This document shows positions 1-64,000 of a stretch of DNA of 64,000 nucleotides, piece after piece. The notes below the pieces were generated by a model that saw only the letters and a list, made by a program, of their open reading frames with translations, did not search any database and had not been told where the DNA came from. How positions within the stretch are numbered: position 1 is the first letter of the stretch; every line of letters starts with the position of its first letter. The stretch is taken from assembly GCA_034659295.1 (NCBI GenBank), contig JAYEGX010000055.1:9726-73725 (forward strand). The letters run 5' to 3'. A program made the position numbers and the translations under genes. Origin of the DNA: Candidatus Altiarchaeota archaeon. GTDB taxonomy: Archaea; Altiarchaeota; Altiarchaeia; IMC4; QMZM01.

Positions 1-2015
1 AAGATAACCAAAACAGAAGCAGCGTGCATATAGAAAGCCCATTTCCCTCTCTGCCTTGAGTGTATCTCTTCTATTTTATCCAACAGTTCATCACACCCGT
101 AAATGCCTTCCTTATCATCTAACTCCACGTAGATTTCTTTAGCCAGTTCAAGATAGGTGGTTGCGTTGACGTAATCCTTCGAATCAAGATACTCACCCCC
201 AGTAGTCAGGTAACTTTGCGCCTGCCGGTGCTTAACTGACACATTGATTATATGCTCCGCCCGTCTTGATTCATTCAAATAGCCGATAGAACAAAAATCA
301 TCTCTAGCTGCCCTGGCATACACTGTAGCGTTTTCGTAGAACCCTTCCTTAAGAAAGGATTCCGCCTTCTTAAGGTTTACATCCGCATCAATCAAGGTTT
401 TTGCCTTAAAGATAACCTTAAGCGTGCGCTCAACCCCGGAGGTTTCGTTCAGTTTGGAGTATATGTATTGAGACTCTTGTGCGTAAAGTATCGAGTTCTC
501 GTAGTCCTGGGATTCCAGATGCTGCAGTGAGGATTTGTAGAGTGTATCTGCGTAGCGACTCCATGATTTCCTGATATCCTGCACCAGATCATCCGCCCTC
601 AGAATCCCACTCCTGTCGTCCGCATCAAAGAATAGGTCTAATGATATCTCTGCATACGATAATGCGGTATTATATCTCCCGTCTCCCATATGATCGAGTG
701 CATCATTATAGAATTTCTCCGCCTTCAGGCTCTTGTTTTCGGGGGGGGTATAGCTCTCGCACTCGTTTATTATGAGATGGCATCTTAGGGTTCCCTCATC
801 GAATCCAATATCCATGAATAAATCACGGCACCTTCTGGCATACTCCAGGGCTTTCGCGCAGTTCCCTTCAGTGAGGTAGTAGGCTCTGGCATTCTCGAAA
901 AAGTATTGCCCGTCCCTGTAGACAGTGAATTCAGGGTTTATTTCATAGAGATAAAGGCTGCTGCTGGTTGCTACAGCAAGATATTTCGAAACACCCCCGA
1001 AAGAGTAGACATAAACTGCATTAATGTGATCCCCCAATACAGTCTCAACCCTGAGATTTCCTACCTCATCCAATGAATAGATTACCTTGTTTGTTACTAT
1101 GAGGGTGCGGGCGAACTTATCGCTACCGAACCTCAGGATGGATGAATCCACTAAACCATCCAGCTCCTCCTCATGGAGGGTTTTCATGTTCCGGTCAAAC
1201 AACAGGAAGGTGTCGTCTTCTCTTAAGGCAACAATCTCGTCCAATCCGTCATTGTTCACGTCACCTGAATCCACCTTAAAAATCCGCTGGTTTGTTTTCA
1301 GTAAAGATTTGACTACACCGCCCTTTATGGTATAGACCCCCTTGAAGGTTCCAAAGACCGCCCCCTCCAGCGTGTTCTCTTGCTTGAGGGCCATATCCCA
1401 CACCGCCCCGTCAAACACGTACTCATCAACTAGGCTGCCATATCTATCCAGCACGTAGACGCTCGAGTCAAGGGATGCCACAACCGCCTTCCTGTTAATA
1501 AAGAGTATGTCTGATGGTATGTCACCCATTAGATAATCCCACCGGTATTTTGTATCATATTTAGTTACTACCGAGCCTTCCATCTCGAAGTAATACACCC
1601 GCTCCTCAACAAAGCTGGTGCCCTTCATGCTTGAGCCGGCTATTATATCCAGGTTGCTGTCGCCGTCGAAGTCTCCTGGCATGAAATACATAATCTTTTC
1701 CTTAGCGTGTCTCTGGGGGGCGCCGCAGCCTATCATCTTCCTCTGGGCTATCTTGTCCACCCATGTCTTATACTCCAGGTTACCGTCCAGGTTTATTGCA
1801 TAGATATAGCTTCTGACAACATCAAAACTTGAAGCATATACCTCCACAACCCCGTCGTGATTGAAGTCGTAGATGTAGACATCATCCGATTGAATTGGTG
1901 CAGCCCACTTCAGCTTCAGGAGAGGATACTGTTCCACATAATCCTGGGAGGTGCATTGACAAGAAAGAAACAGTATAGTAAATAAAAAAACTAAGCACCT
2001 CCTAAAGTACATCAT
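1..2015 (-). CDS. Secreted/lipoprotein with N-terminal FG-GAP/VCBS-type repeats and C-terminal helical (TPR-like) repeats. Partial: the N-terminus is at 2015 and the C-terminus runs past the window start.
   Basis: Continuous minus-strand reading frame from ATGATG at 2015 to position 1 (read by eye; it is absent from the ORF track because it is truncated). The signal peptide MMYFRRCLVFLFTILFLSCQC has a lipobox-like Cys. DxDGDxxxD motifs (MPGDFDGDSNLDIIAGS, VDSGDVNNDGLDEIVAL) are typical of FG-GAP beta-propellers. A long helical repeat region follows. Confidence 0.55.
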   Translation of the reverse strand, partial: MMYFRRCLVFLFTILFLSCQCTSQDYVEQYPLLKLKWAAPIQSDDVYIYDFNHDGVVEVYASSFDVVRSYIYAINLDGNLEYKTWVDKIAQRKMIGCGAPQRHAKEKIMYFMPGDFDGDSNLDIIAGSSMKGTSFVEERVYYFEMEGSVVTKYDTKYRWDYLMGDIPSDILFINRKAVVASLDSSVYVLDRYGSLVDEYVFDGAVWDMALKQENTLEGAVFGTFKGVYTIKGGVVKSLLKTNQRIFKVDSGDVNNDGLDEIVALREDDTFLLFDRNMKTLHEEELDGLVDSSILRFGSDKFARTLIVTNKVIYSLDEVGNLRVETVLGDHINAVYVYSFGGVSKYLAVATSSSLYLYEINPEFTVYRDGQYFFENARAYYLTEGNCAKALEYARRCRDLFMDIGFDEGTLRCHLIINECESYTPPENKSLKAEKFYNDALDHMGDGRYNTALSYAEISLDLFFDADDRSGILRADDLVQDIRKSWSRYADTLYKSSLQHLESQDYENSILYAQESQYIYSKLNETSGVERTLKVIFKAKTLIDADVNLKKAESFLKEGFYENATVYARAARDDFCSIGYLNESRRAEHIINVSVKHRQAQSYLTTGGEYLDSKDYVNATTYLELAKEIYVELDDKEGIYGCDELLDKIEEIHSRQRGKWAFYMHAASVLVI

Positions 2016-2024
2016 TTTTGTTTT

Positions 2025-2411
2025 TTAGAGCTGAATGATTTTCCGCTGGCCTAGAGCGCCCATAACCAACACATCATTACCCTGTGAGAGCTCTCCCTTA
2101 TAATCTTGCGGCACAGGCAGCTCAAAGGTTTCATAGGATGTCATATCCATCAACTGAACAGTCCCTCCCAGCACATTAAGCACCTGACATGTGTCTTTGC
2201 TGATTATGGGTATCTCCACCTTCTGACTTACCGGGCCCATTATGTTCCTCTTCTGGTCATCAAATAAGCCCACAGCCTCCAACCGAGCCTTCATCCCACC
2301 GTGTTTACCGGGCTTGGACTTGGTTATCTTTGACACCCTGCAAGCCTCTCCGTCAATTATCACGTATTTACCTTCCTTCAAGTCCTTTATGATACCAATC
2401 TGCTTACTCAT
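2025..2411 (-). CDS. eif5a: Translation initiation factor 5A (aIF-5A)
   Basis: 128 aa. Hypusination loop motif SKPGKHGGMKAR, plus typical length and N-terminal SH3-like/OB fold pattern. Confidence 0.9.
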   Translation of the reverse strand: MSKQIGIIKDLKEGKYVIIDGEACRVSKITKSKPGKHGGMKARLEAVGLFDDQKRNIMGPVSQKVEIPIISKDTCQVLNVLGGTVQLMDMTSYETFELPVPQDYKGELSQGNDVLVMGALGQRKIIQL

Positions 2412-2475
2412 TTTCTTACATCAACAAAATAAAAGAATATATTAATAATATGAATAGAGAATAAAATAGATTAAT
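2412..2475. promoter_or_regulatory. AT-rich divergent intergenic region with TATA-like boxes for eif5a (minus) and the GH5 gene (plus)
   Basis: Sequence ...aaaagaatatattaataatatgaatagagaataaaatagattaat ATG. AATATATTAATAAT lies about 25-40 nt upstream of the plus-strand start. Confidence 0.35.
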
Positions 2476-5400
2476 ATGGAGGGAAAAATATTCTACACTC
2501 TATTAACAGTCACGTTAATACTAGTAAACGGGTGCATGGAGCCAGGTGAAACAACCACTACAAACCCGGGCACATCCACAACAACTACTTTTTATATAAC
2601 GGATAATGAAACAGAGGCAAAACATTACGCTGTGAGGCTCTGGTTTGGCGGCTATGCTCCCTCAGATGATTACCTGGATTCTATCGCAGAACGATATGAT
2701 TACGGTATGATATCCCCTAATCCTGAATTAATAAATGCCTTATTAAGCCGCAACCCTGATATGAAATTACTTCTCTACACTGACCCGGTCTTTACCCAAC
2801 CCTCCATCAACTATCCTGAAGATTATTATGCTCATAGCAGCCAATCCACCAATTACAACAACAGGGTGATAAATGAGAGATACGGAACCTACCTGATGGA
2901 TATCTCCTCAAGAGGGTGGAGGAATGAAGTAGCTGAAAGCGCTAAGGAAGATGTTAATAATTATGGGTATTACGGTGTGATGGCTGATGACTGCGGACCG
3001 GATATAACAGGTAGGGTTGATTTCCTCCCTGATAATTACGATGCTTTGGTTTGGAGAACAGAGGTGAGGGATATGTTGTCTGTTATAAACGACCGGCTTG
3101 ATTGCCTCCTGGTATTCAACGGCATATACAATGATCCAGATTACTCAGGCAGAGACCTGCTTGAAGTGACAGATGGGGGGGCGAGAGAGGGTTTTGTTTT
3201 TCATTTAGGGTCTGGGGAATTCTTGCCTGAAAAACACTGGAGGATTCTTCTGAACTGGATTATTGAAGACACAGAAAAAGAGTGCCATATTGCTTGCGCG
3301 AAACTCAGGAAAAAGACCGGGGAAGAATTCTCGGTTGATGAAAGGATGTTTGCCTTCACATCATACCTTCTTGTCAGAAATGAGCATGTGGTATACATGG
3401 TGGAGGACTGGGGGTTGGTCACGGGGATTGATGAAACATTAGTTCAATATTACCCGGAAATGGATATTGATCTGGGAGCCCCACTAGAAACATGTACGCA
3501 AGTAGAGGCTTGTTTAAATAAAGAATCGGGTTTATATGAAAGAAAATTCGAGAAAGGGAGGGTTTTTGTTAATCCGTCGAACAAGCCTGTTGAATACATT
3601 CTCGGTAAAAAATATTTCGTGGTTGTTCCAAAAGGCGGGGGTGTGCTAGAGGACGATGGAACATATGGCGGAACCTTAGGTAGTCAGGAAGTAAGCAAGA
3701 TAACTGTTCCATCGCAAAGCGGGGTAGTTGTTCTCAAGACCTCTACTATTAAACCTGTCTGCGTTAATAGCCTTGATTGTCCCTCCCAAATGAAATGTGA
3801 AAACTCTGTTTGTATCGATGTGGGTTGTATAGAAGAAGGCGGAACAGGTCCGTCTGCTGGAATCAATCCGGAGTGGTTAGACCACCTGCCAACAGAATGT
3901 TGCGAGAGCTTAAAATCGATAACTAACCCTGGATTATACAATAAAAATTGTGATTTTAGGCCAATACCGGGAGCCCCATCAAAAGTCTGCGCCAATTGCG
4001 GCAATGAACAATGCGGGAAAGGAGAAACAGGATGTAATTGCCCAGGGGATTGTAATTTCAAGATAAAGCCGGCTCTGGTTATCTGGTCTGGAACGTCGCT
4101 TTCCGAAGCTCAGTTACAATTCGCAGCAAACAACTACTGTTCTATTCAGATAGGAAAAGACTTCATAGATGAACCTATTTATGCGGATTTGCGCAGATAT
4201 AACTCAGATGTTTTGTTATTAGGTTATATCAATTCCAGGCATGTGAAACCCGGGAACTATCGGCATCTGGAATGTGAAGAGGATGAAGCGCTCTTTGCAC
4301 ATGATGATGGCGGCAGAAGAATACGGAATCTTGATTTTGATAATTACCTTATGGACATCCATAATCCAGACTGGACAGCTAAAATTATGGAATGGGTAAA
4401 TGAACACCCCCCTGATGCTAACGGAATAATGTTGGATTCCGCCCATCCTACTTTATATGAATCAGGTTATTCAAGCCTGCCGGCGGGATATGACCCATGC
4501 CAATATGCCTTAAGCATGGAAAAACTCTTTGCTAACGTGTCTGCTAACACCAATCTCTTGATTACATTCAACGGATTAAGTAAAGGCATTATGTGCGGCG
4601 AAGATGTGTGTCAGGAGTGTGGTAATTATGTCGGGGATGTTGATGGAGGAGGCGTTGAAGGCTTTGTCTTTAGAAAAGTTCCGCAAGATGTTGATGTAGG
4701 TTGTTTATATAACAACGTCAATGCCATAATAAAGACGGGTAAATTAGGTAAAATGTCAAATGCGTACACGAGATATGATATGAACGACATACCCAAAAGA
4801 ACATTTGCTTTCGCAGCTTATATGTTGGGCATGAATGAATACTCTTCTTATGCTTTTACTGATATGAAGCATGAATTTTCAGATCCTCTGCAGTATTATC
4901 CTGAATATGGTATCGACTTGGGCGCTCCTCTTGACTTCCCAAGTGATGTTAAGGAGCTGTTACAAGGCAATCTAGCTGTTCGGAATTTCGAGAAGGGAAA
5001 GGTTATTGTTAATCCATTTAATACTGCAGGAGAAATCCAGGCTCCGCAGGGGTATAAAAAAATTATCCCTCATGGCGGAGGCTTGGTAGACATCAACGGC
5101 AAGTATGACGGCTACCTTGAATACCAAGAAGTCCCAGCCGGAACCTTAACTGTTTCCGCTAAAACAGCTGTAATACTTGTCAAAGAATCAAGAGAACCAA
5201 CAGTCTGCGGCAACGGAATCTGTGAGGAAGGGGAAACAAACGCCAACTGCCCAGGGGATTGTAAAACAGGCAACATTTCATGGTTATCTGTTTCAGGAGA
5301 GAAAATAGTTGATGAAAAAGGAGATGAGATGAAGCTACGGGGAGTCCATTATGACGCCTTTTATGTAATACCTAAACAAATCTATTTTGCATCTAAACAA

Positions 5401-6435
5401 AACAAAGAGAAGATTGATGGATACAACACTGAACTTTCAAAGTATTTTTTTAACGAGTATGATATCAAAGAAATTGGAGACATCAATGCAAACGTAATAA
5501 GGCTTGAACTTAGGTTGTGGGAAATAGAGAAGGAACCGTATGTATACAGCCAGGAATCTTTAAGGCATTTGGATGACACTATAGCGAAATTCAGGGAAAA
5601 TGGAATATATGTGATTCTTGATTTACACGCAGCAGGCCAGAACAGATTAACTCACAATAATGAATATGGGGATATTTTATGGGAGGATGATGAGCTTCAA
5701 AACAGGGTTGCGGCTTTGTGGGGTGTTCTCGCAGAGCGTTATAAAAATAATCCCTATGTTGCCGGCTATGACCTAATAAACGAACCCCAGGCTCCGACCA
5801 AAGAAACGCTCCACAATTTTTACCAAAAGGTTATTGATGAAATCAGAGAAAAAGACAAGAAACATATTTTGTTTATTGAATGGAATTTGTATAAAACAGA
5901 AGACATTCTCTTCGGAGGCGAATATGATGACCCCAATATTGTTTTAAGTGTTCATTTCTACAGACCCTCTGAATTCACAAATCAGGGCCTGCACGATTTG
6001 CCTGTTGGGCAAAAATATCCCGGCACTTATCACGGAGTATACTGGGATAAGGATAGAATTGATAATTATTTTACTGAAATTCTTGATAACGAGATTGTGA
6101 AAGGAAAACCATTATTTGTCGGTGAATTCTCGACAAATATAGTGGACGGCGGCGAAGATGCCCTTCAGTGGACTGAAGATACATTCGATGTCTTAAACAG
6201 CAAAGACATTCATTATACATTTTTCCTTTACAAGTTTGCCTTTACGCCCTCTTTTGCATACTATCAGCCGGGTGAGCAATTGGGCAACCAAATTAAGGTA
6301 TTAATCAACCAGCTGGTAAGCGGGCAGTTATGTTTTGAAGACTTGAGTGATGAGCAGAAAGAACTTTTCCTTACAGAGAAATATCAATCCCCTCAAGGCC
6401 TCCGGCAGATATTAGAGGAGGGATTTAAAAAATAA
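2476..6435 (+). CDS. Secreted multidomain glycoside hydrolase: signal peptide, two paralogous ~480-aa GH-like (TIM-barrel-type) domains, two small Cys-rich CxxxC...NCPGDC modules, and a C-terminal GH5 (cellulase family A) domain
   Basis: 1319 aa. The N-terminal hydrophobic segment is followed by a Thr-rich linker. The internal repeat is visible as DGGAREGFVFHLG / DGGGVEGFVFRKV and YYPEMDIDLGAPLE / YYPEYGIDLGAPLD, and in the endings FVVVPKGGGVLEDDGTYGG / KKIIPHGGGLVDINGKYDG. The GH5 hallmarks are LINEPQ (acid/base Glu) and FVGEFS (nucleophile Glu). Confidence 0.7.
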   Translation: MEGKIFYTLLTVTLILVNGCMEPGETTTTNPGTSTTTTFYITDNETEAKHYAVRLWFGGYAPSDDYLDSIAERYDYGMISPNPELINALLSRNPDMKLLLYTDPVFTQPSINYPEDYYAHSSQSTNYNNRVINERYGTYLMDISSRGWRNEVAESAKEDVNNYGYYGVMADDCGPDITGRVDFLPDNYDALVWRTEVRDMLSVINDRLDCLLVFNGIYNDPDYSGRDLLEVTDGGAREGFVFHLGSGEFLPEKHWRILLNWIIEDTEKECHIACAKLRKKTGEEFSVDERMFAFTSYLLVRNEHVVYMVEDWGLVTGIDETLVQYYPEMDIDLGAPLETCTQVEACLNKESGLYERKFEKGRVFVNPSNKPVEYILGKKYFVVVPKGGGVLEDDGTYGGTLGSQEVSKITVPSQSGVVVLKTSTIKPVCVNSLDCPSQMKCENSVCIDVGCIEEGGTGPSAGINPEWLDHLPTECCESLKSITNPGLYNKNCDFRPIPGAPSKVCANCGNEQCGKGETGCNCPGDCNFKIKPALVIWSGTSLSEAQLQFAANNYCSIQIGKDFIDEPIYADLRRYNSDVLLLGYINSRHVKPGNYRHLECEEDEALFAHDDGGRRIRNLDFDNYLMDIHNPDWTAKIMEWVNEHPPDANGIMLDSAHPTLYESGYSSLPAGYDPCQYALSMEKLFANVSANTNLLITFNGLSKGIMCGEDVCQECGNYVGDVDGGGVEGFVFRKVPQDVDVGCLYNNVNAIIKTGKLGKMSNAYTRYDMNDIPKRTFAFAAYMLGMNEYSSYAFTDMKHEFSDPLQYYPEYGIDLGAPLDFPSDVKELLQGNLAVRNFEKGKVIVNPFNTAGEIQAPQGYKKIIPHGGGLVDINGKYDGYLEYQEVPAGTLTVSAKTAVILVKESREPTVCGNGICEEGETNANCPGDCKTGNISWLSVSGEKIVDEKGDEMKLRGVHYDAFYVIPKQIYFASKQNKEKIDGYNTELSKYFFNEYDIKEIGDINANVIRLELRLWEIEKEPYVYSQESLRHLDDTIAKFRENGIYVILDLHAAGQNRLTHNNEYGDILWEDDELQNRVAALWGVLAERYKNNPYVAGYDLINEPQAPTKETLHNFYQKVIDEIREKDKKHILFIEWNLYKTEDILFGGEYDDPNIVLSVHFYRPSEFTNQGLHDLPVGQKYPGTYHGVYWDKDRIDNYFTEILDNEIVKGKPLFVGEFSTNIVDGGEDALQWTEDTFDVLNSKDIHYTFFLYKFAFTPSFAYYQPGEQLGNQIKVLINQLVSGQLCFEDLSDEQKELFLTEKYQSPQGLRQILEEGFKK

Positions 6436-6460
6436 ATAGAAAACGTTTATTTAGATTAAC

Positions 6461-8608
6461 ATGGCTCAATTAAACAAAAAAGTATTTGGTTTATTGTTGA
6501 TTATTGCTGTGGTCATGTTTTGTTCAGGTTGTGTGAAAAATAGATCGCAGACGCCAACAGAAACCACTCAGCCCCCGTCAACAAAACATACTCTTGGCCC
6601 AGGTGATTACAGGTTCACAATCGAACATCAGGGAATGGAAAGATTTTATTTAATGCATGTTCCAAAGGGTTATGATAGTTCCATCCGAAATCCATTAATT
6701 CTTGCTTTCCACGGAGGGCTTGGAAATGGGAAGATTATGAGTGAACACTATAATTTCATAAAAGAATCAGATAATGAAGGATTCATTGTTGTTTTTCCAA
6801 GCGGGGCTAGCAGGTTTAAGGATAAACTTGCAACATGGAATGCAGGCGTATGCTGCGGGTATGCAGTTAAAAGCGGTAGTGATGATGTTGGTTTTGTGAA
6901 AAAAATCCTGAAAGATGTTGAAAATAAATTCAGTATTGATGAAAACAGGATTTACGCAACAGGGATGTCAAATGGCGGGATGTTCTCATACAGGCTCGCT
7001 TGTGAAATGAGTGATGACTTTGCCGCAATCGCATCTGTTGCCGGAACCAAAAACACCATCTCATGCAATCCCTCAAGACCCGTACCTGTTCTGCATATCC
7101 ATGCCGTAGATGACGACCATGTTTTATTTGAAGGCGGGTGCGGTCCAGGCGGTACTACCGGTGTTGATTATAGTTCAGTGCCTGAAACAATAGAGTGGTG
7201 GGCTGAAAAGAATAAATGCGCAAGGGATAAAGTAAGGGTTTTTGAAAACAACGGAGCGTACTGTGATTCCTACAGTGATTGCGCAAAGGATAGTGAAGTT
7301 AGATTATGTGTTACAAGCGAGGGAGGGCATTCATGGCCAGGAGGACAGAAACCAAGACCAGAAGCAGACACCCCATCAACTGCTGTTAATGCAACAGAAA
7401 TGATCTGGGAGTTTTTCAAAAAGCATCCGATGAAGAGACTCCAACGGAACGTAGACGATTTCAGAACACTCAAAAAAGGAATGAGCTATGATGAGATGGT
7501 AGCCCTTGTTGGAGAGTCCGATAGAGACATAGGGTCAGGCATCCATATCTATCTCTATGAACTATCTGATAAATCTGAAATTATTGTGGGGGGATTTGTG
7601 GGCAGCGGGTTAATGTACGTCAAACAAAAAATTTCTAATGGCACGTATGCGGATATCATAGGATTTGGTCCCGGAGATTACGACTTTTCTTTAGATCATG
7701 ATGGATTAACGAGAAAATATATTGTTCATGTCCCTCACTCCTATGATAATAAAACCCCAACCCCCGCTGTAATAGCCTTTCATGGCGGGGGCGGAAACGC
7801 TGAACGCAGTGTCGAGTATTTTCGATTAAATGATAAATCCGATGAAGAAGGATTTATTGTTGTGTACCCTGAAGGAACTGGGAAAATTGTCAAGGGGGAA
7901 GTGTTTGGTTCATGGAACGCCGGCAGATGCTGTCCTCCCGCAGCGGACAATAATGTTGATGACGTAGGGTTTATTAGAAAGATGATTGAGAAACTAGATG
8001 AAGATTTCAGTATTGATGAAGGCAGGGTTTACGCTACCGGAATGTCCAACGGGGCGCTTATGTCTTATAAACTGGCCTGTGAGCTATCAGATAAGATTGC
8101 TGCAATCGCTCCAAGCGGCGGCCATGACTCGTTTGATGAATGTAACCCATCAAGACCGGTTCCGGTAATGCATTTTCATGGAACCGAAGATCCATGTGCT
8201 TTTTACGAGGGCGGTGAGTGCGGAGGATGCATGTCAGAATTCCTCAGCAAGATGGGGTTACCGGTAAAAACAGGTAAACTATGGGACTGTACTTCAGTGC
8301 CAAACTATATTAACCAATGGAAGCAAATCAACGGATGCTCAGATAAGACAGAGATCACCTTTCAAAATAGAAACGCTACCTGCGTTACCTACCAGGAATG
8401 CCAAGACAATGCGGAAGTAACTTTATGCACAATAGAGGGTATGGGCCATACCTGGCCTGGTCGTACGACGTATAGCGCTGAAGCATGTAAAACACGTCCT
8501 AATGGTTATATGTGCAGGTTGTGGAAGGAGGCAGTGGGAACTCTAAGTGATGACATAAACGCCAACGATGCCATGTGGGAGTTTTTCAAAAAACACCCTG
8601 AAAAGTAA
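6461..8608 (+). CDS. Secreted lipoprotein with two tandem alpha/beta-hydrolase esterase domains (PHB-depolymerase/LpqC-like), each followed by a Cys-rich module
   Basis: 715 aa. Signal plus lipobox (VMFCSGC). Repeat 1 reads ...ILAFHGGLGNG...GMSNGGMFSYRLAC. Repeat 2 reads ...VIAFHGGGGNAE...GMSNGALMSYKLAC. Both have the GxSxG nucleophile elbow and both end in ...MWEFFKKHP. Confidence 0.7.
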   Translation: MAQLNKKVFGLLLIIAVVMFCSGCVKNRSQTPTETTQPPSTKHTLGPGDYRFTIEHQGMERFYLMHVPKGYDSSIRNPLILAFHGGLGNGKIMSEHYNFIKESDNEGFIVVFPSGASRFKDKLATWNAGVCCGYAVKSGSDDVGFVKKILKDVENKFSIDENRIYATGMSNGGMFSYRLACEMSDDFAAIASVAGTKNTISCNPSRPVPVLHIHAVDDDHVLFEGGCGPGGTTGVDYSSVPETIEWWAEKNKCARDKVRVFENNGAYCDSYSDCAKDSEVRLCVTSEGGHSWPGGQKPRPEADTPSTAVNATEMIWEFFKKHPMKRLQRNVDDFRTLKKGMSYDEMVALVGESDRDIGSGIHIYLYELSDKSEIIVGGFVGSGLMYVKQKISNGTYADIIGFGPGDYDFSLDHDGLTRKYIVHVPHSYDNKTPTPAVIAFHGGGGNAERSVEYFRLNDKSDEEGFIVVYPEGTGKIVKGEVFGSWNAGRCCPPAADNNVDDVGFIRKMIEKLDEDFSIDEGRVYATGMSNGALMSYKLACELSDKIAAIAPSGGHDSFDECNPSRPVPVMHFHGTEDPCAFYEGGECGGCMSEFLSKMGLPVKTGKLWDCTSVPNYINQWKQINGCSDKTEITFQNRNATCVTYQECQDNAEVTLCTIEGMGHTWPGRTTYSAEACKTRPNGYMCRLWKEAVGTLSDDINANDAMWEFFKKHPEK

Positions 8609-8636
8609 AAACTGTTGAGGAAGGTATTGTATTAGT

Positions 8637-8764
8637 GAATCCAAGCGCTACAGAATCCCATACCGTTAGTCTGGAAAAAGAATATTATAGGGCTGTTCCC
8701 GCAGGCGGGGGCTTGATTCAAGGAGATGGGACATGTGACAGTTCCCTCACCTGTAACACATGAA
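8637..8764 (+). pseudogene. Decayed fragment resembling the C-terminal end of the GH-like repeat domains of the 2476..6435 protein
   Basis: Translation VNPSATESHTVSLEKEYYRAVPAGGGLIQGDGTCDSSLTCNT. Compare VNPSNKPVEYILGKKYFVVVPKGGGVLEDDGTYGG and VNPFNTAGEIQAPQGYKKIIPHGGGLVDINGKYDG within the upstream gene. Confidence 0.35.
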
Positions 8765-8858
8765 TGATGCGATAATCCTTCAACCAGTAAGCGGGGTTGT
8801 TTTATTATCTGGATGAGAGAGTTTCTTCTTTTAATTCAGGGAATCGAATATTATCTTT

Positions 8859-9338
8859 ATGCCCGATACGAGACCGTCATGGGATGTTTATTTCTCAGAG
8901 ATCACAAGGAAGGTTGCGGCACGCTCAACCTGTACGAAAAGGAGGATTGGAGCAGTCATAGTCAACAGAAAACATGAGATTGTTGCAACAGGATATAATG
9001 GTGTGGTCAGGGGAGCCCCCCATTGCCTGGATATTGGCTGTATCAAAGATGAAAAAAATATAGCAAGCGGTACAGGACATGAGATTTGCCCTGCCGTGCA
9101 CGCTGAACAGAATGCCCTGATACAGGCAGGCAGGAACAGCCTAGACTGCACATTATATGTTAACGCCTTCCCATGCAAGATTTGTGCAAGATTAATTGTT
9201 AACGCGGGCATAAACAGAGTAGTTACCAGCGGCGAATACACCGATAAAGAAGGGCTGGATATACTGAAAAATGCCAGAGTCACCATCACCCACATAAGCT
9301 TAGGGGACAGAAACGATGTTGTTGAAGGTTTGGTTTGA
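8859..9338 (+). CDS. dCMP deaminase (cytidine/deoxycytidylate deaminase family)
   Basis: 159 aa. Zinc-binding motifs HAEQNA and PCKICA. The size and spacing are typical of ComEB-type dCMP deaminases. Confidence 0.8.
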   Translation: MPDTRPSWDVYFSEITRKVAARSTCTKRRIGAVIVNRKHEIVATGYNGVVRGAPHCLDIGCIKDEKNIASGTGHEICPAVHAEQNALIQAGRNSLDCTLYVNAFPCKICARLIVNAGINRVVTSGEYTDKEGLDILKNARVTITHISLGDRNDVVEGLV

Positions 9339-9447
9339 TAAAACAAACACTACCAATAGAATACCTAATTATTTGGTAGTTTACCTAATTATTTGTTAAA
9401 ATACCAGGCGGGTGTTATTCTTTAACTCCCACTACCTATCTTAAGAT

Positions 9448-9942
9448 ATGAAAGTCGAGATGGAGATGGGTTTAAAGGATGTGCCTGGCAGCCTTCTCAG
9501 ATCAATGGAACCCATCTCAAAACATGGAGGCAACATCCTAAGCGTTCTGCACCATAGAGGTGAAGCTAATCTGGTGAAGGTTAAGATAGTCTTTGAGATA
9601 AAAGACCAGAAAAGCCTGGAATTAATACAGAAGTCTCTGAGAGAGAATAGGATAAACATGTCAGAAATCTTTGTTGAGGGTAGGAGATACTATGAAAAAA
9701 AAACCCTCTCATTCATATTAATAGGTCACGTAATAGACTCGGATATAAGAGATACCATAGACCAAATAAACGAGATAGGCTGCGTCTCGGATGTGGACGT
9801 GGTGATGCCAGATCCCAAAGAGAAATCATCTGTCCTGATGAAGGCAGACGTAGATAACGGAAGCCTTGATAAAGCGGTTACCGTAATAGAAAAACTATGC
9901 AGGGAAAAGAATCTGGCATTTATTCATTCACTACAGCAGTAA
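9448..9942 (+). CDS. ACT-domain protein
   Basis: 164 aa. GLKDVPGSLLRSMEPISKHGGNILSV matches the ACT ligand-binding fold pattern. It sits immediately upstream of hom, apart from the inserted IS. Confidence 0.5.
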   Translation: MKVEMEMGLKDVPGSLLRSMEPISKHGGNILSVLHHRGEANLVKVKIVFEIKDQKSLELIQKSLRENRINMSEIFVEGRRYYEKKTLSFILIGHVIDSDIRDTIDQINEIGCVSDVDVVMPDPKEKSSVLMKADVDNGSLDKAVTVIEKLCREKNLAFIHSLQQ

Positions 9943-9944
9943 AC

Positions 9945-11245
9945 TACCCACCGTTTAAGGAGGTGGGCATTCCATCAGGAGGTTAGATATCATGCACAGC
10001 ATAATCCAAAACACCGTCATCGGAACGAAAGAGTCCGTTTACAGAGACTCGTCTGCTGGTAAACTGGAAAGAAGCAGATTGGTTAGAAACATGCTTATCC
10101 CGCACCAACAGAGATTTAACAGCGACAGCAAGACTAGCCTTCCTATCGCTATTCACTATCTGACCACAGTTACCACACTTAAAGAGAGCATAGTTGCTGC
10201 TATGCCCTCTCTTAGCCACAGCACCGCAGTGGCTACACCATTTGCTGGTGTGGTAGGCATTAACAAGGTGAAGTCTGATGTTTTTATCGAAGCATCTGCT
10301 TTCAAGAGTTGTTCTAAACAAGAAGGTAGGAATCCTCAAAACCTCTTTATTGAATCTCCTACCCTTGGGCTTGAATCGTGTGAGTTTCTCGATGGCAACA
10401 TCAGCATCGTATTCAACAGCCAGGTTTGTGATGTCTCTCACGACTTCACCTATTCTGTTCCTGACAAAATTTTGTTCCTTAGTCTTGAGTCGGATAAGCT
10501 GTTGCCTGGCTCGGTGGCTTCCCCTGTCTGCGAAACTCTGAAGCCGTTCTCTTCTTTCAAAGATTCTCTTACGCTTAACCCAGATGTCTTTCCCAAGATA
10601 GAGTTGCTTGAGAATCTTCCCTTCTGGGGTGAGAACAGACACGGCGAAGCATTTACTGTTAACATCAACTCCGAGCATATTCCTTCTTATAGGGATTTCA
10701 GCTTCTTTGGAGAGGTATGCGACTATCTGTCCGTCGGAGGTGAGCCCGTAAGTCTTACAGGTCCACCCTCCCTGGAGCAGGGAGCTATATCTCTGGAGGT
10801 TTCTGTTATGCCTGAGGGGGACTGCTGTTCTCTTCCGAGGATACATCCCAAGCTCTATGAAGGTTCTGGTTTTGGTCTGGAAGGTTTTACAGTTCCGAGG
10901 GACATTAAATTTGACGGTGATTGCCTTAAGGTTTGTGCCTTTGCTTCTGACTACACTCCGTTCAATGTCGCAGATTACTTGACTGTTGAAAGAGGTGGTT
11001 TCCTTGCAAGTTGAATACATCGCCTTATGTAAATCCATCAGCTTCTTTGATGTTCGGTTTTTGAGCAGGAGATTAGCGAGAGAAACAGCCTTAATGCTGA
11101 ATTCCTTCAGAATCGCTCTCTTACAGGCTGTTGCATCAGTTTGTAATCGTATTGCACGCTGCATGTTTCTAACCAAGTATATATTAGATTCAGTATTTAA
11201 AGAGGACGTGGCAACTCCTCCCACCCCCAAAGGGGATGGGTCTCC
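9945..11245 (-). mobile_element. IS200/IS605-family insertion sequence, IS1341-like, carrying tnpB only (no tnpA)
   Basis: A single tnpB ORF is flanked by imperfect palindromes that share a CCCACC core. At the 3' side of tnpB, 9946-9972 reads tacCCACCgtttaaggagGTGGGca. At the 5' side, around 11213-11237, it reads tCCCACCCCCaaaGGGGATGGGt. Confidence 0.65.
9983..11164 (-). CDS. tnpB: TnpB (IS605 OrfB family RNA-guided endonuclease)
   Basis: Typical OrfB_IS605 layout with a RuvC-like core. C-terminal zinc finger CSHCGAVAKRGHSSNYALFKCGNCGQIVNSDRKASLAVAVKS (OrfB_Zn_ribbon). The likely true start is MQRAIRLQTDATA at 11164; the track ORF extends to 11257 and overlaps the hom start. Confidence 0.8.
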   Translation of the reverse strand: MQRAIRLQTDATACKRAILKEFSIKAVSLANLLLKNRTSKKLMDLHKAMYSTCKETTSFNSQVICDIERSVVRSKGTNLKAITVKFNVPRNCKTFQTKTRTFIELGMYPRKRTAVPLRHNRNLQRYSSLLQGGWTCKTYGLTSDGQIVAYLSKEAEIPIRRNMLGVDVNSKCFAVSVLTPEGKILKQLYLGKDIWVKRKRIFERRERLQSFADRGSHRARQQLIRLKTKEQNFVRNRIGEVVRDITNLAVEYDADVAIEKLTRFKPKGRRFNKEVLRIPTFLFRTTLESRCFDKNIRLHLVNAYHTSKWCSHCGAVAKRGHSSNYALFKCGNCGQIVNSDRKASLAVAVKSLLVRDKHVSNQSASFQFTSRRVSVNGLFRSDDGVLDYAVHDI

Positions 11246-12262
11246 TTGCCACAACATAAGATGAAAAAAATAAAGCTTGCTATTGTGGGACTGGGCGTAA
11301 TCGGTAGAGGGGTTGTAGAGATACTTTTGGGGAAAAAAGAATTCCTCAGGGACAGGGGGTTGGATTTGGAGGTTGTTGCCTTATGTGAGATAAATGGCAG
11401 CATAGTCTCTGATGGTGGGGTTGATTTGGAGAAGACCTTGGAGCTTGCGGGAAGGGGGGAACTGGATAAACACAAGCAGTGGAGCAGTAGTAAGAGCATG
11501 GAGGTCTTGGGGGAGGTTAATGCAGATATTGTTTTAGAGCTGACTCCGGGGAACATAGACGATGGGGAACCGGGATACAGCCACATAAAGAAGGCCCTAG
11601 GTAATGGAATGCATGTGGTCACCTCCAACAAGCCGCCAATAGCATTACATTACAGGGAATTAGATGAGCTTGCAGGAGAGAGAAATCTAAAATTAAGGTA
11701 TGAGGCCGCTGTTGGAGGGGCTATTCCGATATTAAACCTTCACCAGAAATGCCTGCAGATTAATGAGGTGAGATCTATCTACGGCATACTTAACGGAACC
11801 ACAAACTATGTCCTGAGCAAGATGGTAGAGGACGGCCTCAGCCTGGAGAATGCATTAAATGAGGCGAAAGAACTGGGTATAGCGGAACAGGACCCCTCAT
11901 ACGACATCGACGGAGTGGATACCGCCTTGAAGGTGATTATATTAGCTAATTCCATGCTGGATATGGATGTTGAATTTGGGAACATGAAGATTCAGGGTAT
12001 AAGGGACGTAACCCCCGAAGCGGTGGATTTGGCGAAGAAACACGGGTACGTTATTAAATTAATCGGTGATGTACGCCGCATGGAGGTTTCACCCCGCCTC
12101 ATACCCGTAGACCACCCCCTGAATGTGTCAGACAGCCTTAATGCTATTATGATAGACTCTGATGTCGCCGGAGAACTGACCCTTGTGGGTCATGGCGCAG
12201 GCGCCAGAGAAACAAGCAGCTCGATATACTCTGACGTAATCGAAATCGCAGAAGGGATTTGA
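11246..12262 (+). CDS. hom: Homoserine dehydrogenase
   Basis: 338 aa. N-terminal NAD(P)-binding KLAIVGLGVIGRGV. Catalytic-domain motifs GILNGTTNYVLSKM and ALKVIILANSM. Confidence 0.85.
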   Translation: MPQHKMKKIKLAIVGLGVIGRGVVEILLGKKEFLRDRGLDLEVVALCEINGSIVSDGGVDLEKTLELAGRGELDKHKQWSSSKSMEVLGEVNADIVLELTPGNIDDGEPGYSHIKKALGNGMHVVTSNKPPIALHYRELDELAGERNLKLRYEAAVGGAIPILNLHQKCLQINEVRSIYGILNGTTNYVLSKMVEDGLSLENALNEAKELGIAEQDPSYDIDGVDTALKVIILANSMLDMDVEFGNMKIQGIRDVTPEAVDLAKKHGYVIKLIGDVRRMEVSPRLIPVDHPLNVSDSLNAIMIDSDVAGELTLVGHGAGARETSSSIYSDVIEIAEGI

Positions 12263-12292
12263 TTTTTTTTATTTTTTTGAAACCGGCTTTGC
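12263..12292 (+). terminator. Oligo-T tract terminator downstream of hom
   Basis: gatttttttttatttttttg immediately after the hom stop codon. Archaeal termination typically occurs at T-runs. Confidence 0.4.
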
Positions 12293-12298
12293 ACATTA

Positions 12299-12345
12299 AG
12301 TCCTACTTGCACAAAAAGTCAGGAATCTGCACAAAAAGTCGAGTT
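12299..12345. repeat. Three direct repeats TGCACAwwAAGTC at about 18-20 bp spacing, at the left edge of the low-GC island
   Basis: tgcacattaagtc ... tgcacaaaaagtc ... tgcacaaaaagtc. Seen directly in the sequence. Confidence 0.5.
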
Positions 12346-12350
12346 TTGAA

Positions 12351-12641
12351 ATGAAAGAAAATTTATTGAAACAATATAGAAAAAGGGAGTATGTAGTGTC
12401 TAACTCAGAATATAAGAATCTCAAGAGAATTCTGTTTTTTAAGCATTTATACATAAATCATAATGTTAAGGGTGGTTGCTTTATGATTGATGGTTTTCTG
12501 CATATTGATTATCAGAATACTCCACTTTTTTTTAGGATAAAATCACAATGTTATTTCTTAAAAAACGGTATAAATATTAACTTGTCTGATGTAATCCATA
12601 ATGGTTGGCTTACTCAGGGGTTCAATCATGTCATTAATTGA
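12351..12641 (+). CDS. Hypothetical protein, very AT-rich
   Basis: 96-aa ORF in a low-GC island. No recognisable motif. Coding status uncertain. Confidence 0.2.
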   Translation: MKENLLKQYRKREYVVSNSEYKNLKRILFFKHLYINHNVKGGCFMIDGFLHIDYQNTPLFFRIKSQCYFLKNGININLSDVIHNGWLTQGFNHVIN

Positions 12642-12852
12642 AAAATTTCATGAAAGGGTAGGTCATTTAGTTGAAGGTGATGTCTGGAATAAGGAATACG
12701 CTGAACTCAATATTACTGAAGAGTCACGTGAACTAATCAAGAAGGGAAGAAGGAGATATAGAGGTTCTGTTAGAATTTCAAGGGGATTGTTTCATACGAC
12801 TGAGGAACGAAAAAGATTAATGGATGAACTTTTATCAGCACAGCTTCCTTAA
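12628..12852 (+). CDS. Hypothetical small basic protein
   Basis: ORF MSLIEKFHERVGHLVEGDVWNKEY...KKGRRRYRGSVRISRGLFHTTEERKRLMDELL. The basic stretch suggests nucleic-acid binding. No family recognised. Confidence 0.3.
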   Translation: MSLIEKFHERVGHLVEGDVWNKEYAELNITEESRELIKKGRRRYRGSVRISRGLFHTTEERKRLMDELLSAQLP

Positions 12853-12864
12853 TTCTTTAAAAAA

Positions 12865-13512
12865 ATGTTCAATGCTGAAGAGAAACGAGAGCTTAAAAAA
12901 ATCACTGAGTTGTATGGAGCTGTTAAAACAGTTATATTAAAAGCTGAAGAAATAAGTGGGGTATCCGACACTCAAGTAATAAATGAGTTAAGACATGCAT
13001 TTGACCACTTTATGAGAATAACTTCTGTAAAATTAGAAATCGTTCCAGATGATGATCTAGGAGAGGATTATATCAAGGATAATTTTAAAAAAACTTATGG
13101 GCACGTTTATCGATCTGGATATGATGCATTGGATTGGGTAACGCTTATTATAAGAGATGATATGATAGACATAATGAAACAATTTCCACTTGAAACAATA
13201 AATGAAGTGTGTCCTGAGTATTATAGAGAAATAAAGGCAGATGTAGAACAGATAAGTAATGAGATAGCTTCTATCCGTGCAAAAAAAGATGTCGGAATAG
13301 ACCATTTTGATAATTTTCTAGAATATGTTGAACTAATGAAACGATTAGAAAATCATAATATTACTTTAACTAGTAAAGTTAATGCAATGACTGAATACAC
13401 TGATAAACTAAAAAAAGAAAAGAGAAAAGAACAAATGATTAATATTGCTATAGGTATTGTGATAGGTCTTAGTGTTGGTGGTATTGTCTTTATTGCTTCA
13501 ACGCTTTTGTAA
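12865..13512 (+). CDS. Hypothetical protein with a C-terminal transmembrane anchor
   Basis: 215 aa. Largely helical and charged, ending in NIAIGIVIGLSVGGIVFIASTLL. Island-encoded. No recognisable motif. Confidence 0.4.
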   Translation: MFNAEEKRELKKITELYGAVKTVILKAEEISGVSDTQVINELRHAFDHFMRITSVKLEIVPDDDLGEDYIKDNFKKTYGHVYRSGYDALDWVTLIIRDDMIDIMKQFPLETINEVCPEYYREIKADVEQISNEIASIRAKKDVGIDHFDNFLEYVELMKRLENHNITLTSKVNAMTEYTDKLKKEKRKEQMINIAIGIVIGLSVGGIVFIASTLL

Positions 13513-13622
13513 ACTCAACCACTTGTTCTTACCTAACTTAAATTCTATTCCTACTTGTTATGCTTATATCTCACCTAGCTCTTTTTTTACCACATAATCC
13601 TATCCATTTTTATTAGTAGACT

Positions 13623-13648
13623 ACTAATAGTCTATTAATAGTCTACAA
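13623..13648. promoter_or_regulatory. Perfect 8-bp inverted repeat GTAGACTA(n12)TAGTCTAC immediately upstream of the AbrB-like gene; candidate operator
   Basis: ttagtaGACTActaatagtctattaaTAGTCtac read directly. It ends 2 nt before the ATG at 13650. Confidence 0.4.
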
Positions 13649-13649
13649 G

Positions 13650-13811
13650 ATGACCACAAAGAAAAAAGTCAAAGGACGGCTTATTTTAGAAGAAATTGCG
13701 TTTGATGATGCCGTTAAGAGAACAGTGCATAAGAGCAATAAGAGCAGCGGGAAGATAACCCTGCCCAAAGAGTGGATTGATAAAAAGGTTTATGTTGTTT
13801 TGATTGAATGA
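13650..13811 (+). CDS. Small AbrB/SpoVT-like (swapped-hairpin) DNA-binding protein, or a DUF2080-like transposon-encoded TnpV-like protein
   Basis: 53 aa: [53 protein letters not shown]. The [10 protein letters not shown](D/G)KKV pattern is typical of AbrB/MazE-fold proteins. It is below the ORF-track length cutoff. Confidence 0.45.
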
Positions 13812-13815
13812 GAAA

Positions 13816-14601
13816 ATGAGTGATAACTCCCACATAGAATGGACTGAGGCGACATGGAACCCCTGCACAGGATGTACAAAGATAAGCACCGGTTGCCAGA
13901 ACTGTTACGCTGAACGGCTTGCGATTAGGTTGAAGAAGATGGGTCAGAAGAAGTATCGAAATGGTTTTAAGCTTACAGTTCATGAAGATGTACTCGAAAT
14001 CCCCGAGAAATGGGTGAAACCCCGTAAGATATTTGTCAATTCAATGAGCGACCTTTTCCATAAGGACGTGCCCACAAGCTTCGTCTTCAAAGTTTTTGAT
14101 GTGATGCAAAAAACCGACAGGCATCAGTACCAGGTACTAACAAAAAGACCAGAACGCACGGTAGAACTAAATAATAAACTGCCATGGAGTCCTAACATCT
14201 GGATGGGCGTAACAGTTGAGAATAACGACTATGTACATAGGATAGATTATCTGAGAAAAACCTCGGCCGCGGTGAAGTTTATCTCGTTTGAACCGTTGTT
14301 AGGTCCAATACGAGATGCAGACCTCCAAGGTATTGACTGGGTTATTGTTGGGGGGGAGTCCGGCCCGAATTCCAGACCCATGGAAAAGCAATGGGTTACC
14401 TCCTTAAGGGATCAATGTAAGCGCGATGGCATACCCTTCTTCTTTAAACAGTGGGGCGGTTTTAACAAGAAGGCAAATGGGAGGTTGTTGGAGGGTAGAA
14501 CTTATGATGGGTATCCCAATCAACCAGAGACTAAAAGCACCCTATTCATGCCGGAGTATAATCAGATAATTGCTTCTGCCTGCCGTCTGCAAGAGCATTG
14601 A
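13816..14601 (+). CDS. Phage protein Gp37/Gp68 family (DUF5131)
   Basis: N-terminal signature [31 protein letters not shown] matches the family-defining Cys motif. Length is about 260 aa. The track start at 13804 is a TTG; ATG at 13816 is preferred. Confidence 0.8.
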
Positions 14602-15472
14602 CAATCTCCCGTATCTGGAAGTTTTTCCTTACCCACTCCTTCTTTTGAAGCGCCTCTATTTTAGGCTTTATCTGTTTATGGATGGCGTGAACATTTTTAT
14701 TGTATGTTGCAAAAATTAAGTAATATTGGGGGCTTTTCGTTTCTGTTGAGTAAACATAGTAGCTGCTTGTTAGATACCCAAGGGCTTGTATCTGTCCCAA
14801 AAAAACATTCCTAAACAGTATGTGGCTTTTCCCCTGTTTTTTGTAATTAGGTAATTGCTCGCGCCACGTATCGGTTCCTAAACTCGTAGTGATTAGGTTA
14901 AAGTCTTTTTCTGTGTTTCTCTTTAGGGCCAGAAGCATGGGTTCTATCATGAGATTGATTATTAATTCAGGCTTCCGCCCAGTTTTTTCATCCATAAAAT
15001 TTGCAATGCCCTGTATAGTTGAAAATTTCAATTGGTCATGGTAAAATGGGTCAAGAAAGAACAATGAGGGTCTATTGGGTTTTCCAATTAATTTCAGGAT
15101 TTCAGGATAGCAAATATTTGCGTCGGCGCAGAAAAATTTTTCGACAAAATCTGTATGCTCTTTAAGATTCTCTTTAAGTTTTTCTATTTGCTCAGAATCC
15201 CAATCGTTGAATATGCACCGTAGGTTAAAATTAGCATCTTTAGCATAATCCATCAAATTAAAGTATGGCGGCTTCCAGTCGCGAAGACAATCTCCTGGAT
15301 ACTTCTCTATTAATTCCTCCGGCATTTGACTGCAGGTGCAAGATCCATCTCCAGCAAAAAGATCAACATAAACCAGTGAATGGATTCTGTTAGATTTAAA
15401 GACGTTTTTCCAGACACCAAAATAGTAAGCTAATATCCTATGCTTTATCTTGCTGTGCAGTTTTACATCCAT
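14546..15472 (-). CDS. TcmP-like (three-Cys-motif partner protein) candidate, with methyltransferase-like features
   Basis: 308 aa. N-terminal [16 protein letters not shown]...[10 protein letters not shown] resembles the TcmP partner family that co-occurs with DUF5131 proteins. The family name is given from memory. It is convergent with the DUF5131 gene, and their 3' ends overlap by 56 nt. Confidence 0.5.
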
Positions 15473-15494
15473 TCTATAGCAAGTGGGGTTCTAT

Positions 15495-15683
15495 CTATTT
15501 ATTACTCCGTCGTGTTTTCCAAGCTTTTTTGGCTGCTTCGTGTCTATCGGCTCGGGGTTTATCCCAGTAGGGGCTTTTGCATTTGGGGCATACACGAGGG
15601 ATTTTCTCAGTTCTTGGAAGCCATTCATGACCGCAGCGTTCACAACGATACCCCATCACCTTGATTTCTACCTTTTTTACCAT
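15495..15683 (-). CDS. Small zinc-ribbon protein
   Basis: 62 aa. CERCGHEW...CPKCKS forms a C4 ribbon, and the tail is basic. Island-encoded. Confidence 0.4.
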   Translation of the reverse strand: MVKKVEIKVMGYRCERCGHEWLPRTEKIPRVCPKCKSPYWDKPRADRHEAAKKAWKTRRSNK

Positions 15684-15761
15684 ACTAGTTAGTAATATAT
15701 TCTTTAGTATATAAATATCTAGTAGTTATATACCTATGTAATAATATATTATATAAGTAAA
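15684..15761. promoter_or_regulatory. Extremely AT-rich divergent promoter region with several TATA-like elements
   Basis: tagttagtaatatattctttagtatataaatatctagtagttatatacctatgtaataatatattatataagtaaa. Contains TTTAGTATATAAAT, which resembles an archaeal BRE/TATA. Confidence 0.35.
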
Positions 15762-16102
15762 ATGAGGTTGACGAAGACGAGGCAACTAGAAGATTCTTAC
15801 CCTAGCCTCGGCGAGAGCCTTCACTTTATCCATCTGGTGGCTTCTCGCCTGAGGTGGTACACAGATTTCGCCAACGAGCAAGGATGGGTGGAACTGATTC
15901 CCAGACACGTGGCAGCAGCAGGCACAGTTGGCATGGCCACCCTCTTCGCTCTAAGCTACCTATACACCAGCTGGCGAGGTGACGTGGAATGAAACAAACC
16001 ACTAAAATGAATATTATAAGGCTTGTGTTGGCATTTTTGATAATATGCCTTCTGGCCTAGAAAGGCTTCACTGCCGAAAACACCATCATAGGAGTAAACA
16101 TA

Positions 16103-16369
16103 GTGATAATAATGGCATTAATAACCTACACAAGGAAAAAATACCCCGAAAGATACATGAAAGACGAGAGAACCAAGAAATTATCAGCATACGCCGCATC
16201 AGGGTCATGGCTGATTACATTCATCACAGTAACAATACTATTTTGGATGGATTATGTAGGATACATAGAGTTTAGCGCAAGCCAGATAATAAACATTATC
16301 TTCTGGCTGATGCTCTTATCCATAACGATAACAGGATGGATGGTTTTCAGTAAAGACGATACACAATGA
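16103..16369 (+). CDS. Small 2-TM membrane protein, a frequent partner of XRE regulators
   Basis: 88 aa with two hydrophobic helices ([34 protein letters not shown]). Its stop overlaps the start of the downstream HTH gene (ATGA). Confidence 0.45.
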
Positions 16370-16560
16370 AAACCCGCATCAAGGAATACAGGGCTAGATA
16401 TAATTTAACGCAGGAGGAGCTGGCAAAAAAAGTAGGGGTGAGAAGAGAAACCATAGTATTTCTAGAGAAAGGTAAATACAACCCATCACTGAAGCTGGCA
16501 TACGACATCGCCAAGGTATTCAACACAACAATAGAGGAACTTTTCATCTATGAAGATTGA
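16366..16560 (+). CDS. XRE-family helix-turn-helix transcriptional regulator
   Basis: 64 aa. [39 protein letters not shown] is a canonical Cro/C1 HTH. Confidence 0.75.
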
Positions 16561-16597
16561 TATCCACTTCAGGATCTGCCATTACGTGGCAGAGGAA

Positions 16598-17203
16598 TTA
16601 CTTTAGTTTCCTGTTCTTGGCTCTTAAACTGGGTCTGGCTTTCTCCGCACCCTTCCCTTTCCGGGTGAGGCCCCTGCCCTTTTTACCCGCAGGAGTTAAG
16701 CCCCTAAAGACCCTGTTTCGGTGTTTATTGCTACATATCCAGTTAATCTCGTCATCTCCCTTGATAACCGGATGGTTCGGGTCCACCAAGACCACCTCAT
16801 ACCATCTATACTGCCCGTCTTCCCACAGCCAGTAAGACCCCAAAACCTCCATATTAGTGTAATGTTTCTGGGCTCGCTCCTCAGCAATCCTCTGCTTACT
16901 CTTACCCGGAGTGATCTTTAACTGTCCAGCCCTCTTCGGCCGCCTGCCCTTTTTTGGCCTTGATCTACCCGTAATACCTCTCTTTATTCTCACCCGGGAG
17001 ATAGTGAATCCCTGCTTAGCCTTATAGCCATACTGTCTGGCCCTGTCGATCCTGGTAGGCTTCTCAACCCGCACCACAGAGCGACCTCTCCTCCACCGCT
17101 TCTTTCGCTCAATAAACAACTTTCTCAACTCAGGGTGCTCCGGGCTGGAATATCTCCTGCCGACATCCTTATACAATCCACTGATATATTTATGATAACC
17201 CAT
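16598..17203 (-). CDS. rpl15e: 50S ribosomal protein L15e
   Basis: MGYHKYISGLYKD...RKLFIERKKRWRRG...GYKAKQGF and basic repeats typical of L15e. The track ORF starts 2 codons upstream (MKMGYHKY). Confidence 0.85.
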   Translation of the reverse strand: MGYHKYISGLYKDVGRRYSSPEHPELRKLFIERKKRWRRGRSVVRVEKPTRIDRARQYGYKAKQGFTISRVRIKRGITGRSRPKKGRRPKRAGQLKITPGKSKQRIAEERAQKHYTNMEVLGSYWLWEDGQYRWYEVVLVDPNHPVIKGDDEINWICSNKHRNRVFRGLTPAGKKGRGLTRKGKGAEKARPSLRAKNRKLK

Positions 17204-17288
17204 TTTCAATGAAATAAAAGCATATTGATTTAATTAGTCTAAATATTTATTATTTTATCAATAAAAATCATCTGTCTAGGAGGACAAT

Positions 17289-17912
17289 GTGCCCATAAAA
17301 AAATTAGTGAAATGGTTTAAAGACATATTCGGGAAAAAAAAGGAAATAAGGATTGGATTCTATGGGCCTCCGAACGCTGGTAAAACAACGCTAGCGAACA
17401 AGATTTCTATGGACTGGACAGGGGAGCCGATAGGTAATGTATCTGAAATCCCCCACGAAACCCGCGAAGTGCAGAAAAAAGAGAGGGTTGTTGTCCGGAC
17501 AGGAGATAAAAGCATCACCATGAACATTCTGGACATGCCCGGTATTGCCACAAAAATAGACTACGAGGACTTCATAAAGCGGGGCATGGAAAAAAAAGAA
17601 GCCCAGATAAGAGCCAAGGAAGCCACCAAGGGAGTTATTGAAGCCATCAAGTGGTTGGAGCACGTGGACACAGCCCTAGTCGTTATGGACTCGACAAAAG
17701 ACCCCTACACTCAGGTGAACATCACCATAATAGGGAACCTGGAGGCTAGAGGCATTCCAATAATAATAATAGCCAACAAGCTGGATTTACCCGAATCCAA
17801 GCCAGAATGGATTGAGGAAGCATTTCCACAGCACCCCGTTGTGGAGTTATCCGCCCTAACAGGAAACCACGTTGAGGAACTATATGAGGCCATAGCCAAA
17901 TACTCAAGATAA
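17289..17912 (+). CDS. Small P-loop GTP-binding protein (archaeal conserved GTPase)
   Basis: G1 GPPNAGKTT, G3 DMPG and G4 NKLD motifs. Confidence 0.7.
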   Translation: MPIKKLVKWFKDIFGKKKEIRIGFYGPPNAGKTTLANKISMDWTGEPIGNVSEIPHETREVQKKERVVVRTGDKSITMNILDMPGIATKIDYEDFIKRGMEKKEAQIRAKEATKGVIEAIKWLEHVDTALVVMDSTKDPYTQVNITIIGNLEARGIPIIIIANKLDLPESKPEWIEEAFPQHPVVELSALTGNHVEELYEAIAKYSR

Positions 17913-17913
17913 A

Positions 17914-18285
17914 ATGGAAGTGGAAATAGAGTTCATATCATCCAATGTATTGGAGTCAAAAACAAACACTCAAAGAATGAGTTACATCCTGAACAGGATA
18001 AAAAAAGACAAGATACTCGTCCTCGAGAGAGGTCTTAGCTCATTTGACGAATCCCGGCTTATAGAGGAAACCATGAAGCAGATAGACGAGAAATTCAGCG
18101 GCATAGAGATTTCAACTCTGAAGGAAAACAACGTGAAGGGGGTTAGAAAAAAACTTATACAGATTCTGGGAGGTAAACTTGGCGGGTTGACGGTAATCGG
18201 CCCCTCAAGATTAATCAAGAAAATAAAGAAGGAACCTGAGAGAATATCTCTTTTTGCAGGGGTTAAGGACTCAGGGAGAAAATGA
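17914..18285 (+). CDS. Conserved small cytoplasmic protein co-located with the GTPase (DUF2073-like; tentative)
   Basis: 123 aa with no catalytic motif. Its start codon overlaps the GTPase stop, which suggests translational coupling. Confidence 0.35.
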   Translation: MEVEIEFISSNVLESKTNTQRMSYILNRIKKDKILVLERGLSSFDESRLIEETMKQIDEKFSGIEISTLKENNVKGVRKKLIQILGGKLGGLTVIGPSRLIKKIKKEPERISLFAGVKDSGRK

Positions 18286-19145
18286 ATAACATCCTACAAA
18301 AAAGCATCCGAGAAACCTATCAGTTTGGTTTAAAGAAGAGTAGTATTTACTTTATGGGATTCCTGTTTTTTTTCGCCATATCCCTGTATCTCGTCCTGAT
18401 TACAGCAATAATGCAATATTTCTTTGACTTCCCCTTCAGATGGGATAGCTACTCGATAAATTATATAGTAGGTAAAGGCTGGATGCATATTTCTATGCTG
18501 TTTTTCATGATTTTCTTCAACACGATTATATTCTGCTTTATTGGTGCCTTTTTCACCCTATTATTTTTTCACTCAATAAAAAAAGACGGCTTAGCTGAGG
18601 ACATAAACAACTATCTCAAGTGGAAGAAACTCGCGGAATTCATATACGAGGAATACATAAAAATGCTGCTCTTATTTATTCCATTCACCCTGGTTTTCTT
18701 GATGGTTACCGTAATGTTAAGCCTGCCATCATTTCTACTTTGGGGGGTGTTAGCTCAATCCACCCAAGGAAACAACCTGGTGATTTTGTTTATTGTGGGC
18801 TTATTTGATTCCCTCATTCTATCAGGGATTTTCCTGAAGATAGGGTTTTCCTTTCCCATCATGGTTTACGAGAAAAGAGAGGTGATTGAATCCCTCAAGA
18901 GAAGCGAACGCCTTACCAAAGGCTTTTTTATAGAGATATGGACTACAATAGCATTCTTCATGTTCATTGTTTTCGTGGCTAATTTTCTGGTCAGCTATGT
19001 GGGTATACTCCTAGGATACATGACCCTTTTACAACTCCTATTTAATTCTATTTTGGTTGTGCCCCCTGGTTTCATACTCACAACCAGAATCTATCTAAAC
19101 CTGAAAGGGCTTGCATACAATAAAAATGCCCCACAAATGCGCTAG
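18282..19145 (+). CDS. Polytopic membrane protein
   Basis: 287 aa with 6 or more hydrophobic helices. Overlaps both the upstream and downstream genes (operon). Confidence 0.5.
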   Translation: MNNILQKSIRETYQFGLKKSSIYFMGFLFFFAISLYLVLITAIMQYFFDFPFRWDSYSINYIVGKGWMHISMLFFMIFFNTIIFCFIGAFFTLLFFHSIKKDGLAEDINNYLKWKKLAEFIYEEYIKMLLLFIPFTLVFLMVTVMLSLPSFLLWGVLAQSTQGNNLVILFIVGLFDSLILSGIFLKIGFSFPIMVYEKREVIESLKRSERLTKGFFIEIWTTIAFFMFIVFVANFLVSYVGILLGYMTLLQLLFNSILVVPPGFILTTRIYLNLKGLAYNKNAPQMR

Positions 19146-19509
19146 ATGCAACATGATATATGAGGATAACGCAGAAGAACTATTGGATGGTTGTAGCTGC
19201 GGCTCCCGGGTTTTCCTGTACATCAGGGCGAAAGAGGATGAAAAGACCCATCAGGAGGTGATAGAAGAGCTGAAGAAGAAGAATCTTGCAGAGAATGACC
19301 TGGAGTGGATAGAAGATAGATTCAGTAAAGAGTTAGAGGGGGACGAGAAAACAATCAGTTTAGATGTGGAAAATCTAGCTCAACTGGATAAGGGAAAATA
19401 CAGGCTTGACCTGCCCTCTCTGATGAAAGGCGACCCCCTAGTAATAAAATCCAGAAAAGGCGTGTATTATATAGACATCGTACATGCTATGAAAAAAAAG
19501 AATCATTAG
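19126..19509 (+). CDS. Zn-ribbon-containing protein (DUF2072-like; tentative)
   Basis: MPHKCARCNMIYEDNAEELLDGCSCGSRVF reads as CxxC...CxC. The track start at 19111 is a TTG; ATG at 19126 is preferred. Confidence 0.45.
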   Translation: MPHKCARCNMIYEDNAEELLDGCSCGSRVFLYIRAKEDEKTHQEVIEELKKKNLAENDLEWIEDRFSKELEGDEKTISLDVENLAQLDKGKYRLDLPSLMKGDPLVIKSRKGVYYIDIVHAMKKKNH

Positions 19510-19657
19510 TTAATTATTTCTCCGAATGTAGAGTCCCATCCATAGTGTCACAGCCAACCCATCTATTAAAAAAGCTGAAGCAAGCGTTGAGATAAAGGAT
19601 GTTAGGAGTGAGGGGGATGGTGGAATATAAAGTTTTCCTTCAAATAGATTAAGTGAT

Positions 19658-20992
19658 ATGGCAATTCATCCAATAGAGTCTAGATACGGCAGAGCTGAGG
19701 TAAGAAGGATATTTGATGATGAAACAAAGCTTTCCCGGATGCTTGAAGTCGAATCCGCTCTTGCCCGGGCCCACGCCAAAGCAGGTAGTATCCCACAGGA
19801 TGCAGCGGATGAAATAACAAAAAAAGCAGACATTAGATACGTTAAATTGAAGAGGGTGAAGGATATTGAGGCAAAGATAGATCATGACGTGATGGCTATC
19901 GTCGAAGCTCTTTCTGAGCAGTGCGGTGATGCAGGGAAATACGTTCACCTGGGAGCGACAAGCAATGACATACAAGATACTGCGCTGGCTCTGCAGCTGA
20001 AGGAGTTTATCACCTACCTGAAGAAGGATCTACAGCAGCTTAGGAAGGTAATCATTAAACAGGCAAAGAGACATAAAAACACCGTAGCAATCGGTAGAAC
20101 CCATGGTCAGCACGCTATCCCAACAACCTACGGCCTGAAGTTCGCTATATATGCTGTGGAGATACAAAGGGGTATAGACCGAATAAGGGAGTGCGAGGAA
20201 AGAATCATTGTAGGACAATTGACTGGTGCAGTAGGTACGCAGGCTGCATTAGGGAGAAGGGGTGTTGAGCTGCAAAGGTATATGATGGAGGATCTGGGTT
20301 TAAAACCAGTTAAAGTTTCGAATCAGGTGATTCAAAGAGACAGGCATGCGGAATTCCTCCTTAATCTGGCTTTGATAGCTGAATCCCTGAACAAGATTAG
20401 CACCGAAATCAGAAATCTGCAGAGGACAGAGGTTGGTGAGGTGTCTGAGGGCTTCGGCAAGGATCAGGTCGGCTCCTCAACAATGCCCCATAAGATGAAC
20501 CCCATTTATGCTGAACGTATCTGTGGACTCAGCCGCGTCGTTAAGGCGAACGCGTTTACATCTCTGGACAATATCCCGTTGTGGCATGAGAGGGATCTGA
20601 CCAACTCCAGCTGTGAAAGGATTATTATTCCTGAATCCTGCATCCTTATAGATTACATCCTGAACCTGTCTATCGGATTGATAGATAATCTGGTTTTTAA
20701 CTACGACGCTATAGAGAGGAATCTTTCTTTGACTCAGGGCAGGGTTATGGCTGAGTCGGTTATGGTAGCTCTTGTGTCTAAGGGTTTAGGCCGGCAGGAG
20801 GCGCATGGGTTGACCAGAGACTGCGCCCTCGAAAGCCATCACAAAAAGATAGGGTTCAGGGAAACATTACTGGAGAACAAGGAAGTCAAGAAACTGCTGG
20901 ATGAGGGAGAGATAGACCAAGCCCTCGACCCCCACAGATATATCGGAACAGCAGTTGAACAAGTAGATAGGGTGGTAAAGGAACTGGAATGA
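19658..20992 (+). CDS. purB: Adenylosuccinate lyase
   Basis: 444 aa. Fumarate-lyase signature GSSTMPHKMNP. N-terminal YSRPEM-like region (RYGRAE) and typical length. Confidence 0.9.
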   Translation: MAIHPIESRYGRAEVRRIFDDETKLSRMLEVESALARAHAKAGSIPQDAADEITKKADIRYVKLKRVKDIEAKIDHDVMAIVEALSEQCGDAGKYVHLGATSNDIQDTALALQLKEFITYLKKDLQQLRKVIIKQAKRHKNTVAIGRTHGQHAIPTTYGLKFAIYAVEIQRGIDRIRECEERIIVGQLTGAVGTQAALGRRGVELQRYMMEDLGLKPVKVSNQVIQRDRHAEFLLNLALIAESLNKISTEIRNLQRTEVGEVSEGFGKDQVGSSTMPHKMNPIYAERICGLSRVVKANAFTSLDNIPLWHERDLTNSSCERIIIPESCILIDYILNLSIGLIDNLVFNYDAIERNLSLTQGRVMAESVMVALVSKGLGRQEAHGLTRDCALESHHKKIGFRETLLENKEVKKLLDEGEIDQALDPHRYIGTAVEQVDRVVKELE

Positions 20993-21207
20993 AGATTAAG
21001 GCATGTAGTAGATGCGGTTCAAGAAAACTCACCCTAATGGAACTGTCCAGGGAAAAGGAATCATACCCCCACTCCGAATTAATGGATAATCTTGTGGCAG
21101 TGAGATACCTGTGCGGTGACTGTACATTAATAGATGAACCAGTAGTCTTCAACTCAGAGGAGGACTGGATGGGGTTTCTAAAGATAAGGAATCAATCAAG
21201 AATATAA
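20989..21207 (+). CDS. Small zinc-ribbon protein
   Basis: 72 aa. CSRCGS...CGDC. Start overlaps the purB stop. Confidence 0.4.
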   Translation: MKIKACSRCGSRKLTLMELSREKESYPHSELMDNLVAVRYLCGDCTLIDEPVVFNSEEDWMGFLKIRNQSRI

Positions 21208-22133
21208 ACCCTGTGATCCAGTTCTATTACCTTAACCTCATCACCCTGCTTCAACGTTCCCTTGGTATTTTCTAACTCCAGTGTTTTGTTATCCTCCAAG
21301 CTAAGCAACTGCAGGTCATGTGGGCTTACGGAGGTAACAATGCATCTCTTTACGTCAGAGGCCTTTGCAACAGGCGTAAGATCCGAGAGCTCAGTCAGAG
21401 GCAACGAAACATGTTTCCCGGAATCAGGATCCTTAAGCTTTACAGTACTACCTCTTTTAAGGACCTGCAGGAGTCTGTTATTGTATCTTATTAAGTCCCC
21501 CACCTCAAAGGATGGCTCCTTCACCGAGATAGAGGATCTGTAGACGTCTTTACCCTCCTTTTTACCCATCAGGGCGTAGGAGTCCCTCACCAGGAAACCC
21601 CTATCCCTTAACTCTTTCATCAGACGGCTTCCATATCCGGAGGATGTCAGATAAATGTCCACTCCACCCCTCACATTCTCCACCTTGGAAACCAGGGAGT
21701 GATTGATGCCCTCAAACAATTGCCGGGGATTTTTTACCCTAAGCTGTAGTATGGACTCATAGTATCCTGCAGAGATTCTACCGCAAAAGGAGCAGTTACC
21801 TCTTGTTAGGCCCATCTGCCCCGTTACTTCCTTCCTGAATTCCTCGCCCAGGTATTCCCCGGAAAACAATATCCTGAGTTCTATCTTGTTCCTTACCAGG
21901 GAAAACCCCTCAAGCCTTACATCAATCGTCTTGAGTTCCCCTGGAACAACAAGTTTATTCTTCACCACCCGGGATAGGACATCCTCCAAACTGCTTTCCC
22001 AGCTGTTCTTGTATCTGGTTCGGCCACAGTTACAAAGCAACAGCGACGTATGCTCTAGGTACAGTGGATTATCATCCAGATAGCAGTCAAGGCACAAGCC
22101 ATCCCCCTCCCTACCGCATTTTGGGCAAAACAT
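21192..22133 (-). CDS. NMD3-family protein (ribosomal large-subunit export/maturation factor homolog)
   Basis: 313 aa. N-terminal Cys clusters MFCPKCGREGDGLCLDCY...LLCNCGR and a second cluster NCSFCGR, as in archaeal NMD3. Confidence 0.55.
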   Translation of the reverse strand: MFCPKCGREGDGLCLDCYLDDNPLYLEHTSLLLCNCGRTRYKNSWESSLEDVLSRVVKNKLVVPGELKTIDVRLEGFSLVRNKIELRILFSGEYLGEEFRKEVTGQMGLTRGNCSFCGRISAGYYESILQLRVKNPRQLFEGINHSLVSKVENVRGGVDIYLTSSGYGSRLMKELRDRGFLVRDSYALMGKKEGKDVYRSSISVKEPSFEVGDLIRYNNRLLQVLKRGSTVKLKDPDSGKHVSLPLTELSDLTPVAKASDVKRCIVTSVSPHDLQLLSLEDNKTLELENTKGTLKQGDEVKVIELDHRVYILD

Positions 22134-22176
22134 TTTTTTCCCAGTAAGTCTTATATATTACATATTAGGATTTGAA

Positions 22177-22806
22177 ATGAAAATAAGATGGTTTGGACAC
22201 GCAAGCTTCTGCATAGAAACCGAAGGGAAAACAATCTACATAGACCCATATATCCTACCCAAAAAGCAGGTTAAGGCGGATATAATTCTGGTAACGCATG
22301 AACACTACGACCACTGTGAGATAAAAAACATCAGACGGCTGAGGAAACCCCATACGGCAGTGATAGCCAGCAGCGAAGCAGCGAAGAAAATAGGGGACTC
22401 AGCTATTGCCCGGGCAGGTGATTTAATAAACATCCGGGGGGTCTATATAACTGCAGTGAATGCCTACAACATAGATAAATATTTCCACAAGAAGGGTGAT
22501 GGACTTGGTTTTGTGATAGAATCAGATGGTAAAAGAATCTATCACTCAGGGGATACAGATCTAATACCTGAGATGAATGATCTGGAAAATATTGATGTTG
22601 CCTTAATGTCTGTTGGCGGAAAATACACCATGGACTACCTTGAGGCAGCTGAAGCAGTCAAGACCATAAAACCAAGGATAGCAATACCAATGCACTGGGG
22701 AAGTGTTGTCGGAGAAAAACAAGATGCTGAGGGATTCAAGAAAAAAGTTGAGGAAGAAACAGAAACCAGGGTTTATATCATGGAAAATGCCTGGTTATCT
22801 ATTTAA
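22177..22806 (+). CDS. Metallo-beta-lactamase-fold hydrolase (UPF0173-like)
   Basis: MKIRWFGHASFCIE...ILVTHEHYDH (HxHxDH zinc motif), 209 aa. Confidence 0.7.
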   Translation: MKIRWFGHASFCIETEGKTIYIDPYILPKKQVKADIILVTHEHYDHCEIKNIRRLRKPHTAVIASSEAAKKIGDSAIARAGDLINIRGVYITAVNAYNIDKYFHKKGDGLGFVIESDGKRIYHSGDTDLIPEMNDLENIDVALMSVGGKYTMDYLEAAEAVKTIKPRIAIPMHWGSVVGEKQDAEGFKKKVEEETETRVYIMENAWLSI

Positions 22807-23475
22807 TACCCTGTATTTCAGCCGCAGCTCATCACAGTCCCTGTCCACGAAAAAGAGCTTCAGCTTCAGCACCCCATCTTCCATGAACCCGTCGCCGTCC
22901 ACGAGGGTGGGTGCGTTTTTGCCACCGAAAATCCGTGGTGCTACTGTGACATACATCTCATCAACCAAACCAGCCCTAAGGAAGCAGTAGTTTGTCTCCG
23001 CACCACCCTCAATCATCAATTTCCTGACTCCTAAATCATGCAGTGTTTCTGCAATAAAAAAAGGATCTATCTCATTATCTGCGCTCACGTAAACCTTCGC
23101 CATATTCCCGAGTTCATCAATCTTTAAGGTATCAGAGTGCATGGAGGCAAAAAAAACCTTCACAGCATTCCCGTAGTTAAGGAACTCAGAGTCCAGGTTA
23201 ACAGAATCTATTCTCCCAACCGCCACCTTCATGGGATTCTCGGATAAGCCCATCTCCAGTCTCTCCTCCCTCAGCCTCCCTGATTTAACAGTCAGCTTAG
23301 GGTCATCTGTCAAAAGCGTTTTCATCCCCACCAGCACAGCATCGGAGCCAGCCCTCAATTTGTCAACCACCTCCATGTCTTTCTGGCTGGAAATCCTCAC
23401 CTGCCTTCTCTCAAGGGTTGAAATCTTTCCGTCAACCGTCATAGCCGAGTTGATAAAGATGAAGGGCTTTTTCAT
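22795..23475 (-). CDS. 2,5-diamino-6-ribosylamino-4(3H)-pyrimidinone 5'-phosphate reductase-like (RibD C-terminal / DHFR-like fold)
   Basis: MKKPFIFINSAMTVDGKIST...AVLVGMKT is the typical start of archaeal riboflavin/F420 pathway reductases. Confidence 0.6.
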   Translation of the reverse strand: MKKPFIFINSAMTVDGKISTLERRQVRISSQKDMEVVDKLRAGSDAVLVGMKTLLTDDPKLTVKSGRLREERLEMGLSENPMKVAVGRIDSVNLDSEFLNYGNAVKVFFASMHSDTLKIDELGNMAKVYVSADNEIDPFFIAETLHDLGVRKLMIEGGAETNYCFLRAGLVDEMYVTVAPRIFGGKNAPTLVDGDGFMEDGVLKLKLFFVDRDCDELRLKYRVLNR

Positions 23476-23479
23476 TTAA

Positions 23480-24901
23480 CTACCCCTTAACCACCCCAAC
23501 AGGCTTCATTCTTGCAACAGCCCGGGATATCCCACTCAACTCCACGCTCTTTATAACCTCATCCACGTCCTTATAGGCCTTAGGAGCTTCTTCGGCCAGC
23601 ATCTTGGGATGGGTGGCTTTCACAAAAATACCCCGGGACTCCAGCTCCCTTTCCAGCTTGGATCCCTGGAAGGATTTAATTGCTTTACGTCTTGACATAA
23701 CCCTACCAGCACCGTGGCATGTGCTCCCGAAGGTTTCATCCAACCCTCGTTCTGTTCCAACAAGCACGTAGGATGCGGTTCCCATATCACCAGGGATAAG
23801 AACCGGATGCCCCACAGTCCGGTACACCTCAGGAATCTCTTTCCTGCCAGCGGGGAATGCTCTGGTAGCGCCTTTCCTGTGGACGCAGAGGTTTCTCTTT
23901 TCCCCATCCAGCATGTGTTCCTCGAACTTTGCGATGTTGTGGCAGACATCATAGGTTAATGGCATATCTATCTCTTGCCCGAATACCTTACGGAACGTCT
24001 GCCTGACCCAGTGAGCAATCACCTGCCTGTTGCAGAAGGCGTAATTGACGGCTGAATACATTGCACCAAAGTAATCCCTTGCCTCTCTTGATTCCAGCGG
24101 AGAGCAGGCCAGCTCCTTATCGGGTAATTTTATCCCGTATTTGCTAGCAGCCGGCAGCATTGTTTTTATGTAGTCGCTTGCTATCTGATGCCCGAAGCCG
24201 CGGGAGCCACAGTGTATCATAACAGTTACCTGCCCCTCCTCGACTATACCGAATTTGCGGGCTGCCTGCGGATCAAATATTTTGTCAACTGCCTGCACCT
24301 CAAGGAAATGGTTTCCTGCACCAAGAGTTCCCAGTTGATTCTTCCCCCGGGATTTAGCCCGAGCGCTTACCTTCGCCGGGCTGGCGCCCTCTATCGCACC
24401 GTATTCCTCCATGTGCTTGAGGTCTTCCTTTAGGCCAAGACCATTATCTATAGCCCATCCGGCGCCTGAAACAGCCACCTCGTCGAGCTCATTTATTGAC
24501 AGACGGAGACTGCTTTTACTTCCTACGCCCGATGGCACAGTATTGAACAGGGAGTCCACCAGATGCCTGAGCCTCGGTCTCAGCTCACTCTCTGACAAAT
24601 CAGTGGTTAACAAACGGATCCCACAATTGATATCATACCCCACACCACCCGGACTTACGACACCGGTTTCTGAGCTGAACGCTGCCACACCCCCTATGGG
24701 GAAACCGTACCCGTAGTGGCCGTCGGGCATTACCATAGCTGCTTTTTCTATGCCAGGTAATCTAGCAACATTCGATGCCTGCCTGAAGACCCCCTCCTCC
24801 ATAGCCCTGAACACCTTCTCGGTGGCGTAAACCCTGACCGGAACATTAAGTTCACTGCTACGATGCTCCCACACACCCTCCTTGATTTGCTTGAAGTCCA
24901 T
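23480..24901 (-). CDS. rtcB: tRNA-splicing ligase RtcB
   Basis: 473 aa. Conserved RtcB blocks (GYGFPIGG, HCGSRGFGHQ, NHAGAGR-like HGAGRVMSR). Typical length. Confidence 0.9.
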   Translation of the reverse strand: MDFKQIKEGVWEHRSSELNVPVRVYATEKVFRAMEEGVFRQASNVARLPGIEKAAMVMPDGHYGYGFPIGGVAAFSSETGVVSPGGVGYDINCGIRLLTTDLSESELRPRLRHLVDSLFNTVPSGVGSKSSLRLSINELDEVAVSGAGWAIDNGLGLKEDLKHMEEYGAIEGASPAKVSARAKSRGKNQLGTLGAGNHFLEVQAVDKIFDPQAARKFGIVEEGQVTVMIHCGSRGFGHQIASDYIKTMLPAASKYGIKLPDKELACSPLESREARDYFGAMYSAVNYAFCNRQVIAHWVRQTFRKVFGQEIDMPLTYDVCHNIAKFEEHMLDGEKRNLCVHRKGATRAFPAGRKEIPEVYRTVGHPVLIPGDMGTASYVLVGTERGLDETFGSTCHGAGRVMSRRKAIKSFQGSKLERELESRGIFVKATHPKMLAEEAPKAYKDVDEVIKSVELSGISRAVARMKPVGVVKG

Positions 24902-24931
24902 CCTTCCTTAATAAACAATGATTAGATTTAC

Positions 24932-25534
24932 TTAACCCAGATTCTTCCTCATTGAAGACTCCAGGTGCAAAAGCTTCTTTCTGCCCTTCCTGAAGCTCCT
25001 GTTGGAAAAATCAGTAATGTATTTCAGGTATCTCTCATCAACCAGAAGACATCCCTTTTCTGCTATGGGAGAGTCCAGCCTTTCGGTGTCGCATACCTCC
25101 ACCAGATAGCGTTCCTTTCTCAGGCCCTGGATGCCAACCCTCTTGTAGCCTGACTCTCTGGCAATGTATAGTATCTGCTTGGCTTTCTCTATTGTTTTCG
25201 CTGCGATATGGAGTATGGGAGACTCGTATTTAAACCGTACCATCCCCTCAGAGGGTACGTCCTGCAGGCAGTCGATTAATTCTTTAGGGGTTATCTCCCG
25301 GTGCCATTTACCCAGCCACCGGCTTTCCCGCTTAGACCCCAGGTCAAGCAACAAGGTTATCCTGCCAGAGCAACTGGAGGTGGTGTAGAAATCATCCAAT
25401 GAATTTATGTACTCGAGAAGGGGGATTATTTCCCCGTCCACATCCCCAAGGTTTCTGGCCTGATTGTAGCGCTCCACTGCGTTCCTTTTCTGGTTAACGA
25501 AACGCTTAGACATTTCTGTTTTCTTTGTCCACAA
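24932..25534 (-). CDS. tRNA wybutosine-synthesizing protein 3 homolog (Taw3/TYW3)
   Basis: 200 aa with the SSCSGRI motif characteristic of TYW3. Confidence 0.55.
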   Translation of the reverse strand: MWTKKTEMSKRFVNQKRNAVERYNQARNLGDVDGEIIPLLEYINSLDDFYTTSSCSGRITLLLDLGSKRESRWLGKWHREITPKELIDCLQDVPSEGMVRFKYESPILHIAAKTIEKAKQILYIARESGYKRVGIQGLRKERYLVEVCDTERLDSPIAEKGCLLVDERYLKYITDFSNRSFRKGRKKLLHLESSMRKNLG

Positions 25535-26318
25535 GTTTGGTGGTTATCCCCACCAGAGGGTGTTGGGCGTAGTCCATCACCTCAATGTCATCTAGTGTGA
25601 TAAGGTTTTTTTCTCTAGCAGTTTTTTCCATCCTCAAATCCACCTCCGGCTCCATTTCCAGAATATGGGCCATCAACTCATCAATACCCTGCCTCAGAGC
25701 CGCCACCGCCCGGTGGTGTCCGTCAACCAAAACGAGATAGCTCTTCCTCCTCACAACGATTATGGGCTCTGCCAGCCCCTTCCTGAGCTCATACTCCCTG
25801 CCCTCCAGTTCATCAGCATAAATCTTGTTCTGGGTTGGATGTAGTTTATTAACCGGAACAAGACGTTTGCCTAACTCAACACGCACGCCATACTCGGTCT
25901 CGAGGAGATTTTTCACCATGTTAACCTTCCCGGGAGTTACTCTTTCTATGTGAGAACGCAATATATCCAGGGTGGAGATAATACCCACCAGCATCCCGTT
26001 CCCGTTCACCACAGGAAGCTTCCTGTATCCGTACCTGAAGAGTACCCTGCCAGCGTCACCTAAATCCAGCTCAGGCCTAGCAACCACCAGCTTTTTCTTC
26101 TTTTTAAGGATATCTTCCACCCGCTTGTCTTTTTCATCATAGCTTCTGAGGAGCTGTTTAGCGGTGAGGAAACCAATCAATTCATTATCCCGGACCACGG
26201 GGAAATTCTCGTGGGTGGATGAAATAAATTTTTCTATGGCCTCAGACACTGTTGAATCAGAGGTTATGTAATCCACCTCAGGGGTCATGTAGTCAGCTAC
26301 CTTAGGTTTCACAGACAT
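25506..26318 (-). CDS. CBS-pair domain protein fused to a ParB/sulfiredoxin-like nuclease domain
   Basis: The N-terminal half has CBS-type repeats. The C-terminal half has the ParB-type DGHHR motif (VLVDGHHRAVAA). Confidence 0.55.
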   Translation of the reverse strand: MSVKPKVADYMTPEVDYITSDSTVSEAIEKFISSTHENFPVVRDNELIGFLTAKQLLRSYDEKDKRVEDILKKKKKLVVARPELDLGDAGRVLFRYGYRKLPVVNGNGMLVGIISTLDILRSHIERVTPGKVNMVKNLLETEYGVRVELGKRLVPVNKLHPTQNKIYADELEGREYELRKGLAEPIIVVRRKSYLVLVDGHHRAVAALRQGIDELMAHILEMEPEVDLRMEKTAREKNLITLDDIEVMDYAQHPLVGITTKLVDKENRNV

Positions 26319-26331
26319 TGTAAATAATTAT

Positions 26332-27087
26332 ATGAAATACCCTATAAGTAAGGGGGAAATTAAAATGAAAAACGATGTTAACCTGATACTCTTCGGGTTA
26401 GTGGTATTCCTATTGTTCAGTATGGTGGGGATAACATTATACTATCAAGAGACATACAAGTCCCTGGACGAAAGCCACTCTCAGGCTATGGGAAAAATCA
26501 GGGTGACAGAATGCCAGCTGAACGAAACCATCACCGAGGTGAATAAGAAAAGCGAGGCACTGGATGAAAGAGAGAGTGAGTTGACTGATATAATAAATGA
26601 ACTTAATTTGTCTAAAAAAAAGGTTTCCTCCCTGGGGGACTATTACGAAAACCTCAGGGGAGAGACGAAAACCCTTGAAAACCAGCTTGATTCAGCTGAA
26701 AGCAATAGAGACAGATACAAGCTGAACCTGGATGAAAAAACCAAGGAACTTGAGGTATGCGAGAAAGACAAGAAACTCCTCCAAAGTGAATTAAGTGATG
26801 CGGAGAATACGATAACTACAAGCAGGGGTAAGGTGGGGAATATGAGCTCAATCGTCTATACCCTAAGGTTAAATCTTAATGAGATCGAGTCAATAATCGA
26901 CGACGACATAAGAGACGATCTTGATGATATCAAGAAAGACATAGACGAGGGGGATGGTTGCAAGGAAAGTGATGTGGACAGCGCCATAGAATCCAATAAG
27001 GAGGTATATGACAAAATCGGGACAAGCAAAAATCTGCTTAGGATAATCAATACCATAACATCAAGACTTAACACCATCCTCAGTTAG
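26332..27087 (+). CDS. N-terminally anchored coiled-coil protein
   Basis: One TM helix (LILFGLVVFLLFSMVGITLYY) followed by a long heptad-rich, acidic region. Confidence 0.45.
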   Translation: MKYPISKGEIKMKNDVNLILFGLVVFLLFSMVGITLYYQETYKSLDESHSQAMGKIRVTECQLNETITEVNKKSEALDERESELTDIINELNLSKKKVSSLGDYYENLRGETKTLENQLDSAESNRDRYKLNLDEKTKELEVCEKDKKLLQSELSDAENTITTSRGKVGNMSSIVYTLRLNLNEIESIIDDDIRDDLDDIKKDIDEGDGCKESDVDSAIESNKEVYDKIGTSKNLLRIINTITSRLNTILS

Positions 27088-27090
27088 AAA

Positions 27091-28041
27091 ATGAAGGCTT
27101 TATTGATAAGGAAAATCAAGGACACCAGAAAAGAACACTGGAGGATTCGGCTTTTCATTGCCTTGATAAATGCCGTGATAGTATTCCTTCTGTCCGCCAT
27201 AATTCTTAGGTTTATAGAATCCAATATGCTGCTTGCCTTAGTTCCATCCATCATCTACATGGTCTATGAATTCTTCATCTCCAGCGCTGAAAGCGAGAGA
27301 GCCCTCATAGAACTGATTTCATCAAATAACCCCCATATGAGAGAGCAGATTAAAACAGCCTACGATAACAGAAAAGATACAGGGAGGAATATTGTTTTGT
27401 TGTCCCTGAGCAGGGAGGCATCCAGAATGATAGATCGGACAGGCGTATCATCCCTTATGGACAGCAACAAGATTGTGTTTAAAACAGTCTCGGCTGTTTT
27501 TTTATCATTTATCCTGTTGACTCTGAACTTTATGAGCCTTGATGTCTCGTCCATGAGCCACCTACTTGATAACGAAGAAATCAACCACCTGATTGACGGG
27601 ATAGAGGACTCCACAGGGTTTGACATGAGGGACGGTCTATCCGGCACGGGAGAAAAAAAAGAGTATGCGGCTGATGACAGATACGAAGACAGTCTGGAGA
27701 GACCGGACATCGGCTCCTCACATGGGGGTGTTATCCCGGGCTTTGACGAAGGAGAGATACCGGACTCAGGAGGAGGTGCAGGCTCCACAGCAGATGAGGA
27801 TATTTTCGGGGACCCATCCACTGCATCGATTGAGGGCCGCAACGTGGAGGTGAAACTCCACCCGGAATACGGTGGGAACATAGAGTTAAGGGACGTTAAT
27901 GATGAAGCAAGCGGGTGGGAGATTCCAGAGAAAACGTTGGAGGGGGAAGCCAGCGGGATGCCGGACCAGGATCCCGTGGAGTATGAAGAGTTCATAAAGA
28001 GATACTTTGAGGCCATGCAGCAGGAGGTTTCCAGACATTAA
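27091..28041 (+). CDS. Membrane protein with an acidic C-terminal domain
   Basis: Two or three TM segments, then a D/E/G-rich tail. It lies upstream of and co-oriented with MoxR-DUF58. Confidence 0.45.
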   Translation: MKALLIRKIKDTRKEHWRIRLFIALINAVIVFLLSAIILRFIESNMLLALVPSIIYMVYEFFISSAESERALIELISSNNPHMREQIKTAYDNRKDTGRNIVLLSLSREASRMIDRTGVSSLMDSNKIVFKTVSAVFLSFILLTLNFMSLDVSSMSHLLDNEEINHLIDGIEDSTGFDMRDGLSGTGEKKEYAADDRYEDSLERPDIGSSHGGVIPGFDEGEIPDSGGGAGSTADEDIFGDPSTASIEGRNVEVKLHPEYGGNIELRDVNDEASGWEIPEKTLEGEASGMPDQDPVEYEEFIKRYFEAMQQEVSRH

Positions 28042-28071
28042 TATAGTTTAACTCAGATATAAAATTAAACC

Positions 28072-29103
28072 ATGAAAACAGGAGGAAGCCTTTGGGGGGA
28101 GATAGAGATAATAAAGGGAGAGGAGAAGATCAAGGAAAGAGATCTGGAGATGATTTACCCCAAGATAAAGGAGTTATACAATGCAATAGTCTCCGAGATG
28201 GGGAAGATTGTTATCGGACAGGATGAGGTTATTGAACAGATTCTGGTGTCTATTTTCTCGAAAAACCATGCACTTCTGGAGGGTTACCCGGGGCTGGGTA
28301 AAACCTTTACAGTAAGCACTCTCTCGCAGATACTTGACCTGGACTTTACGAGGATACAGTGCACCCCAGACCTGATGCCTTCGGATATAACCGGCACGTA
28401 CATCGTAGAAGAAGAGGGAGGAGGTAAGAGATTCAAGTTCGAGAAGGGTCCTGTTTTCACCAACATATTGTTGACTGATGAGATAAACCGGGCGACCCCC
28501 AAGACACAGTCAGCTCTTCTGGAGGCCATGCAAGAGAGACAGGTCTCTGCGGGTAACAAAACACATAAGATCGACTCGCCGTTCTTTGTTCTCGCAACAC
28601 AGAACCCCATAGAGATGGAAGGCACATACCCCCTGCCGGAGGCGCAGCTGGACAGGTTCCTGCTAAAAATTATAGTAACCTACCCCAAAAAGGAAGATGA
28701 AAGCAGGATAATAGAACTCTTCACCGGTGAAGATAAGACTGATGTGAAACAGCTGATACACAAGAACGAGTTCCTTAATATTCAACGCCTCACACGGAAG
28801 GTTCCCATATCCCAGGAAAACAGGGACTATGTCCTGGACATAGTAACCAAAACAAGACCCGAAAACGACGGAACAGCCAGAGAATACCTGGACTACGGAG
28901 CATCACCCAGAGCATCCATAGGACTGGTTTTGGCATCGAAGGCCAGGGCTCTGGTAAGGGGTAGAAGCTATGTTAACAGGGAGGATATAGAAAAAATGGC
29001 CTATCCCGTGCTAAGGCACAGAATTATTCCCAACTTCGAATCCGAGAGAAAGGGCGTTACAACAGATCACGTGATAGAAAAAATACTGAAAGAGGTGGGT
29101 TAG
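28072..29103 (+). CDS. MoxR-family AAA+ ATPase
   Basis: Walker A LLEGYPGLGKT, Walker B ILLTDEINRA, sensor region. 343 aa. Confidence 0.85.
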   Translation: MKTGGSLWGEIEIIKGEEKIKERDLEMIYPKIKELYNAIVSEMGKIVIGQDEVIEQILVSIFSKNHALLEGYPGLGKTFTVSTLSQILDLDFTRIQCTPDLMPSDITGTYIVEEEGGGKRFKFEKGPVFTNILLTDEINRATPKTQSALLEAMQERQVSAGNKTHKIDSPFFVLATQNPIEMEGTYPLPEAQLDRFLLKIIVTYPKKEDESRIIELFTGEDKTDVKQLIHKNEFLNIQRLTRKVPISQENRDYVLDIVTKTRPENDGTAREYLDYGASPRASIGLVLASKARALVRGRSYVNREDIEKMAYPVLRHRIIPNFESERKGVTTDHVIEKILKEVG

Positions 29104-29987
29104 TGGTTGTCGACCCGGATTTCCTGAACCAGCTGGGTAACCTGGAATTGATAGCCAGAAGGCGGGTTTCTAACATCAACGTAGGAAGTAAGAGATCTAT
29201 TCGAACCGGGAAGGGTATTGAGGTATCAGACCATAGGCAATATTATCCGGGCGACGACTTCAAGGCAATAGACTGGCGCCTATATGGCAGGACGGAGAGG
29301 CTTTATATCAGGCGTTTCGAAGAAGAGAAGGATTTAACAACACATATACTTGTGGACTCAAGCTCCAGCATGGATTTCTCCGTGGGAGGGATGAGGAAAT
29401 TCGACTACGCAGCTAATCTAGCCGCGGGGTTTGCTTATCTTTCGGTCAAAAAGTATGAGAAATTCGGTTCCGCTATGTTCTCCAACGGCATAAGGGATAT
29501 CGTACAGCCCAGGAAGGGTAAAAAGCACTTCTTCAGGCTTATTGAACTTATGGATAAATCAAAGCAGGAGGGGGAAACAGACCTCAGAAGGTCTATTGAT
29601 GAATACACGAAGATGATAAAATCCCGCTCCTTTGTAATAGTTCTATCGGATTTTATCGAGCCGATTGAATCCCTTGAGCATGCTGTCTTCAGGATTGCTA
29701 AATACTCGAAGGAGGCTATCCTGATGCAGGTTCTAGACCCCGGGGAGATTAACCTCAAGTGGAGGGAGGACGTGAACTTCGAGGATATGGAAAGTTCCAA
29801 ACAGGAGAAAACATACCTTAGCCCCCACTTCAGGGAGGATTACTCCAGAAAGATAAAAAATCACATCTACAACCTGCAGGAGATTTGCAGGGATGCTGGC
29901 GTGGACTTCTATTCCGTGACCTCGGATACTGCGTTGTTTGATTCCTTTATCCAGGTTATTGAGGGAAGGAAAATTAAAGCCCTTTGA
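29103..29987 (+). CDS. DUF58 (vWA-like) protein, the MoxR partner
   Basis: Conserved DUF58 block DWRLYGRTERLYIRRFEEEKDLTTHILVDSSSSM. Start overlaps the MoxR stop. Confidence 0.75.
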   Translation: MVVDPDFLNQLGNLELIARRRVSNINVGSKRSIRTGKGIEVSDHRQYYPGDDFKAIDWRLYGRTERLYIRRFEEEKDLTTHILVDSSSSMDFSVGGMRKFDYAANLAAGFAYLSVKKYEKFGSAMFSNGIRDIVQPRKGKKHFFRLIELMDKSKQEGETDLRRSIDEYTKMIKSRSFVIVLSDFIEPIESLEHAVFRIAKYSKEAILMQVLDPGEINLKWREDVNFEDMESSKQEKTYLSPHFREDYSRKIKNHIYNLQEICRDAGVDFYSVTSDTALFDSFIQVIEGRKIKAL

Positions 29988-30050
29988 TTCTTTAAGTTTT
30001 AATGTAATATCTTATATCATAGGCTGGAGTAAATGAGAATTCTTTGAAAA

Positions 30051-31322
30051 ATGTACCGAAGTTATGAAGAAATGCCAAAGATAAGGCTTCCCAACGCAGG
30101 GGATATAAAAATAAGCGACAGCACCCTGAGAGACGGAGCCCAGATGACTGGCGTAGTATTAACCAGAAAACACAAACTCAGGATACAGGAATACCTGCAT
30201 GAGATAGGAATCGAGAAACTAGAATGCTTCCTGTTCAACGAAAGAGATAAGAAAGTAGCCAGGGACATGCTGGATAAGGGATACACGAACCCCGAGATTA
30301 CCGGGTGGGCTAGGGCAAACCCCAAAGATATTGATTTAGTTCTCCAAATGGATGGTATAAAAGAGACGGGGATATTGATGTCCATCTCCGAAACCCACAT
30401 ATTCGACAAGCTTGAGCTGGAGAAAAGAGAGGAAGCAACGGAGAAATACCTTAATGCATTAGAGTATGCAACAGACCATGGATTGAGGGTTAGATGCCAT
30501 ATGGAAGACATCACACGGGCGGATTTCTCTTTCGTGAAGGAGTTCACCAGAAAGGTTATAGAAATAGCACCTGATTCAATGATAAGACTATGCGACACGC
30601 TTGGTTTGGGATTGCCATTTGCAGAGAGCCCGTTACCCTACAGCATACCCAAGATGGTTAAGCTAATGAAGGAGTTGGGTGTTAAGGAGATAGAAACCCA
30701 CATGCACGATGACTTCGGACTTGCTATAGCCAACTCCCTGGCAGGGTACTGGAACGGAGCGAACTGGTCTAATCTCACATTCCTTGGCATAGGAGAAAGA
30801 GCAGGTAATGCGGAGCTGGAGAAGATACTCCTATTTCTCATATGGAGGATGGAGGGCTTCGAGCGATACAACGCAGATAAGCTGGTGGAATTCGCCGAAT
30901 ACATGGAAAAGGAGGTTAGAGTCCATGTACCCAGAAACAAGGCAGTTGTCGGAAGAAACATATTCGCCCACGAATCAGGCATCCACACAGCGGGTGTGAT
31001 AAAAAACCCATTCACCTACGAGCCATTCCCACCGGAGCTGATAGGAGGAAAAAGACGGCTGGTTGTTGGAGACACCTCAGGTACGGAAGTAATCAGAAAA
31101 AAGGTTGAAGAAATAACAGAGACATTGATGGGAGTGAAGGTGAAGGTTAAAAAGAGAGACCCGAGGATTATAAAAATACACAAGGAGATACACAAGCTGT
31201 ATGATGCAGAAGGCAGGTGTTCCTCCATCTCCGATGATGAAATGAGAAAATACGTGGAGAAATACTTCATATTCGAACCAGTAGCTGATGTTGTGAAAGC
31301 AAACGAAAACAACGGAGAATAA
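30051..31322 (+). CDS. HMGL-like (pyruvate carboxyltransferase) family enzyme: isopropylmalate/homocitrate/citramalate synthase-like
   Basis: N-terminal ISDSTLRDGAQ motif of the DRE-TIM metallolyase family, 423 aa. The specific substrate cannot be assigned from sequence alone. Confidence 0.6.
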   Translation: MYRSYEEMPKIRLPNAGDIKISDSTLRDGAQMTGVVLTRKHKLRIQEYLHEIGIEKLECFLFNERDKKVARDMLDKGYTNPEITGWARANPKDIDLVLQMDGIKETGILMSISETHIFDKLELEKREEATEKYLNALEYATDHGLRVRCHMEDITRADFSFVKEFTRKVIEIAPDSMIRLCDTLGLGLPFAESPLPYSIPKMVKLMKELGVKEIETHMHDDFGLAIANSLAGYWNGANWSNLTFLGIGERAGNAELEKILLFLIWRMEGFERYNADKLVEFAEYMEKEVRVHVPRNKAVVGRNIFAHESGIHTAGVIKNPFTYEPFPPELIGGKRRLVVGDTSGTEVIRKKVEEITETLMGVKVKVKKRDPRIIKIHKEIHKLYDAEGRCSSISDDEMRKYVEKYFIFEPVADVVKANENNGE

Positions 31323-31323
31323 G

Positions 31324-32034
31324 TCAGTGGTCTATCGTGTCAAAGTGCTTGGATTCAACGTTCCTGTTGGTGAACATATTAAGGTATTCCTTCACGTACC
31401 TGAGGAAAACTCGCATATATCCCTCCTGCTTAAACCTTCTAGCTGAATTGTAGACTACCAGGTTTTTATCGATCAGGATTCTCCCAAGTTTAGCACGGCC
31501 CATCCTAAGAGAAAGCTCTGTGTCCTCAAGCATGGACAGGCTTTCATCAAAGCCACCGACCTCCAGGAAGGCACTTTTCCTGTAGGCACAGTTGGGCGTA
31601 CCAAGCTGGTAGAAGCCAAACAATGCCGTGAACCTGTACCATAAATCAGAGTTGATTTTGAACATAAGCTTATCCAGTAACCGGGCATCAATAGGCCTTA
31701 AAACACCGCCGACGCCAACCACATCCGGGTCATTGAATTTATCTGCGATCTCCCCCACCCAGTTACTCTCCACCATAGTATCCGCATCCGTGAAGGCCAC
31801 AACATCAGCATCACTTGCTCTAACACCCAGATTCCGGGCAGGGCCCGGGGCATCGGTATGGGTCTCTATTACCTTATCCGCGTGATTCCTGCATATCTCA
31901 ACCGTTTTGTCTGTGGATCCAGCATCCACCACAATAACGTTGAAATTTTTATATCTGTTTTCCTTAATTGATTTTAGGCATTTACCTATGTCTTTTTCCT
32001 CGTTGTATGCGGGGATGATAACCGATACCTTCAT
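31324..32034 (-). CDS. Family 2 glycosyltransferase
   Basis: MKVSVIIPAYNEEKDI...VVDAGSTD...DAD has the DxD and GT-A fold patterns. Confidence 0.75.
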   Translation of the reverse strand: MKVSVIIPAYNEEKDIGKCLKSIKENRYKNFNVIVVDAGSTDKTVEICRNHADKVIETHTDAPGPARNLGVRASDADVVAFTDADTMVESNWVGEIADKFNDPDVVGVGGVLRPIDARLLDKLMFKINSDLWYRFTALFGFYQLGTPNCAYRKSAFLEVGGFDESLSMLEDTELSLRMGRAKLGRILIDKNLVVYNSARRFKQEGYMRVFLRYVKEYLNMFTNRNVESKHFDTIDH

Positions 32035-32083
32035 CTTGAAAGTATAAAGTTATTCTACTATACAGTATAAATACATAAAAAAA

Positions 32084-33148
32084 ATGAAGCGCAGGACTAT
32101 GATATTGTTTTTGGTTGGGTTAATACTCATCCTCCTACTCCTGCAGACACTTGATATCAGACAGATTGAGGGAAAGCTGGCTAAGATGCCAAAACAAGAC
32201 CTCCTGGTTTATCTCACCGGCTTGTTAGTCATACAACTGGCTGTGATGCTCCTATCAGCCCTTAAATGGCGTGTTGTATTAAGAAACTCGCAGGTTTCAA
32301 TGAAAAACATTATCCCAGCAACCTTTGTAGGATATCTGGTCAACAACATAACACCCGTTGGCCTGGCCGGGGGGGAGCCAATCAGGGCATACATCCTATA
32401 CAAGACTGACCAGATTAGTATGCCAACCTCAGCATCTTCCGTGATAGTGGACCTCTTTTTGGAGATATTCCCCATCTTCATCATGATTCTCGCATCCATA
32501 GGAATTGTTTATTCCAGTGGTGTGCCCCCGGAGGTTTCCGTCCTATTGTTGCTGATGACGTTGATTCTGGCGGTATTTTTCGCTTCCGTGGTCAGTATAG
32601 CATACCATAAACCCTATTCCAGCAGTCTCATAAAACTTATAGGTAAAATCATCTCCGTAACGCCCTTCTTCAGAAGATACAATGAACGGCTTGGAGATGA
32701 ATTCGAGGACATAACCCGCAGATTCGATGAAGCAATGAAGCTGCAACTTCTGGACAACCAGATAATCATCCAGGGGGTTTTCATCTCCGCCCTGGTGTGG
32801 GTTCTGAGGGTTATACGGCTTTACGTGTCTTTTCTGGTCCTGGGGGTGGAGGTTGCATTACCCACTGTTGTGGTGGTGGAAACCATGGTCTCGGCGGTTT
32901 CGTTTCTGCCGCTGCTTCCAGGAGCCCTGGGTATATGGGAGTGGACTTCTGTGGAGCTGTTTAGCATCATATCACCTTACTCTGGAATCAACATTAGCAG
33001 GGAATATGCTGCCATGGGTACATTAATGAACAGGTTGTTTCTGTACCTGATACCCTGTGTTATTGGCGTTATAGCCGCATTCTATCTTGGATTGAACATC
33101 TTCAAGATAACAGAGGAGGACAAACGCGGGCTTGAAGAGTCCATCTGA
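32084..33148 (+). CDS. Polytopic membrane protein of the flippase-like / lysyl-PG-synthase TM-domain (UPF0104) type
   Basis: 354 aa with about 8 TM helices and a conserved GGEPIRAY stretch. Divergent from the GT2 gene. Confidence 0.4.
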   Translation: MKRRTMILFLVGLILILLLLQTLDIRQIEGKLAKMPKQDLLVYLTGLLVIQLAVMLLSALKWRVVLRNSQVSMKNIIPATFVGYLVNNITPVGLAGGEPIRAYILYKTDQISMPTSASSVIVDLFLEIFPIFIMILASIGIVYSSGVPPEVSVLLLLMTLILAVFFASVVSIAYHKPYSSSLIKLIGKIISVTPFFRRYNERLGDEFEDITRRFDEAMKLQLLDNQIIIQGVFISALVWVLRVIRLYVSFLVLGVEVALPTVVVVETMVSAVSFLPLLPGALGIWEWTSVELFSIISPYSGINISREYAAMGTLMNRLFLYLIPCVIGVIAAFYLGLNIFKITEEDKRGLEESI

Positions 33149-33185
33149 CTTTTATTGGTGAAATACCAGAATATTACCTCCCGAA

Positions 33186-33467
33186 ATGAAACTACCTAAG
33201 GTATTGAACACTTACTGCCCGCACTGCAGGAAACACGGAGGACATGATGTCTCACTCGGCAAGAAGGGTAAACAGAGCAGCATGAGAGAAGGGCAGAGAA
33301 AATTCAAGCAGGTGAAGAAGGGATATAAAGGCTCACCAAGAACGCCCAAAAAGCAGGTCTACAAAATAGGTAAACGTACTGTTGCAGTGCTCAAGTGCAA
33401 AAACTGCGGGAAAAAACACCAGAAGATTTATAGGTCCAGAAGCAGGAAGAGGACGGAGATAGAATGA
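33186..33467 (+). CDS. rpl44e: 50S ribosomal protein L44e
   Basis: 93 aa. CPHC...CKNC zinc ribbon and lysine-rich L44e pattern. Confidence 0.85.
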   Translation: MKLPKVLNTYCPHCRKHGGHDVSLGKKGKQSSMREGQRKFKQVKKGYKGSPRTPKKQVYKIGKRTVAVLKCKNCGKKHQKIYRSRSRKRTEIE

Positions 33468-33643
33468 GCAAAAGCAGATTTCTAAGGGTTAAATGCGGTG
33501 ACTGCGGTAACGAACAGGTAATCTTTGAGAGAGCATCCACTGTAATTAAATGTCTCGCCTGCGAAAAAGTTCTTGCAGAACCAGGGGGTTCTGTAGCCGA
33601 CGTCAAGGCCGAAATACTTGATGTCGTCGACAATAAAACATGA
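33464..33643 (+). CDS. rps27e: 30S ribosomal protein S27e
   Basis: 59 aa: MSKSRFLRVKCGDCGNEQVIFERASTVIKCLACEKVLAEPGG... has a C4 zinc ribbon. ATGA overlap with rpl44e. Below the ORF-track size cutoff. Confidence 0.8.
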   Translation: MSKSRFLRVKCGDCGNEQVIFERASTVIKCLACEKVLAEPGGSVADVKAEILDVVDNKT

Positions 33644-34062
33644 AAGAATTCGAGTTTCTGGAGCATACCGCTGATCTCAAATTCAGGTCCTACGGCAACA
33701 GCCTATCTGAATGCTTTATTAATTGTGCTAGAGCGTTCACCCACTCCATAGCAGACCTTGACTCCATAGAAAAAAAAGAAAAAAGGGAATTCACGGTCGG
33801 GGGGGATGATCTTGACCTGCTGTTGCATGATTTCCTTTCTGAGCTGCTTTTTCTTTTCGAAACAGAACATCTATTGTTCAGCGAATACAACATAAAAGTG
33901 GGAGAGGATGAGGGATTTATCCTGCAGGCATCGGTTTGGGGGGAGGAATATGATCCAGGCAGGCACCTGCTGAAGACCGAGATTAAGGCAATAACACTCC
34001 ACGACCTTTATGTGAAGAAGGTGGAAGGAAAGTGGATTGCCCAGGTTTTATGCGATATCTAG
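33640..34062 (+). CDS. Archease (RtcB activator)
   Basis: 140 aa. N-terminal FEFLEHTADLKFRSYG and C-terminal KAITLH (metal-binding) are typical archease blocks. ATGA overlap with rps27e. Confidence 0.8.
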   Translation: MKEFEFLEHTADLKFRSYGNSLSECFINCARAFTHSIADLDSIEKKEKREFTVGGDDLDLLLHDFLSELLFLFETEHLLFSEYNIKVGEDEGFILQASVWGEEYDPGRHLLKTEIKAITLHDLYVKKVEGKWIAQVLCDI

Positions 34063-35355
34063 CATATTTCTTCCTTCCCTGACAATCTGGTTCAGCTTTT
34101 TTTTGGTGGTTGCTTCTGCTGTAATCCTTATAAATGATTCCGTTCCAGAGGGTCTTATAAGAAACCAGCCCTCCTGCGAGGAAAGCCGCACCCCGTCGAT
34201 GGTGTTCAGCTCATAATCCAGTCTTTCGGCCTTCTTCAGAACAGATGCCATAATCTTTCGCTTCATATTTTCCTCGCATGGAATCTTCACCCTCAGGGTG
34301 GGGTATTCATTCACCTCATCCAGTATCTCATAGAAACGGTTCTCTGAAACCATCTTGGCTGTTACCGCAGCAGTTAATATCCCATCAGGGAACAAGTGCA
34401 CTTCCGGGAAAATAAAGGAGCCTGAGGGCTCGCCTCCAAAGTCTGCGTTCTCTCTCTTGACTGCGTTAGCCACGGAAACATCACCCACAGGTGTCCTGAT
34501 AACCTCCCCGCAGACCTCCTCAACCCTCATGGAAGCGTCCACTGTGGTAACAACCTTGTTTTTCCCATAAGCCAGCACGGAGAGAAAAGAATCCCAGTCA
34601 ACCAGCCTGCCTCTGGAGTCTATTGCTGCCGTCCTGTCAGCGTCCCCGTCGTGTGCTACCGCAACATCAACGCCTGAACCTTTTACCAGAGAGCAGGTCT
34701 CCCTCAGGTTCTCTTCAGTCGGCTCAAGACCGTGAGGGAATAACCCGTTGGTTTCGGTGTTTATGGCCTCCACCTGACATCCCATCTCACCAAGCAGAGA
34801 GGGTGTGATAACAGAACCAGCTCCGTTAGCGCAGTCAACCATTATCCTAACCTCATCACTCACCCGGCCCACCTTTTTTAGTATCCTATTCATGTGCTTC
34901 CCAAGGTAATCCACCAACTCGGCTTTGGTTTCCGATACCTTCACTTGCCTGAATTCCCTGGACTGGAATGCTCTCTGCAAACCCCTCTCCTGGTCTGGGG
35001 AGTAAGCCTTTCCCCTGCCCCAGAACTTGAAGCCGTTGTATTCCGGGGGATTATGGGATGCTGTCACCACCACAGAGGTGCCGTATTCCTCCGAGGCCAT
35101 GGCAACCGTTGGAGTGGGCACCAGCCCCAAATCCACTGCATTCTTCCCGGATATGTTCAAAGCAGAAATGAACTGCTCCTTGATTCGGGGAGAGCTCTCC
35201 CGGCAATCCATACCCACCGCAATAACCTTATCCCTTGAGCAGGTTCCCAGGGCCATGGCAAGATCTGCAACAAACTCCCCGTTAATGTCTTTAACCTTTC
35301 TTCTTATCCCTGAGGTACCGAAGAGTCTATCAGTCATTTTTATTTTCTGGGACAA
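34048..35355 (-). CDS. Phosphoglucosamine/phosphomannomutase-family enzyme
   Basis: Active-site loop TASHNPPEYNGFKF (phosphoserine), plus a metal-binding DGDADR-like block (HDGDADR). Confidence 0.8.
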   Translation of the reverse strand: MSQKIKMTDRLFGTSGIRRKVKDINGEFVADLAMALGTCSRDKVIAVGMDCRESSPRIKEQFISALNISGKNAVDLGLVPTPTVAMASEEYGTSVVVTASHNPPEYNGFKFWGRGKAYSPDQERGLQRAFQSREFRQVKVSETKAELVDYLGKHMNRILKKVGRVSDEVRIMVDCANGAGSVITPSLLGEMGCQVEAINTETNGLFPHGLEPTEENLRETCSLVKGSGVDVAVAHDGDADRTAAIDSRGRLVDWDSFLSVLAYGKNKVVTTVDASMRVEEVCGEVIRTPVGDVSVANAVKRENADFGGEPSGSFIFPEVHLFPDGILTAAVTAKMVSENRFYEILDEVNEYPTLRVKIPCEENMKRKIMASVLKKAERLDYELNTIDGVRLSSQEGWFLIRPSGTESFIRITAEATTKKKLNQIVREGRNMLDIA

Positions 35356-36388
35356 TAATCTTTGCGAAGTTTATTATAAGAATCAGCACAATAGGCCCCA
35401 GAAACAAGCCCGTGAAACCGAAGACCGCCGGCCCGAATATGTATGCAAGCATCAGGGAGCCCTTGTGCATGTCTTTACCGCTTACCAGAGGCCTTAAAAG
35501 CAGGTCGGGGGTGAAGTCCACGAAGACGTTGACCGTGAAAAGAAAAACCAGCAGGTAAGGCCACTCACAGAAAAGAAGGTCGTTGAGGTAGGCCTCAGCT
35601 CCTAGATAAGCAAATAATGGAACCCAGATAATCTTTATGCCCACGGCAGGCACGAGGGTTCCCAGACCGCATAGTATCCCAAGGAGGATGGGGTAGGGTA
35701 TCTGCAGCCCGGGGTTCGCTATCGTATTCAGCAGATGGAATAATATCACCCCAATCAGGGATGTGACCAGTATGGTTAGAATGTTCCCGAAGAATATCTT
35801 CTGGAGGCTTGAGTCAACGGATTCAATGAATCGGGTGAATGTCTCATCTCCCCCGGGAATAATTGTTTCCGTGAGAAAGTTTTTTATCTCGTGTCCGTGT
35901 TTGAGGAAGTAGAATGCTAGAGTGAATGTCAGAAAGAACTTGAATAGTATGCCGGCTATCTGGAACAGGGGAAGTATCAGGTTATCGTAGACTGTCATAC
36001 CCTCTTTTCCCATAAAACCCAGGAGGTCTACGTCTTCTAGGTTAAGGTAGATTTCCTCCAGCTCCCTTACTGCGTTATTTAGGTATTCATTCAGGATGAA
36101 CGCGTTAGTTGAGAGAAGCTGGTTTAGCTCGTGGGATGCTACGCTAAGGGAGTATAAGGCTATTGATATAACAGGCAGTACTAATACAATAAGCGACACG
36201 GTGATAGCTAAATCCCTGGATTTAATCCGCTTATCGAGCCTGTTTTTTATGGGTTTTGTTATGTAGTACAGGAAGACTGCGTAGATTAAGACATCAACGA
36301 AGCGGAGCATTACTGATGCGGTAACAATAAACAAGACGAAACCGAATAGGTAGATATAGAATCTACTGTCTCCCTTGAGTAAATCCAT
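35330..36388 (-). CDS. AI-2E family (UPF0118/PerM-like) transporter
   Basis: 352 aa, about 8 TM helices, with a characteristic conserved central loop. Confidence 0.5.
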   Translation of the reverse strand: MDLLKGDSRFYIYLFGFVLFIVTASVMLRFVDVLIYAVFLYYITKPIKNRLDKRIKSRDLAITVSLIVLVLPVISIALYSLSVASHELNQLLSTNAFILNEYLNNAVRELEEIYLNLEDVDLLGFMGKEGMTVYDNLILPLFQIAGILFKFFLTFTLAFYFLKHGHEIKNFLTETIIPGGDETFTRFIESVDSSLQKIFFGNILTILVTSLIGVILFHLLNTIANPGLQIPYPILLGILCGLGTLVPAVGIKIIWVPLFAYLGAEAYLNDLLFCEWPYLLVFLFTVNVFVDFTPDLLLRPLVSGKDMHKGSLMLAYIFGPAVFGFTGLFLGPIVLILIINFAKIIVPENKND

Positions 36389-36444
36389 GATAATATAGTA
36401 TTAAACGAGAAGAAGCATTAAAGCCTTTTTTGGCATATTTAGCA

Positions 36445-36984
36445 TTACTGGCATAGAACTGCGAGGGGGTATTCAGCAGCAGGACACCAGTGCATCCTCA
36501 GCCAGCATTTCCCCTCATCGTCAAAAAAGCTAACTCCCCATTGTAGCCTGTTCGTATTCTGATCAACTATCATAAAACCGGTTGTTTGAATTTCATGATA
36601 GCCTGCTTGATATTGAGGTAGGGCTCCTACACTAGCAGTTTTGGTCATTTTATATGCACAATTAATAGGTACCATTCCATCGGGACACTCGGCTGCTATA
36701 TACCACTCTTTACCGCCCACAAATGGAACCGGGTTAATAACAAAATTTTCTCCTCCGTTGTCGTGTAGAACAGGACTGTCGAATAAATCCGACGTATATT
36801 CCACTGAATCCTTGCCGTAATACCATTCCACGCCCCCACAACTGAAATCTCCGTCATCGATAGCGCCCTGCAAACTCTTCTCCTGGCTGTTGATGTCTAT
36901 CTTAATATCATAACCTGAGTGCCACATATTCTTCGCAGGATCCCAGGAGCTGGCAACAACAAAACCAAGCCCGAAGAAAACCAA
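36445..36984 (-). CDS. Hypothetical secreted Cys-containing protein. TTG start in the track; possibly 5'-extended to an ATG at 37012 via a homopolymer frameshift.
   Basis: 179 aa with a hydrophobic N-terminus VFFGLGFVVASSW. An ATG at 37012..37010 is out of frame by one base, across C6 (36995-37000) and A6 (36983-36988) tracts. Confidence 0.4.
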   Translation of the reverse strand: MVFFGLGFVVASSWDPAKNMWHSGYDIKIDINSQEKSLQGAIDDGDFSCGGVEWYYGKDSVEYTSDLFDSPVLHDNGGENFVINPVPFVGGKEWYIAAECPDGMVPINCAYKMTKTASVGALPQYQAGYHEIQTTGFMIVDQNTNRLQWGVSFFDDEGKCWLRMHWCPAAEYPLAVLCQ

Positions 36985-37254
36985 AAAACAACAACCCCCC
37001 TGGAAAAACCATCACCCACCATTTTTAATCAATAAAGATAGGGTAGATAATCCATTAGATAGGTTATGATTTGAGGGAAGAATCCGCCTCCAAAATCCAG
37101 ACATACTGGCAGATAAAATAGACCCGATTAACATCAGAGAAAAAAAAGCCACAAAAAGTGTACACTGATTTTACCTCACCCCCCCTAAACAATTAATCTT
37201 CAGGGGGTTATTCTTTAAAACAAGGAGGTGATTTTTTTTATATTCCCCATTCGT

Positions 37255-40164
37255 CTAAAAAACAAAATATATCCAACAATCTTGCAGCCAAGTATCTCCG
37301 ATATTCTTGACCCAGACATACCAACAGCCGTCAGTTACCTGTTCAGGATAATTTATCGGCATAATCTTTACTAAATGTCGTGTCATATAATAATAAACAC
37401 CATCATGAACGCCTTTATATGCCCATGGATCTGCAGCAATGACTTTCTGGATACTGCTATAATCACTCACTGTGGGAGGGCCGATCTCCCAGTTTTGACC
37501 TGCATATTTGGCCATCACGTGCAGGTCGCCATGGCTGTAATGTGATTGCACCGCTGCCACGACTGTCAAAGTCGGATTGCTGGAACCAGAATCTGCCCGA
37601 AACTTAAAAAGTTTTATTTCTCCCGGCCTAAATCTAAAATCTCTGTAAGTGTCGCCCTTTATCAGCGTAATGCCCGGCCTTTCCCCGTCGCCATCACCGT
37701 CACCATCCCCGCCGCCGTCGCATTCGGAGAGTGGGGTTGAACAGGAAATGGATATGTGCCCTAAGATCGTGTCCTCCGGGGAATAGAATGCCGCGTACCA
37801 GAGCGATTTCGGGGTGGGTTTTGTAACCTCCAGCATTATTCCCGTAGAACCTGCACTCACACACCGTATGTATGAATCCTCATAACCTGCCGGTTTAGGG
37901 ATCATCCAGCCCCAAACAGTCGGATTACGGCTGATTTGCTGCCAATTAACGCCGTCGAAGCGTGTGTCGCCGACAGAGTTCATATACTCGATTTCTTCCA
38001 CGGTAGGCGGGCTGCCGCGCTTTAAAACAACACACCGGGCTCCGCCCGAATTCGAGTAAGGAGTTCCTATAATCTGTATAGGATGCCCCTCGTCATTGAT
38101 ACAACAGACGAATTTATAATAAACTGGTGTGCCGCCGTCAACATACACATCACTACCACCCGGAACCGTACCACCATCATGGAAATCACCGTCCACCAAA
38201 GGAATCCCGTCATCAGGAATCACTATATCCCCGTCACCATCGCCGTCACCATCGCCGCTACCGGCCTCAACACACTCTCCTGACATCATATTAACCATAC
38301 AGCCGCCAGCAATTCCACACGGGTTCATCGTACAACTCGCTCCACCGTAATCCCCACAACCAGAGGGAGGACTACCCCCACAACTCACACAGTTATTGTG
38401 TTTATTCACGTAACAGATGCCGGGAACACCGCAGATATTATAGATGCAATCCTGATACCCGGAAGACATGGAATAGCTGCTGCACTCCGTGATCAGAGAG
38501 CAATCAATACATGTTGGTGTTGTTGTCACACCCCCAGGAGAACGAAAAGGAAAATACAATATATTAACAATATTAACCACCAAAGCCATCAGGAGCAGGA
38601 CAATAATCACGTACTTGATGGCCCTCTTCGCCTCGCTTCTTTCGTAGGGCCCAAAAGAGACAATCAAGGCAACAGCATGTACGGCGAAAAACACCGCCGC
38701 CAGAATAATTAAGATAGTGGAGAAGAGACCCAGTAACCCGCCGACATTCTGATAGCCTTCGCATCCGCTGACACAGACCGCAGTACATTGCTCCCTGGCG
38801 CTTTCATCCTCGATGCCAGCACACCAGTCAGAGCAACAGGATTCACAATCCTCCCTGCAGTTCGCATACCCCCCGCATAACTGAGCCCAAATCTCCCTAC
38901 AGGTGGCACAGCACCTCGCCTCAACCCCCCCCTCCGAAGACATACCACCCCTTCCCACAGCCTGCGCAGTAATCTCCCGGCCATGACAGATCCCAGTGCA
39001 CGAGCACTTATATAGGAGGATTTCATCCAGCGGAGATGTTGTCGTAGTCACGAATTCCTCCACAACAACAGTCACAGTATCTCTATCAGTTTTACCTGCA
39101 TCAGAGCCTGAGCCGGTGAAAGTCAAGGATACGATAAATGTTCCCTCAGTGGCGTACTGGTGGCTGGTGCTTTCCCCTGAACCAGAGCTGCCGTCCCCGA
39201 AATCCCACCCGAAGCTGCCTACACCAATAGATTCGCTGGCATCGAAGTAGGCTGTGCCCCCAACACCTATGGTGACTGATTTTTTGTTCACATTTGTTGA
39301 GGTCTCACCCACGTAGGCTATCGCCTTGAAGTCAACGACCTCAACAGTCACAGTATCTATATCATTTTTACCTGCATCATCTCCTTCGCCGGTGAAAGTC
39401 AATGTCACAGTAAAGGTTCCCTCAGCAGGGAAGGTATGTGTTGGAGCGACTTCTGTATTGTCTACCGAACCGTCGCCGTCGAAATCCCACCCAAATCTGC
39501 CTTCACCACGAGAGTCGCTGGCATCGAAGTACACCACATCACCTATGTCAACGGTAACGCTCTTATAGTTAACATCTGATGCCGTCTTACCCACCTTGGC
39601 CACGGCATTAAACTCCGGCTCTTCAGGCTTCACCTCCTCTAAACGACAGTCGCAGTTACAGCCGTTTTCACAGCCGATGCTTACGTGGATGTGGGAGTGA
39701 TATGTTTTAATCCTGCCGCCCCCGCAATAGGCAAGCGCATCCCTTATCTCCTGCAGACATACCCTGTTTTTAAAATCCACTGCATAGGATTTACCTACAC
39801 ACGCCCTACCACCGTAGTGGCATGAATGTTCAACATGAGCGCATGGAGGCCGGCTCCATGAGCCGGGAACACACCTATCCATCCCCGCTGAATCAGAGAC
39901 CGAGCTTATAACCTTCGCCCTCTCAGGGAGGTAGCCCTCCATGCAGTCCAGAAGCGTTACAAGCGCAGGGGACATGTCACTGCATTGAGCGCCTGGGTTG
40001 CGTATATCATACTCACAAAGGATATACCCATGGCATGATGCTCCTGGCTGAGGGGAGCCGCTGCATTGAGCACTTGCAGAGTTGGAGAAAACGAAAAAGG
40101 ATATAATCATTAAACAGCTTATTCCCTTCAGGCCACGCCCAGCTCCCTTAGTTTCTGAATCCAT
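37255..40164 (-). CDS. Large surface protein: signal peptide, N-terminal domain with a peptidase M15 (VanY/Hedgehog-type) zinc motif, two PKD domains, Cys-rich regions, a mid-protein TM hairpin, (GD)n linkers, and a C-terminal beta-rich domain
   Basis: 969 aa. M15-like SCHYGGRACVGKSYAVDF (SxHxxGxAxD) with a downstream YHSHIHVS. PKD repeats ...YFDASDSRGEGRFGWDFDGDG... and ...YFDASESIGVGSFGWDFGDGS.... TM hairpin LLGLFSTILIILAAVFFAVHAVALIVSF / YVIIVLLLMALVVNIVNILYF. Linkers GDGDGDGDGD. Confidence 0.6.
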   Translation of the reverse strand: MDSETKGAGRGLKGISCLMIISFFVFSNSASAQCSGSPQPGASCHGYILCEYDIRNPGAQCSDMSPALVTLLDCMEGYLPERAKVISSVSDSAGMDRCVPGSWSRPPCAHVEHSCHYGGRACVGKSYAVDFKNRVCLQEIRDALAYCGGGRIKTYHSHIHVSIGCENGCNCDCRLEEVKPEEPEFNAVAKVGKTASDVNYKSVTVDIGDVVYFDASDSRGEGRFGWDFDGDGSVDNTEVAPTHTFPAEGTFTVTLTFTGEGDDAGKNDIDTVTVEVVDFKAIAYVGETSTNVNKKSVTIGVGGTAYFDASESIGVGSFGWDFGDGSSGSGESTSHQYATEGTFIVSLTFTGSGSDAGKTDRDTVTVVVEEFVTTTTSPLDEILLYKCSCTGICHGREITAQAVGRGGMSSEGGVEARCCATCREIWAQLCGGYANCREDCESCCSDWCAGIEDESAREQCTAVCVSGCEGYQNVGGLLGLFSTILIILAAVFFAVHAVALIVSFGPYERSEAKRAIKYVIIVLLLMALVVNIVNILYFPFRSPGGVTTTPTCIDCSLITECSSYSMSSGYQDCIYNICGVPGICYVNKHNNCVSCGGSPPSGCGDYGGASCTMNPCGIAGGCMVNMMSGECVEAGSGDGDGDGDGDIVIPDDGIPLVDGDFHDGGTVPGGSDVYVDGGTPVYYKFVCCINDEGHPIQIIGTPYSNSGGARCVVLKRGSPPTVEEIEYMNSVGDTRFDGVNWQQISRNPTVWGWMIPKPAGYEDSYIRCVSAGSTGIMLEVTKPTPKSLWYAAFYSPEDTILGHISISCSTPLSECDGGGDGDGDGDGERPGITLIKGDTYRDFRFRPGEIKLFKFRADSGSSNPTLTVVAAVQSHYSHGDLHVMAKYAGQNWEIGPPTVSDYSSIQKVIAADPWAYKGVHDGVYYYMTRHLVKIMPINYPEQVTDGCWYVWVKNIGDTWLQDCWIYFVF

Positions 40165-40652
40165 AGTTGAGTATCTCCTGGGACTATGAGGACGTCTTTC
40201 TCTTCATTGTTTTCTATGTAGTTAACCCGGATGTATTCCCTGAAAAGCTTGCTCTCTGTTTTCACTTCCTGCACCGAATTAAGCGGTATATCCAGGACCA
40301 CATCAAGCTCCTTGCCGATAATTCTCTTGTTGGTTAAGTACAGGCTCATGTACTTATGGGAGCGCCTCCCCAGCAGGCGACCCCTCTTGGAGGGAAACAA
40401 GACATAACCCTGGTCTATGCTCTCCAGGATTATTGACTCATCCTCGTCGGTTCTGGGGGGAATAACCTCCTTCTCAAAAGACATGAAAATCAGGTAGCTG
40501 CCGAACACCGCCAACAGCATGGCCAGAAAGCCTACCATGAACGGGAAACCAGTCCACAGGTTGTATACCAGAGCCAGAATCAACGCTATAACAAAACCCG
40601 CTATTACGCCCGTATATCCCAGAGCCCTTAAATCAGATTTATCCAATCTCAT
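40128..40652 (-). CDS. Membrane protein: 2 TM helices plus a cytoplasmic PH-like (bPH/YdbS-type) domain
   Basis: 174 aa. Two N-terminal helices, then a domain with a bacterial PH-like pattern (LYLTNKRIIG). Confidence 0.4.
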   Translation of the reverse strand: MRLDKSDLRALGYTGVIAGFVIALILALVYNLWTGFPFMVGFLAMLLAVFGSYLIFMSFEKEVIPPRTDEDESIILESIDQGYVLFPSKRGRLLGRRSHKYMSLYLTNKRIIGKELDVVLDIPLNSVQEVKTESKLFREYIRVNYIENNEEKDVLIVPGDTQLWIQKLRELGVA

Positions 40653-40703
40653 ATTGCCACCCTTATTTATTAGATTATTTAGGTTAAAGGGAAATAAAGG
40701 ATT

Positions 40704-42380
40704 TCACCATATAGGACCCTTCGGGGGGCCAACCGGTTTAGGTGGTGTGATCCTATCCTTCTTGTATGTCTCAAATTCAGCCTCCTCTGCCATGTCAGCA
40801 ACGCCTGAAAGCCACGGGACCTCAAGGGCTGAGAAAGCCACTATCATCATAGCCAGCCAGTCCATCAAGCCCATAGCAAACAAAGGTGCTATAATAATCA
40901 GGAGATAACAGGCCAGACCCATGCCCACCCTGAATGCCTGCTCCCCCACCAACCCGGTGGGCATGTGCACAACAGCTAATGTGATGCCCACAATAATCAA
41001 TGCCTCAATGAATTGGGTGGCAATCCACCAACCTGTCTGGTAGAGCATTTCATTACCCAGCCTCCTGGTTAAATGCAGGGAGTTCAGGAATATGGTGAAC
41101 GGGAAGAGTATCGCCCACAATATGACCATGAAGTACCTTAACACCAGCACGGTTATGGCAAAAAGATAGAAGATTATCTGGAACAGGGCTATGAATAAGC
41201 CAGTGAAGAAGGCGATTGCCATTATGCTCAGGTACTCGTAATTCAGGGAATTAATGCACTCGGTGCACATGAACTTTTTCGCATCCTCAATATCCACTAA
41301 AGTCATTGTGTAGGCAGACAGTATGTGGGTGAAGTCTAAGAGCAGCTGCATTATGGGTATGGTCAGGATGATAAGTCCTATGGAGATAATCATCCTCAGG
41401 AGTGTTGATTTAGCCCGCGCTCTTCCCAGAGGTGAGGCTGACATGAACAATAGATAAAAGACTGTTACAGCAATGCCGAGTATGTAGAAGGGTTCGAGCA
41501 GGTGTATGAAGAAATCCAGTGTGTGGACAACAACCGGCTCGGTAAGGTTAGGTTTAAGCAGGATGAAGTATTCTATGTCATTGCATATGTCTTCCATCTT
41601 GTCCAGGACACCTATTTTTATGCCAAGGTATCCTACAAGCAATCGTCCTGAAATCTTCTTGAACTCACCCCTGAATGATTTAAAAATAGGGGTTTTAACA
41701 CTCCAGTCAGATAGTCTTAATCGAAAACTCTCCATTATACCTGAGTGGTGTATTCCTGCTGTGCTTGCGACGATACTCTGCGCCCAGAACCCTACCTCCT
41801 CGGTCGTGTGGCTTGAGGTCATTACACCCTCAATCCATGTATCGGCTGTGGTGGAGCAGTTCTCGATGTCCAAGCCCTCCCTCTCACCCTTAACAGAGGC
41901 GTAGATGTGGTGGCCGTTGTTCATGGTGAAATCAAAGTATTTGGCGGCTATATCAGAGAGGTTGTCGTTGTCTATGACTCCAGGGGTGTCGGTGTCGAAT
42001 CTACAGCCCCTCCCCTCCACCAGCGGGCTTTCCGTAAGCTCCGTATACCCCACGTCCAGACCCTTCTGGACTACAATCATAGCCCTCTCTTTCGTCTCAG
42101 TGCATACCTCCTCTACGGTGGCTTTAAGGGCATTGCAGGTGCCCCTCTGCATCAGCTCGGCGTTTTCAATGAATCGCACACAGCGACTGTCTATTCTACA
42201 TTCTCTTATGTATTCCCTGTATTCAGATGTCCCTGGTAGAAGCCTGCAGGTGCTTTGCTCCACCCCCGCAAGTTCTTCATTCCCAGGAGACGATTCCCCC
42301 AACTCTAAGGCGCTCACGCTAGCTGAAAAAAATAAGGCGAACAACGCCAGCAACACCATCCCTTTTTTTCCGTAATCCAT
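40704..42380 (-). CDS. Member 6 of the paralogous polytopic membrane family, with a large (~270-aa) extracellular N-terminal domain
   Basis: Likely start MDYGKKGMVLLALFALFFSASVSA (signal). The family core follows: LLEPFYILGIAVTVFYLLFMSASPLGRARAKSTLLRMIISIGLIILTIP...LYQTGWWIATQF. Confidence 0.55.
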   Translation of the reverse strand: MDYGKKGMVLLALFALFFSASVSALELGESSPGNEELAGVEQSTCRLLPGTSEYREYIRECRIDSRCVRFIENAELMQRGTCNALKATVEEVCTETKERAMIVVQKGLDVGYTELTESPLVEGRGCRFDTDTPGVIDNDNLSDIAAKYFDFTMNNGHHIYASVKGEREGLDIENCSTTADTWIEGVMTSSHTTEEVGFWAQSIVASTAGIHHSGIMESFRLRLSDWSVKTPIFKSFRGEFKKISGRLLVGYLGIKIGVLDKMEDICNDIEYFILLKPNLTEPVVVHTLDFFIHLLEPFYILGIAVTVFYLLFMSASPLGRARAKSTLLRMIISIGLIILTIPIMQLLLDFTHILSAYTMTLVDIEDAKKFMCTECINSLNYEYLSIMAIAFFTGLFIALFQIIFYLFAITVLVLRYFMVILWAILFPFTIFLNSLHLTRRLGNEMLYQTGWWIATQFIEALIIVGITLAVVHMPTGLVGEQAFRVGMGLACYLLIIIAPLFAMGLMDWLAMMIVAFSALEVPWLSGVADMAEEAEFETYKKDRITPPKPVGPPKGPIW

Positions 42381-42384
42381 TCTC

Positions 42385-43461
42385 TCAGTAATCCTCTGGT
42401 GGCTTGATGACAACCTCCTCCTCCTCAAAGGGTTTCCTCTCAATTGTTGTTTCACTCACTACCACAGCACCGCTGCTTAGTGGAGCGGCCTGGACTATCT
42501 CGAACATGAAAATCGACAGCCCCATCCAGTTCATAACACCCAGTATCATGAAGGGAACAGCAAACATAAAGATAAGTGATGTAGCGTATATGAACTCCAG
42601 CGGGAGATTAGGTGATATAACAGGGAGAGTCGCTACTGTCACGGAGACAATGATTAATCCCACAGCCCAGCCCAGCTGCAAAAAAATCCAGATGATAGTC
42701 TGCTCGAACATCATCTTCCCCGCGTTTCTGGTTAAGTCCCATGAATAAAAGAATATGGTTACCGGCAGGAGAACAGCCATCAACCCCGCCATGATGTATC
42801 GTATGAACAGTATCAGATACAGGGCCATTAATAGCACAGTATCCAGGAGGAATATCTCTATACCACCATACCTGTGTATGAGGGTTATTTTCACGAAGGT
42901 ATCAAAGAGATCCTGAGCAGCCGCCCGGAGCGAACCCAAGGCTATTGTTATATCAGCAAGGTTCATAATCTGAGATGTCAGGCTCCCGGAAACATAATAA
43001 AGCAACTCGACGAGTAAAGGGGATACAGATATGAGAACCAACCCGATAATCAGCTTACCAAACCATTTCTTAGCCCTTGCCCTGTTCAGCGGAGACTGTG
43101 AGACAAAGATTATATAGAACCCCGTTAACATTATGGCCGCAATATAAAAGGGCTGCATCAGGTTAATGAAGAAACCCATGAAATGCTTTATGCTCCACAT
43201 AGGTGGGTTGGCTTTTATCAGGGAGGGCATATTATCGAATACCGATAAATAAAAGTAATGGATAAGGTTAGCCGAGTATATAATAATCCCCTTCCTGGCC
43301 ATTTTCGCTGCTTCACTGGTTAACATATTGAGAACTCCGCTTAATCCTATCGAGTAACCAGTGTATCCTTTGGTTTTAGCAGCGGAGACTGGGGGGATAG
43401 AGGCTAACACTAAAAGGAGTAATACAACACCTACCACCAGATTTTTTGTTCTTGTTTTCAT
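42385..43461 (-). CDS. Paralogous polytopic membrane protein (family member 5), with a VirB6/TrbL-like topology
   Basis: Signal peptide plus 6 or more TM helices. Family motif LMQPFYIAAIMLTGFYIIFVSQSPLNRARAKKWFGKLIIGLVLISVSP...MFEQTIIWIFLQL. Confidence 0.55.
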   Translation of the reverse strand: MKTRTKNLVVGVVLLLLVLASIPPVSAAKTKGYTGYSIGLSGVLNMLTSEAAKMARKGIIIYSANLIHYFYLSVFDNMPSLIKANPPMWSIKHFMGFFINLMQPFYIAAIMLTGFYIIFVSQSPLNRARAKKWFGKLIIGLVLISVSPLLVELLYYVSGSLTSQIMNLADITIALGSLRAAAQDLFDTFVKITLIHRYGGIEIFLLDTVLLMALYLILFIRYIMAGLMAVLLPVTIFFYSWDLTRNAGKMMFEQTIIWIFLQLGWAVGLIIVSVTVATLPVISPNLPLEFIYATSLIFMFAVPFMILGVMNWMGLSIFMFEIVQAAPLSSGAVVVSETTIERKPFEEEEVVIKPPEDY

Positions 43462-44684
43462 GGTAAAAAGTCACGAAGGTGCTGTGCCCATATCAGGGGG
43501 AATATTATCAGCATCGCGTATATTGTAGCCCCAAGCACGAAATCCACGATATTGACTGTTGCAGGCATGGCCTCATAGAAGTCATGAAGCATGATTTCTG
43601 CCCCGGCAACCCCCACCACAGACCCTATTGCTCCACCGAGGAGTAAACCCCACCAATTAAGAACCTTTCCCGTCTGCAGCCCAATCTCCGCCGTAGATGG
43701 GCCTATAGCCAACACACTCATGAGGTCATACATGCCCCGGAGGTTTGTGAACGATATCTCGGCGTTCAAGACAACATGCTCTTCTATTGTGGTGCCGATA
43801 CCGACAAATACAACAATGATTAAGGCAATGAAGACCTGGAGGAATATCCACACAATCAACTGCTCCAGCAGTTTCTTGCCTATGCCCTTAAACCATGGGA
43901 GGCTGTAGAACAAAACCCCCAGGGGGAATAATACCATTAAGAGCGTGATAAGTATGTGCCTCAAACCCAGCACTATGTACGGGATGAAGGACATAGCAAA
44001 AAGCAGGGTGAGATAAGGGAGTCCAAGATCCGTATACGGTACCGCCGTCAAGGCATAAACCCAGAACAGGTTTTCGACTGCACCTCCCAGAGCAGCCTTT
44101 ACCTCCTCACCGCTTACCAGACTGAAAACAGACTCAGTCATCTCCTCAGACAACCCCAATAGCAGGTTTATTAGGGGTATGGATAGGGAGATAACAACCA
44201 TCGAAACCAGCAACCTGAGCAGGATATCCTTTGCCTTAGACCTTGATGAGGGCGATACGGGCATGAAGAGCAGATAGAATCCCACAGTTAATATAACCAG
44301 CACATAAACTGGTTGCAGTATCCTTATGAAAAACGCTATGAGCTCAAATATTAAGGCGTCGTGTGGTGAGGGATTGGACACTACCGCCACATGATAGTTG
44401 TTGGGGAATGACATGGCATACTTGGGCATGAATCCTCCATGGATTATTTTAACAACAAGAATCATTCTAAGAAAGTACCCCATGCCTTCACTCAAGAAAG
44501 TGCCGGTTTCTATTAATCCCTCGCTTTTCCAAAAGCTTTTTATATTACCCCATTCCCTTGATAAAAAGCCCTGTGAGAAAACGTTCGTGGAGAAGACTAT
44601 GATTAACAACAGAACCAATACTACCTGGTAATTCCTTTCCCATTCAATTTTCATTTTTTTTATGGTAAAAAGTTTCTGAACCAT
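43458..44684 (-). CDS. Paralogous polytopic membrane protein (family member 4)
   Basis: ILQPVYVLVILTVGFYLLFMPVSPSSRSKAKDILLRLLVSMVVISLSIP...LLEQLIVWIFLQVF. Confidence 0.55.
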   Translation of the reverse strand: MVQKLFTIKKMKIEWERNYQVVLVLLLIIVFSTNVFSQGFLSREWGNIKSFWKSEGLIETGTFLSEGMGYFLRMILVVKIIHGGFMPKYAMSFPNNYHVAVVSNPSPHDALIFELIAFFIRILQPVYVLVILTVGFYLLFMPVSPSSRSKAKDILLRLLVSMVVISLSIPLINLLLGLSEEMTESVFSLVSGEEVKAALGGAVENLFWVYALTAVPYTDLGLPYLTLLFAMSFIPYIVLGLRHILITLLMVLFPLGVLFYSLPWFKGIGKKLLEQLIVWIFLQVFIALIIVVFVGIGTTIEEHVVLNAEISFTNLRGMYDLMSVLAIGPSTAEIGLQTGKVLNWWGLLLGGAIGSVVGVAGAEIMLHDFYEAMPATVNIVDFVLGATIYAMLIIFPLIWAQHLRDFLP

Positions 44685-45622
44685 ATGAGCATCAACGCTG
44701 GAGTAAGCACGAGACTGAACACACCAACCAACAAAATCAAATCAAACCCGAAATTCCATAAAAATCCCGCAACCGAAAACTGTATATACATAAATCCCGG
44801 CTCTTTGGATATCATTGCTATTGCAGCAACAGCAACTACCACAGCATTAAATATCTGCAGGGAAGACCAGAGTATTGTCTGCTCCAACATGTTCCTGCCT
44901 ATGTTCTTGGTGAAATCGAAGGAGTACAGGAATATGGATAACGGGAGGAGTATAATCCACAAGAGAACAGCCAGATACCTTAATATAAGCATCAGATACG
45001 TCCCCCAGACAAGAAAGAAAAGAGGTAGGAAGGCGTAATACCCCAGCTCTACATTTATGAGACAAGACCACATATGCAGCTTTTTTAAACCCTCTATCAC
45101 CTTATTCAGGGTGTATGTGTAGTATGCGATATCAGCCTGTCCCAGAACAGATGAGGTGATGTTCTCTGTCATATAAAGGGTTATGGTCATTATTTGAGGA
45201 GCTAGTGATATCAAAGCCAGTGAAATAAACAGCTTCACCAGCATGGATTTCGCTTTATTCCTTCCTGAGGGGGTTGACGAAACAAGTATAAGATAAAACC
45301 CTGTTATCGATATGGCAAGCACATAGAAGGGTTGTAGAAGCGAAACAAAAAATCTTATTAAATCCAGCACTATAGGATCCTGGGGTGAGGGATTCATCAA
45401 AATAAAATCCCCCAGGTTGGCTGATAGCGCATCAAGCCCCCGGGTAGCATAGCTGGAAGCGACCCAGTAGTAAAACCATCTCTTTGCTAGATACGCAATA
45501 GTCATAGCTGAACCTTTGGCAGTTGCCTTCCCTGGTACATCTTTTGCACAAACAAAAACAACGATAGAGGATATTATCAATAACGCTGCTATGACCAGGA
45601 TGTATTTTCTCTCTTTTTTCAT
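44660..45622 (-). CDS. Paralogous polytopic membrane protein (family member 3)
   Basis: LLQPFYVLAISITGFYLILVSSTPSGRNKAKSMLVKLFISLALISLAP...MLEQTILWSSLQIF. Confidence 0.55.
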   Translation of the reverse strand: MKKERKYILVIAALLIISSIVVFVCAKDVPGKATAKGSAMTIAYLAKRWFYYWVASSYATRGLDALSANLGDFILMNPSPQDPIVLDLIRFFVSLLQPFYVLAISITGFYLILVSSTPSGRNKAKSMLVKLFISLALISLAPQIMTITLYMTENITSSVLGQADIAYYTYTLNKVIEGLKKLHMWSCLINVELGYYAFLPLFFLVWGTYLMLILRYLAVLLWIILLPLSIFLYSFDFTKNIGRNMLEQTILWSSLQIFNAVVVAVAAIAMISKEPGFMYIQFSVAGFLWNFGFDLILLVGVFSLVLTPALMLIWFRNFLP

Positions 45623-45624
45623 GG

Positions 45625-46824
45625 TTACGGAGGTAATAGTTTCTGGAAAAAGGTGAACATTAATATAGGCCCCAAGAGCAACATGAACATACTAGTCCAG
45701 GTGAATATGCTAATGAAGAAGGGCTCTCCCGGGATATCTAATGCATCCATAGCACCTCCTATGAGGGGTATATCGCTCTTATGGATTCCTATACCGTATG
45801 ATTCATACATGCTGGTTGGGACGATTGATATTCCCACAGCGATTACAACAACCGTGATGCCATAGAAAACCTGCAGGCTGCTCCATAAAAGAGTCTGCTC
45901 CAACATAGTCTTCCCGAATCCCCGGGTGAACTCAAAAGATGAGAAAAAGATGGTGAAAGGCAACAGGAGACCCCACAAAAAAACCATAAAGTATCTGAGG
46001 GTTAACATACCATGTATTCCTATAAGTATAAGCATCAACAACAACACGAAGGGTGTGGTCCACACAATCTCAATCTCCACCAGCTCGATTGCATGCAAAG
46101 TTTTATGTAGTTGCTTAAGGTTTTTACTGGATTTTAGGTTACCAAAAAATCCGGTTAACGTGCCAACACCACCATAAAAAGCATTGGGGGCGTTTGCCAA
46201 CATAACCAGGTTCCTTATGACACATATCATCGAGGAAAACTCTGATGCTGCTATCGAAACATAAGCCTTAGGGTTTAACTCATCCCCTATAATCTCACCG
46301 GTAGAGTTCTCCGTCAACGATAAAAGCACCCCCACCAGCTCTGAAGAGAATGAAACCAGAACCATGCTAATAATAAGCTTAGCCAGCAACGACTTAGCCC
46401 TAGCCCGACCCAGAGGGGAGCCGGGTATGAATATTATATAAAACCCGGCCATTATTATAGCCAGTATATACACAGGATAAAGCAAACCCACGAAATACCT
46501 GAGAAGGTTAAGAGCTGCCGGGTTCTTGAGGTCGGGATTCAACAAGATGTATTTAGCTAGATTATTCTCTATGTCTTCTGCGATATTAGTCATCGAAGAC
46601 CATACCAAACGCATGTAAAGCACCCTCTGAGCTAGAGCAATATTTTCACCACTAGTAAAAAGGCCGAGAACTCCTTTCGCCAGAGGGTTTTGCTCTACCT
46701 TGCCGAAAATGTTAGTGGGGTGTATAAGAGAACTCTTCCCAGAAGAAACTGCAAACGGTATGATATTCAGGACTAATACTGAAACAATCAAGACCGCAAG
46801 CAGTTTATTCCCCCCTGAATCCAT
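45625..46824 (-). CDS. Paralogous polytopic membrane protein (family member 2)
   Basis: LLYPVYILAIIMAGFYIIFIPGSPLGRARAKSLLAKLIISMVLVSFSS...MLEQTLLWSSLQVF. Confidence 0.55.
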   Translation of the reverse strand: MDSGGNKLLAVLIVSVLVLNIIPFAVSSGKSSLIHPTNIFGKVEQNPLAKGVLGLFTSGENIALAQRVLYMRLVWSSMTNIAEDIENNLAKYILLNPDLKNPAALNLLRYFVGLLYPVYILAIIMAGFYIIFIPGSPLGRARAKSLLAKLIISMVLVSFSSELVGVLLSLTENSTGEIIGDELNPKAYVSIAASEFSSMICVIRNLVMLANAPNAFYGGVGTLTGFFGNLKSSKNLKQLHKTLHAIELVEIEIVWTTPFVLLLMLILIGIHGMLTLRYFMVFLWGLLLPFTIFFSSFEFTRGFGKTMLEQTLLWSSLQVFYGITVVVIAVGISIVPTSMYESYGIGIHKSDIPLIGGAMDALDIPGEPFFISIFTWTSMFMLLLGPILMFTFFQKLLPP

Positions 46825-49800
46825 TTATCTCTTACCTCTTAAATCCTCCAACCAGCTTTCAAGCTCCATCCTGCCCACCCCAAGGAATTTATATGAGAAC
46901 ACAGCCACAACCAGAATCGCCAACAAAACAAGAATCTCAGGGGAAAGCAGCGGCGTGTAAATCTCCACAACATTAAACCGCACAACCTTATTCAGGGAGC
47001 GTCCTGTTGGGTCAACATCACCATGGTGTTTAATCTCCAGAGAGAATGTTTTATGGGCATTTAATGTGAACTCAGCGTATCCATACTCTCCAGTAACCAC
47101 AAAATATTCACCGTCTTCCTCGCTTAAACCATTAGGGCTTAGACTGGAGAGGTCAACATCCTTGCTCCACACATCAACCCTCTTACCTGACTCACCCCGG
47201 TTTTTATCAATATTATATAGCCATAACTTAACAGTCACCTCTGAGCCAGGCGATAACACCACACCCTCCGGCTCAACCACATAAAACAAATCAACAGCAT
47301 CCCTGATTTTGAACTCATCAGCATCGCTGAGATTAAGCTCCCTGTGCTCATAGAAGGTATCTATAACTAGTTTACCGTCCTCAAACTCATCCCGGGGTAT
47401 TATGTCATAATCCTCCTCCCCTGAATAGAGGTGCCTGTAGGGCTCATAGTTTGTTCTAAAGTAGAGCGTGTAGTAATGTCCTCCAGGAAACACAGCATCT
47501 GAGACGTTGTGCTTGAAGTCGACAACAATTAATTTATTAAACCCGCCCATGGATTTAGCAGCCTCCAGACCATACCAGCTCATATCCTCAATATTCTTAT
47601 TGTCGAAGATAACAAAATCATACCCCTTGCCCACATTCACGTTGTCCACGATAGATTTGTGGTTAACAGCCTCTATCTTAATGCTTTTCATCTGGGGTCG
47701 GACATCATAGCATACCTTCTCCCAATGAACCTCACACGCCTCTTTTGAGATTGTATAGACTTCATTTCCACCGTCATAGTATTCTACTGTGAGTTCTATC
47801 TCAATGCTCTTTTTGTCGTCTATCCCAAACTCTAGACACAGCTGGTTATCTGGATCAGAGGTAGCACCCTTAGGTATATATTGTATCACACCAGAACCCT
47901 GCGGGAGTTTCAGTGCGTATCCGTTTCGTCCCATAAGCCTTTCATCAACGGTTGGCATGCCGCTAACAGCCTCCCACGGACCCAGCCCGGTATCGAATCC
48001 CATCTCGAAGTCGCCGTTGACTATAACGCTGCCCTCATCCTCATGGAATGTTCTGTTGGATGTGCACGGGTTATCATATCTCTTATCCGGGGCACAGACG
48101 CAGTCATCTTTCTCAATCAAGCGGTCACCGTAGCAGGCCATATACAATGCATCCGATCTGAATTCATCAAAACAGTAGACCCGATTGTGCTCAAACTCGC
48201 ATTCAAGGAGACCTATCTCGTTAAGGTATCTGGTGCAGAGGTTGTCTATGGCCTGCTTGTTGTCCTGGATTGAGCCATCCACACAAATCCTTTCCACGAC
48301 AGGGTCATCAGAGTAATGGGTACATAGGAGTTCCTCGATGTCATCCCTGTATTTTAGGGGGTTCGTGTTAATACACAGTGGCCGCATTATGTCCTCCGGA
48401 TCGCATTCACATACTGGGGGAGGGTCACAAAATGTCTGACACTGCTCCGGGAATTCGTATTTCTCGAACTCATAACCGTAGCGGCTGCCTAAACCATAAG
48501 AGATGCTGCCTCCAGAGCTTGATTTCTTTTTTATTGTTGAATGCGAGATGGGGCTTATAATCTCACGGTAGTCTGCATCAGAGTCTCCTACAAAAAGGGT
48601 CATCCCCCTGAACAAATCCGGCTGTATGGTGAAGTTGATGAACCCGTAGGTGGTTATGAAATCCCCCTCCTTGTATCTTGTAGCGTCCAAGACCAGATGA
48701 TGGTATATGGGCGAATCCTTCCAGCCGCTTGCGCAGCCGTTGTATATCCAGGGCACCTTCTCCCAGTTATACACATGATATTCACTCTCTATCGTGCTTG
48801 TCTCCTGCTCATGATACCAGGACAGGATTTCCTCCCTCCACTGGTGCCAGCACTGATTACAGATAGCACAGTAAGGACAGCAGCAGGTGCAGGGACATAT
48901 AAGCATAATCTTCTCGCTAACTCCGCCGCACCAATCACAACAATACCCAACATTCTTATCAGCTAGAAGGAACTGGTAGTAGGGAGTAATTGCATGACAG
49001 TCACCACAGGGGCAGTCGCATTCCGGGCAGGTTTGGCACTCGTATCTGTCGCAGGCTGTATAAAACCGGTCCTCCCTGATGCCTGTTAGATAATCCTGTT
49101 TAGCTGTGAACTTTAGCTTCATGTATGAACTATTCACTACCTCGGATCTAAAAACATCAGAGTCCATGGTAAGCCTGGACCACCTCCCCAACTTGGACTT
49201 ATAGTATCTAACCGCCGTAATGTCCGAGCAACCGTCCGGGTCTTTACACTCGTAGGGCTCTGAAGCTATCCAGTAGGCGCAAGTCAGTTGGAAGGGTATG
49301 TTGGCTGTGTCGATTATCCTAAATGTACCGCCTTTAGACATCCAGATGTTTTCGCTTATGTTATAGATCTCCATCCGCTGCGGTTCCCCAAAAGGCAGCA
49401 TGCTACCAGAAGATAACCCAACCTTGAATTTTGTGCTGGCTTTAGCCCCACCCTCCAGTATATACTTGGTGAGACATAACGGCCCAGGAGCCTCCTGCTT
49501 CTGCTCTATGATGGTGTAGGGGTGGGCTTCATATTGCTGCGAACCCCCAATACAACTTGAACAATCCGTGCAAACAGACAACAGCTTCCACTTACAGTAT
49601 ATGTTATCCGAGCCCCAGATGCGCTCGTACCATGGAACCTCAAACTTCTCGAAGCCTGCCTGCCCATAGCCCACATCATTGCACTCCTCCGGGGGGCAGT
49701 CCCTCATAAGCTGGTATTGTGTGATAACCTCACATGGTATAGGATTCATCTGGTCAGGACCACCCCAGCAGTCGCCGTGTGGAGGTACTAACTGATTAGG

Positions 49801-51474
49801 CAGGCATTCAGGCGCCTCTTCTTCATCAGACTTGCATTCATCGTCCACGCCACGATAAAGCTTGCAGGGGCCTGTCTGCAGGGTACCGGGAGGATCATCC
49901 TCTGAATCGAAACCAGAGCATAAATCAAAGGGTGGAGCCTCACCATCACAATGCTCGTATTGTGTGGCATCATCGTCCATGGGATCAAAGGGATCGCATT
50001 CCTCTAACAGCTCACATGGGGTCCCATGCCGGCAGCTCCAGTCACATGCATCCGTCCTGTCCTGCCCGGAACCCACATACCTATCTGTATCAACCCCCTC
50101 CGCATAACCCCACGCGCCGCATTTAACTGGACCAGTCACCGCTATCAGGGGAGAGAGCATGAAAAACCTGACCCAGAGACCATGCCACGCCTTCGTTATA
50201 TCCTCCAGAGGAGGTCCCATAATGGTTCCAAGTATCACCTCCCCATCAGGCCCCTTAAACGTAACAGCGCTCTTGTTCGGCATCTCGTTGATGTACACAA
50301 AGACATCATTCCAGTTTTTCTGGTCCCGGATGTATAACTCATCGACTGAAAGCAGGTTAGCATTCTCTGTGAAAGAATACATCATATACGGCAGCTCATA
50401 GCAGTAGCTGTCATCCCTTAAGCCTGTTTTATAGCAGTAGAGTCTCTCGGACTCATCCATACCCCCAAGAGACCGGATGTAGTGCTTAGCCCAGGCCTCA
50501 AAAAATGTGACATAAACCTCATCCGCCCCAAGGAAGGTGTGTATGTTGTAGAAGGTTGCTGGTTCATCAGGCAGAGAATCATCACCTGATAAATCCGCTA
50601 AAGAAGCCGCTCCATCCATACTATGGTAGTGCTCGACAAGCGCCTTATACAATAAATCATTAACCAAAGTCCACGTATGGTTTGAGGCACCCCCATACGC
50701 CTCCAATATAAAACAACGTTTTTCAGCGTCCATAATCCAGTACTTCACCTGGTTCTCTCCGGTGAAATCCTCATAAGGCTGGAATTCACAGACCAGGGAT
50801 TCCTCATTCCACACGCATTTCTTGGTTTTAGAGCAAGCGTATTCTGTAGCGTATTCACTGCACCTGTAGGATGGCTTAGAGGCTGCGACCAAAAACCGGG
50901 AGGGGTTTATCACAAGCTCCATCTCCTGATCTTCACTTTCACCCCGCCCCAGATCACCTGTCCTGGTGCATCTGGCGATGGGGGTGGAGGAGTAGCCGAA
51001 TGCGTAGGAATCCTCCCGCTCGTATTGTCTCAGAATCCTGTCCTGGCTGGAAATGAAGGCATAGTCTTTTTCATCAACACTGCTGCCTTCATCCAACACC
51101 TCACATTCATCTAAATCCAACAACAGGGTCTTAAAGCAGTAATATCTGTTTCCGCCTTCTGTTTTCACATACACTTCAGGTTTTATGGTAATATTCGCCT
51201 CAGGGGTTCCATCGTTTGTTACATTAATGCTTCCGTTGTGATACAGGTATGCGTCCGCTATACCAGCGAATCCCAGGTTCTCATAATCCGGTGGTTCACC
51301 ATCTGATAGAGGCAGGTAGGGCACCTGATGACAGTTTGTATCCCCCCAATCACAGTCCTCAGCCTCGCTATAGGGCCCATAGCTTATGCCGCAGAGATCC
51401 TCCTCCTGGGCGGTTACAACGCTGAAAGAAAACAGGAACAATAAAGCTGCAGCATACAGGGGGAAGGATTTCAT
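46825..51474 (-). CDS. Giant (1549 aa) Cys-rich secreted protein with a C-terminal TM anchor. Adhesin or structural surface protein; first gene of the minus-strand cluster.
   Basis: Signal peptide MKSFPLYAAALLFLFSFSVVTAQ. Cys-rich throughout (e.g. CPCTCCCPYCAICNQCW, CDWCGG), with many N-x-S/T sites. C-terminal LLSPEILVLLAILVVAVFSYKF plus a charged tail. Its stop abuts the start of the next gene (46824/46825). Confidence 0.6.
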   Translation of the reverse strand: MKSFPLYAAALLFLFSFSVVTAQEEDLCGISYGPYSEAEDCDWGDTNCHQVPYLPLSDGEPPDYENLGFAGIADAYLYHNGSINVTNDGTPEANITIKPEVYVKTEGGNRYYCFKTLLLDLDECEVLDEGSSVDEKDYAFISSQDRILRQYEREDSYAFGYSSTPIARCTRTGDLGRGESEDQEMELVINPSRFLVAASKPSYRCSEYATEYACSKTKKCVWNEESLVCEFQPYEDFTGENQVKYWIMDAEKRCFILEAYGGASNHTWTLVNDLLYKALVEHYHSMDGAASLADLSGDDSLPDEPATFYNIHTFLGADEVYVTFFEAWAKHYIRSLGGMDESERLYCYKTGLRDDSYCYELPYMMYSFTENANLLSVDELYIRDQKNWNDVFVYINEMPNKSAVTFKGPDGEVILGTIMGPPLEDITKAWHGLWVRFFMLSPLIAVTGPVKCGAWGYAEGVDTDRYVGSGQDRTDACDWSCRHGTPCELLEECDPFDPMDDDATQYEHCDGEAPPFDLCSGFDSEDDPPGTLQTGPCKLYRGVDDECKSDEEEAPECLPNQLVPPHGDCWGGPDQMNPIPCEVITQYQLMRDCPPEECNDVGYGQAGFEKFEVPWYERIWGSDNIYCKWKLLSVCTDCSSCIGGSQQYEAHPYTIIEQKQEAPGPLCLTKYILEGGAKASTKFKVGLSSGSMLPFGEPQRMEIYNISENIWMSKGGTFRIIDTANIPFQLTCAYWIASEPYECKDPDGCSDITAVRYYKSKLGRWSRLTMDSDVFRSEVVNSSYMKLKFTAKQDYLTGIREDRFYTACDRYECQTCPECDCPCGDCHAITPYYQFLLADKNVGYCCDWCGGVSEKIMLICPCTCCCPYCAICNQCWHQWREEILSWYHEQETSTIESEYHVYNWEKVPWIYNGCASGWKDSPIYHHLVLDATRYKEGDFITTYGFINFTIQPDLFRGMTLFVGDSDADYREIISPISHSTIKKKSSSGGSISYGLGSRYGYEFEKYEFPEQCQTFCDPPPVCECDPEDIMRPLCINTNPLKYRDDIEELLCTHYSDDPVVERICVDGSIQDNKQAIDNLCTRYLNEIGLLECEFEHNRVYCFDEFRSDALYMACYGDRLIEKDDCVCAPDKRYDNPCTSNRTFHEDEGSVIVNGDFEMGFDTGLGPWEAVSGMPTVDERLMGRNGYALKLPQGSGVIQYIPKGATSDPDNQLCLEFGIDDKKSIEIELTVEYYDGGNEVYTISKEACEVHWEKVCYDVRPQMKSIKIEAVNHKSIVDNVNVGKGYDFVIFDNKNIEDMSWYGLEAAKSMGGFNKLIVVDFKHNVSDAVFPGGHYYTLYFRTNYEPYRHLYSGEEDYDIIPRDEFEDGKLVIDTFYEHRELNLSDADEFKIRDAVDLFYVVEPEGVVLSPGSEVTVKLWLYNIDKNRGESGKRVDVWSKDVDLSSLSPNGLSEEDGEYFVVTGEYGYAEFTLNAHKTFSLEIKHHGDVDPTGRSLNKVVRFNVVEIYTPLLSPEILVLLAILVVAVFSYKFLGVGRMELESWLEDLRGKR

Positions 51475-52140
51475 TTTCGTTTGTTATATTATTACCCAAA
51501 CAGTAATATATCCCATAGTCTGGTTAATTGATGGTTTTGAATAACCCCTTGTTTTTATGGTTAAGTATTTGCTTTATCAAATATTTAAGCGATAGGTGGG
51601 TGATTGATTCTGTCTTTTTAGGATCATGTTTTTACGGGAGACTGTAGGAGCGTGTTCAAGGGCTTAGGTGATCATAAGATAGGGGAACACAGGAAAACTG
51701 GTGGAATACACCCGGAAGAAACAAAAAAAAAGGGGGAGTTAAGCAAACCACTCTATTCTCTTTCTCAAGTTGTTGGATACGAACTTCAAATTGCTTAATA
51801 CGCTTTTCCAGTTGTTCGACGTATGCGTCTTTGTCGAGCATAAAGGCATATAATGCAAGCTCCTATTTCTGTTTATTGGTTTTAGCCTCCCAAAACAGAT
51901 AACTACATGAAGCTAAACACGTGCGATTTAACCTTTTATGAGCAGACTAGCATTTCACGTGAGTGGCTGTAAGGGCAACATCAGTTGAGGGTATGATCCT
52001 GGAGGTGAGAAGGAAGTTTATGTTCTACAGCATGTTCTTGGGCTTGTGAATGGAGCTAAGAGGGACGTAAAGATATTAAGCTGGAGAACTTAATAGTTAT
52101 TGTTGAACTGGATTATTCAACACAGCATAGCGTGTAGAGA

Positions 52141-55100
52141 ATGAGAAGGATTGCCTTACTGTCTATGATGGGAGTGATAGGGATTCTGCTGATGTTATTG
52201 GTTGCGGCAGCATCAGCAACAGTAGTTGTCTTAGATCCAGGTCACGGAGGCAAAGACCCTGGTGCTGTAGGTCCAACAGGATTACAAGAGAAAGATGTTG
52301 CTCTCCAAGTTGCGTTAAAGACTAAATCACTACTAGAAGCATCTGGGATAACTGTTATTTTGACCCGATCTACGGATACATATGTTAGTTTAAGTGAGAG
52401 GGTGAATATAGCTAATAATGCCAATGCGGATTTATTTGTATCTATTCATTGCAATGCTTTTACGGATCCATCAGCACATGGGACCGAGACATGGTATAGC
52501 TCAAGTGCTCCAGACCCGGATAAAGCAAAAAAACTTGCAGAATTCGTGCAATCTGAACTCTTATCTCAGCTAGGATTACGTGATCGAGGAGTCAAAAAGA
52601 ATGGATTTTATGTTATAAAGTATACAGATATGCCCTCTTGCCTAGCAGAATTGGCATTCATTTCGAATCCCAACGAAGAGGTACTTTTAGCAGATCCAAG
52701 CTTCCAGCAGAAAGCAGCACGAGGGATATATGAGGGAATTATGGATTATTTAGGGATATTTCCGCCTTGTTCTCTAGACTCCGTCTCAATACAACCAGAT
52801 TGCTCTGGAGGCTCCTCCCCCAAATGTGAAAAGGGTGAGCGAATCAAGATAGATGTAACATATAGCGGAGATTGCCCATCCACCGCGTATATACAGATTG
52901 GCGCCAAAAGCGGAGACGGTAAATGCGTCATAGAGCATACTGGCGGAAACATGGTGGGAATGGATATATCCTGCACTTCTTCTCCATGTACAGGCTACTG
53001 GACGATTCCAGAGATACCACCAAACTGCCTATGCAAGAATATGAATGCAGCAGGAGCTGGGATATATAAAGACAGCATCTCTCCAGAAAATTATCTCGAC
53101 GGCATAACAGCCACAGGGTCGTTTGAATTCTGGTGCCCTAAAGCCCCCGTCGCAGACGCAAGAGTCGGTAGAACAGCAGACGAAAAACTAAAAGAAATCA
53201 CTGTCAAAGTCGGCGACACTGTCTACTTCGACGGAGAAACATATTCCGTTGGGAAAATAACGGAATACAGCTGGGACTTTACCGGGGATGGAATATACGA
53301 CTGGAGCTCAACAACAACCGGAAAAACCACCCACCAATACAATGAAAAGGGGTCCTACATCGCCGAACTAAAAATCACCAACGACAAAGGCGAAACAGAC
53401 ACAGACATTGTTATCATCCACGTAGTAGAAGAAGAGGAAGAACCTACCTTCCTCTCAGATATCTGCCCCGCTCCGCCGAACGATTACTTGATGAGGATGA
53501 TATGTCTGGTTGTGCCCATCCTTTGTGTGATAATGAACATCCTGGTGCCAGTAATGTTTGTCCTAGTTGCCTTAGGGGGTTTGATGCAGCTGAGCACCGA
53601 CGGGGGGATAAAAAACAAGGGTAAACAGGTGATATTCAACACCATCCTTGGGGTGGTTATTATCTCAGCATTCATAGGTTTATCGGATTTATTGATAGAG
53701 GAAGTCAACATCATGGAGGTGTGTTTACTCGGGGAGATTCCGCCGCCTGCTTTAAGAGCGTATATTGATGCTGACCCGACCTCCGGACCCCCACCACTTG
53801 AGGTTTCCTTAACCGGGAGCGCATCCGGGGGAACCGCACCCTACACCTACAGCTGGGACTGTGGTGGAGGAACCCCAGAGGTGACAGGCTCAAACACCGC
53901 AACATGCACATACACAAGCGAAGGAACATACACTGTAACATTAACCGTAACAGACGCGGAAGATGGAACAGCCACAGCCACCCAGACAATAACCGTTAAA
54001 GTAGCTGAGTTAAAAGCGTATATTGATGCTGAACCGACCTCCGGACCCCCACCACTTGAGGTTTCCTTAACCGGGAGCGCATCCGGGGGAACCGCACCCT
54101 ACACCTACAGCTGGGACTGTGGAGGAGGAACCCTAGCAGTCACAGGCTCAAACACCGCAACATGCACATACACAAGCGAAGGAACATACACTGTAACATT
54201 AACCGTAACAGACGCGGAAGATGGAACAGCAACAGCCACCCAGACAATAACCGTTGGAGTAGTAGTTGAGTGCGAGGATCCGTCATGTGATGAGATCTAC
54301 GGTTACATAGACGGCGCCATCGCAGGCTTAGGGGTGGACGACAGTTTGGTGAGGGCTGTGATAAAAAAAGAAAGTGATTATCACCAGTGTTGCTTTGGCC
54401 CCTACATTGGGGTTACATGTGAGGAAGGTGAGGTCCTTAAATCACATGCTGGGGCTTTGGGTTTGATGCAGCTGATGCCGGGGACAGCCAGCGAGTTAGG
54501 CGTTGATCCTGAGGACCCGCAGCAGAATGTTGAGGGAGGCGTTAGGTACCTGAACACGCAGCTAAATGAATTTGGCAGTGTGGAGCTGGCTCTCGCCGCC
54601 TATAACATGGGGCCCGGGTATGTGGCGTGTTCGCTGGGTTATGATTGGCCTGTCTGTGCACAATATCCAGGATATGATCTATGTGGTGCCGGAGTATGTA
54701 AGGCTCCAGCTGAACGGAATTGGGCTTGTCTTAGTACATGCTCTATCCCTGCTGAAACATTAGGATACGTTAATGGCATAATGGGGATTATAGGAACATC
54801 TGCAGCGGATTGCAGTGATCTGCCTACGCCTACAGCATCCTTCACCGCAAACCCTCTAACAGGACCTGCACCCCTCACAGTCGACGTGGATGCTTCCGCT
54901 TCAACAGGAGCAACAACCTACACTTGGGGCTGGGAGGACGGAACCCCGGGTGGTTCAGGAGTAACTGCATCACACGAATACACAACCGACGGAACCTACA
55001 CCATAACCCTGACCGTATCAGACGGCACATACACAGACACAGACACTGAAACAATAATTGTCGGTTCGTTATCAGTGTCCATTGAATCACCACCTGATGG

Positions 55101-56031
55101 AGCATCATTTGCTGAAGGCGATACAATTGAGTTTCGTGGTACGGTAGGGGGCGGAACTCCTCCCTATACCCTCGAATGGGGTTCCAGTATAGATGGAGTC
55201 ATAGGTACTGAATCTGGTTTCTACTATGATGAATTATCTCAGGGAACGCATACCATTACTTTAACTGTAACAGACAGTAGCAGTCCTCAGAAAACAGGAG
55301 GTGCTACAGTGGATATAACAATAACTGAGCCGGAGTGTAGAGCAGTAATAGAAAATGGAGACCATGATGCTAAAATCGATGTCGTCTTCATTAGAGCATT
55401 TGACGCACAACCGGATGCGTTACCGCCTAATTTCGAAAATATGATAGACTCGGCAAAAATTGATTTTATTCACACAGTCCCTATCAGAGATAATACAGAT
55501 AAATTCAACTACTATTACTACACAAAAAAGGGCAGCGTGTATGCGGGTTCTAATGGTCTTTGCGCTGGGAGTTCTCCTCCCGGCTATATTACATACTGCA
55601 GTTTCGCAGACACAACCGCATACCTGCACAAAGAAACATGTAGGGACTGTTCGCATACGTCTGCAACTCTTGATCCCCCCATGCCGGGAAGCAGCTTCAC
55701 TGTCACAGATAATTTTCATAAGCATAAAACCTTCACTCATGAGGCGGGACATGCAATATTCAATTTAAGAGATGAATACTATGACCTGCTTCCAATCCAC
55801 CGGGAGCTTTCTTCAAACCCTAATATATGGTCAAGCCAGGCCAACTGTGAGGCAGATAGAACCTCTGAAGGCTGGACGGAAGCATGTGAGCAGATATGCG
55901 ATGCTAGTGGAACAAATTGTGTGGATTATTGGAGGCTGGATTATGATTGCATTATGAGAGTGCATATGAACGTGAATTTCTGTCCGGCATGCAGTAGGAG
56001 GATTAGTTGGGTATTTACTCTCTTTAATTAG
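52141..56031 (+). CDS. Giant (1296 aa) multidomain cell-wall-hydrolase-like surface protein: Amidase_3 (N-acetylmuramoyl-L-alanine amidase), PKD, a mid-protein TM hairpin, 2x PKD, SLT lytic-transglycosylase domain, PKD/Ig-like, and a peptidase M64-like HExxH metalloprotease domain
   Basis: Amidase_3 region [18 protein letters not shown]...[10 protein letters not shown]...TETWY...[12 protein letters not shown] region [11 protein letters not shown]...[17 protein letters not shown]...[12 protein letters not shown]64-like region [10 protein letters not shown]...[17 protein letters not shown] hairpin [28 protein letters not shown] / [18 protein letters not shown]. Confidence 0.7.
53750..54265 (+). 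repeat. Near-identical (~97%) tandem duplication (2 x 258 bp), each unit encoding one PKD domain
   Basis: ttaa(g/a)agcgtatattgatgctga(c/a)ccgacctccggacccccaccacttgaggtttcc... occurs twice (53750 and 54008) with only a handful of substitutions. Confidence 0.8.
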
Positions 56032-56039
56032 GGGTGTGT

Positions 56040-56810
56040 ATGATGGGAAAAAAAGAGGTGACATTGGCGGGGTTGATGATTCTATTTATTCTCAGTTCAA
56101 CCCCTGCAGTAGAGGAAGAAATGGATTTAACCAAGATTGTGGTGATAGGGCTTGAATTCAGAGGAGGCAGCCTCCATCAGAGGTCTGTGGATATAGCATA
56201 CAATTATCCGCCAGACTATAAGATTCCGCCGACAGAGGGGTTAACTGTTGAAATCCGCTCAAGAGACAACAGATTATTGAAGAATTTCATCCGCCCAGAC
56301 CCCAGGTGGGTTATTATATCACATGCAGGTCTCAGGTACCGGGAAAACGCTAGCTTTGACCTGATCCTGCCCTTCGTTAAGGGAATGGATTTAATCGAAA
56401 TATTTGATCGAAACAAAAGCAGATTAATCTCGGTAAATCTGGCTGAAGAGGTAAGGTCATTCTGTGCTGAGAGAAACGGCGTCTGCGACCCAGACTGTCC
56501 TAAAGGGGTTGACCCAGACTGTCCGACAATAGCATCCTCGACCTCAACAACAGAATCCATGGGGGGAGGGGATGATAGCCTGGCATATATTTTTGGGTTT
56601 GTGGTTGTTTTCGTCGCCGGATTCCTCATCTACAGGCGATACAGTGGAATAAGAAAGATGGAGGATACCCGGGAGAAAAGAGAGGAGATGATTGAGTGGA
56701 TAGAGAAACAGTTGAGGGAGGGTGAAGACCCTGAGAAACTCAAGACCATCGTCAGGTCACAGGGATTCGAGGAGGAACTGATTGACTACGTCGAGAAGAA
56801 GCTGATGTAG
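56040..56810 (+). CDS. Single-pass membrane protein: signal peptide, extracellular domain with a CDPDCPKGVDPDCP module, TM helix, acidic cytoplasmic tail
   Basis: Start MMGKKEVTLAGLMILFILSSTPA. TM LAYIFGFVVVFVAGFLIY. It lies immediately downstream of the giant hydrolase gene. Confidence 0.5.
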   Translation: MMGKKEVTLAGLMILFILSSTPAVEEEMDLTKIVVIGLEFRGGSLHQRSVDIAYNYPPDYKIPPTEGLTVEIRSRDNRLLKNFIRPDPRWVIISHAGLRYRENASFDLILPFVKGMDLIEIFDRNKSRLISVNLAEEVRSFCAERNGVCDPDCPKGVDPDCPTIASSTSTTESMGGGDDSLAYIFGFVVVFVAGFLIYRRYSGIRKMEDTREKREEMIEWIEKQLREGEDPEKLKTIVRSQGFEEELIDYVEKKLM

Positions 56811-56968
56811 CTGCAGAAGGTAACAGTTAAACGCAATCAATCATACATTAGTTTCCAAACGGAAACGAAAACTTTAGATATTAGTTTCCAATAAGATTCC
56901 AGCCCCTGTGGAAGTGGCTGCTGGAATAGCCAGGTCACAGAGATTCGAGGAGGAGCTGGTGATGATAA

Positions 56969-57241
56969 CTAAAAAAAATATTTTTTTGTCATAGAAACAA
57001 CCCAACTCCAGTGGAGGAATATATGTGCTGCAACAAGAACAACAAGAATCAACCCGGACAGGTCATGCACCAAAATCCACGCCTCCTTACTCACCCCGAA
57101 AAACTCCTGAAACCTTCCCTGCCTGACACCATAAGGTAAAAAAAAGAAAAGAATAAAGCCCGAAGCAGCCGTGATGATGAAGGAGAAGGCCATCAAAGCA
57201 TCCGTAACATAATTCAGTCTAGCTTTATCCATGATAAACAA
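56969..57241 (-). CDS. Small membrane protein (2-3 TM)
   Basis: 90-aa ORF with hydrophobic helices (AFSFIITAASGFILFFFL, LILVVLVAAHIFLHW), just upstream of rfcS on the same strand. Confidence 0.35.
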   Translation of the reverse strand: MFIMDKARLNYVTDALMAFSFIITAASGFILFFFLPYGVRQGRFQEFFGVSKEAWILVHDLSGLILVVLVAAHIFLHWSWVVSMTKKYFF

Positions 57242-58192
57242 TTAACTGGACAACGACTTCAACAACATAATCCGGGCAATCAACGCCTCCAGCTGGATGC
57301 GCTCATTAGCGCCCTCCACCAGGGCATAATTAGCCTCCCCGATTAAATCAATGACGCGAATTTTTAGCTCATCACCCTCATCCAACTTCAAGACCTCCCT
57401 GCTCATCTGCACGATAACATCCTCACCCGACATCCCGTAATCAATAATCAACTTGTCAACCAGGCCCCTGGCATCCATGAAACTCCCTCCAAGTGAAAGC
57501 TCCAAAAGATTTCTGATGTCCTCAGGCCTTGCCCTAGAAGAGATAGCGTAAACGTTATCCTCATCCACCCTCCCCACGGCAGCAGCCGACTGCAGCAGGT
57601 TAACAGCCTGACGCATATCACCCTCGGCTAGATAGGTTAATGCATCCAAGCCGCTTTCATCGAAACCCACACCCTCCTGCTCCAGGATAAACTCCAGCCG
57701 CCCCCTAATAGCCTCATCAGACAAACCCCGGAAACGGAAAACAGCACACCTGCTCTGTATCGGGTCGATAATCTTGCTGCTATAGTTGCACGATAAGATA
57801 AAACGACACGTTAAGGCATAGCTCTCCATCGTCCTCCTTAAGGCGTTCTGGGCATCGGATGTTAAGGCATCCGCCTCATCCAGGAAGATAATCTTGAAGT
57901 CTCCAGTAATAGAACGGGTTCTTGCGAAATCCTTGATTTTTGTGCGAACAACATCGATACCCCTCTCATCTGAGGCATTCAACTCCAAGAAATTACCCCT
58001 CACATCCCCAAACAACTCCCGGGTGATGCACAAGGCTGCTGTGGTCTTGCCGGATCCTGCCGGCCCGGCAAACAAGAGATGAGGCATGGATTTAGCCTTA
58101 ACATAGGCCATAAAACGGTCCACGATAGCCTCCTGCCCCGCCACCTCATCAAGCCTTTTGGGCCTGTATTTCTCAGTCCAAGGTTGCTCCAT
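57242..58192 (-). CDS. rfcS: Replication factor C small subunit
   Basis: Walker A FAGPAGSGKTT, DEAD-like box IIFLDEADAL, SRC motif (SRCAVFRF). 316 aa. Confidence 0.9.
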   Translation of the reverse strand: MEQPWTEKYRPKRLDEVAGQEAIVDRFMAYVKAKSMPHLLFAGPAGSGKTTAALCITRELFGDVRGNFLELNASDERGIDVVRTKIKDFARTRSITGDFKIIFLDEADALTSDAQNALRRTMESYALTCRFILSCNYSSKIIDPIQSRCAVFRFRGLSDEAIRGRLEFILEQEGVGFDESGLDALTYLAEGDMRQAVNLLQSAAAVGRVDEDNVYAISSRARPEDIRNLLELSLGGSFMDARGLVDKLIIDYGMSGEDVIVQMSREVLKLDEGDELKIRVIDLIGEANYALVEGANERIQLEALIARIMLLKSLSS

Positions 58193-58263
58193 TGTAACTA
58201 GTATTTAGACGGAACATTAATTAAGGAATTGAAATTTAATGCCAGACTCTAATTTATAAGACA

Positions 58264-61200
58264 ATGGGTAAGAGACTTAATCTCCCCCGGCTGGAGGAAG
58301 AGATACAGGAGTACTGGAGGGAAAACACCATATATCGGCAGGTATGTGAGGCTGGGAAGGGAGGGGAGAAATACTATTTCTGCCAGGGTCCGCCGTTCAC
58401 CTCCGGAACAGCGCACATAGGGCACGCATGGAATCACGCCATAAAGGACGCGGTCATCAGATACAAGACCATGCAGGGATTTGACGTCTACAGAAGAGCT
58501 GGGTGGGACATGCACGGCCTGCCCATCGAAGTAAAGGTAGAGGAAGAAGTTCTGGGTAGCAGAAGCAAGAAGGACATAGAGGAATACGGGATAGAAAACT
58601 TCATAACCGAGTGCAAGAAGTTCGCCATCCAAAACATGAACAACATGACCTCCCAGCTCGAAAGGCTTGGAGCGTGGCTTAACTGGGATGACCCATACAT
58701 GAGCATAGACCCAAGATACATGGAGAGCGTCTGGTTTCTCATGAAAAAAGCCCATGAGAAGAAACTCCTCTACGAGGACAAGCAGGTGATACACTGGTGT
58801 CCCAGATGCGAGACCGCTATGGCCGGATATGAGGTAAGAGACGAATACCGGAATGTGCTGGATCACTCAATCTATGTGAAAGCCAGGCTCGAAGATACAG
58901 ACAGTTTTATAGTAATCTGGACCACCACCCCATGGACCCTGCCCTCCAACACAGGGATAGCAGTGCACCCAAGATATGAATACGTGAAGGTTGAATACAT
59001 GGGAAAGGACTATATTCTTGCCAGAAAGCGGCTTGAGGAAATAGCTGGAGAGATATTTCCGAAGGGAGACTACCGGGTGATAGAGGAGTTCATGGGAGAG
59101 AAACTTGAGGGAAGCGAATATGAACCTATTCTAGACATCAAAATCCAGAAGGAATTCACGAGAAAGATTGTTGTAGACGAGGAACTGGTTAACCTGGAGG
59201 GGGGGACAGGTTGCGTTCACCTGGCTCCGGGGCACGGGGAGGAAGACTTTAGGATAGGTAAGCGAGATAATCTAGAGATGATATCCCCTGTAGATGAGGG
59301 AGGGCGTTTCACCATAGAACCATATGTGGGAGAATACATAAGGGACAGCAATAGTGTTATCATCAAACAACTGGATGAGGGGGATAACCTCCTTTATGCC
59401 GGAAAGAAAAGTCACTCATACCCACACTGCTGGCGGTGCAAGGAGCCTTTGCTTTTGAGGGCGACCAAGCAGTGGTTTCTCTCGGTTTCGAAGATAAGAG
59501 ATAGTCTGCTTGAGAAAAACAGGGAGATAGATTGGGTTCCCGGATGGGTTGGCACAGGGAGGTTCGAGAACTGGCTAAGCAATGCGAGAGACTGGTGCAT
59601 ATCCCGGCAGAGGTACTGGAACACCCCACTGCCCATATGGCGCTGCAGCTGTGGGAATGTGGAGGTAATCGGGCGCCTGGAGGAGTTAAGGGATAAGGCA
59701 ACAACAGAAATTAATGTTGAAAAAATAGACCTGCACAGGCCCTCCATAGACGAAATAAAAATAGAATGCAGCTGCGGTAAAGAAATGAGAAGAGTGGAGG
59801 ATGTATTGGACGTGTGGCTTGACTCAGGGTGTGCCTCATGGGCTAACCTCGGGTACCCCAGCCGGGAGGATAAATTCAAGCAACTGTTCCCGGCTGATTT
59901 CATAACAGAAGGAAGTGACCAGACCAGGGGGTGGTTTTATTCCCTGCTGGTCTCCTCCATAATAGCATTCGATGAGGTACCATACAAGAGGGTTTTATAC
60001 CACGGCTTTACATTAGATGATGAGGGCAGGAAGATGAGCAAATCACAGGGGAACGTTATAGACCCATTTGAGGTGACAGACAAATACGGGGCAGACGTTC
60101 TGAGATACTACATGCTCTGGACCTCGGTACCCTGGGAGGATCTGAGGTTCTCATATGAGGGGTTGGGGATAATCAACAGATTAATGCACATGCTCTGGAA
60201 CATATACTCTTTTTCGGAAACATATATGGAACTGGATAAATACAGCATAGAAAAGGAATACAAGCTCGAATTCCAGCTAGAGGACAAGTACATTCTCTCA
60301 AGATACAATTCGCTTGTGGACGAGGTCACATCAGACTACGAGAAGCTCTACCTCTTTGACGTTTGCAGGAAGATACAGTCTTTTATACTGGAGCTAAGCA
60401 GGTTCTATGTGAAGCTGGTCAGGGACCGGGTGTGGATTGAGGGAGAAGACCCGAGGAAGATGTCGGTTTATTACACACTACATCATGTATTAACCGGATT
60501 ATGTAAGCTGATGGCCCCCATAGCACCCCACATCACGGAAAGAATGTACATGAACCTCACAGGTGCGCAAAGCCTGCACCTAGCTTCATGGCCTCAGGCA
60601 GACAAGTCCGGCATATACGGGGAACTGGAGGAGGATGTGGGGATAGCACAGCAGATAATAGAGTCCGTGATATCCGCAAGACAGGACTCCGGAATAAAAC
60701 TGAGGTGGCCCATCTCCCGGATTATTGTCGCACCCAAGGGAAAATGGAGTCTTAAGAGGCTTGAGGAATTAATTCTAAAGATGTGCAACGCCAAGGAGCT
60801 GGAGGTCAGGGATGTGGAAACCGAAACCGCAGCTAAACTAAACTACTCAAGCCTGGGTCCGAAGCTCAAGAACAAGATGAGGGAAGTGGAGAAGGAGCTG
60901 GTTAAGAAGGATGCCGGGAAAATAAGAGAAGAGATGGATAAGAAGGGCGTGTATGAACTTAATGGTTACACCCTTGAGAAAGAAGACCTCATATTCGAGA
61001 CCAGGATAAGCGATGATATAATAGCTAAGGAATACAGCCAGGGTGTTGTGTACATAGACTCCAAGCTCAGTGACATGCTATACTCTGAGGCCATGGCCAG
61101 GGAAGCCATAAGGAGGATACAGGATATGAGAAAGGAACTGGATTTGGAGGAAACAAGAAAGATGAAGGCTTCAATAGAATGCGGTAAAGACTTCAGAGGG

Positions 61201-61341
61201 TATCTTCAGAAAAACAAGCGTTTCATCGAGAAAGAAACCAGAAGCATTCTATCATTCGGCAAAGGCGGAGGCTTTATCAAGGAATGGGATATAGAGAAAA
61301 ACAAGGTAACAATATACTTGAAGGAGACAGGAAATGAATGA
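58264..61341 (+). CDS. ileS: Isoleucyl-tRNA synthetase
   Basis: HIGH motif (GTAHIGHAWN), KMSKS, Zn-binding Cys clusters, CP1 editing domain. 1025 aa. Confidence 0.95.
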   Translation: MGKRLNLPRLEEEIQEYWRENTIYRQVCEAGKGGEKYYFCQGPPFTSGTAHIGHAWNHAIKDAVIRYKTMQGFDVYRRAGWDMHGLPIEVKVEEEVLGSRSKKDIEEYGIENFITECKKFAIQNMNNMTSQLERLGAWLNWDDPYMSIDPRYMESVWFLMKKAHEKKLLYEDKQVIHWCPRCETAMAGYEVRDEYRNVLDHSIYVKARLEDTDSFIVIWTTTPWTLPSNTGIAVHPRYEYVKVEYMGKDYILARKRLEEIAGEIFPKGDYRVIEEFMGEKLEGSEYEPILDIKIQKEFTRKIVVDEELVNLEGGTGCVHLAPGHGEEDFRIGKRDNLEMISPVDEGGRFTIEPYVGEYIRDSNSVIIKQLDEGDNLLYAGKKSHSYPHCWRCKEPLLLRATKQWFLSVSKIRDSLLEKNREIDWVPGWVGTGRFENWLSNARDWCISRQRYWNTPLPIWRCSCGNVEVIGRLEELRDKATTEINVEKIDLHRPSIDEIKIECSCGKEMRRVEDVLDVWLDSGCASWANLGYPSREDKFKQLFPADFITEGSDQTRGWFYSLLVSSIIAFDEVPYKRVLYHGFTLDDEGRKMSKSQGNVIDPFEVTDKYGADVLRYYMLWTSVPWEDLRFSYEGLGIINRLMHMLWNIYSFSETYMELDKYSIEKEYKLEFQLEDKYILSRYNSLVDEVTSDYEKLYLFDVCRKIQSFILELSRFYVKLVRDRVWIEGEDPRKMSVYYTLHHVLTGLCKLMAPIAPHITERMYMNLTGAQSLHLASWPQADKSGIYGELEEDVGIAQQIIESVISARQDSGIKLRWPISRIIVAPKGKWSLKRLEELILKMCNAKELEVRDVETETAAKLNYSSLGPKLKNKMREVEKELVKKDAGKIREEMDKKGVYELNGYTLEKEDLIFETRISDDIIAKEYSQGVVYIDSKLSDMLYSEAMAREAIRRIQDMRKELDLEETRKMKASIECGKDFRGYLQKNKRFIEKETRSILSFGKGGGFIKEWDIEKNKVTIYLKETGNE

Positions 61342-62200
61342 GCTGAAGATTAAAAAGGTCAAGCCAAAGGTGTGGAATCTGGAGGTGATTAAGGGAGTAG
61401 AGGCCTGGAAGGAGGTCGTTTACTCAGCGAGAATGAGCGGTGTGCCACCGCAGGTGAAGGACAGAAACTGTTTTAGGATGATGATAGAAAACGACTACAG
61501 CTCCTCCCTGGAACATATAATCATCAAGTTTGATTTAAAGATGAGCAAGGGCAACGCCCCAGAATTTCTGGAGCACCGGATGGTAAGCCACAGCGGATAT
61601 TCCACCAGATACATTGAGGTAAGCAAGGGCATAGAAAAGAAAGAAGACGCCTATGAAGTAATCATTCCAGAGCATCTGCTGGATAACGAAATAAAAACTG
61701 AATCAGGTGGTTTATTATCCGATAACATAGATGAATCGATTAAGGCATACAGGAATCTTGTGGATAAAAAAGTGCCCCGGGAGATAGCCAGATACATGCT
61801 GCCCTTCGCCCAGGCCGTTGGCATATATCATGTCACCATAAACCTTAGGTCCCTACTTAACATGCTATCACTACGCCTCTGCGTGCGTTCGTCCCCCGAA
61901 TTAAGGTGCATAGCCAGCCAGCTCTACATTAAACTGATTAAAGAGCTTCCGCAGATGCAGGATCTTGTCGGATGCCGGGGTTTTATGAAAGGCTGCTGCC
62001 CGGAAAGCGGCGTAACAGGTGTCAGGGCAGGCGAGCAGCACAAGCACTACCCTGTATGCCCATTCAAGTTCCCGGACACAGGCATCTACATACCAACCGT
62101 AAAGGAGCTCAGAAAGGGTGTGACAGTTAAGGAATTCGACAAAGAAAAAGCCCTCAAGACCAGGGAATCGCTCTACAGGAAATGGATGAGCTGGGAATAG
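61334..62200 (+). CDS. thyX: Flavin-dependent thymidylate synthase ThyX-like
   Basis: LEHRMVSHSGYSTRY fits the ThyX signature RHRxxSxxxxSxR, with E in place of the first R. Size is about 290 aa. Start overlaps the ileS stop. Confidence 0.6.
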   Translation: MNELKIKKVKPKVWNLEVIKGVEAWKEVVYSARMSGVPPQVKDRNCFRMMIENDYSSSLEHIIIKFDLKMSKGNAPEFLEHRMVSHSGYSTRYIEVSKGIEKKEDAYEVIIPEHLLDNEIKTESGGLLSDNIDESIKAYRNLVDKKVPREIARYMLPFAQAVGIYHVTINLRSLLNMLSLRLCVRSSPELRCIASQLYIKLIKELPQMQDLVGCRGFMKGCCPESGVTGVRAGEQHKHYPVCPFKFPDTGIYIPTVKELRKGVTVKEFDKEKALKTRESLYRKWMSWE

Positions 62201-62201
62201 A

Positions 62202-63176
62202 CTACAGCCCCTCCCTGAGTTCCCCGGCTGCTGCGCACATGTTGGCAAGTTTCTTAAAAGAAACCTGAGAGCTTAAAAGCTTAAGTCCACAATCCGGGTC
62301 CACATACACCCGTTTTGGCTCTACAATCTCGAAGGCCTTCCTTATGTTAGCTTTTATCTCATCAACCGACTCGATCCTTGTCGTGTGCACGTCCACGCAA
62401 CCGAAGCCGATATCCTTGGTGAAATCATGCTCCCTGAATATGCTGATGTCCTGAAATCCCTTGTTAGCAAGCTCCAAATCCAGCTGATCCACCGGGAAAT
62501 CAAGTATCTCAGGATACATCTTCGAGTAATCACCGTAGCAGATATGCAATCCCGTGTATGCCTTAACTCCCTTGGTTGCTATCTCCACAGAGTTTTTTGC
62601 TATCTCCAGCTCATCCAGATGGGTTGGTATAGCCGGGTCATCTATTTGAATAAAGGATGCTCCAGCCGCCACCAGAGCCTTCAACTCCCGGTTGATTACC
62701 TCAGCCAGGGCATAAACCGCATCCTCCTTAGTCCTGTAGTGCTCGTTGAAACTCCAGTCCACTATAGTATATGGCCCGGTTATTGGAACCTTGATATCAT
62801 GGTCGGTTAAATCCCTGAGATTTCTGTATTCGTTGACAGTCAACTCATCCCGGTATCTTAATTCATCAACGATAGATGGCTTCCTGTAGAAATTGTTACC
62901 CCACACCCGCACCTCGCCGTAGATGGTAAAGCCGTCAATGTGATCTGCGAAATAAGAGGTCATCTCCTCCCTCCGCATCTCCCCATCCCAGATTATGTCA
63001 ACACCAGCCAGCTCATGCTCCTTTACCACCGCCTTGATGGAATCAGAGAACGCCGACTCCATTACATCATCCGGGAGGCTGCCATCAGAGTGCTCCCTGA
63101 TCAAGTGATTAAGCCACTTCGGCTTCGGGTAGCTTCCAACCACAGTAGTAGGTAATATTTTATCGCTCATCTTCAA
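62202..63176 (-). CDS. metE: Cobalamin-independent methionine synthase, catalytic (MetE C-terminal-type) archaeal short form
   Basis: MSDKILPTTVVGSYPKPKWL. Zn-ligand blocks HICYGDY and DPDCGLK. 324 aa. Confidence 0.8.
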   Translation of the reverse strand: MKMSDKILPTTVVGSYPKPKWLNHLIREHSDGSLPDDVMESAFSDSIKAVVKEHELAGVDIIWDGEMRREEMTSYFADHIDGFTIYGEVRVWGNNFYRKPSIVDELRYRDELTVNEYRNLRDLTDHDIKVPITGPYTIVDWSFNEHYRTKEDAVYALAEVINRELKALVAAGASFIQIDDPAIPTHLDELEIAKNSVEIATKGVKAYTGLHICYGDYSKMYPEILDFPVDQLDLELANKGFQDISIFREHDFTKDIGFGCVDVHTTRIESVDEIKANIRKAFEIVEPKRVYVDPDCGLKLLSSQVSFKKLANMCAAAGELREGL

Positions 63177-64000
63177 TCAACAGATGCACTTAACACCCCC
63201 ATCTTCTCCGAGGCCTTAACATAAGGCAGATACTCCAGTCCGGTGTTAGGTGAGAGAAACAATTTCTCACCAGATACCAGCTCAGCTATTGAATCGATCA
63301 ATTCCTTAACCTTGGAGGGTTTTTCCATACGAGTGGTTCTACCATCCACAACACCCGCCTGAATAATTTTTTCGGTGGGATGCTCCCCAATAAGCCCAAG
63401 GTTTTCCTCCAAGCCCTCCACGAAATCCAAACCCAAAACATCAACAGGATAATCAAGGAGTTCAGGATAAAGGTTTTTAGCACCCCTAAAGTAGGTTGCA
63501 AGAATAAATGAGGCATCAACACCCTTGGTTAAAACCTCAAAGGCCTCCTTTGCTTCAATAACCTCCTCTTTTTCGGCATACAGCAACGAGGGCTCATCCA
63601 CCTGTATAAAAGATGCTCCGGCATCAGCAAGAGCTCTGGCCTCCTGGTTCATAACACCTGCCACATCCATCAGAAACTCTTTCTCATCTCCATAGAACTT
63701 GTTCCGGGATAAATCAACCAGTGAATAGCAGGACAAAACCGGCTTGATATTTGTCTCCAGATTACATGCGGCCAGGTATTCATCCAAAATCAATGATTTC
63801 TTTCTCTCAACTTTACCAACAACCTCAGGCATCTGATAATACATGTTGTTGTCGAAGTAACGTATCAAACCAGACAACCTCAAACCGTCCATGCCCCCAA
63901 ATAGATGGCAGAGCATGTTCCGCCAGAGAAGCTGGCCATCTGTTGGCAAATCAATCCCCGCCGTCCTTTGCTCACCCAATACCTCCTTTAGAGCCTTCAG
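63173..64000 (-). CDS. MetE N-terminal-domain-like paralog (non-catalytic). Partial: the 5' end runs past the window end.
   Basis: Homologous fold blocks (IDLPTDGQLLWRN, FIQVDEP) but the Cys Zn ligand is replaced (LSPNTGLEY in place of DPDCGLK). The reading frame continues upstream of the first in-window ATG. Confidence 0.55.
   Translation of the reverse strand: MKALKEVLGEQRTAGIDLPTDGQLLWRNMLCHLFGGMDGLRLSGLIRYFDNNMYYQMPEVVGKVERKKSLILDEYLAACNLETNIKPVLSCYSLVDLSRNKFYGDEKEFLMDVAGVMNQEARALADAGASFIQVDEPSLLYAEKEEVIEAKEAFEVLTKGVDASFILATYFRGAKNLYPELLDYPVDVLGLDFVEGLEENLGLIGEHPTEKIIQAGVVDGRTTRMEKPSKVKELIDSIAELVSGEKLFLSPNTGLEYLPYVKASEKMGVLSASVD

What the first reader, a model, noticed from the sequence alone, without database searches (positions are those of the whole stretch)
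40704..46824. Five to six tandem paralogs of a polytopic membrane protein with VirB6/TrbL-like topology
Consecutive genes on the minus strand each encode a signal peptide, a periplasmic or extracellular segment, and a 6-8-helix TM core. They share a strikingly conserved block: LxP(F/V)YxLxIxxTGFYLLF, then SPxxRA(R/K)AK, then LIxSxxLIS, then a helix-rich region ending MLEQTxxWxxLQxF. The sixth member (40704-42380) adds a ~270-aa N-terminal extracellular domain. Tandem arrays of VirB6-like paralogs are known from Rickettsiales type IV systems (rvhB6a-e) and give an architectural analogy. Sequence homology to VirB6 is not established here. Such an array in an archaeon, next to murein hydrolases, is unusual.
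Basis: seen in the sequence. Interest (0 to 1): 0.85.

Follow-up and report, generated by a model that had tools for sequence, protein, structure and literature searches.

The report
Five VirB6-like membrane proteins, Altiarchaeota
An uncultured archaeon (Altiarchaeota) carries a conserved set of five related membrane proteins whose fold matches VirB6, the five-copy core of bacterial type IV secretion machines, next to cell-wall-cutting enzymes anchored by pilin-like hairpins, which points to an undescribed surface apparatus aimed at bacteria.

Summary
The window comes from a Candidatus Altiarchaeota MAG.

- Foldseek's top five hits are all TrwI chains.
- hhalign against 13 VirB6 proteins gives 79% probability and P 1.6e-5, against a null score of 15 +/- 2.6.
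- The first helical hairpin of each paralog matches Pfam T4SS_pilin weakly, as reported for CedA and VirB6.

The set of five is old and fixed. Each gene position forms its own orthogroup across seven Altiarchaeota loci, and a distant Altiarchaeales lineage also has exactly five. Solved VirB6 is a pentamer, so a heteropentamer is my leading inference.

The same operons encode pilin-hairpin proteins fused to SLT, M23, Amidase_3 or PKD domains.

No VirB4 ATPase lies in the window or within about 10 kb of the array in any locus. Function is inferred, not shown. I found no published description.

The parts
45625..46824 (-). Paralog 1 (399 aa), VirB6-like membrane protein with an N-terminal pilin-like hairpin and a ~40-aa insertion in the loop after the second core helix
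44660..45622 (-). Paralog 2 (320 aa), the minimal core of the family
43458..44684 (-). Paralog 3 (408 aa; the true start may be the second Met, near 44654), with extra C-terminal helices
   Evidence: Its ortholog P0003 carries a precomputed weak PF19590 TrbL_3 hit. Orthogroup p3, bootstrap 82/100.
42385..43461 (-). Paralog 4 (358 aa), with an acidic C-terminal tail
   Evidence: Pfam T4SS_pilin E 7e-5, 23.3 bits, on aa 107-154. Orthogroup p4, bootstrap 91/100.
40704..42380 (-). Paralog 5 (558 aa; the ORF extends to GTG 42455), with a ~260-aa exposed N-terminal domain of unknown fold ahead of the core
   Evidence: No Pfam hit for the N-terminal domain. Orthogroup p5, bootstrap 96/100.
46825..51474 (-). 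First gene of the operon: 1549-aa secreted protein with 71 cysteines, an N-terminal signal-like segment and one C-terminal membrane helix
   Evidence: No family hit. A giant gene (1315-2394 aa) sits at this position in the other Altiarchaeota loci. BLAST shows homology along the whole length to L001-L003 and only partial matches to L007, L009 and L011.
40128..40652 (-). 174-aa protein: two membrane helices plus a probably cytoplasmic domain with weak PH-like (bPH_3) matches
   Evidence: Orthologs at the same position in L001, L002, L007, L009 and L011 (36-96% identity), with the same weak bPH_3 hits.
37255..40164 (-). 969-aa protein: signal-like segment, Cys-rich domain, two PKD domains, a pilin-like two-helix hairpin (aa 472-542, loop SFGPYERSEAKR) and a Cys-rich C-terminal domain
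   Evidence: PKD_4 E 2e-19; T4SS_pilin E 1.9e-3 on aa 478-535. NCBIfam pilin-like conjugal transfer protein E 4.5e-5. Proteins at the same position elsewhere pass the T4SS_pilin threshold and carry SLT (L009) or Peptidase_M23 (L011).
52141..56031 (+). Divergently transcribed 1296-aa protein: signal peptide, Amidase_3, PKD, central pilin-like hairpin (aa 447-525), two PKD, SLT, a further PKD domain, and a C-terminal HExxH domain
   Evidence: Pfam. Hairpin found by hydropathy. The hairpin matches the 111-aa T4SS_pilin protein that occupies the same divergent position in L007 (37% identity over 68 aa, E 1.5e-8). That L007 protein passes the Pfam threshold (30.2 bits). Weak Peptidase_M64 hit.
56034..56810 (+). 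258-aa membrane-anchored protein, possibly part of the cluster
   Evidence: Signal-like segment plus a C-terminal membrane helix. Weak match (E 4.5e-6) to the C-terminus of the gene that follows the cluster in L009. Membership is uncertain.

Best explanation
The five genes encode divergent homologs of VirB6, the polytopic inner-membrane subunit that forms the pentameric base of the type IV secretion stalk and serves as the pilus-assembly platform. As reported for CedA and VirB6, each begins with a VirB2-pilin-like helical hairpin.

The five copies arose before the sampled Altiarchaeota lineages split and are kept as a fixed, ordered, co-translated set. I infer that one copy of each assembles into a heteropentameric membrane platform, the heteromeric counterpart of the VirB6 homopentamer.

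The same locus encodes proteins built on the same kind of pilin-like hairpin. These proteins expose murein amidase, lytic transglycosylase, M23 peptidase, PKD and protease-like domains on both sides of the hairpin. I infer that the hairpins dock on, or are assembled by, the VirB6-like platform. The result would be a chromosomal, domesticated, T4SS-derived surface apparatus that displays or deploys cell-wall-cutting enzymes. Archaea are not known to make murein, so the likely target is bacterial cell wall: attachment to, attack on, or feeding on bacteria.

Status of each step:
- Shown: paralogy, conservation of five, the VirB6-like fold, weak sequence-profile homology, the pilin-like hairpins, the hydrolase domains, and operon structure.
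- Inferred: heteropentamer, docking of hairpin proteins, the target, and the energy source (no VirB4 nearby; it may be encoded elsewhere or not needed).
For: Fold:
- Foldseek top five hits are all TrwI chains, probability 0.99-1.0.
- The models used no templates and are confident.

Sequence:
- TrwI is the best, though non-significant, PDB sequence hit for the family profile.
- hhalign against five VirB6 proteins: P 6e-4. Against 13: probability 79%, P 1.6e-5, 164 columns in the same register, with the conserved Pro and Thr of the two families aligned.
- Null scores are 15.0 +/- 1.7 and 15.0 +/- 2.6 against observed 35.1 and 46.9; 0 of 100 shuffles reach the observed score.
- A precomputed weak TrbL_3 hit exists on an ortholog.

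Hairpin:
- 41 of 72 family members match PF18895 T4SS_pilin (best E 4.7e-7).
- An HMM built only from the paralog hairpins finds, among 1109 ORFs, only the bona fide T4SS_pilin proteins (E 2e-4 to 0.09).
- Beltran et al. 2023 (PMC9905601) report that the N-terminus of CedA/VirB6 is homologous to the pilin.

Five-fold set:
- Exactly five tandem members in every complete locus.
- Five orthogroups with congruent trees (bootstrap 74-96/100).
- A distant Altiarchaeales lineage also has five.
- VirB6 is a pentamer (PMC12624023).

Context:
- T4SS_pilin+SLT, T4SS_pilin+M23 and a small 111-aa pilin sit in orthologous operons, all above the Pfam threshold.
- The amidase/SLT protein has a central hairpin that matches that small pilin.
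- Gene junctions are tight.
Against: - No family member reaches a curated threshold for TrbL/VirB6 in Pfam or NCBIfam.
- VirB4, the one ubiquitous T4SS component, is absent from the 64-kb window and from about 10 kb either side of the array in about ten loci.
- No VirB3, VirB5, VirB8, coupling protein or relaxase was recognised.
- The heteropentamer rests on gene number and conservation only; no multimer model or co-evolution analysis could be run.
- Hairpin proteins with 400-800-aa domains on both sides are unlikely to pack into a conventional VirB2 pilus.
- The hydrolases might serve nutrient scavenging rather than cell-cell interaction.
- Some Altiarchaeota have a double membrane. Whether these enzymes would then sit in a periplasm or reach the surface is unknown.
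Confidence: 0.55

Rival explanations
1. A complete, working T4SS-type translocation machine, like the archaeal Ced/Ted DNA-import systems or a bacteria-killing T4SS. The VirB4 ATPase and other parts would be encoded elsewhere in the genome. The five VirB6-like proteins form the channel and pilus platform, small pilins polymerise, and the hydrolases act like VirB1 to breach a bacterial partner's wall for DNA or effector transfer.
For: VirB6-like fold and profile match. A bona fide small T4SS_pilin gene sits in the L007 operon. SLT and M23 hydrolases are classic VirB1/PrgK-type T4SS accessories. In Sulfolobus, cedB is not adjacent to cedA (my own knowledge; PMC9905601 lists the components).
Against: No VirB4-like P-loop protein in the window or in any fetched locus. 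No relaxase, coupling protein, or VirB3/5/8 was recognised. No small pilin gene was detected in the window itself. The cluster is vertically inherited and chromosomal, not part of a mobile element.
Confidence: 0.2
2. A lineage-specific membrane scaffold or permease unrelated by descent to T4SS. The five proteins anchor a cell-surface enzyme complex that degrades detrital peptidoglycan and other polymers for food and perhaps take up the products. The resemblance to VirB6 would be convergent or a helical-bundle artefact.
For: No curated TrbL/VirB6 hit. Structural scores are moderate. The window also encodes large secreted glycoside hydrolases and esterases. NCBI named one distant member 'ABC transporter permease'.
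Against: No transporter or permease family matches any of 72 members. Two VirB6-class structures (TrwI and DotA) are among the top three of 48,164 chains, with by far the longest alignments. hhalign is far above null and improves with a broader VirB6 profile. The hairpin matches T4SS_pilin independently of those results.
Confidence: 0.12
3. An envelope or appendage biogenesis module of double-membraned Altiarchaeota. The five proteins would export or anchor the giant Cys-rich surface proteins, or appendages such as hami, and the hydrolases would be incidental cargo.
For: A giant secreted protein is always the first gene of the operon. All family members that carry a name in the databases are Altiarchaeota. 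How hami are anchored and assembled is unknown (PMC4460559).
Against: The giant proteins share only short or partial similarity with those of the more distant loci. The published hamus subunit is a different, 97-kDa S-layer-like protein. Murein-specific enzymes are consistently built on the cluster's own hairpin module, which argues that they are core components rather than incidental.
Confidence: 0.1

Closest known systems
VirB6/TrwI (R388) and the TrbL/VirB6 family of bacterial type IV secretion systems
   Same: Best structural match for two paralogs. Profile-profile match at 79% probability over 164 columns, with the conserved Pro and Thr aligned. Polytopic, N-terminus outside, a large exposed helical loop after the second helix, and short positively charged loops that would face the cytoplasm. 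A pilin-like first hairpin. Five genes against a homopentamer.
   Different: No curated-threshold sequence match. Five distinct paralogs rather than one gene. Archaeal and chromosomal. No adjacent VirB4, B3, B5, B8, B9 or B10.
Rickettsiales Rvh T4SS with five tandem VirB6 paralogs (RvhB6a-e)
   Same: Five tandem, divergent VirB6-type genes conserved across a lineage. Many carry long flanking extensions (674-1154 aa in Rickettsia; up to 2012 aa in distant Altiarchaeota members).
   Different: RvhB6 proteins hit PF04610 directly and sit in a full T4SS with VirB4, B8-B11 and D4. The Altiarchaeota set is an independent duplication with no other recognisable T4SS core parts nearby.
Archaeal Ced/Ted DNA-import systems (CedA/TedA VirB6-like, CedA1/TedC pilin, CedB/TedB VirB4)
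   Same: Domesticated chromosomal T4SS derivatives in archaea. The VirB6-like protein has an N-terminus homologous to the pilin. Sequences are very divergent and detectable only by profile or structure (PMC9905601).
   Different: Ced/Ted have a single VirB6-like gene, a VirB4 ATPase, and no murein hydrolases. No direct comparison with CedA or TedA sequences was possible here.
Patescibacteria (CPR) T4SS loci with tandem arrays of T4SS_pilin/VirB2 genes
   Same: The same Pfam pilin family (PF18895). Tandem arrays of 2-11 divergent (~25% identity) hairpin genes in organisms thought to live on other cells (PMC12102498).
   Different: CPR arrays are small pilins, usually near virB4. Here the tandem genes are 320-558-aa VirB6-like proteins, and the pilin hairpins are fused to enzymes.
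Large extracellular lytic-transglycosylase proteins of Woesearchaeota/Pacearchaeota (DPANN)
   Same: Archaeal proteins with murein-specific hydrolase domains, proposed to bind or attack bacterial walls (PMC8204110, PMC9723730).
   Different: They are not reported with a VirB6-like array or pilin-hairpin anchoring, and they belong to different phyla.

Membership tests
VirB6/TrbL (T4SS inner-membrane stalk subunit) | Three-dimensional fold like solved VirB6 (TrwI) or its T4BSS counterpart DotA | tested here: met
VirB6/TrbL (T4SS inner-membrane stalk subunit) | Sequence match to the curated family profile (PF04610 TrbL, or TrbL_2/TrbL_3) at the gathering threshold | tested here: not met
   No TrbL-type hit at E<=0.1 in 72 members, or at E<=1 in the five window proteins. 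None in NCBIfam. Only a precomputed weak TrbL_3 hit on ortholog P0003, which I could not reproduce at E<=1.
VirB6/TrbL (T4SS inner-membrane stalk subunit) | Profile-profile homology to bona fide VirB6 proteins | tested here: inconclusive
   hhalign probability 79.2%, P 1.6e-5, against 13 plasmid VirB6 proteins. Score 46.9 against a null of 15.0 +/- 2.6, with 0 of 100 shuffles reaching it. Suggestive, but below the usual >95% standard, and the VirB6 profile is small.
VirB6/TrbL (T4SS inner-membrane stalk subunit) | Polytopic topology: N-terminus outside, about five or more membrane helices, large exposed loop after the second helix | tested here: met
   Hydropathy and charge distribution. AF2 helices. 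No dedicated topology predictor was available.
VirB6/TrbL (T4SS inner-membrane stalk subunit) | Essential invariant Trp of the VirB6 domain | tested here: inconclusive
   The family has its own invariant Trp (W252 of paralog 2). By my reading of the hhalign alignments, the VirB6 invariant Trp (W199 of TrwI) aligns to a non-Trp column, and the family's Trp aligns to a Tyr.
VirB6/TrbL (T4SS inner-membrane stalk subunit) | Genomic association with a VirB4 ATPase | tested here: not met
   Every ORF of 400 aa or more in the window was scanned against Pfam, and none is VirB4-like. A Walker-A scan of the window and ten loci finds only MoxR, RFC and a CDC48-like AAA. Whole genomes could not be searched.
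VirB6/TrbL (T4SS inner-membrane stalk subunit) | Pentameric assembly | not testable with these tools
   Only monomer prediction was available. Five conserved paralogs per locus fit a heteropentamer but do not show one.
T4SS_pilin / VirB2 (PF18895, PF04956) | Small two-helix hairpin protein that matches the pilin profile at threshold | tested here: not met
   The paralogs are 320-558 aa with additional membrane helices. Their hairpins score 14-23 bits against a cutoff of 26.6. They contain a pilin-like domain but are not pilins. True members in related operons score 29-40 bits.
Ced/Ted archaeal DNA-import system | VirB6-like CedA/TedA together with a CedA1/TedC pilin and a CedB/TedB VirB4-like ATPase | tested here: inconclusive
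   VirB6-like and pilin-like parts are present. No ATPase is nearby. No CedA or TedA sequences were available for direct comparison.
Membrane transporter / ABC permease (the name NCBI gave one distant member) | Match to a transporter or permease profile or fold | tested here: not met

The most novel reading that the evidence does not exclude
Altiarchaeota carry a previously unrecognised T4SS-derived machine. A heteropentamer of five VirB6-like proteins would assemble pilin-hairpin subunits decorated with murein amidase, transglycosylase and peptidase domains into a surface structure that breaches bacterial cell walls. This would be an archaeal contact-dependent weapon or interdomain conduit. 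It would run without a dedicated adjacent VirB4 and would show that VirB6 pentamers can be heteromeric, which would also explain the five RvhB6 paralogs of Rickettsia.
Probability: 0.2. Interest if true: 0.9.

Novelty: new variant of a known kind. Interest (0 to 1): 0.78.

Why it matters
VirB6 is the least understood core part of type IV secretion, and why some lineages keep several paralogs is an open question. A set of exactly five distinct VirB6-like genes, matching the five-fold symmetry of the solved stalk, gives a direct and testable model: one copy of each per complex.

It would also extend T4SS-derived machinery to another archaeal phylum beyond Ced/Ted.

It links that machinery to murein-specific enzymes in organisms not known to make murein. 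That points to physical interaction between Altiarchaeota, which are abundant subsurface carbon fixers, and bacteria.

Pilin hairpins used as a module to display enzymes on both sides would be a new piece of protein architecture.

All of these genes are currently annotated only as 'hypothetical protein'.

Tried and rejected
- Curated profiles. Pfam and NCBIfam scans gave no TrbL/VirB6 or transporter hit.
- PDB sequence search. The five-sequence profile found nothing. The 72-sequence profile gave TrwI only at E 1.6.
- Word-indexed homolog search.
The narrower ones returned only Altiarchaeota or unlabelled archaeal MAG loci.
- AlphaFold database. The afdb50 fold library was unavailable, so relatives such as CedA, TedA or PrgH could not be ranked.
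- Contig extension. Look-ups of ThyX, the GH protein and IleRS, meant to extend the view beyond the window, found no record. The remaining ~18 kb of the contig was not seen.
- Mobile elements. tblastn of paralog 2 against plasmids and phages gave no match, so there is no sign of a mobile-element source.
- Metallopeptidase guess. I suspected that the Cys-rich N-terminal domain of the 969-aa protein is a LAS-type (M15/Hedgehog-like) murein peptidase, because of the motif SCHYGG..AVDF..HSHIHVS. Neither PDB nor Pfam supported this, so I dropped it.
- Unassigned domains. The giant protein as a whole, its C-terminal segment, the N-terminal domain of paralog 5 and the C-terminal domain of the 969-aa protein gave no family assignment.
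- 'Long pilin' reading. I rejected the idea that the five proteins are filament subunits, because they have several further membrane helices.
- 'Conjugative element' reading. I rejected this because the cluster is flanked by housekeeping genes, has no relaxase or integrase, and its five gene trees are congruent.
- Literature. Searches found no paper linking Altiarchaeota to T4SS, VirB6 or murein hydrolases.

Full report
**What is there.** Five consecutive minus-strand ORFs occupy 40704-46824, encoding 399, 320, 408, 358 and 558 aa. They are clear paralogs. Pairwise BLASTP gives E 1e-22 to 1e-43 at 27-36% identity. There are five genes, not six; the long one with the ~260-aa N-terminal domain is the fifth. 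Each starts with a hydrophobic signal-like segment, followed by an exposed stretch and a multi-helix membrane core.

**The operon.** The five genes sit in a tightly coupled operon, with junctions of 0, 2, -25, -4, 4, 51 and -37 nt. In transcription order it contains:
- a 1549-aa Cys-rich secreted protein with one C-terminal membrane helix;
- the five paralogs;
- a 174-aa protein with two membrane helices and a weak PH-like domain;
- a 969-aa protein with PKD domains and a central two-helix hairpin.

A 1296-aa Amidase_3 + PKD + SLT protein is transcribed divergently.

**Organism.** The window is chromosomal DNA of a Candidatus Altiarchaeota MAG. Archaeal housekeeping genes flank the operon. No tRNA or Rfam match was found in the window.

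**How wide the family is.** An exhaustive profile search of 1.84 billion representative proteins found 432 representatives at E<=1e-3, 311 at E<=1e-10 and 104 at E<=1e-30. Many carry C-terminal extensions, reaching 2012 aa in total. Every member that carries a name in the source databases is from Altiarchaeota, and nearly all are called 'hypothetical protein'. tblastn found no relative on plasmids or phages.

**What the proteins resemble.** No curated Pfam or NCBIfam model for TrbL/VirB6, or for any transporter, matches. Three independent lines nevertheless converge on VirB6.
1. *Structure.* Template-free AlphaFold models of paralog 2 (pLDDT 86.5) and paralog 1 (pLDDT 80.7) were compared with the PDB.
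   - Most other hits are short generic helical bundles.
   - Foldseek's top five hits are all TrwI chains at probability 0.99-1.0, although TM-scores are only 0.33-0.42.
2. *Sequence.* TrwI is the best, non-significant, PDB sequence hit of the family profile.
   - hhalign against five plasmid VirB6 proteins gave P 6e-4.
   - Against 13, it rose to 79% probability, P 1.6e-5, over 164 columns in the same register. The conserved Pro (LFPxT against LGPIF) and Thr (FxFT against xxxT) of the two families align.
   - A null that reverses and permutes 22-column segments gave 15.0 +/- 1.7 and 15.0 +/- 2.6, against observed 35.1 and 46.9. None of 100 shuffles reached the observed score.
3. *The first hairpin.* 41 of 72 members match Pfam T4SS_pilin (best E 4.7e-7).
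   - An HMM built only from the paralog hairpins retrieves, among 1109 ORFs, only the operons' bona fide T4SS_pilin proteins.
   - This is what Beltran et al. 2023 reported for CedA and VirB6, whose N-terminus is homologous to the cognate pilin.

I therefore treat the proteins as divergent VirB6-like homologs, at roughly 0.75 confidence. They are not members of the curated family at threshold.

**The number five.** Every complete locus I fetched has exactly five tandem members. In a neighbour-joining tree of 34 proteins from seven loci, each gene position forms its own clade (bootstrap 74-96/100), and the internal branching is the same in all five clades. Identity is about 45% within a position and 25-30% between positions. 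So the five-fold duplication predates the split of these lineages, and all five copies and their order have been kept.

A distant Altiarchaeales lineage (L019/L021) again has exactly five members (411, 475, 1347, 365 and 499 aa in L021), next to a 1168-aa protein with a T4SS_pilin hairpin.

Solved VirB6 is a pentamer at the base of the five-fold stalk and is thought to be the pilin recruitment and assembly platform. Five non-redundant, co-translated paralogs therefore suggest a heteropentamer. Rickettsia also keeps five RvhB6 paralogs with long extensions. The heteropentamer is an inference; I could not run a multimer prediction.

**The neighbours belong to the same system.**
- *Downstream position.* Other Altiarchaeota encode T4SS_pilin (40.4 bits) + SLT, T4SS_pilin (35.3 bits) + Peptidase_M23, or a 224-aa T4SS_pilin protein where the window has the 969-aa gene. 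All score above the 26.6-bit threshold. The window protein has the same hairpin, with loop SFGPYERSEAKR, flanked by PKD and Cys-rich domains.
- *Divergent position.* One locus (L007) has a plain 111-aa T4SS_pilin gene (30.2 bits) at the divergent upstream position. In the window that position holds the 1296-aa amidase/SLT protein. Its central two-helix hairpin (aa 447-525) matches that small pilin (37% identity, E 1.5e-8).

So the pilin-like hairpin is a conserved core onto which exposed enzyme and adhesion domains have been added at both ends. With a signal peptide and a hairpin, both flanking domains should face outward. The 174-aa protein is conserved at its position in all five loci that extend that far.

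**What is missing.** No VirB4-like ATPase is present in the 64-kb window. Every ORF of 400 aa or more was scanned against Pfam and none is VirB4-like, and none lies within about 10 kb of the array in about ten loci. No VirB3, VirB5, VirB8, coupling protein or relaxase was recognised. Whole genomes, and the remaining ~18 kb of this contig, could not be searched.

**Most likely mechanism.** The five proteins form a VirB6-like heteromeric platform in the cytoplasmic membrane. Pilin-like hairpin proteins dock at, or are assembled from, this platform and expose murein amidase, lytic transglycosylase, M23 peptidase, PKD and protease-like domains. These enzymes are specific for bacterial murein, which archaea are not known to make. 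That is established knowledge, not tested here. The apparatus is therefore probably directed at bacterial cell walls, for attachment, attack or feeding. Whether it is a static display platform or a dynamic machine powered by an ATPase encoded elsewhere remains open.

**Rivals.** I considered three:
- a full Ced/Ted-like or bacteria-killing T4SS with VirB4 encoded elsewhere;
- an unrelated scaffold or permease for murein scavenging;
- an envelope or appendage biogenesis module for the giant surface proteins.

**Novelty.** Tandem VirB6 paralogs are known in Rickettsiales. VirB6-like proteins are known in archaea (CedA/TedA). Tandem T4SS_pilin arrays are known in Patescibacteria. Large archaeal lytic transglycosylases have been noted in DPANN. 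What I did not find in the searchable literature is this combination:
- a five-paralog VirB6-like array found, so far, only in Altiarchaeota;
- pilin hairpins fused to murein hydrolases;
- no adjacent VirB4.

I class it as a new variant of a known kind.

Noticed in passing
window 52141-56031 (+): The 1296-aa murein hydrolase is interrupted by a two-helix pilin-like hairpin (aa 447-525), so Amidase_3 lies on one side and SLT on the other. The C-terminus has an HExxH motif (THEAGHAIF) with a weak Peptidase_M64 match. The plain 111-aa pilin of locus L007 occupies the same divergent position.
   Followed up: partly
window 37255-40164 (-), aa 29-190: The Cys-rich N-terminal domain has the motif SCHYGG..AVDF..HSHIHVS, which recalls LAS-type (M15/Hedgehog-like) zinc peptidases. 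Neither PDB nor Pfam searches supported this. One distant family member (P0033) has a weak Hedgehog-signal-domain hit.
   Followed up: partly
window 46825-51474 (-): The 1549-aa secreted protein has 71 cysteines, including an extremely CxxC-dense stretch around aa 805-880, and no detectable family. A giant gene sits at this position in every locus, but the more distant ones share only short or partial similarity with it.
   Followed up: partly
P0118, P0107, P0142, P0150 and others (Altiarchaeota MAGs); L021 9971-14014: Distant members of the VirB6-like family carry C-terminal extensions of 300-1700 aa, rich in Gly/Ala/Met at the start and with no known domain. This parallels the long flanks of Rickettsia RvhB6 proteins.
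   Followed up: no
L021 3715-7221: In the distant Altiarchaeales lineage, the large hairpin protein upstream of the five genes combines five MopE-type putative metal-binding motifs with a T4SS_pilin hairpin and a PKD domain. It has no recognisable murein hydrolase.
   Followed up: no
window 40128-40652 (-): A 174-aa protein with two membrane helices and a probably cytoplasmic domain gives repeated weak PH-like (bPH_3, GRAM, Vps36) hits in three lineages. It could be an adaptor to a cytoplasmic partner.
   Followed up: partly
window 9983-11257 (-): A 424-aa ORF carries a Cas12f1-like TNB domain (TnpB-type transposon nuclease). A 340-aa ORF overlaps it on the opposite strand.
   Followed up: no
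window 2476-8608 (+): A 1319-aa protein combines GHL15 and GH5 cellulase domains. It is followed by a 715-aa double esterase/PHB-depolymerase-like protein, which suggests a capacity to degrade extracellular polymers.
   Followed up: no
window 62202-63979 (-): Two adjacent short MetE-like ORFs (324 and 268 aa) each have cobalamin-independent methionine synthase domains.
   Followed up: no

What the first reader, a model, noticed from the sequence alone, without database searches (positions are those of the whole stretch)
46825..51474. 1549-aa extremely Cys-rich secreted protein with C-terminal anchor heads the cluster
It has a signal peptide, a C-terminal TM helix and a charged tail. There are dozens of Cys in irregular clusters (e.g. 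CPCTCCCPYCAICNQCW, CDWCGGVSEKIMLICPC), abundant N-glycosylation sequons, and no recognisable enzymatic motif. The size and composition fit an adhesin, receptor-binding or structural fibre protein. Its stop directly abuts the first membrane paralog, which suggests co-translation into a complex.
Basis: seen in the sequence. Interest (0 to 1): 0.6.

Follow-up and report, generated by a model that had tools for sequence, protein, structure and literature searches.

The report
Giant anchored protein heading VirB6-like operon
This is a real 1549-residue cysteine-rich surface protein found only in Altiarchaeota, and it is the first gene of a conserved, apparently undescribed operon whose membrane partners resemble parts of the bacterial type IV secretion (conjugation) machine, so it is probably the outward-facing arm of a new archaeal cell-contact apparatus.

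Summary
The ORF (46825-51474, minus strand) is real. It is conserved full-length in five independent assemblies. It has 71 Cys (49 invariant), a Sec-type signal and a C-terminal TM helix plus tail. It matches no Pfam, NCBIfam or PDB entry. Only "abundant sequons" fails (11 vs 6.4 expected, one conserved).

An exhaustive HMMER scan of 1.84 billion proteins found only about 22 distant relatives. They are mostly giant and Cys-rich, and every named one is from Altiarchaeota. They share two orphan modules, a CBM-like jelly-roll and a conserved C-terminal anchor motif (SPE.L-TM-FSY[KR]F...WW.[DE]L[KR]G[KR][KR]).

In 8 of 8 loci the giant gene is translationally coupled to downstream membrane paralogs. 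There are five wherever the array is complete, and they are position-specific orthologs in 91 of 92 comparisons. A paralog model hits only R388 TrwI/VirB6 in the PDB, and 16 of 24 paralogs hit PF18895 (VirB2-like pilin). A 175-205-aa protein (where present), a PF18895 hairpin protein and, in four loci, an SLT murein hydrolase complete the cluster. No VirB4 or VirD4 ATPase is linked.

Best reading: the giant is the anchored extracellular stalk or adhesin of a T4SS-derived, possibly hetero-pentameric envelope apparatus. It is not the hamus, not a recognisable S-layer protein, and not an artefact. Its function is inferred, not shown.

The parts
46825..51474 (-). Giant Cys-rich type-I anchored protein (1549 aa; mature 173.7 kDa, pI 4.5), first gene of the operon
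   Evidence: ORF and translation. Five full-length homologs. Composition.
51406..51474 (-). Sec-type signal peptide, residues 1-23 (MKSFPLYAAALLFLFSFSVVTA|QEE)
   Evidence: Hydrophobic segment 2-23, read directly from the sequence. No dedicated signal-peptide predictor was available.
49960..50562 (-). Conserved orphan module M1, residues ~305-505 (GGMDESER...YINEMP...GSGQDR.DAC)
   Evidence: Shared with distant giant relatives. No PDB relative.
49474..50121 (-). Acidic Cys-spaced region, residues ~452-667; nearly all its Cys are invariant
48331..49407 (-). Conserved orphan module M2, residues ~690-1048; its 935-1045 stretch is the most widely shared piece of the superfamily
   Evidence: No PDB relative.
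48850..49053 (-). Cys knot, residues 808-875 (18 Cys): conserved frame ACDRxxCxCxxC...CGG[VI]SEK with a hypervariable Cys-dense insert
47605..48027 (-). CBM-like jelly-roll beta-sandwich, residues ~1150-1290 (NGDFExG...W motif)
   Evidence: AF2 island with pLDDT about 60-76. Foldseek hits to CBM11/16/29/61 and MAM, E 2e-5 to 7e-4, TM 0.38-0.49.
46990..47292 (-). Membrane-proximal Ig-like beta-sandwich, residues ~1395-1495
   Evidence: AF2 island with pLDDT 65-85, all beta.
46828..46956 (-). Conserved C-terminal anchor module, residues 1507-1549: SPEIL-TM-FSYKF-x-ELESWLEDLRGKR-COOH
   Evidence: Motif shared by about 20 divergent giant proteins, once per locus, always at the extreme C-terminus. 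No known CTERM sorting-signal model hit.
45625..46824 (-). VirB6-like paralog 1 (399 aa), start abuts the giant's stop
44660..45622 (-). VirB6-like paralog 2 (320 aa)
43458..44684 (-). VirB6-like paralog 3 (408 aa)
42385..43461 (-). VirB6-like paralog 4 (358 aa); the modelled one
   Evidence: AF2 pLDDT 68.9 with seven long helices after the signal. Top 5 PDB hits are all TrwI/VirB6. PF18895 at 23.3 bits.
40704..42455 (-). VirB6-like paralog 5 (583 aa from GTG; probable true start is the ATG at 42380, giving 558 aa) with a ~280-aa extracellular N-terminal extension
40128..40652 (-). Small two-TM protein with a bPH-like C-terminal domain (174 aa), the most conserved component of the operon
37255..40164 (-). 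Terminal operon protein (969 aa): signal, 2 PKD, Cys-rich, VirB2-like TM hairpin (472-541), orphan C-terminal domain
   Evidence: The counterparts in L006 and L008 pass the PF18895 gathering threshold.
52141..56031 (+). Divergently transcribed murein hydrolase (1296 aa): Amidase_3, internal TM hairpin (447-522), 4 PKD, SLT, orphan C-terminus
   Evidence: SLT proteins hold the same position in L002, L003 and L006.

Best explanation
The gene encodes the large extracellular, membrane-anchored subunit of an Altiarchaeota-specific envelope apparatus derived from the mating-pair-formation part of a type IV secretion system.

Shown:
- It is a real, conserved type-I membrane protein with a Sec signal, a roughly 1480-residue acidic Cys-rich ectodomain, one C-terminal TM helix and a conserved 20-residue cytoplasmic tail.
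- It is always the first gene of an operon, translationally coupled to membrane paralogs: five position-conserved ones wherever the array is complete.
- Those paralogs have a VirB6-like fold and a VirB2-like (PF18895) N-terminal hairpin.
- After the paralogs come a small two-TM protein (in the loci that extend that far) and a PF18895 hairpin protein. An SLT (VirB1-like) murein hydrolase is often encoded divergently next door.

Inferred:
- The five paralogs form a hetero-pentameric membrane platform like the VirB6 pentamer of the R388 stalk.
- The giant protein docks on this platform through its conserved TM and tail module, taking the distal position that VirB5 (diderm T4SS) or anchored adhesins such as PrgB (monoderm T4SS) occupy.
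- Its conserved membrane-proximal half (Ig-like domain, CBM-like jelly-roll, helical Cys domain, module M2) acts as a rigid, disulfide- or metal-stabilised stalk.
- Its variable N-terminal half is the contact or binding head.
- The hairpin-anchored amidase/SLT enzyme locally opens bacterial peptidoglycan at the contact site, since the archaeon itself has no murein.
For: Real gene: five collinear full-length homologs at 42-100% identity from independent assemblies.

Structural Cys: 49 of 71 invariant, against 34% invariance overall.

Rarity and taxonomy: only 3 of 185,579 species genomes and 24 hits in 1.84 billion proteins. Named members are all Altiarchaeota.

Conserved anchor motif: present in about 20 relatives even though the search profile excluded the C-terminus.

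Operon rule: the giant is followed by five genes of 310-580 aa, then a ~175-205-aa gene, then a T4SS_pilin hairpin protein, in the window, L003, L006, L008 and the P0037 locus. The L009, P0031 and L005 loci also start with the giant and the paralog array. The IMC4 locus has the first paralog and then an assembly gap.

Positional orthology: 91 of 92 best hits fall at the same position.

Coupled junctions: TAAATG, TAATG or ATGA in six loci.

VirB6-like fold: the top five of 350,542 PDB chains are all TrwI/VirB6, with probability 1.00, TM about 0.5 and whole-chain coverage, followed by a sharp drop. The model has seven long helices, as described for VirB6 (PMC9259494).

VirB2-like hairpin: 16 of 24 paralogs hit PF18895 and no other family recurs. 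The terminal proteins in L006 and L008 score 45.4 and 42.8 bits against a gathering threshold of 26.6. VirB6/CedA proteins are known to begin with a VirB2-like region (PMC9905601).

SLT neighbour: found in four loci, including a distant one, and it carries a similar hairpin.

Variable head, conserved base: the giant aligns over only 731-914 of 1549 residues in distant loci while its partners align end to end. Relatives carry VWA or beta-propeller domains. A CBM-like domain is present.

Pentamer precedent: the R388 stalk is a VirB6 pentamer plus a VirB5 pentamer (PMC9259494). Rickettsia has five tandem VirB6 genes and no VirB5 (PMC2653234).
Against: No VirB4, VirD4 or any other dedicated ATPase lies within about 10 kb in any of eight loci, and VirB4 is the one universal T4SS component.

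The VirB6 link is fold-level only. It rests on modest Foldseek E-values (3e-3 to 4e-2) from one model with pLDDT 69. A 24-sequence paralog profile shows no sequence similarity to TrwI beyond unrelated membrane controls, and a paralog profile finds nothing in the PDB by sequence.

In the window itself all PF18895 hits are below the gathering threshold.

The giant protein has no detectable similarity to VirB5, PrgB or any adhesin family, and only about a third of its C-terminal half could be modelled with confidence. The N-terminal half was not modelled.

Docking of the anchor on the paralogs, the hetero-pentamer and a bacterial target are all inferences. The murein hydrolase is absent next to the giant gene in L005 and some other loci.
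Confidence: 0.5

Rival explanations
1. It is an S-layer-type or envelope-scaffold protein, comparable to a SlaB- or tetrabrachion-like stalk: a large, acidic, Sec-exported, C-terminally anchored protein that builds the cell envelope of hami-less Altiarchaeota. On this reading the downstream membrane proteins serve as its insertion or anchoring factors rather than as a secretion-system remnant.
For: The general plan matches many archaeal S-layer anchors: signal peptide, 169-kDa acidic ectodomain, beta-sandwich domains near the membrane, and a C-terminal TM helix with a short tail. The locus is chromosomal and flanked by housekeeping genes. The Alti-2 clade lacks hami and has no described S-layer (PMC4975002).
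Against: There are no S_layer_N, S_layer_C or PGF-CTERM signatures. The family is extremely rare and divergent even within the phylum. One metagenome sample holds two different giant-plus-paralog loci, P0031 and P0037, which is unlike a single housekeeping S-layer gene. The obligatory link to five VirB6-like genes, PF18895 proteins and SLT enzymes is not a feature of known S-layer loci.
Confidence: 0.15
2. It is the structural conduit or strut of a transport machine rather than an adhesin. In a double-membraned Altiarchaeote the giant Cys-rich ectodomain would span the periplasm and replace the VirB7/9/10 core or stalk of a T4SS-like channel used for DNA or protein import or export. The channel would be powered by an ATPase encoded elsewhere, as in the Ced/Ted systems or the Rickettsia 'archipelago'.
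For: T4SS-like parts are present. Ced and Ted are minimal archaeal T4SS derivatives (PMC9905601). Rickettsia T4SS genes are scattered over five islets (PMC2653234). Ca. Altiarchaeum has two membranes (PMC4460559). The C-terminal two-thirds of the giant are conserved at superfamily level, as expected for a structural part.
Against: No ATPase was seen in eight neighbourhoods. A double membrane is not documented for the Alti-2 or hydrothermal lineage. The N-terminal half is lineage-variable, which fits a binding head better than a channel wall.
Confidence: 0.2
3. The Cys clusters are metal or iron-sulfur binding sites, and the protein is an extracellular redox, metal-handling or electron-transfer component.
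For: There are 10 CxxC and 7 CxC spacings and a conserved CxxxxCxxCxxCxC frame at 808-821. The organism is anaerobic and hydrothermal, where extracellular disulfides would be hard to maintain.
Against: There are no hits to any Fe-S, cytochrome or metallothionein family. The densest Cys stretch is hypervariable and partly deleted in a homolog. Most conserved Cys are widely spaced singles, as in disulfide-stabilised ectodomains. The operon partners have no redox domains.
Confidence: 0.05
4. The ORF is an assembly or annotation artefact, such as a fusion of several genes.
For: None found. The only relevant points are that the source is a MAG and the ORF is unusually long.
Against: The same uninterrupted, collinear reading frame of about 1500-1560 aa occurs in five independent assemblies at 42-100% identity. 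Distant relatives keep the same module order.
Confidence: 0.01

Closest known systems
VirB6/TrwI-VirB5/TrwJ stalk of the R388 conjugative type IV secretion system (PDB 7o3v, 8rtd)
   Same: The downstream paralogs have a VirB6-like seven-helix fold, with TrwI as the only specific PDB match. There are five of them, and VirB6 is a pentamer that carries a distal extracellular pentamer of VirB5 (PMC9259494). VirB2-like and VirB1-like (SLT) components are also encoded.
   Different: Five distinct paralogs replace a homo-pentamer. No VirB4, VirB3, VirB8-11 or VirD4 is linked. The distal protein is a 1549-aa C-terminally anchored Cys-rich giant with no similarity to the ~220-aa VirB5. The system is archaeal and chromosomal, with no sequence similarity to TrwI.
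Rickettsiales vir homolog (rvh) T4SS with five tandem VirB6 paralogs (RvhB6a-e)
   Same: Both have an 'extraordinary' five-fold tandem duplication of VirB6-like genes with divergent extensions, and both lack VirB5 (PMC2653234).
   Different: Rickettsia keeps VirB4, VirB8-11 and VirD4. Its VirB6 proteins are themselves the giants (674-1154 aa). Here the paralogs are small and a separate giant protein heads the operon.
Tandem VirB2-like (PF18895) pilin arrays of Patescibacteria T4SS-like systems
   Same: Both use the same Pfam family (PF18895) and have tandem arrays of divergent paralogs at about 25% identity. Both lack a relaxase and occur in uncultivated subsurface lineages (PMC12102498).
   Different: The Patescibacteria arrays are short pilins, usually near virB4. 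Here the hairpin is the N-terminal part of VirB6-sized proteins or is embedded in 300-1300-aa ectodomain proteins, and no VirB4 is nearby.
Archaeal Ced/Ted DNA-import systems (CedA/TedA VirB6-like, CedA1/TedC VirB2-like, CedB/TedB VirB4-like)
   Same: They are domesticated, minimal, chromosomal T4SS derivatives in archaea. CedA begins with a CedA1-like hairpin (PMC9905601), which is the architecture seen in the paralogs here.
   Different: Ced and Ted have one VirB6-like gene and a VirB4 ATPase, and no giant anchored protein or murein hydrolase. No sequence similarity was detected, although Ced and Ted sequences were not compared directly.
Anchored surface adhesins of monoderm conjugation operons (e.g. 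PrgB of pCF10) and large SLT-domain proteins of Pacearchaeota/Woesearchaeota
   Same: In pCF10 a large signal-peptide-bearing, C-terminally anchored surface protein is encoded ahead of the channel genes, together with a cell-wall hydrolase, PrgK (PMC11323569). The placement of the adhesin genes ahead of the channel genes is from my own knowledge of pCF10, not from a paper read here. Giant extracellular SLT proteins in DPANN have been proposed to bind bacterial walls (PMC8204110).
   Different: The target has no LPXTG or sortase signal and no PrgB-type domains. Its anchor is a TM helix plus a conserved tail. The DPANN SLT giants have not been reported with VirB6-like arrays.
Hamus subunit of Ca. 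Altiarchaeum hamiconexum
   Same: It comes from the same phylum and is a large, acidic, Sec-exported, beta-rich surface protein.
   Different: The hamus protein has S_Layer_N, NosD and FKBP_C domains, is soluble without a C-terminal anchor and is Gly/Thr-rich (PMC4460559, PMC4975002). The target has none of these domains, and its named relatives are from non-Alti-1 Altiarchaeota such as IMC4, which is Alti-2.

Membership tests
Type IV secretion system (mating-pair-formation module) | VirB4-family ATPase, the only ubiquitous T4SS protein | tested here: not met
   No VirB4, HerA, FtsK or VirD4 domain appears in the 64-kb window or within about 10 kb of the giant gene in seven other loci. Presence elsewhere in the genomes could not be tested.
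Type IV secretion system (mating-pair-formation module) | VirB6-like polytopic membrane protein | tested here: inconclusive
   At fold level, the top five PDB hits are all TrwI/VirB6, with probability 1.00 and TM about 0.5. At sequence level, hhalign against TrwI scores the same as controls, the PDB profile search gives 0 hits and there is no TrbL/VirB6 Pfam hit.
Type IV secretion system (mating-pair-formation module) | VirB2-like pilin hairpin (PF18895 / TrbC) | tested here: met
   The terminal proteins in L006 and L008 score 45.4 and 42.8 bits against a gathering threshold of 26.6, with secondary TrbC hits. 16 of 24 paralogs hit PF18895. The hits in the window itself are sub-threshold at 18.7-23.3 bits.
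Type IV secretion system (mating-pair-formation module) | VirB1-like lytic transglycosylase | tested here: met
   An SLT domain scores 61 bits in window 52141-56031. SLT proteins hold the same divergent position in L002, L003 and L006.
VirB5 / T4SS tip adhesin | Sequence or domain similarity of the giant protein to the VirB5/TrbJ families | tested here: not met
   The target has no Pfam or NCBIfam hit at all, in whole-protein or segment scans.
Hamus subunit (Altiarchaeum grappling hook) | S_Layer_N, NosD and FKBP_C domains; soluble protein without a C-terminal anchor | tested here: not met
   None of these Pfam domains are present, and the target has a C-terminal TM anchor. The hamus features are taken from PMC4975002 and PMC4460559. 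No direct alignment to the hamus sequence was made.
Archaeal S-layer glycoprotein | S-layer N- or C-terminal domains or a PGF-CTERM/archaeosortase signal; lattice formation | tested here: not met
   No such Pfam or NCBIfam models hit. Lattice formation and abundance cannot be tested with these tools.
SPEARE proteins of Nanohaloarchaeota | Serine protease, adhesion and restriction-endonuclease domains in one giant protein | tested here: not met
   No protease or endonuclease domains were detected. The definition of SPEARE is from my own knowledge (Hamm et al. 2019).
Known C-terminal sorting signals (LPXTG, PGF-/PEF-/PEP-CTERM) | Signature motif, then a TM helix, then a short basic tail, recognised by curated NCBIfam models | tested here: not met
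   The NCBIfam scan at E<=1 gives 0 hits for the target. The motif here has a 20-residue conserved tail ending [KR]G[KR][KR].
Carbohydrate-binding module (jelly-roll) | Beta-jelly-roll fold with a ligand-binding cleft | tested here: inconclusive
   Foldseek hits to CBM11/16/29/61 at E 2e-5 to 7e-4 and TM 0.38-0.49, from a medium-confidence island of a poor model. No CBM Pfam hit.

The most novel reading that the evidence does not exclude
Altiarchaeota carry a previously unrecognised, chromosomally fixed machine derived from a type IV secretion system. Five different VirB6-like subunits form a hetero-pentameric base. A giant Cys-rich protein with its own dedicated C-terminal docking module forms the distal arm. 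Hairpin-anchored amidase and lytic-transglycosylase enzymes breach bacterial peptidoglycan. This would be an archaeon-to-bacterium contact apparatus for attachment, predation or DNA/nutrient acquisition, working without a cluster-encoded VirB4 ATPase.
Probability: 0.2. Interest if true: 0.9.

Novelty: new variant of a known kind. Interest (0 to 1): 0.66.

Why it matters
If the reading holds, it adds a third lineage of domesticated T4SS-like machinery in archaea, after conjugative plasmids and Ced/Ted, with an unusual design: five fixed VirB6 paralogs, no linked ATPase, giant anchored ectodomain proteins and integrated murein hydrolases.

It would give the hami-less majority of Altiarchaeota, which are abundant subsurface and hydrothermal carbon fixers, a candidate cell-contact organelle. 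It would point to direct physical interaction between these archaea and bacteria.

It also defines several new sequence objects that can be searched and tested: two orphan ectodomain modules, a hypervariable Cys knot, and a C-terminal TM-plus-tail anchor motif that marks the whole superfamily. The five-paralog, pentamer correspondence offers a natural experiment on how VirB6 platforms assemble, and it is relevant to the unexplained five VirB6 genes of Rickettsia.

Tried and rejected
1. Pfam, NCBIfam and PDB sequence searches of the whole target and of ten overlapping segments at E<=10 found nothing.
2. The AF2 model of residues 796-1505 from a 5-sequence alignment had mean pLDDT 42, with only three usable islands. 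I did not model the N-terminal half and spent the second job on a paralog instead.
3. Profiles of the conserved modules M1 and M2, built from distant relatives, found only noise in the PDB.
4. The profile of the C-terminal anchor searched against the 5.8-billion-protein word index returned one fragment and not even the source proteins, so it was uninformative.
5. The paralog profile against PDB sequences gave 0 hits. hhalign of the 24-paralog profile against TrwI, TrwL, TrwJ and TrwM was indistinguishable from unrelated membrane controls.
7. My eyeballed LAS/M15 peptidase motif in the N-terminus of the 969-aa protein has no Pfam or PDB support and is dropped.
8. Hamus identity is rejected on domain content and architecture.
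9. Mobile-element origin is rejected. There are no tblastn matches in 72,556 plasmids or 50,697 phages, none in IMG/VR, and the flanks are housekeeping genes.
10. Internal repeats in the target: none found.
11. Sequon enrichment is not significant.
12. The metagenome scan with the 174-aa probe found only 5 short loci and no new context.
13. The search for related loci with the divergent alignments A2 and A9 failed for lack of conserved stretches.
14. No tRNA or Rfam features occur in the window.

Full report
**1. Observation**

The ORF at 46825-51474 on the minus strand is exactly as described: 1549 codons with an ATG start.
- It contains 71 Cys (4.58%). These are concentrated at residues 801-900 (18 Cys) and 501-600 and 1001-1100 (9 each), and there are none after residue 1255.
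- The N-terminus MKSFPLYAAALLFLFSFSVVTA|QEE is a textbook Sec signal.
- Residues ~1510-1530 form the only other hydrophobic helix, followed by the tail YKFLGVGRMELESWLEDLRGKR.
- The mature protein is 173.7 kDa with pI 4.5.
- The TAA stop is followed directly by the ATG of the next gene.
- The quoted Cys strings are present.
- There are no matches in Pfam or NCBIfam, none in PDB sequences, and none in ten overlapping segments scanned against Pfam at E<=10.

One element fails. There are 11 N-x-S/T sequons against 6.4 expected from composition (Poisson p=0.06), and only one is conserved in the family.

High Cys is also partly a trait of this organism's secreted proteins. Others in the window have 2.5-5.4% Cys, while the polytopic membrane proteins have 0-0.6%.

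**2. It is a real, conserved gene of Altiarchaeota**

A search of 5.8 billion clustered proteins returned five full-length relatives:
- the query itself, from a Candidatus Altiarchaeota MAG;
- proteins at 86% and 84% identity, one from Altiarchaeales ex4484_2;
- a 64% homolog whose extra ~320 residues are an N-terminal extension, probably a miscalled start;
- a 42% homolog.

They align collinearly. 49 of 71 Cys are invariant, against 527 of 1549 positions overall. This rules out a fusion or frameshift artefact and shows the Cys are structural.

The densest run, CPCTCCCPYCAICNQCW, is hypervariable and partly deleted in the 42% homolog. A frame ACDRxxCxCxxC...CGG[VI]SEK is conserved.

Only 3 of 185,579 species-representative genomes encode a relative. 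None occurs in plasmid, phage or IMG/VR collections.

**3. A wider superfamily and a conserved anchor**

I ran an exhaustive HMMER scan of 1.84 billion representative proteins with a profile of residues 24-1140. It found 24 proteins at E<=1e-3. Two are full-length family representatives. Of the other 22, all but one weak 1215-aa hit with almost no Cys (P0036) have 2-5.4% Cys; most are giant (850-2570 aa) and a few are short, probably fragments.

BLAST mapping shows collinear shared pieces:
- module M1 (~305-505);
- module M2 (~690-1048, with 935-1045 nearly universal);
- the region 1120-1300;
- the extreme C-terminus.

The C-terminus was not part of the search profile. Even so, about 20 of these proteins end with the same module: SP(E/L)(I/F)L, a hydrophobic helix, FSY(K/R)(F/W)(F/L), a conserved acidic residue, WW.(D/E)(L/F)(K/R)G(K/R)(K/R)-COOH. 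It occurs once per locus, always at the C-terminus of the giant protein. It matches no curated sorting-signal model.

So the "TM helix and charged tail" is a specific, conserved anchor or docking module.

All relatives that carry a source name are Altiarchaeota, including IMC4, which belongs to the hami-less Alti-2 clade (PMC4975002).

M1 and M2 profiles find nothing among solved structures.

A poor AF2 model of residues 796-1505 (mean pLDDT 42) has three usable islands. One, at ~1150-1290, matches carbohydrate-binding jelly-rolls at modest scores. Another, at ~1395-1495, is an Ig-like sandwich next to the membrane.

**4. The operon**

The target is the first of eight co-directional genes, 37255-51474. 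They encode, in order:
- the giant protein;
- five polytopic membrane paralogs (399, 320, 408, 358 and 583 aa);
- a 174-aa two-TM protein with a bPH-like domain;
- a 969-aa protein with two PKD domains, 5.4% Cys and an internal TM hairpin.

The same order recurs around every relative examined.

| Locus | Genes after the giant (aa) |
|---|---|
| L003 | 400 / 274 / 398 / 358 / 550, then 174 |
| L005 | 455 / 316 / 401 / 358, then the fetched stretch ends |
| L006 | 390 / 325 / 350 / 334 / 373, then 205, then 501 |
| L008 | 465 / 332 / 353 / 329 / 357, then 199, then 319 |
| L009 | 443 / 400 / 432 / 346 / 384, then Band_7 |
| P0037 locus | 421 / 347 / 359 / 336 / 377, then Band_7, 89, then 205, then 615 |
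| P0031 locus | 432 / 312 / 310 / 316 / 405, then 801 |

The one apparent exception is IMC4. It has an unannotated paralog ORF abutting the giant's stop that runs into an assembly gap.

Across five loci, paralog i best matches paralog i elsewhere in 91 of 92 comparisons. The five-fold duplication is therefore ancient and the order is fixed.

The junction between the giant and paralog 1 is TAAATG, TAATG or ATGA in six loci.

The flanks are housekeeping genes, and no ATPase of the VirB4, VirD4, HerA or FtsK kind is nearby in any locus.

**5. What the partners are**

*Hairpin.* Three window proteins give sub-threshold hits to PF18895, T4SS_pilin. Scanned individually, 16 of 24 paralogs hit PF18895 (best E 1.8e-6), and no other family recurs. 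The terminal operon proteins in L006 and L008 pass the gathering threshold (45.4 and 42.8 bits against 26.6), with secondary TrbC/VirB2 hits. The hairpin of the 969-aa protein also weakly matches a Mycoplasma ICE pilin-like model.

*Fold.* An AF2 model of paralog 4 (pLDDT 68.9) has seven long helices after the signal. Among 350,542 PDB chains its five best Foldseek hits are all TrwI/VirB6 of the R388 T4SS stalk, with probability 1.00, TM ~0.5 and whole-chain alignments. Scores then drop sharply to non-specific helical proteins.

*Literature context.* VirB6 is described as seven long helices forming a pentamer that carries a VirB5 pentamer (PMC9259494). VirB6 and CedA are known to begin with a VirB2/CedA1-like region (PMC9905601), which is the layout seen here.

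*Against.* A 24-paralog profile shows no sequence similarity to TrwI beyond unrelated membrane controls, and the PDB profile search is empty. The VirB6 assignment therefore rests on fold plus hairpin, not on sequence.

*Murein hydrolase.* The divergent neighbour (52141-56031) is Amidase_3 + 4 PKD + SLT. SLT proteins occupy the same position in L002, L003 and the distant L006. The window, L003 and L002 enzymes carry an internal TM hairpin that aligns end to end with the paralog-hairpin HMM. The alignment is weak, but well above the unrelated membrane controls, as is the alignment of the genuine VirB2 pilin TrwL.

**6. Mechanism proposed**

Shown:
- The target is a type-I anchored, Cys-stabilised extracellular giant.
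- It is obligatorily co-encoded and translationally coupled with the VirB6-like paralog array, which numbers five fixed paralogs wherever it is complete.
- The operon also holds a small two-TM protein, PF18895 hairpin proteins and often an SLT or amidase enzyme.

Inferred:
- The five paralogs form a hetero-pentameric platform, by analogy with the VirB6 pentamer.
- The giant's conserved TM and tail module docks on it.
- The conserved membrane-proximal half forms a rigid stalk.
- The lineage-variable N-terminal half makes contact with a target surface. This half aligns over only 731-914 of 1549 residues in distant loci, and some relatives carry VWA or beta-propeller domains.
- Because archaea have no murein, the anchored hydrolase most plausibly acts on bacterial walls.

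The absence of a linked VirB4 means this should not be filed as a T4SS. It works like, and probably descends from, the envelope part of one.

**7. Comparison and novelty**

The closest known systems are:
- the R388 stalk;
- the five tandem VirB6 genes of Rickettsia, which also lacks VirB5 (PMC2653234);
- the tandem PF18895 arrays of Patescibacteria (PMC12102498);
- the minimal archaeal Ced/Ted systems (PMC9905601);
- the giant SLT proteins of Pacearchaeota and Woesearchaeota (PMC8204110).

None combines five fixed VirB6 paralogs, a giant anchored protein with a dedicated C-terminal module, and integrated murein hydrolases.

None of the top-listed papers from three full-text searches combining Altiarchaeota or Altiarchaeum with T4SS, VirB4, VirB6 or murein-hydrolase terms links the two; the one paper that mentions both Altiarchaeota and lytic transglycosylases (PMC8204110) treats them separately.

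The protein is not the hamus subunit, because the domains and architecture differ.

I rate it a new variant of a known kind. The protein itself is built of undescribed domains.

**8. Verdict**

My confidence in each step:
- about 0.95 that the gene is real;
- about 0.8 that it functions with the downstream paralogs;
- about 0.7 that those are VirB6-like;
- about 0.5 for the stalk or adhesin role as stated.

Noticed in passing
window 52141-56031 (+): A 1296-aa secreted protein in an archaeon with Amidase_3 (residues 29-200), an internal two-helix TM hairpin (447-522), four PKD domains, an SLT lytic transglycosylase (723-829) and a ~470-aa orphan C-terminal region. Two different peptidoglycan-cleaving activities sit on either side of a membrane hairpin.
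   Followed up: partly
window 37255-40164 (-): A 969-aa terminal operon protein with a signal peptide, two PKD domains, 5.4% Cys, GDGDGDGD linkers, a VirB2-like hairpin at 472-541 and a ~430-aa orphan C-terminal domain. I suspected a LAS/M15 peptidase motif in its N-terminus, but this got no Pfam or PDB support.
   Followed up: partly
window 40128-40652 (-): A 174-aa two-TM protein with a weak bPH-like C-terminal domain is the most conserved component of the operon (96% identity in L003, 36-42% in distant loci). Its role is unknown.
   Followed up: partly
window 2476-8608 (+): There are two large secreted hydrolases in tandem. One is a 1319-aa GHL15 + GH5 cellulase, and the other is a 715-aa protein with two esterase/PHB-depolymerase-like domains. 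They suggest an extracellular polymer-degrading lifestyle for this Altiarchaeote.
   Followed up: no
window 9983-11257 (-): A TnpB-like ORF (Cas12f1-like TNB domain) sits between an ACT-domain gene and homoserine dehydrogenase. A 340-aa antisense ORF overlaps it.
   Followed up: no
window 27091-29987 (+): A MoxR-type AAA_3 ATPase and a DUF58/VWA pair are preceded by a DUF7502 protein. They are not linked to the operon.
   Followed up: no
window 56034-56810 (+) and 36445-36984 (-): Two orphan ORFs border the cluster. One is a 258-aa two-TM protein immediately after the murein hydrolase, and the other is a 179-aa soluble protein after the operon end. Neither has a family hit, so whether they belong to the system is unknown.
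   Followed up: partly
L007:14182-15300 (Ca. Altiarchaeales IMC4, GCA_001742785.1): An unannotated 372-codon ORF abutting the giant relative's stop is a VirB6-like paralog that runs into a run of N (a scaffold gap). The public annotation therefore hides the operon in this genome.
   Followed up: yes
L009 and the P0037 locus: In two distant loci a Band_7 (stomatin/prohibitin-type) gene is inserted after the fifth paralog. L009 and the P0031 locus also have a second, divergently oriented set of 300-350-aa genes, which may be further paralogs.
   Followed up: no
window 62202-63979 (-): Two adjacent MetE-like ORFs (324 and 268 aa) each match both the Meth_synt_1 and Meth_synt_2 models. They are tandem short cobalamin-independent methionine synthase paralogs.
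   Followed up: no
window 51475-52140: The 666-bp divergent intergenic region between the giant gene and the murein hydrolase has an A/T-rich TATA-like stretch (TAATAATATAAC) roughly 10-20 nt upstream of the giant's ATG. It also holds a short coiled-coil-like minus-strand ORF around 51750-51840.
   Followed up: no

Follow-up and report, generated by a model that had tools for sequence, protein, structure and literature searches.

The gene at 52141..56031 (+) encodes an archaeal protein that joins two murein-specific enzymes with intact catalytic motifs to a membrane anchor, in a predicted topology that leaves them facing outward. The anchor is a two-helix hairpin in the middle of the protein, which profile comparisons place among the VirB2-type T4SS pilin domains, and the gene belongs, judged by its sequence context, to a conserved VirB6-like cluster, of which it is the variable member. 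We propose that the product is a mosaic, cell-bound murein hydrolase acting on the walls of bacteria that touch the archaeon, a reading to which we give an even chance.

The ORF has an ATG start and a product of 1296 aa, which exactly reproduces the coordinates and length given in the original prediction. Its GenBank accession is MEA1924911.1, in a MAG of Candidatus Altiarchaeota. The archaeal markers listed earlier were confirmed for L15e, NMD3, RtcB and the RFC small subunit; S27e and L44e were found solely in a relative's syntenic locus. ORF annotation of the window, by which we mean the whole 64-kb stretch of DNA analysed, revealed no murein-synthesis genes. A downstream gene (56034..56810, +) starts 3 nt past the stop codon and encodes a protein of 258 aa whose N-terminus is signal-like and whose C-terminus carries a TM segment; relatives carry a gene of 250–378 aa at the equivalent position. 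Secreted lipobox-type GHL15+GH5 and esterase proteins are encoded on the same contig.

Catalytic and spacer domains

The protein begins with a predicted signal peptide (aa 1–26, 52141..52218, +; MRRIALL...AAASA/T), a hydrophobic stretch that closes with an AxA motif, after which cleavage is predicted. The Amidase_3 domain (MurNAc-L-Ala amidase; aa 29–200, 52225..52740, +) scores 211 bits against PF01520 (E 1.7e-62), far above the Pfam cut-off of 27. It aligns over one continuous stretch with the solved structures 4rn7 (E about 1e-39 to 3e-39) and 1jwq (E 1e-37), and residues H35, E50, H103 and E170 are identical in 4rn7, 1jwq and 5emi. From CwlV and AmiC we take H35, E50 and H103 to be the predicted Zn ligands and E170 the catalytic residue. 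The match to the CwlD model is unbroken, while those to the AmiA/B/C models fall into two stretches, so the domain lacks the AmiA/B/C regulatory insert. By these alignments the amidase is a CwlD/CwlV-type match, for which MurNAc-L-Ala hydrolysis is predicted; its H/E/H/E residues are conserved, and its assignment is as first proposed.

The SLT lytic transglycosylase domain (PF01464, GH23; aa 723–829, 54307..54627, +) reaches 61 bits (E 1e-16, cut-off 21.3), and a 4-sequence SLT profile matches Slt70 with E 9.5e-8. Its motifs are KKESDY at 742–747 (E745-S746), GLMQL at 774–778 and AAYNMG at 819–824; ES, GLMQ and AYNMG are invariant in the four orthologues. GLMQ and AYN match Slt70 residue for residue. 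The ES motif was placed by motif and Pfam envelope only, as a Cys-rich insert of 4–14 residues breaks the Slt70 alignment there. With the score above cut-off and the motifs intact, the prediction of an SLT domain with its catalytic Glu in the KKESDY block holds. The domain continues into a Cys-rich extension (aa 830–895, 54628..54825, +) that is kept in the relatives P0002 and P0003 and has a dN/dS of 0.24. The SLT is missing altogether from one relative, ex4484_96.

At the C-terminus (aa 1063–1296, 55327..56028, +) we find HEAGH at 1200–1204 and RDEYY at 1210–1214 (DEY 1211–1213), followed by a CIMR..FCPAC block. The sequence itself scores 16–22 bits against PF09471, under the Pfam cut-off of 26. 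A 3-sequence profile matches the IgA proteases 9qdh and 9ekk (E 5e-6) and 3p1v/4df9 (E ~1e-4), and both HExxH..DEY and the C-terminal CIMR..FCxxC block are aligned in the IgA protease matches. All three family members match PF09471, the best being the homologue P0121 (E 6.8e-8), and a word-index search with the domain yielded one further homologue only. An AF2 model from the 3-sequence alignment was unusable (pLDDT 33), and the M64 assignment is for this reason made on profiles. We regard the domain, which has a dN/dS of 0.36, as a divergent M64-family (IgA-protease-like) metallopeptidase, supported at the profile level only; the M64-like label given to it earlier thus stands as family homology and not by the score of the sequence itself. 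M64 is a protease family and is not murein-directed, so the three murein-targeting domains of the original prediction become two, Amidase_3 and SLT.

Between the catalytic domains lie the expected PKD repeats, of which there are four: the first at aa 354–428 (53200..53424, +; Pfam PKD and ColH PKD structures), the second and third at aa 542–708 (53764..54264, +; Pfam), and the fourth together with an Ig-like domain at aa 896–1062 (54826..55326, +; profile and structure matches). No cell-wall-binding domain (LysM, SH3, PG_binding, SPOR and similar) was recognised in the protein, where the catalytic domains are accompanied by PKD and Ig only.

The pilin-type hairpin and its gene cluster

The hairpin occupies aa 436–535 (53446..53745, +), with two hydrophobic helices at about 447–486 and 494–524, a Lys-rich loop between them, and conserved Cys442 and Cys528 at the outer ends. 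It had been noted earlier as a two-helix hairpin, while its identity as a VirB2/TrbC-type pilin domain was missed. Hydropathy and charge distribution show a short basic loop with acidic flanks, and by the positive-inside rule the loop would lie inside and both hairpin ends outside.

Only 14 proteins among 1.84e9 representatives were matched by an HMM of the hairpin. PF18895 was the top Pfam family in all ten matches scanned and above cut-off in five, namely four proteins with tandem pilin repeats and P0142 (30.1 bits). In hhalign the hairpin reaches 98.2% (E 2.7e-14, 80 columns) against bona fide PF18895 pilin repeats, templates that were delimited with the hairpin's own HMM and whose PF18895/TrbC identity is independent of it (149–264 bits). 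The other two hairpin types in the cluster, at 96% against pilin repeats, are free of that circularity. Compared singly with PF18895 (cut-off 26.6), the hairpin scores 10.9 bits (E 0.51), and its closest stand-alone homologues 24.5–25 bits. The hairpin profile gave nothing significant against PDB sequences. Direct hhalign with the paralog hairpins yields the correct register at a probability of 7.5%, and each of them separately links to pilin repeats. The matches to pilin repeats identify the mid-protein hairpin, at the level of sequence profiles, as a VirB2-type T4SS pilin domain. Since the hairpin carries 435 residues at one end and 760 at the other, homopolymerisation into a pilus is doubtful. 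Across the hairpin, SLT and M64-like parts dN/dS is 0.14–0.36, indicating purifying selection.

The hairpin bears on whether the enzymes stay on the cell. They could instead be cut from it, perhaps by the M64-like peptidase encoded in cis, and diffuse as an antibacterial weapon like the Halogranum bacteriolysins, and secreted archaeal peptidoglycan hydrolases do kill bacteria (PMC12352652). Release seems improbable to us, as the two membrane helices and the conserved Cys pair flanking the hairpin favour retention, there is no evident cleavage site, and a recognised cell-wall-binding domain is missing, unlike in the modular hydrolases of that study.

On the minus strand, divergent from the gene, lies a gene for a giant secreted protein of 1549 aa (46825..51474, -; no Pfam match) that is Cys-rich and anchored by a C-terminal TM segment; five other loci have orthologues of 1545–2210 aa in the corresponding place. 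It adjoins five tandem polytopic membrane paralogs of 583, 358, 408, 320 and 399 aa (40704..46824, -). They are VirB6/TrbL-like, and their structural match to VirB6 is modest (TM 0.31–0.45, Foldseek E about 0.02). Five paralogs are likewise found in 4/4 other loci spanning the region. Further along are a protein of 174 aa (40128..40652, -), kept across the cluster, that has a pair of TM helices and a weak bPH-like domain, and a second pilin-domain protein of 969 aa (37255..40164, -). The latter, which has orthologues in relatives, combines a Cys-rich N-terminal domain, two PKD repeats, a pilin hairpin (hhalign 96.5%, E 9.5e-10 against bona fide pilin repeats) and a variable C-terminus. For its Cys-rich domain (SCHYGG..AVDF..HIHVS) a LAS/M15-like peptidase was considered and dropped, lacking Pfam or PDB support. 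The cluster is bordered by RFC on one side and by AI-2E transporter/PGM genes on the other, an arrangement shared by three Altiarchaeales genomes.

We found no VirB4, VirD4 or VirB11 ATPase among the 42 longer ORFs scanned in the window, which include every cluster gene, so that it is unproven that a T4SS-like machine works here. A VirB4-family ATPase is also missing from the precomputed annotations of the syntenic loci. An integrative conjugative element was rejected, as the cluster contains no integrase, relaxase, coupling protein or ATPase and its synteny is fixed. An ATPase encoded elsewhere has a precedent in the Rickettsiales rvh T4SS, whose genes are scattered over separate genomic islets and whose VirB6 paralogs are likewise five in number, in tandem and highly divergent (PMC2653234). 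The rvh system differs in being bacterial and complete (VirB4, VirB11, VirD4) and in having no pilin-enzyme fusions.

Exchange of the enzyme heads

The amidase is part of a cassette confined to this genome (51530..53151), which comprises the upstream intergenic DNA, the amidase and a Cys-rich domain of no assigned fold (aa 206–337, 52756..53151, +). That Cys-rich domain has no Pfam match and no DNA similarity to the relatives. Blastn similarity to two relatives' loci, L001 and L004, ends at ~51517/51529 and restarts at 53152/53443. GC3 is 0.31 in the amidase segment, 0.56 in the hairpin segment and 0.57–0.60 in housekeeping genes, and the closest homologues of the head cassette are Bacillota amidases (~50–54% identity). 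We conclude from composition and alignment that the amidase head was swapped in recently, as a cassette of foreign composition. Enzyme heads are exchanged among the relatives' versions of the protein as well, and they include non-murein types, namely a DUF6298/glycosidase-like head and a transglutaminase-like domain. A CHAP-like identity for the head of ex4484_2 and P0003 was discarded for want of Pfam or PDB support.

The low GC3, the absence of a counterpart in relatives and the Bacillota affinity could also come from a bacterial amidase fragment wrongly joined to an archaeal gene during assembly. This is highly improbable: the frame runs unbroken from the signal peptide through the amidase, Cys-rich domain and PKD repeat to the hairpin, and Altiarchaeales-syntenic DNA of 83–89% identity flanks the gene on both sides, so that we see no sign of the bacterial/archaeal chimera considered in the original prediction. 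Moreover, different heads occupy the same position in four independent assemblies, and the variation is thus biological.

An assortment of hydrolase heads (glycosidase-like; transglutaminase/protease-like) is what a feeding toolkit would predict. The protein might accordingly be a surface-displayed depolymerase for obtaining C and N from detrital peptidoglycan and necromass polymers in sediment, with the hairpin as an anchor only and no living target. The secreted GHL15+GH5 and esterase proteins of the contig fit this picture, and anchoring to the cell would hold the products close. We nevertheless think it unlikely, since an anchor would need neither a T4SS pilin domain specifically nor a surrounding conserved cluster of VirB6-like genes and a giant adhesin-like protein, and no genes for MurNAc/muropeptide uptake or catabolism adjoin the gene.

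The later arrival of the amidase speaks to a further alternative, that the SLT is VirB1 baggage of a bacterial T4SS-like module and acts on an endogenous envelope polymer or on nothing. The wall opened by VirB1-like hydrolases is normally that of their own producer (PMC12624023, PMC12102498), and the SLT has been lost in one relative. Such a self-directed or vestigial role is of low probability given purifying selection, invariant catalytic motifs in four lineages and the acquisition of a second murein-specific enzyme; in addition, a literature search, whose hits were not gone through exhaustively, found neither murein nor pseudomurein attributed to Altiarchaeota. Pseudomurein as substrate was rejected on chemical grounds. 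It contains no MurNAc and would offer neither a bond for the amidase nor a 1,6-anhydro product, and our literature search found no link between pseudomurein and Altiarchaeota. The joining of an amidase cassette of foreign composition to a protein that already had an SLT argues that murein is the real substrate.

Proposed function and relation to known systems

As a cell-bound murein hydrolase, the protein would have its N-terminus exported by the signal peptide. The hairpin would enter the cytoplasmic membrane and leave it again, so that both halves face outward with the PKD and Ig domains as spacers. The N-terminal Amidase_3 would then remove stem peptides from MurNAc, the central SLT would cut the glycan strand, and the C-terminal M64-like zinc peptidase probably cleaves a protein substrate. 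In the R388 T4SS a VirB6 pentamer is the platform that recruits VirB2 (PMC12624023), and here the five adjoining VirB6-like proteins most likely form a comparable platform on which the pilin hairpin docks the enzyme. If so, the protein would combine a VirB2-like subunit with a fused VirB1-like module that breaches the wall. We infer that the target is bacterial and that the purpose is killing or feeding, or else opening the wall for transfer. A double membrane has been reported for Altiarchaeales from cultivation-independent work (PMC4975002); if present in the source organism, it would make the enzymes periplasmic unless the apparatus spans it. The non-murein heads of relatives and the lack of an SLT in ex4484_96 count against this reading.

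The original prediction held that such a system had not been described in archaea. This applies to the pilin-anchored form in a T4SS-like cluster, which is new, whereas archaeal murein hydrolases are known, Altiarchaeota included, as are large SLT proteins of DPANN archaea (PMC8204110, PMC9723730). Experiments first showed in 2025 that archaeal peptidoglycan hydrolases, of a soluble type, kill bacteria, and entries in the supplement of that study include Altiarchaeota with other architectures (Strock et al. 2025, PMC12352652). Like our protein, those hydrolases are bacterial-type, horizontally acquired, domain-shuffled and exported. They are soluble and pair a catalytic domain with a cell-wall-binding domain, whereas the present protein is anchored in the membrane, joins a peptidase to two murein enzymes and is encoded in a T4SS-like cluster; with no recognised wall-binding domain, it falls outside their definition. 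The Woesearchaeota/Pacearchaeota proteins, too, are archaeal, very large and displayed at the surface; they contain a lytic transglycosylase domain and have been interpreted as tools to attach to or degrade bacterial walls (PMC8204110, PMC9723730). By their description they are set apart by lineage and by having no reported pilin-domain or VirB6-like context.

Close parallels exist in conjugation systems of monoderms, whose VirB1-like wall hydrolases have several domains: PrgK (pCF10), TraG (pIP501) and CwlT (ICEBs1). They too combine an SLT/muramidase with a second peptidoglycan-cleaving domain, are membrane-anchored and outward-facing, and are encoded with T4SS membrane components (PMC12102498). 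They differ in opening the producer's own wall, in their simple N-terminal TM anchor and in adjoining VirB4/VirD4, whereas the present protein has an archaeal host, a mid-protein VirB2-type hairpin as anchor, Amidase_3 in place of CHAP/NlpC, and no ATPase nearby. Ced/Ted archaeal DNA import and the Patescibacteria T4SS with VirB2 arrays (PMC12102498) differ in having a VirB4-type ATPase and small stand-alone pilins that are not enzyme carriers.

Taken together, we tentatively suggest, though we think it rather unlikely in its entirety, that Altiarchaeales hold a chromosomally fixed, T4SS-derived machine. It would consist of a heteropentamer of five VirB6-like proteins and a giant adhesin-like protein, with the ATPase elsewhere or absent, and its pilin subunits would be carriers of interchangeable enzyme heads. 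In this genome it would breach bacterial murein on contact for predation, parasitism or cross-domain transfer of DNA or protein.

The protein offers three separately expressible enzyme domains with named catalytic residues, in a field where direct molecular evidence on physical contact between archaea and bacteria is scarce. Head swapping between close relatives is the usual mark of an arms race or of shifting targets. If our proposal is true, a murein cutter carried on a conjugation-pilin subunit and clustered with genes for five VirB6-like proteins would amount to a cross-domain device that depends on contact, and T4SS-related machinery would extend to the Altiarchaeota.

The target gene and its enzymatic domains

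Translation located the ORF precisely where the original prediction had placed it, at 52141-56031 (+), with a product of 1296 aa. The protein is identical to MEA1924911.1, which is labelled 'N-acetylmuramoyl-L-alanine amidase [Candidatus Altiarchaeota archaeon]' and is encoded on an 82-kb contig. The archaeal origin of the window was confirmed by the presence of genes for L15e, NMD3, RtcB, the RFC small subunit and IleRS, with RFC located ∼1.2 kb downstream of the target gene. As the DNA on both flanks of the target gene is 83–89% identical to other Altiarchaeales assemblies, a bacterial/archaeal chimera is very unlikely. The reading of the gene as an assembly artefact is hardly credible. A 424-aa ORF at 9983-11257 (-) with a Cas12f1-like TNB domain (TnpB-type, E 1e-11), overlapped by a long antisense ORF, suggests that the contig contains an IS200/IS605-family element.

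The Amidase_3 domain (aa 29-200; E 1.7e-62, 211 bits) and the SLT domain (aa 723-829; E 1e-16, 61 bits) both scored far over the Pfam cut-offs, in agreement with the predicted assignments, and four PKD repeats were also found by Pfam. The amidase gave a single unbroken alignment with solved CwlV/CwlD-type amidases (4rn7, E 3e-39; 1jwq, E 7e-37), in which H35, E50, H103 and E170 occupy the conserved His/Glu/His/Glu positions. The Gram-negative division amidases AmiA/B/C carry an insert. Since the AmiA/B/C models match in two pieces only, whereas the CwlD model covers the domain end to end, we conclude that this insert is missing from the target protein. The SLT motifs ES (745-746), GLMQ and AYNMG are kept and are invariant in four orthologues, and GLMQ/AYN could be aligned residue by residue with Slt70. 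A Cys-rich insert after ES halts the printed alignments short of the catalytic Glu, and this residue was thus placed by the motif and the Pfam envelope. The catalytic motifs of both domains are intact.

The original prediction counted the C-terminal HEAGH (1200-1204)..DEY domain as a third murein-targeting domain of M64-like type. Its own sequence scored 16–22 bits against Peptidase_M64, under the Pfam cut-off of 26, and its AlphaFold model had a pLDDT of 33. A profile built from the family's three known members matched solved M64 IgA proteases (E 5e-6) in an alignment that covered both HExxH..DEY and the CIMR..FCxxC block at the C-terminus, and the homologue P0121 matched Peptidase_M64 at 6.8e-8 (Pfam). 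On these matches we assign the domain to M64 as a divergent peptidase of that family. The family consists of proteases, not of murein enzymes, and the protein therefore combines two murein-targeting domains with one peptidase rather than three of the former.

The mid-protein hairpin as a pilin domain

The two helices of the hairpin lie within aa 447-524, with acidic flanks outside the pair and a Lys-rich loop between them. This pattern fits an out-in-out topology and is compatible with the proposed display of both halves outside the cell, with the outward topology itself a prediction from sequence. An HMM built from aa 436-535 and two orthologues was searched against 1.84 billion representative proteins and matched 14 proteins only. 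T4SS_pilin (PF18895) was the top Pfam family in all ten matches that were scanned; four of these were tandem-pilin proteins (149–264 bits), two of which match TrbC/VirB2 too. One stand-alone hairpin protein scored over the PF18895 cut-off, and the closest stand-alone homologues (109–181 aa) fell slightly under it. The two of these that bear an organism name both come from Altiarchaeota/Altiarchaeales MAGs. When the hairpin family was compared, profile to profile, with bona fide pilin repeats, the probability was 98.2% (E 2.7e-14). By these profile matches the hairpin is a T4SS pilin domain. In the stand-alone homologues, as in the orthologue from the related assembly ex4484_96, it comes straight after the signal peptide; the target protein has its amidase, Cys-rich and PKD modules inserted between the two. 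In another assembly (locus L010, 8215-9850), the 181-aa stand-alone hairpin protein is encoded outside the cluster, directly upstream of a NosD/beta-helix protein; its protein cluster includes a member with the name Altiarchaeales.

A conserved VirB6-like gene cluster

Upstream of the target gene, five tandem genes encode paralogous, VirB6-like polytopic membrane proteins (40704-46824, -). They are accompanied by genes for a giant Cys-rich secreted protein of 1549 aa, anchored by a C-terminal TM segment and unmatched in Pfam (46825-51474, -), a protein of 174 aa that combines two TM helices with a weak bacterial-PH-like domain and is kept in every cluster (40128-40652, -), and a second pilin-domain protein of 969 aa (37255-40164, -). 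The latter has a Cys-rich N-terminus, two PKD repeats, a mid-protein hairpin and a variable C-terminus. The paralog hairpins and that of the 969-aa protein matched bona fide pilin repeats at 96%. The paralogs share 27–34% identity with the 320-aa member, and AlphaFold modelling of one of them (14-sequence alignment) gave a pLDDT of 80. Among sequences whose source names an organism, the family occurs in Altiarchaeota/Altiarchaeales only. Five paralogs were present in all four other loci examined, including ex4484_96, ex4484_2 and one more distant contig, and in ex4484_96 the whole cluster lies between the same housekeeping genes as in the window. Genes for orthologues of the giant protein (1545–2210 aa) always run divergently to the pilin-enzyme gene. 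Compared by description only, its layout of signal peptide, large ectodomain and C-terminal anchor is like that of the Altiarchaeum hamus protein.

By eye, the conserved Cys-rich N-terminal domain of the 969-aa protein, with 'SCHYGG..AVDF..HIHVS', is LAS/M15 zinc peptidase-like, a reading for which no Pfam or PDB support was found. In ex4484_2 (locus L004, 15308-18018) the orthologue is broken at the hairpin into a pair of ORFs of 489 and 447 aa that overlap, either by a frameshift or by an assembly error, and its C-terminal part has an LmbE/PIG-L-deacetylase-like motif (AHQDDD...HNNWGEYGHIHH), by eye only.

The cluster encodes no VirB4-type ATPase, relaxase or integrase. As it stands it is therefore not a mobile element, nor does it make up a complete T4SS. 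In Rickettsia, which also has five tandem VirB6 paralogs, the T4SS genes are dispersed over the genome (PMC2653234), and in R388 a VirB6 pentamer forms the membrane platform recruiting VirB2 (PMC12624023). The count of five is alike in all three, and by analogy the paralogs could form a heteropentamer. The 174-aa protein might be a candidate for a VirB3-like role. Our literature search found no paper tying Altiarchaeota to T4SS components or to the target amidase.

Exchange of heads and proposed function

Across lineages the pilin hairpin is the constant core, followed by PKD and SLT in four of five. The amidase head and M64-like tail of the window are replaced by Flg_new repeats and a Cys-rich tail in the homologue P0003; in the GMC4 MAG, the head is DUF6298/glycosidase-like and the M64-like tail is the same (79% identity over the shared part). 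The ex4484_2 protein has a short head without assignment and ends soon after SLT, and that of ex4484_96 lacks SLT and combines a zincin-like segment, recognised by eye only, with a transglutaminase-like domain. The latter's cysteine-protease core (L011, 7854-8990; L005, 1033-3930), which scores 23.7 bits in Pfam for ex4484_96, forms part of the pilin protein there but appears, by eye, in a separate secreted protein just downstream in the P0003 lineage, a further sign of module shuffling at the locus.

DNA similarity to the relatives ends at ∼51.52 kb and restarts at 53.15–53.44 kb. GC3 is 0.31 in the amidase segment, compared with 0.56 in the hairpin segment and 0.57–0.60 in housekeeping genes, and the nearest amidase homologues are Bacillota amidases (∼50–54% identity). 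The genome-specific intergenic DNA beside this cassette contains a 61-aa ORF with a coiled-coil-like N-terminus (51656-51841, -), which may be a remnant of its delivery vehicle. The hairpin, SLT and M64-like parts are under purifying selection (dN/dS 0.14–0.36), and a self-directed or vestigial role of the protein seems improbable.

Two murein-specific enzymes with intact motifs are thus found on a pilin-type anchor, in a conserved VirB6-like neighbourhood, with selection and cassette exchange. We give an even chance to the protein being a module that stays bound to the cell and breaches walls on contact, in effect the fusion of a VirB1-like hydrolase with a VirB2-like subunit. Both enzyme-bearing halves would be exposed outside the cell, the pilin hairpin would dock on the VirB6-like platform, and the target would be the bacterial cell wall; release of the enzymes as a diffusible lysin is doubtful in comparison. 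Bacterial peptidoglycan is the most economical substrate, because a second murein-specific activity has joined an SLT protein and no murein is reported for the organism. Woesearchaeota and Pacearchaeota have large SLT proteins, which have been interpreted as tools directed at the walls of bacteria (PMC8204110, PMC9723730). A double membrane is reported for Altiarchaeales (PMC4975002); it would put the enzyme domains in a periplasm unless the apparatus spans it.

The main rival, that these are depolymerases displayed on the surface for feeding on necromass, is possible but on balance unlikely. It is favoured by the non-murein heads of the relatives and by the genes for secreted GH5/GHL15 and esterase proteins that the contig also carries. 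These genes, at 2476-8608 (+), encode a GHL15+GH5 glycosidase of 1319 aa and a double alpha/beta-hydrolase esterase of 715 aa. Each has a lipobox-like signal peptide, and together they suggest extracellular polymer degradation by the archaeon.

The original prediction also held that this exact domain combination was not known as a described archaeal system. Archaeal peptidoglycan hydrolases are established, with modular ones in ∼5% of archaeal genomes, two of which killed a bacterium (PMC12352652); the supplement of that study has, among its entries, Altiarchaeota proteins of other architectures. Our literature search found no description of a pilin-hydrolase fusion. The interest of the locus lies mainly in the pilin anchor, the VirB6-like cluster and the swapping of heads, and less in archaeal murein hydrolases as such.
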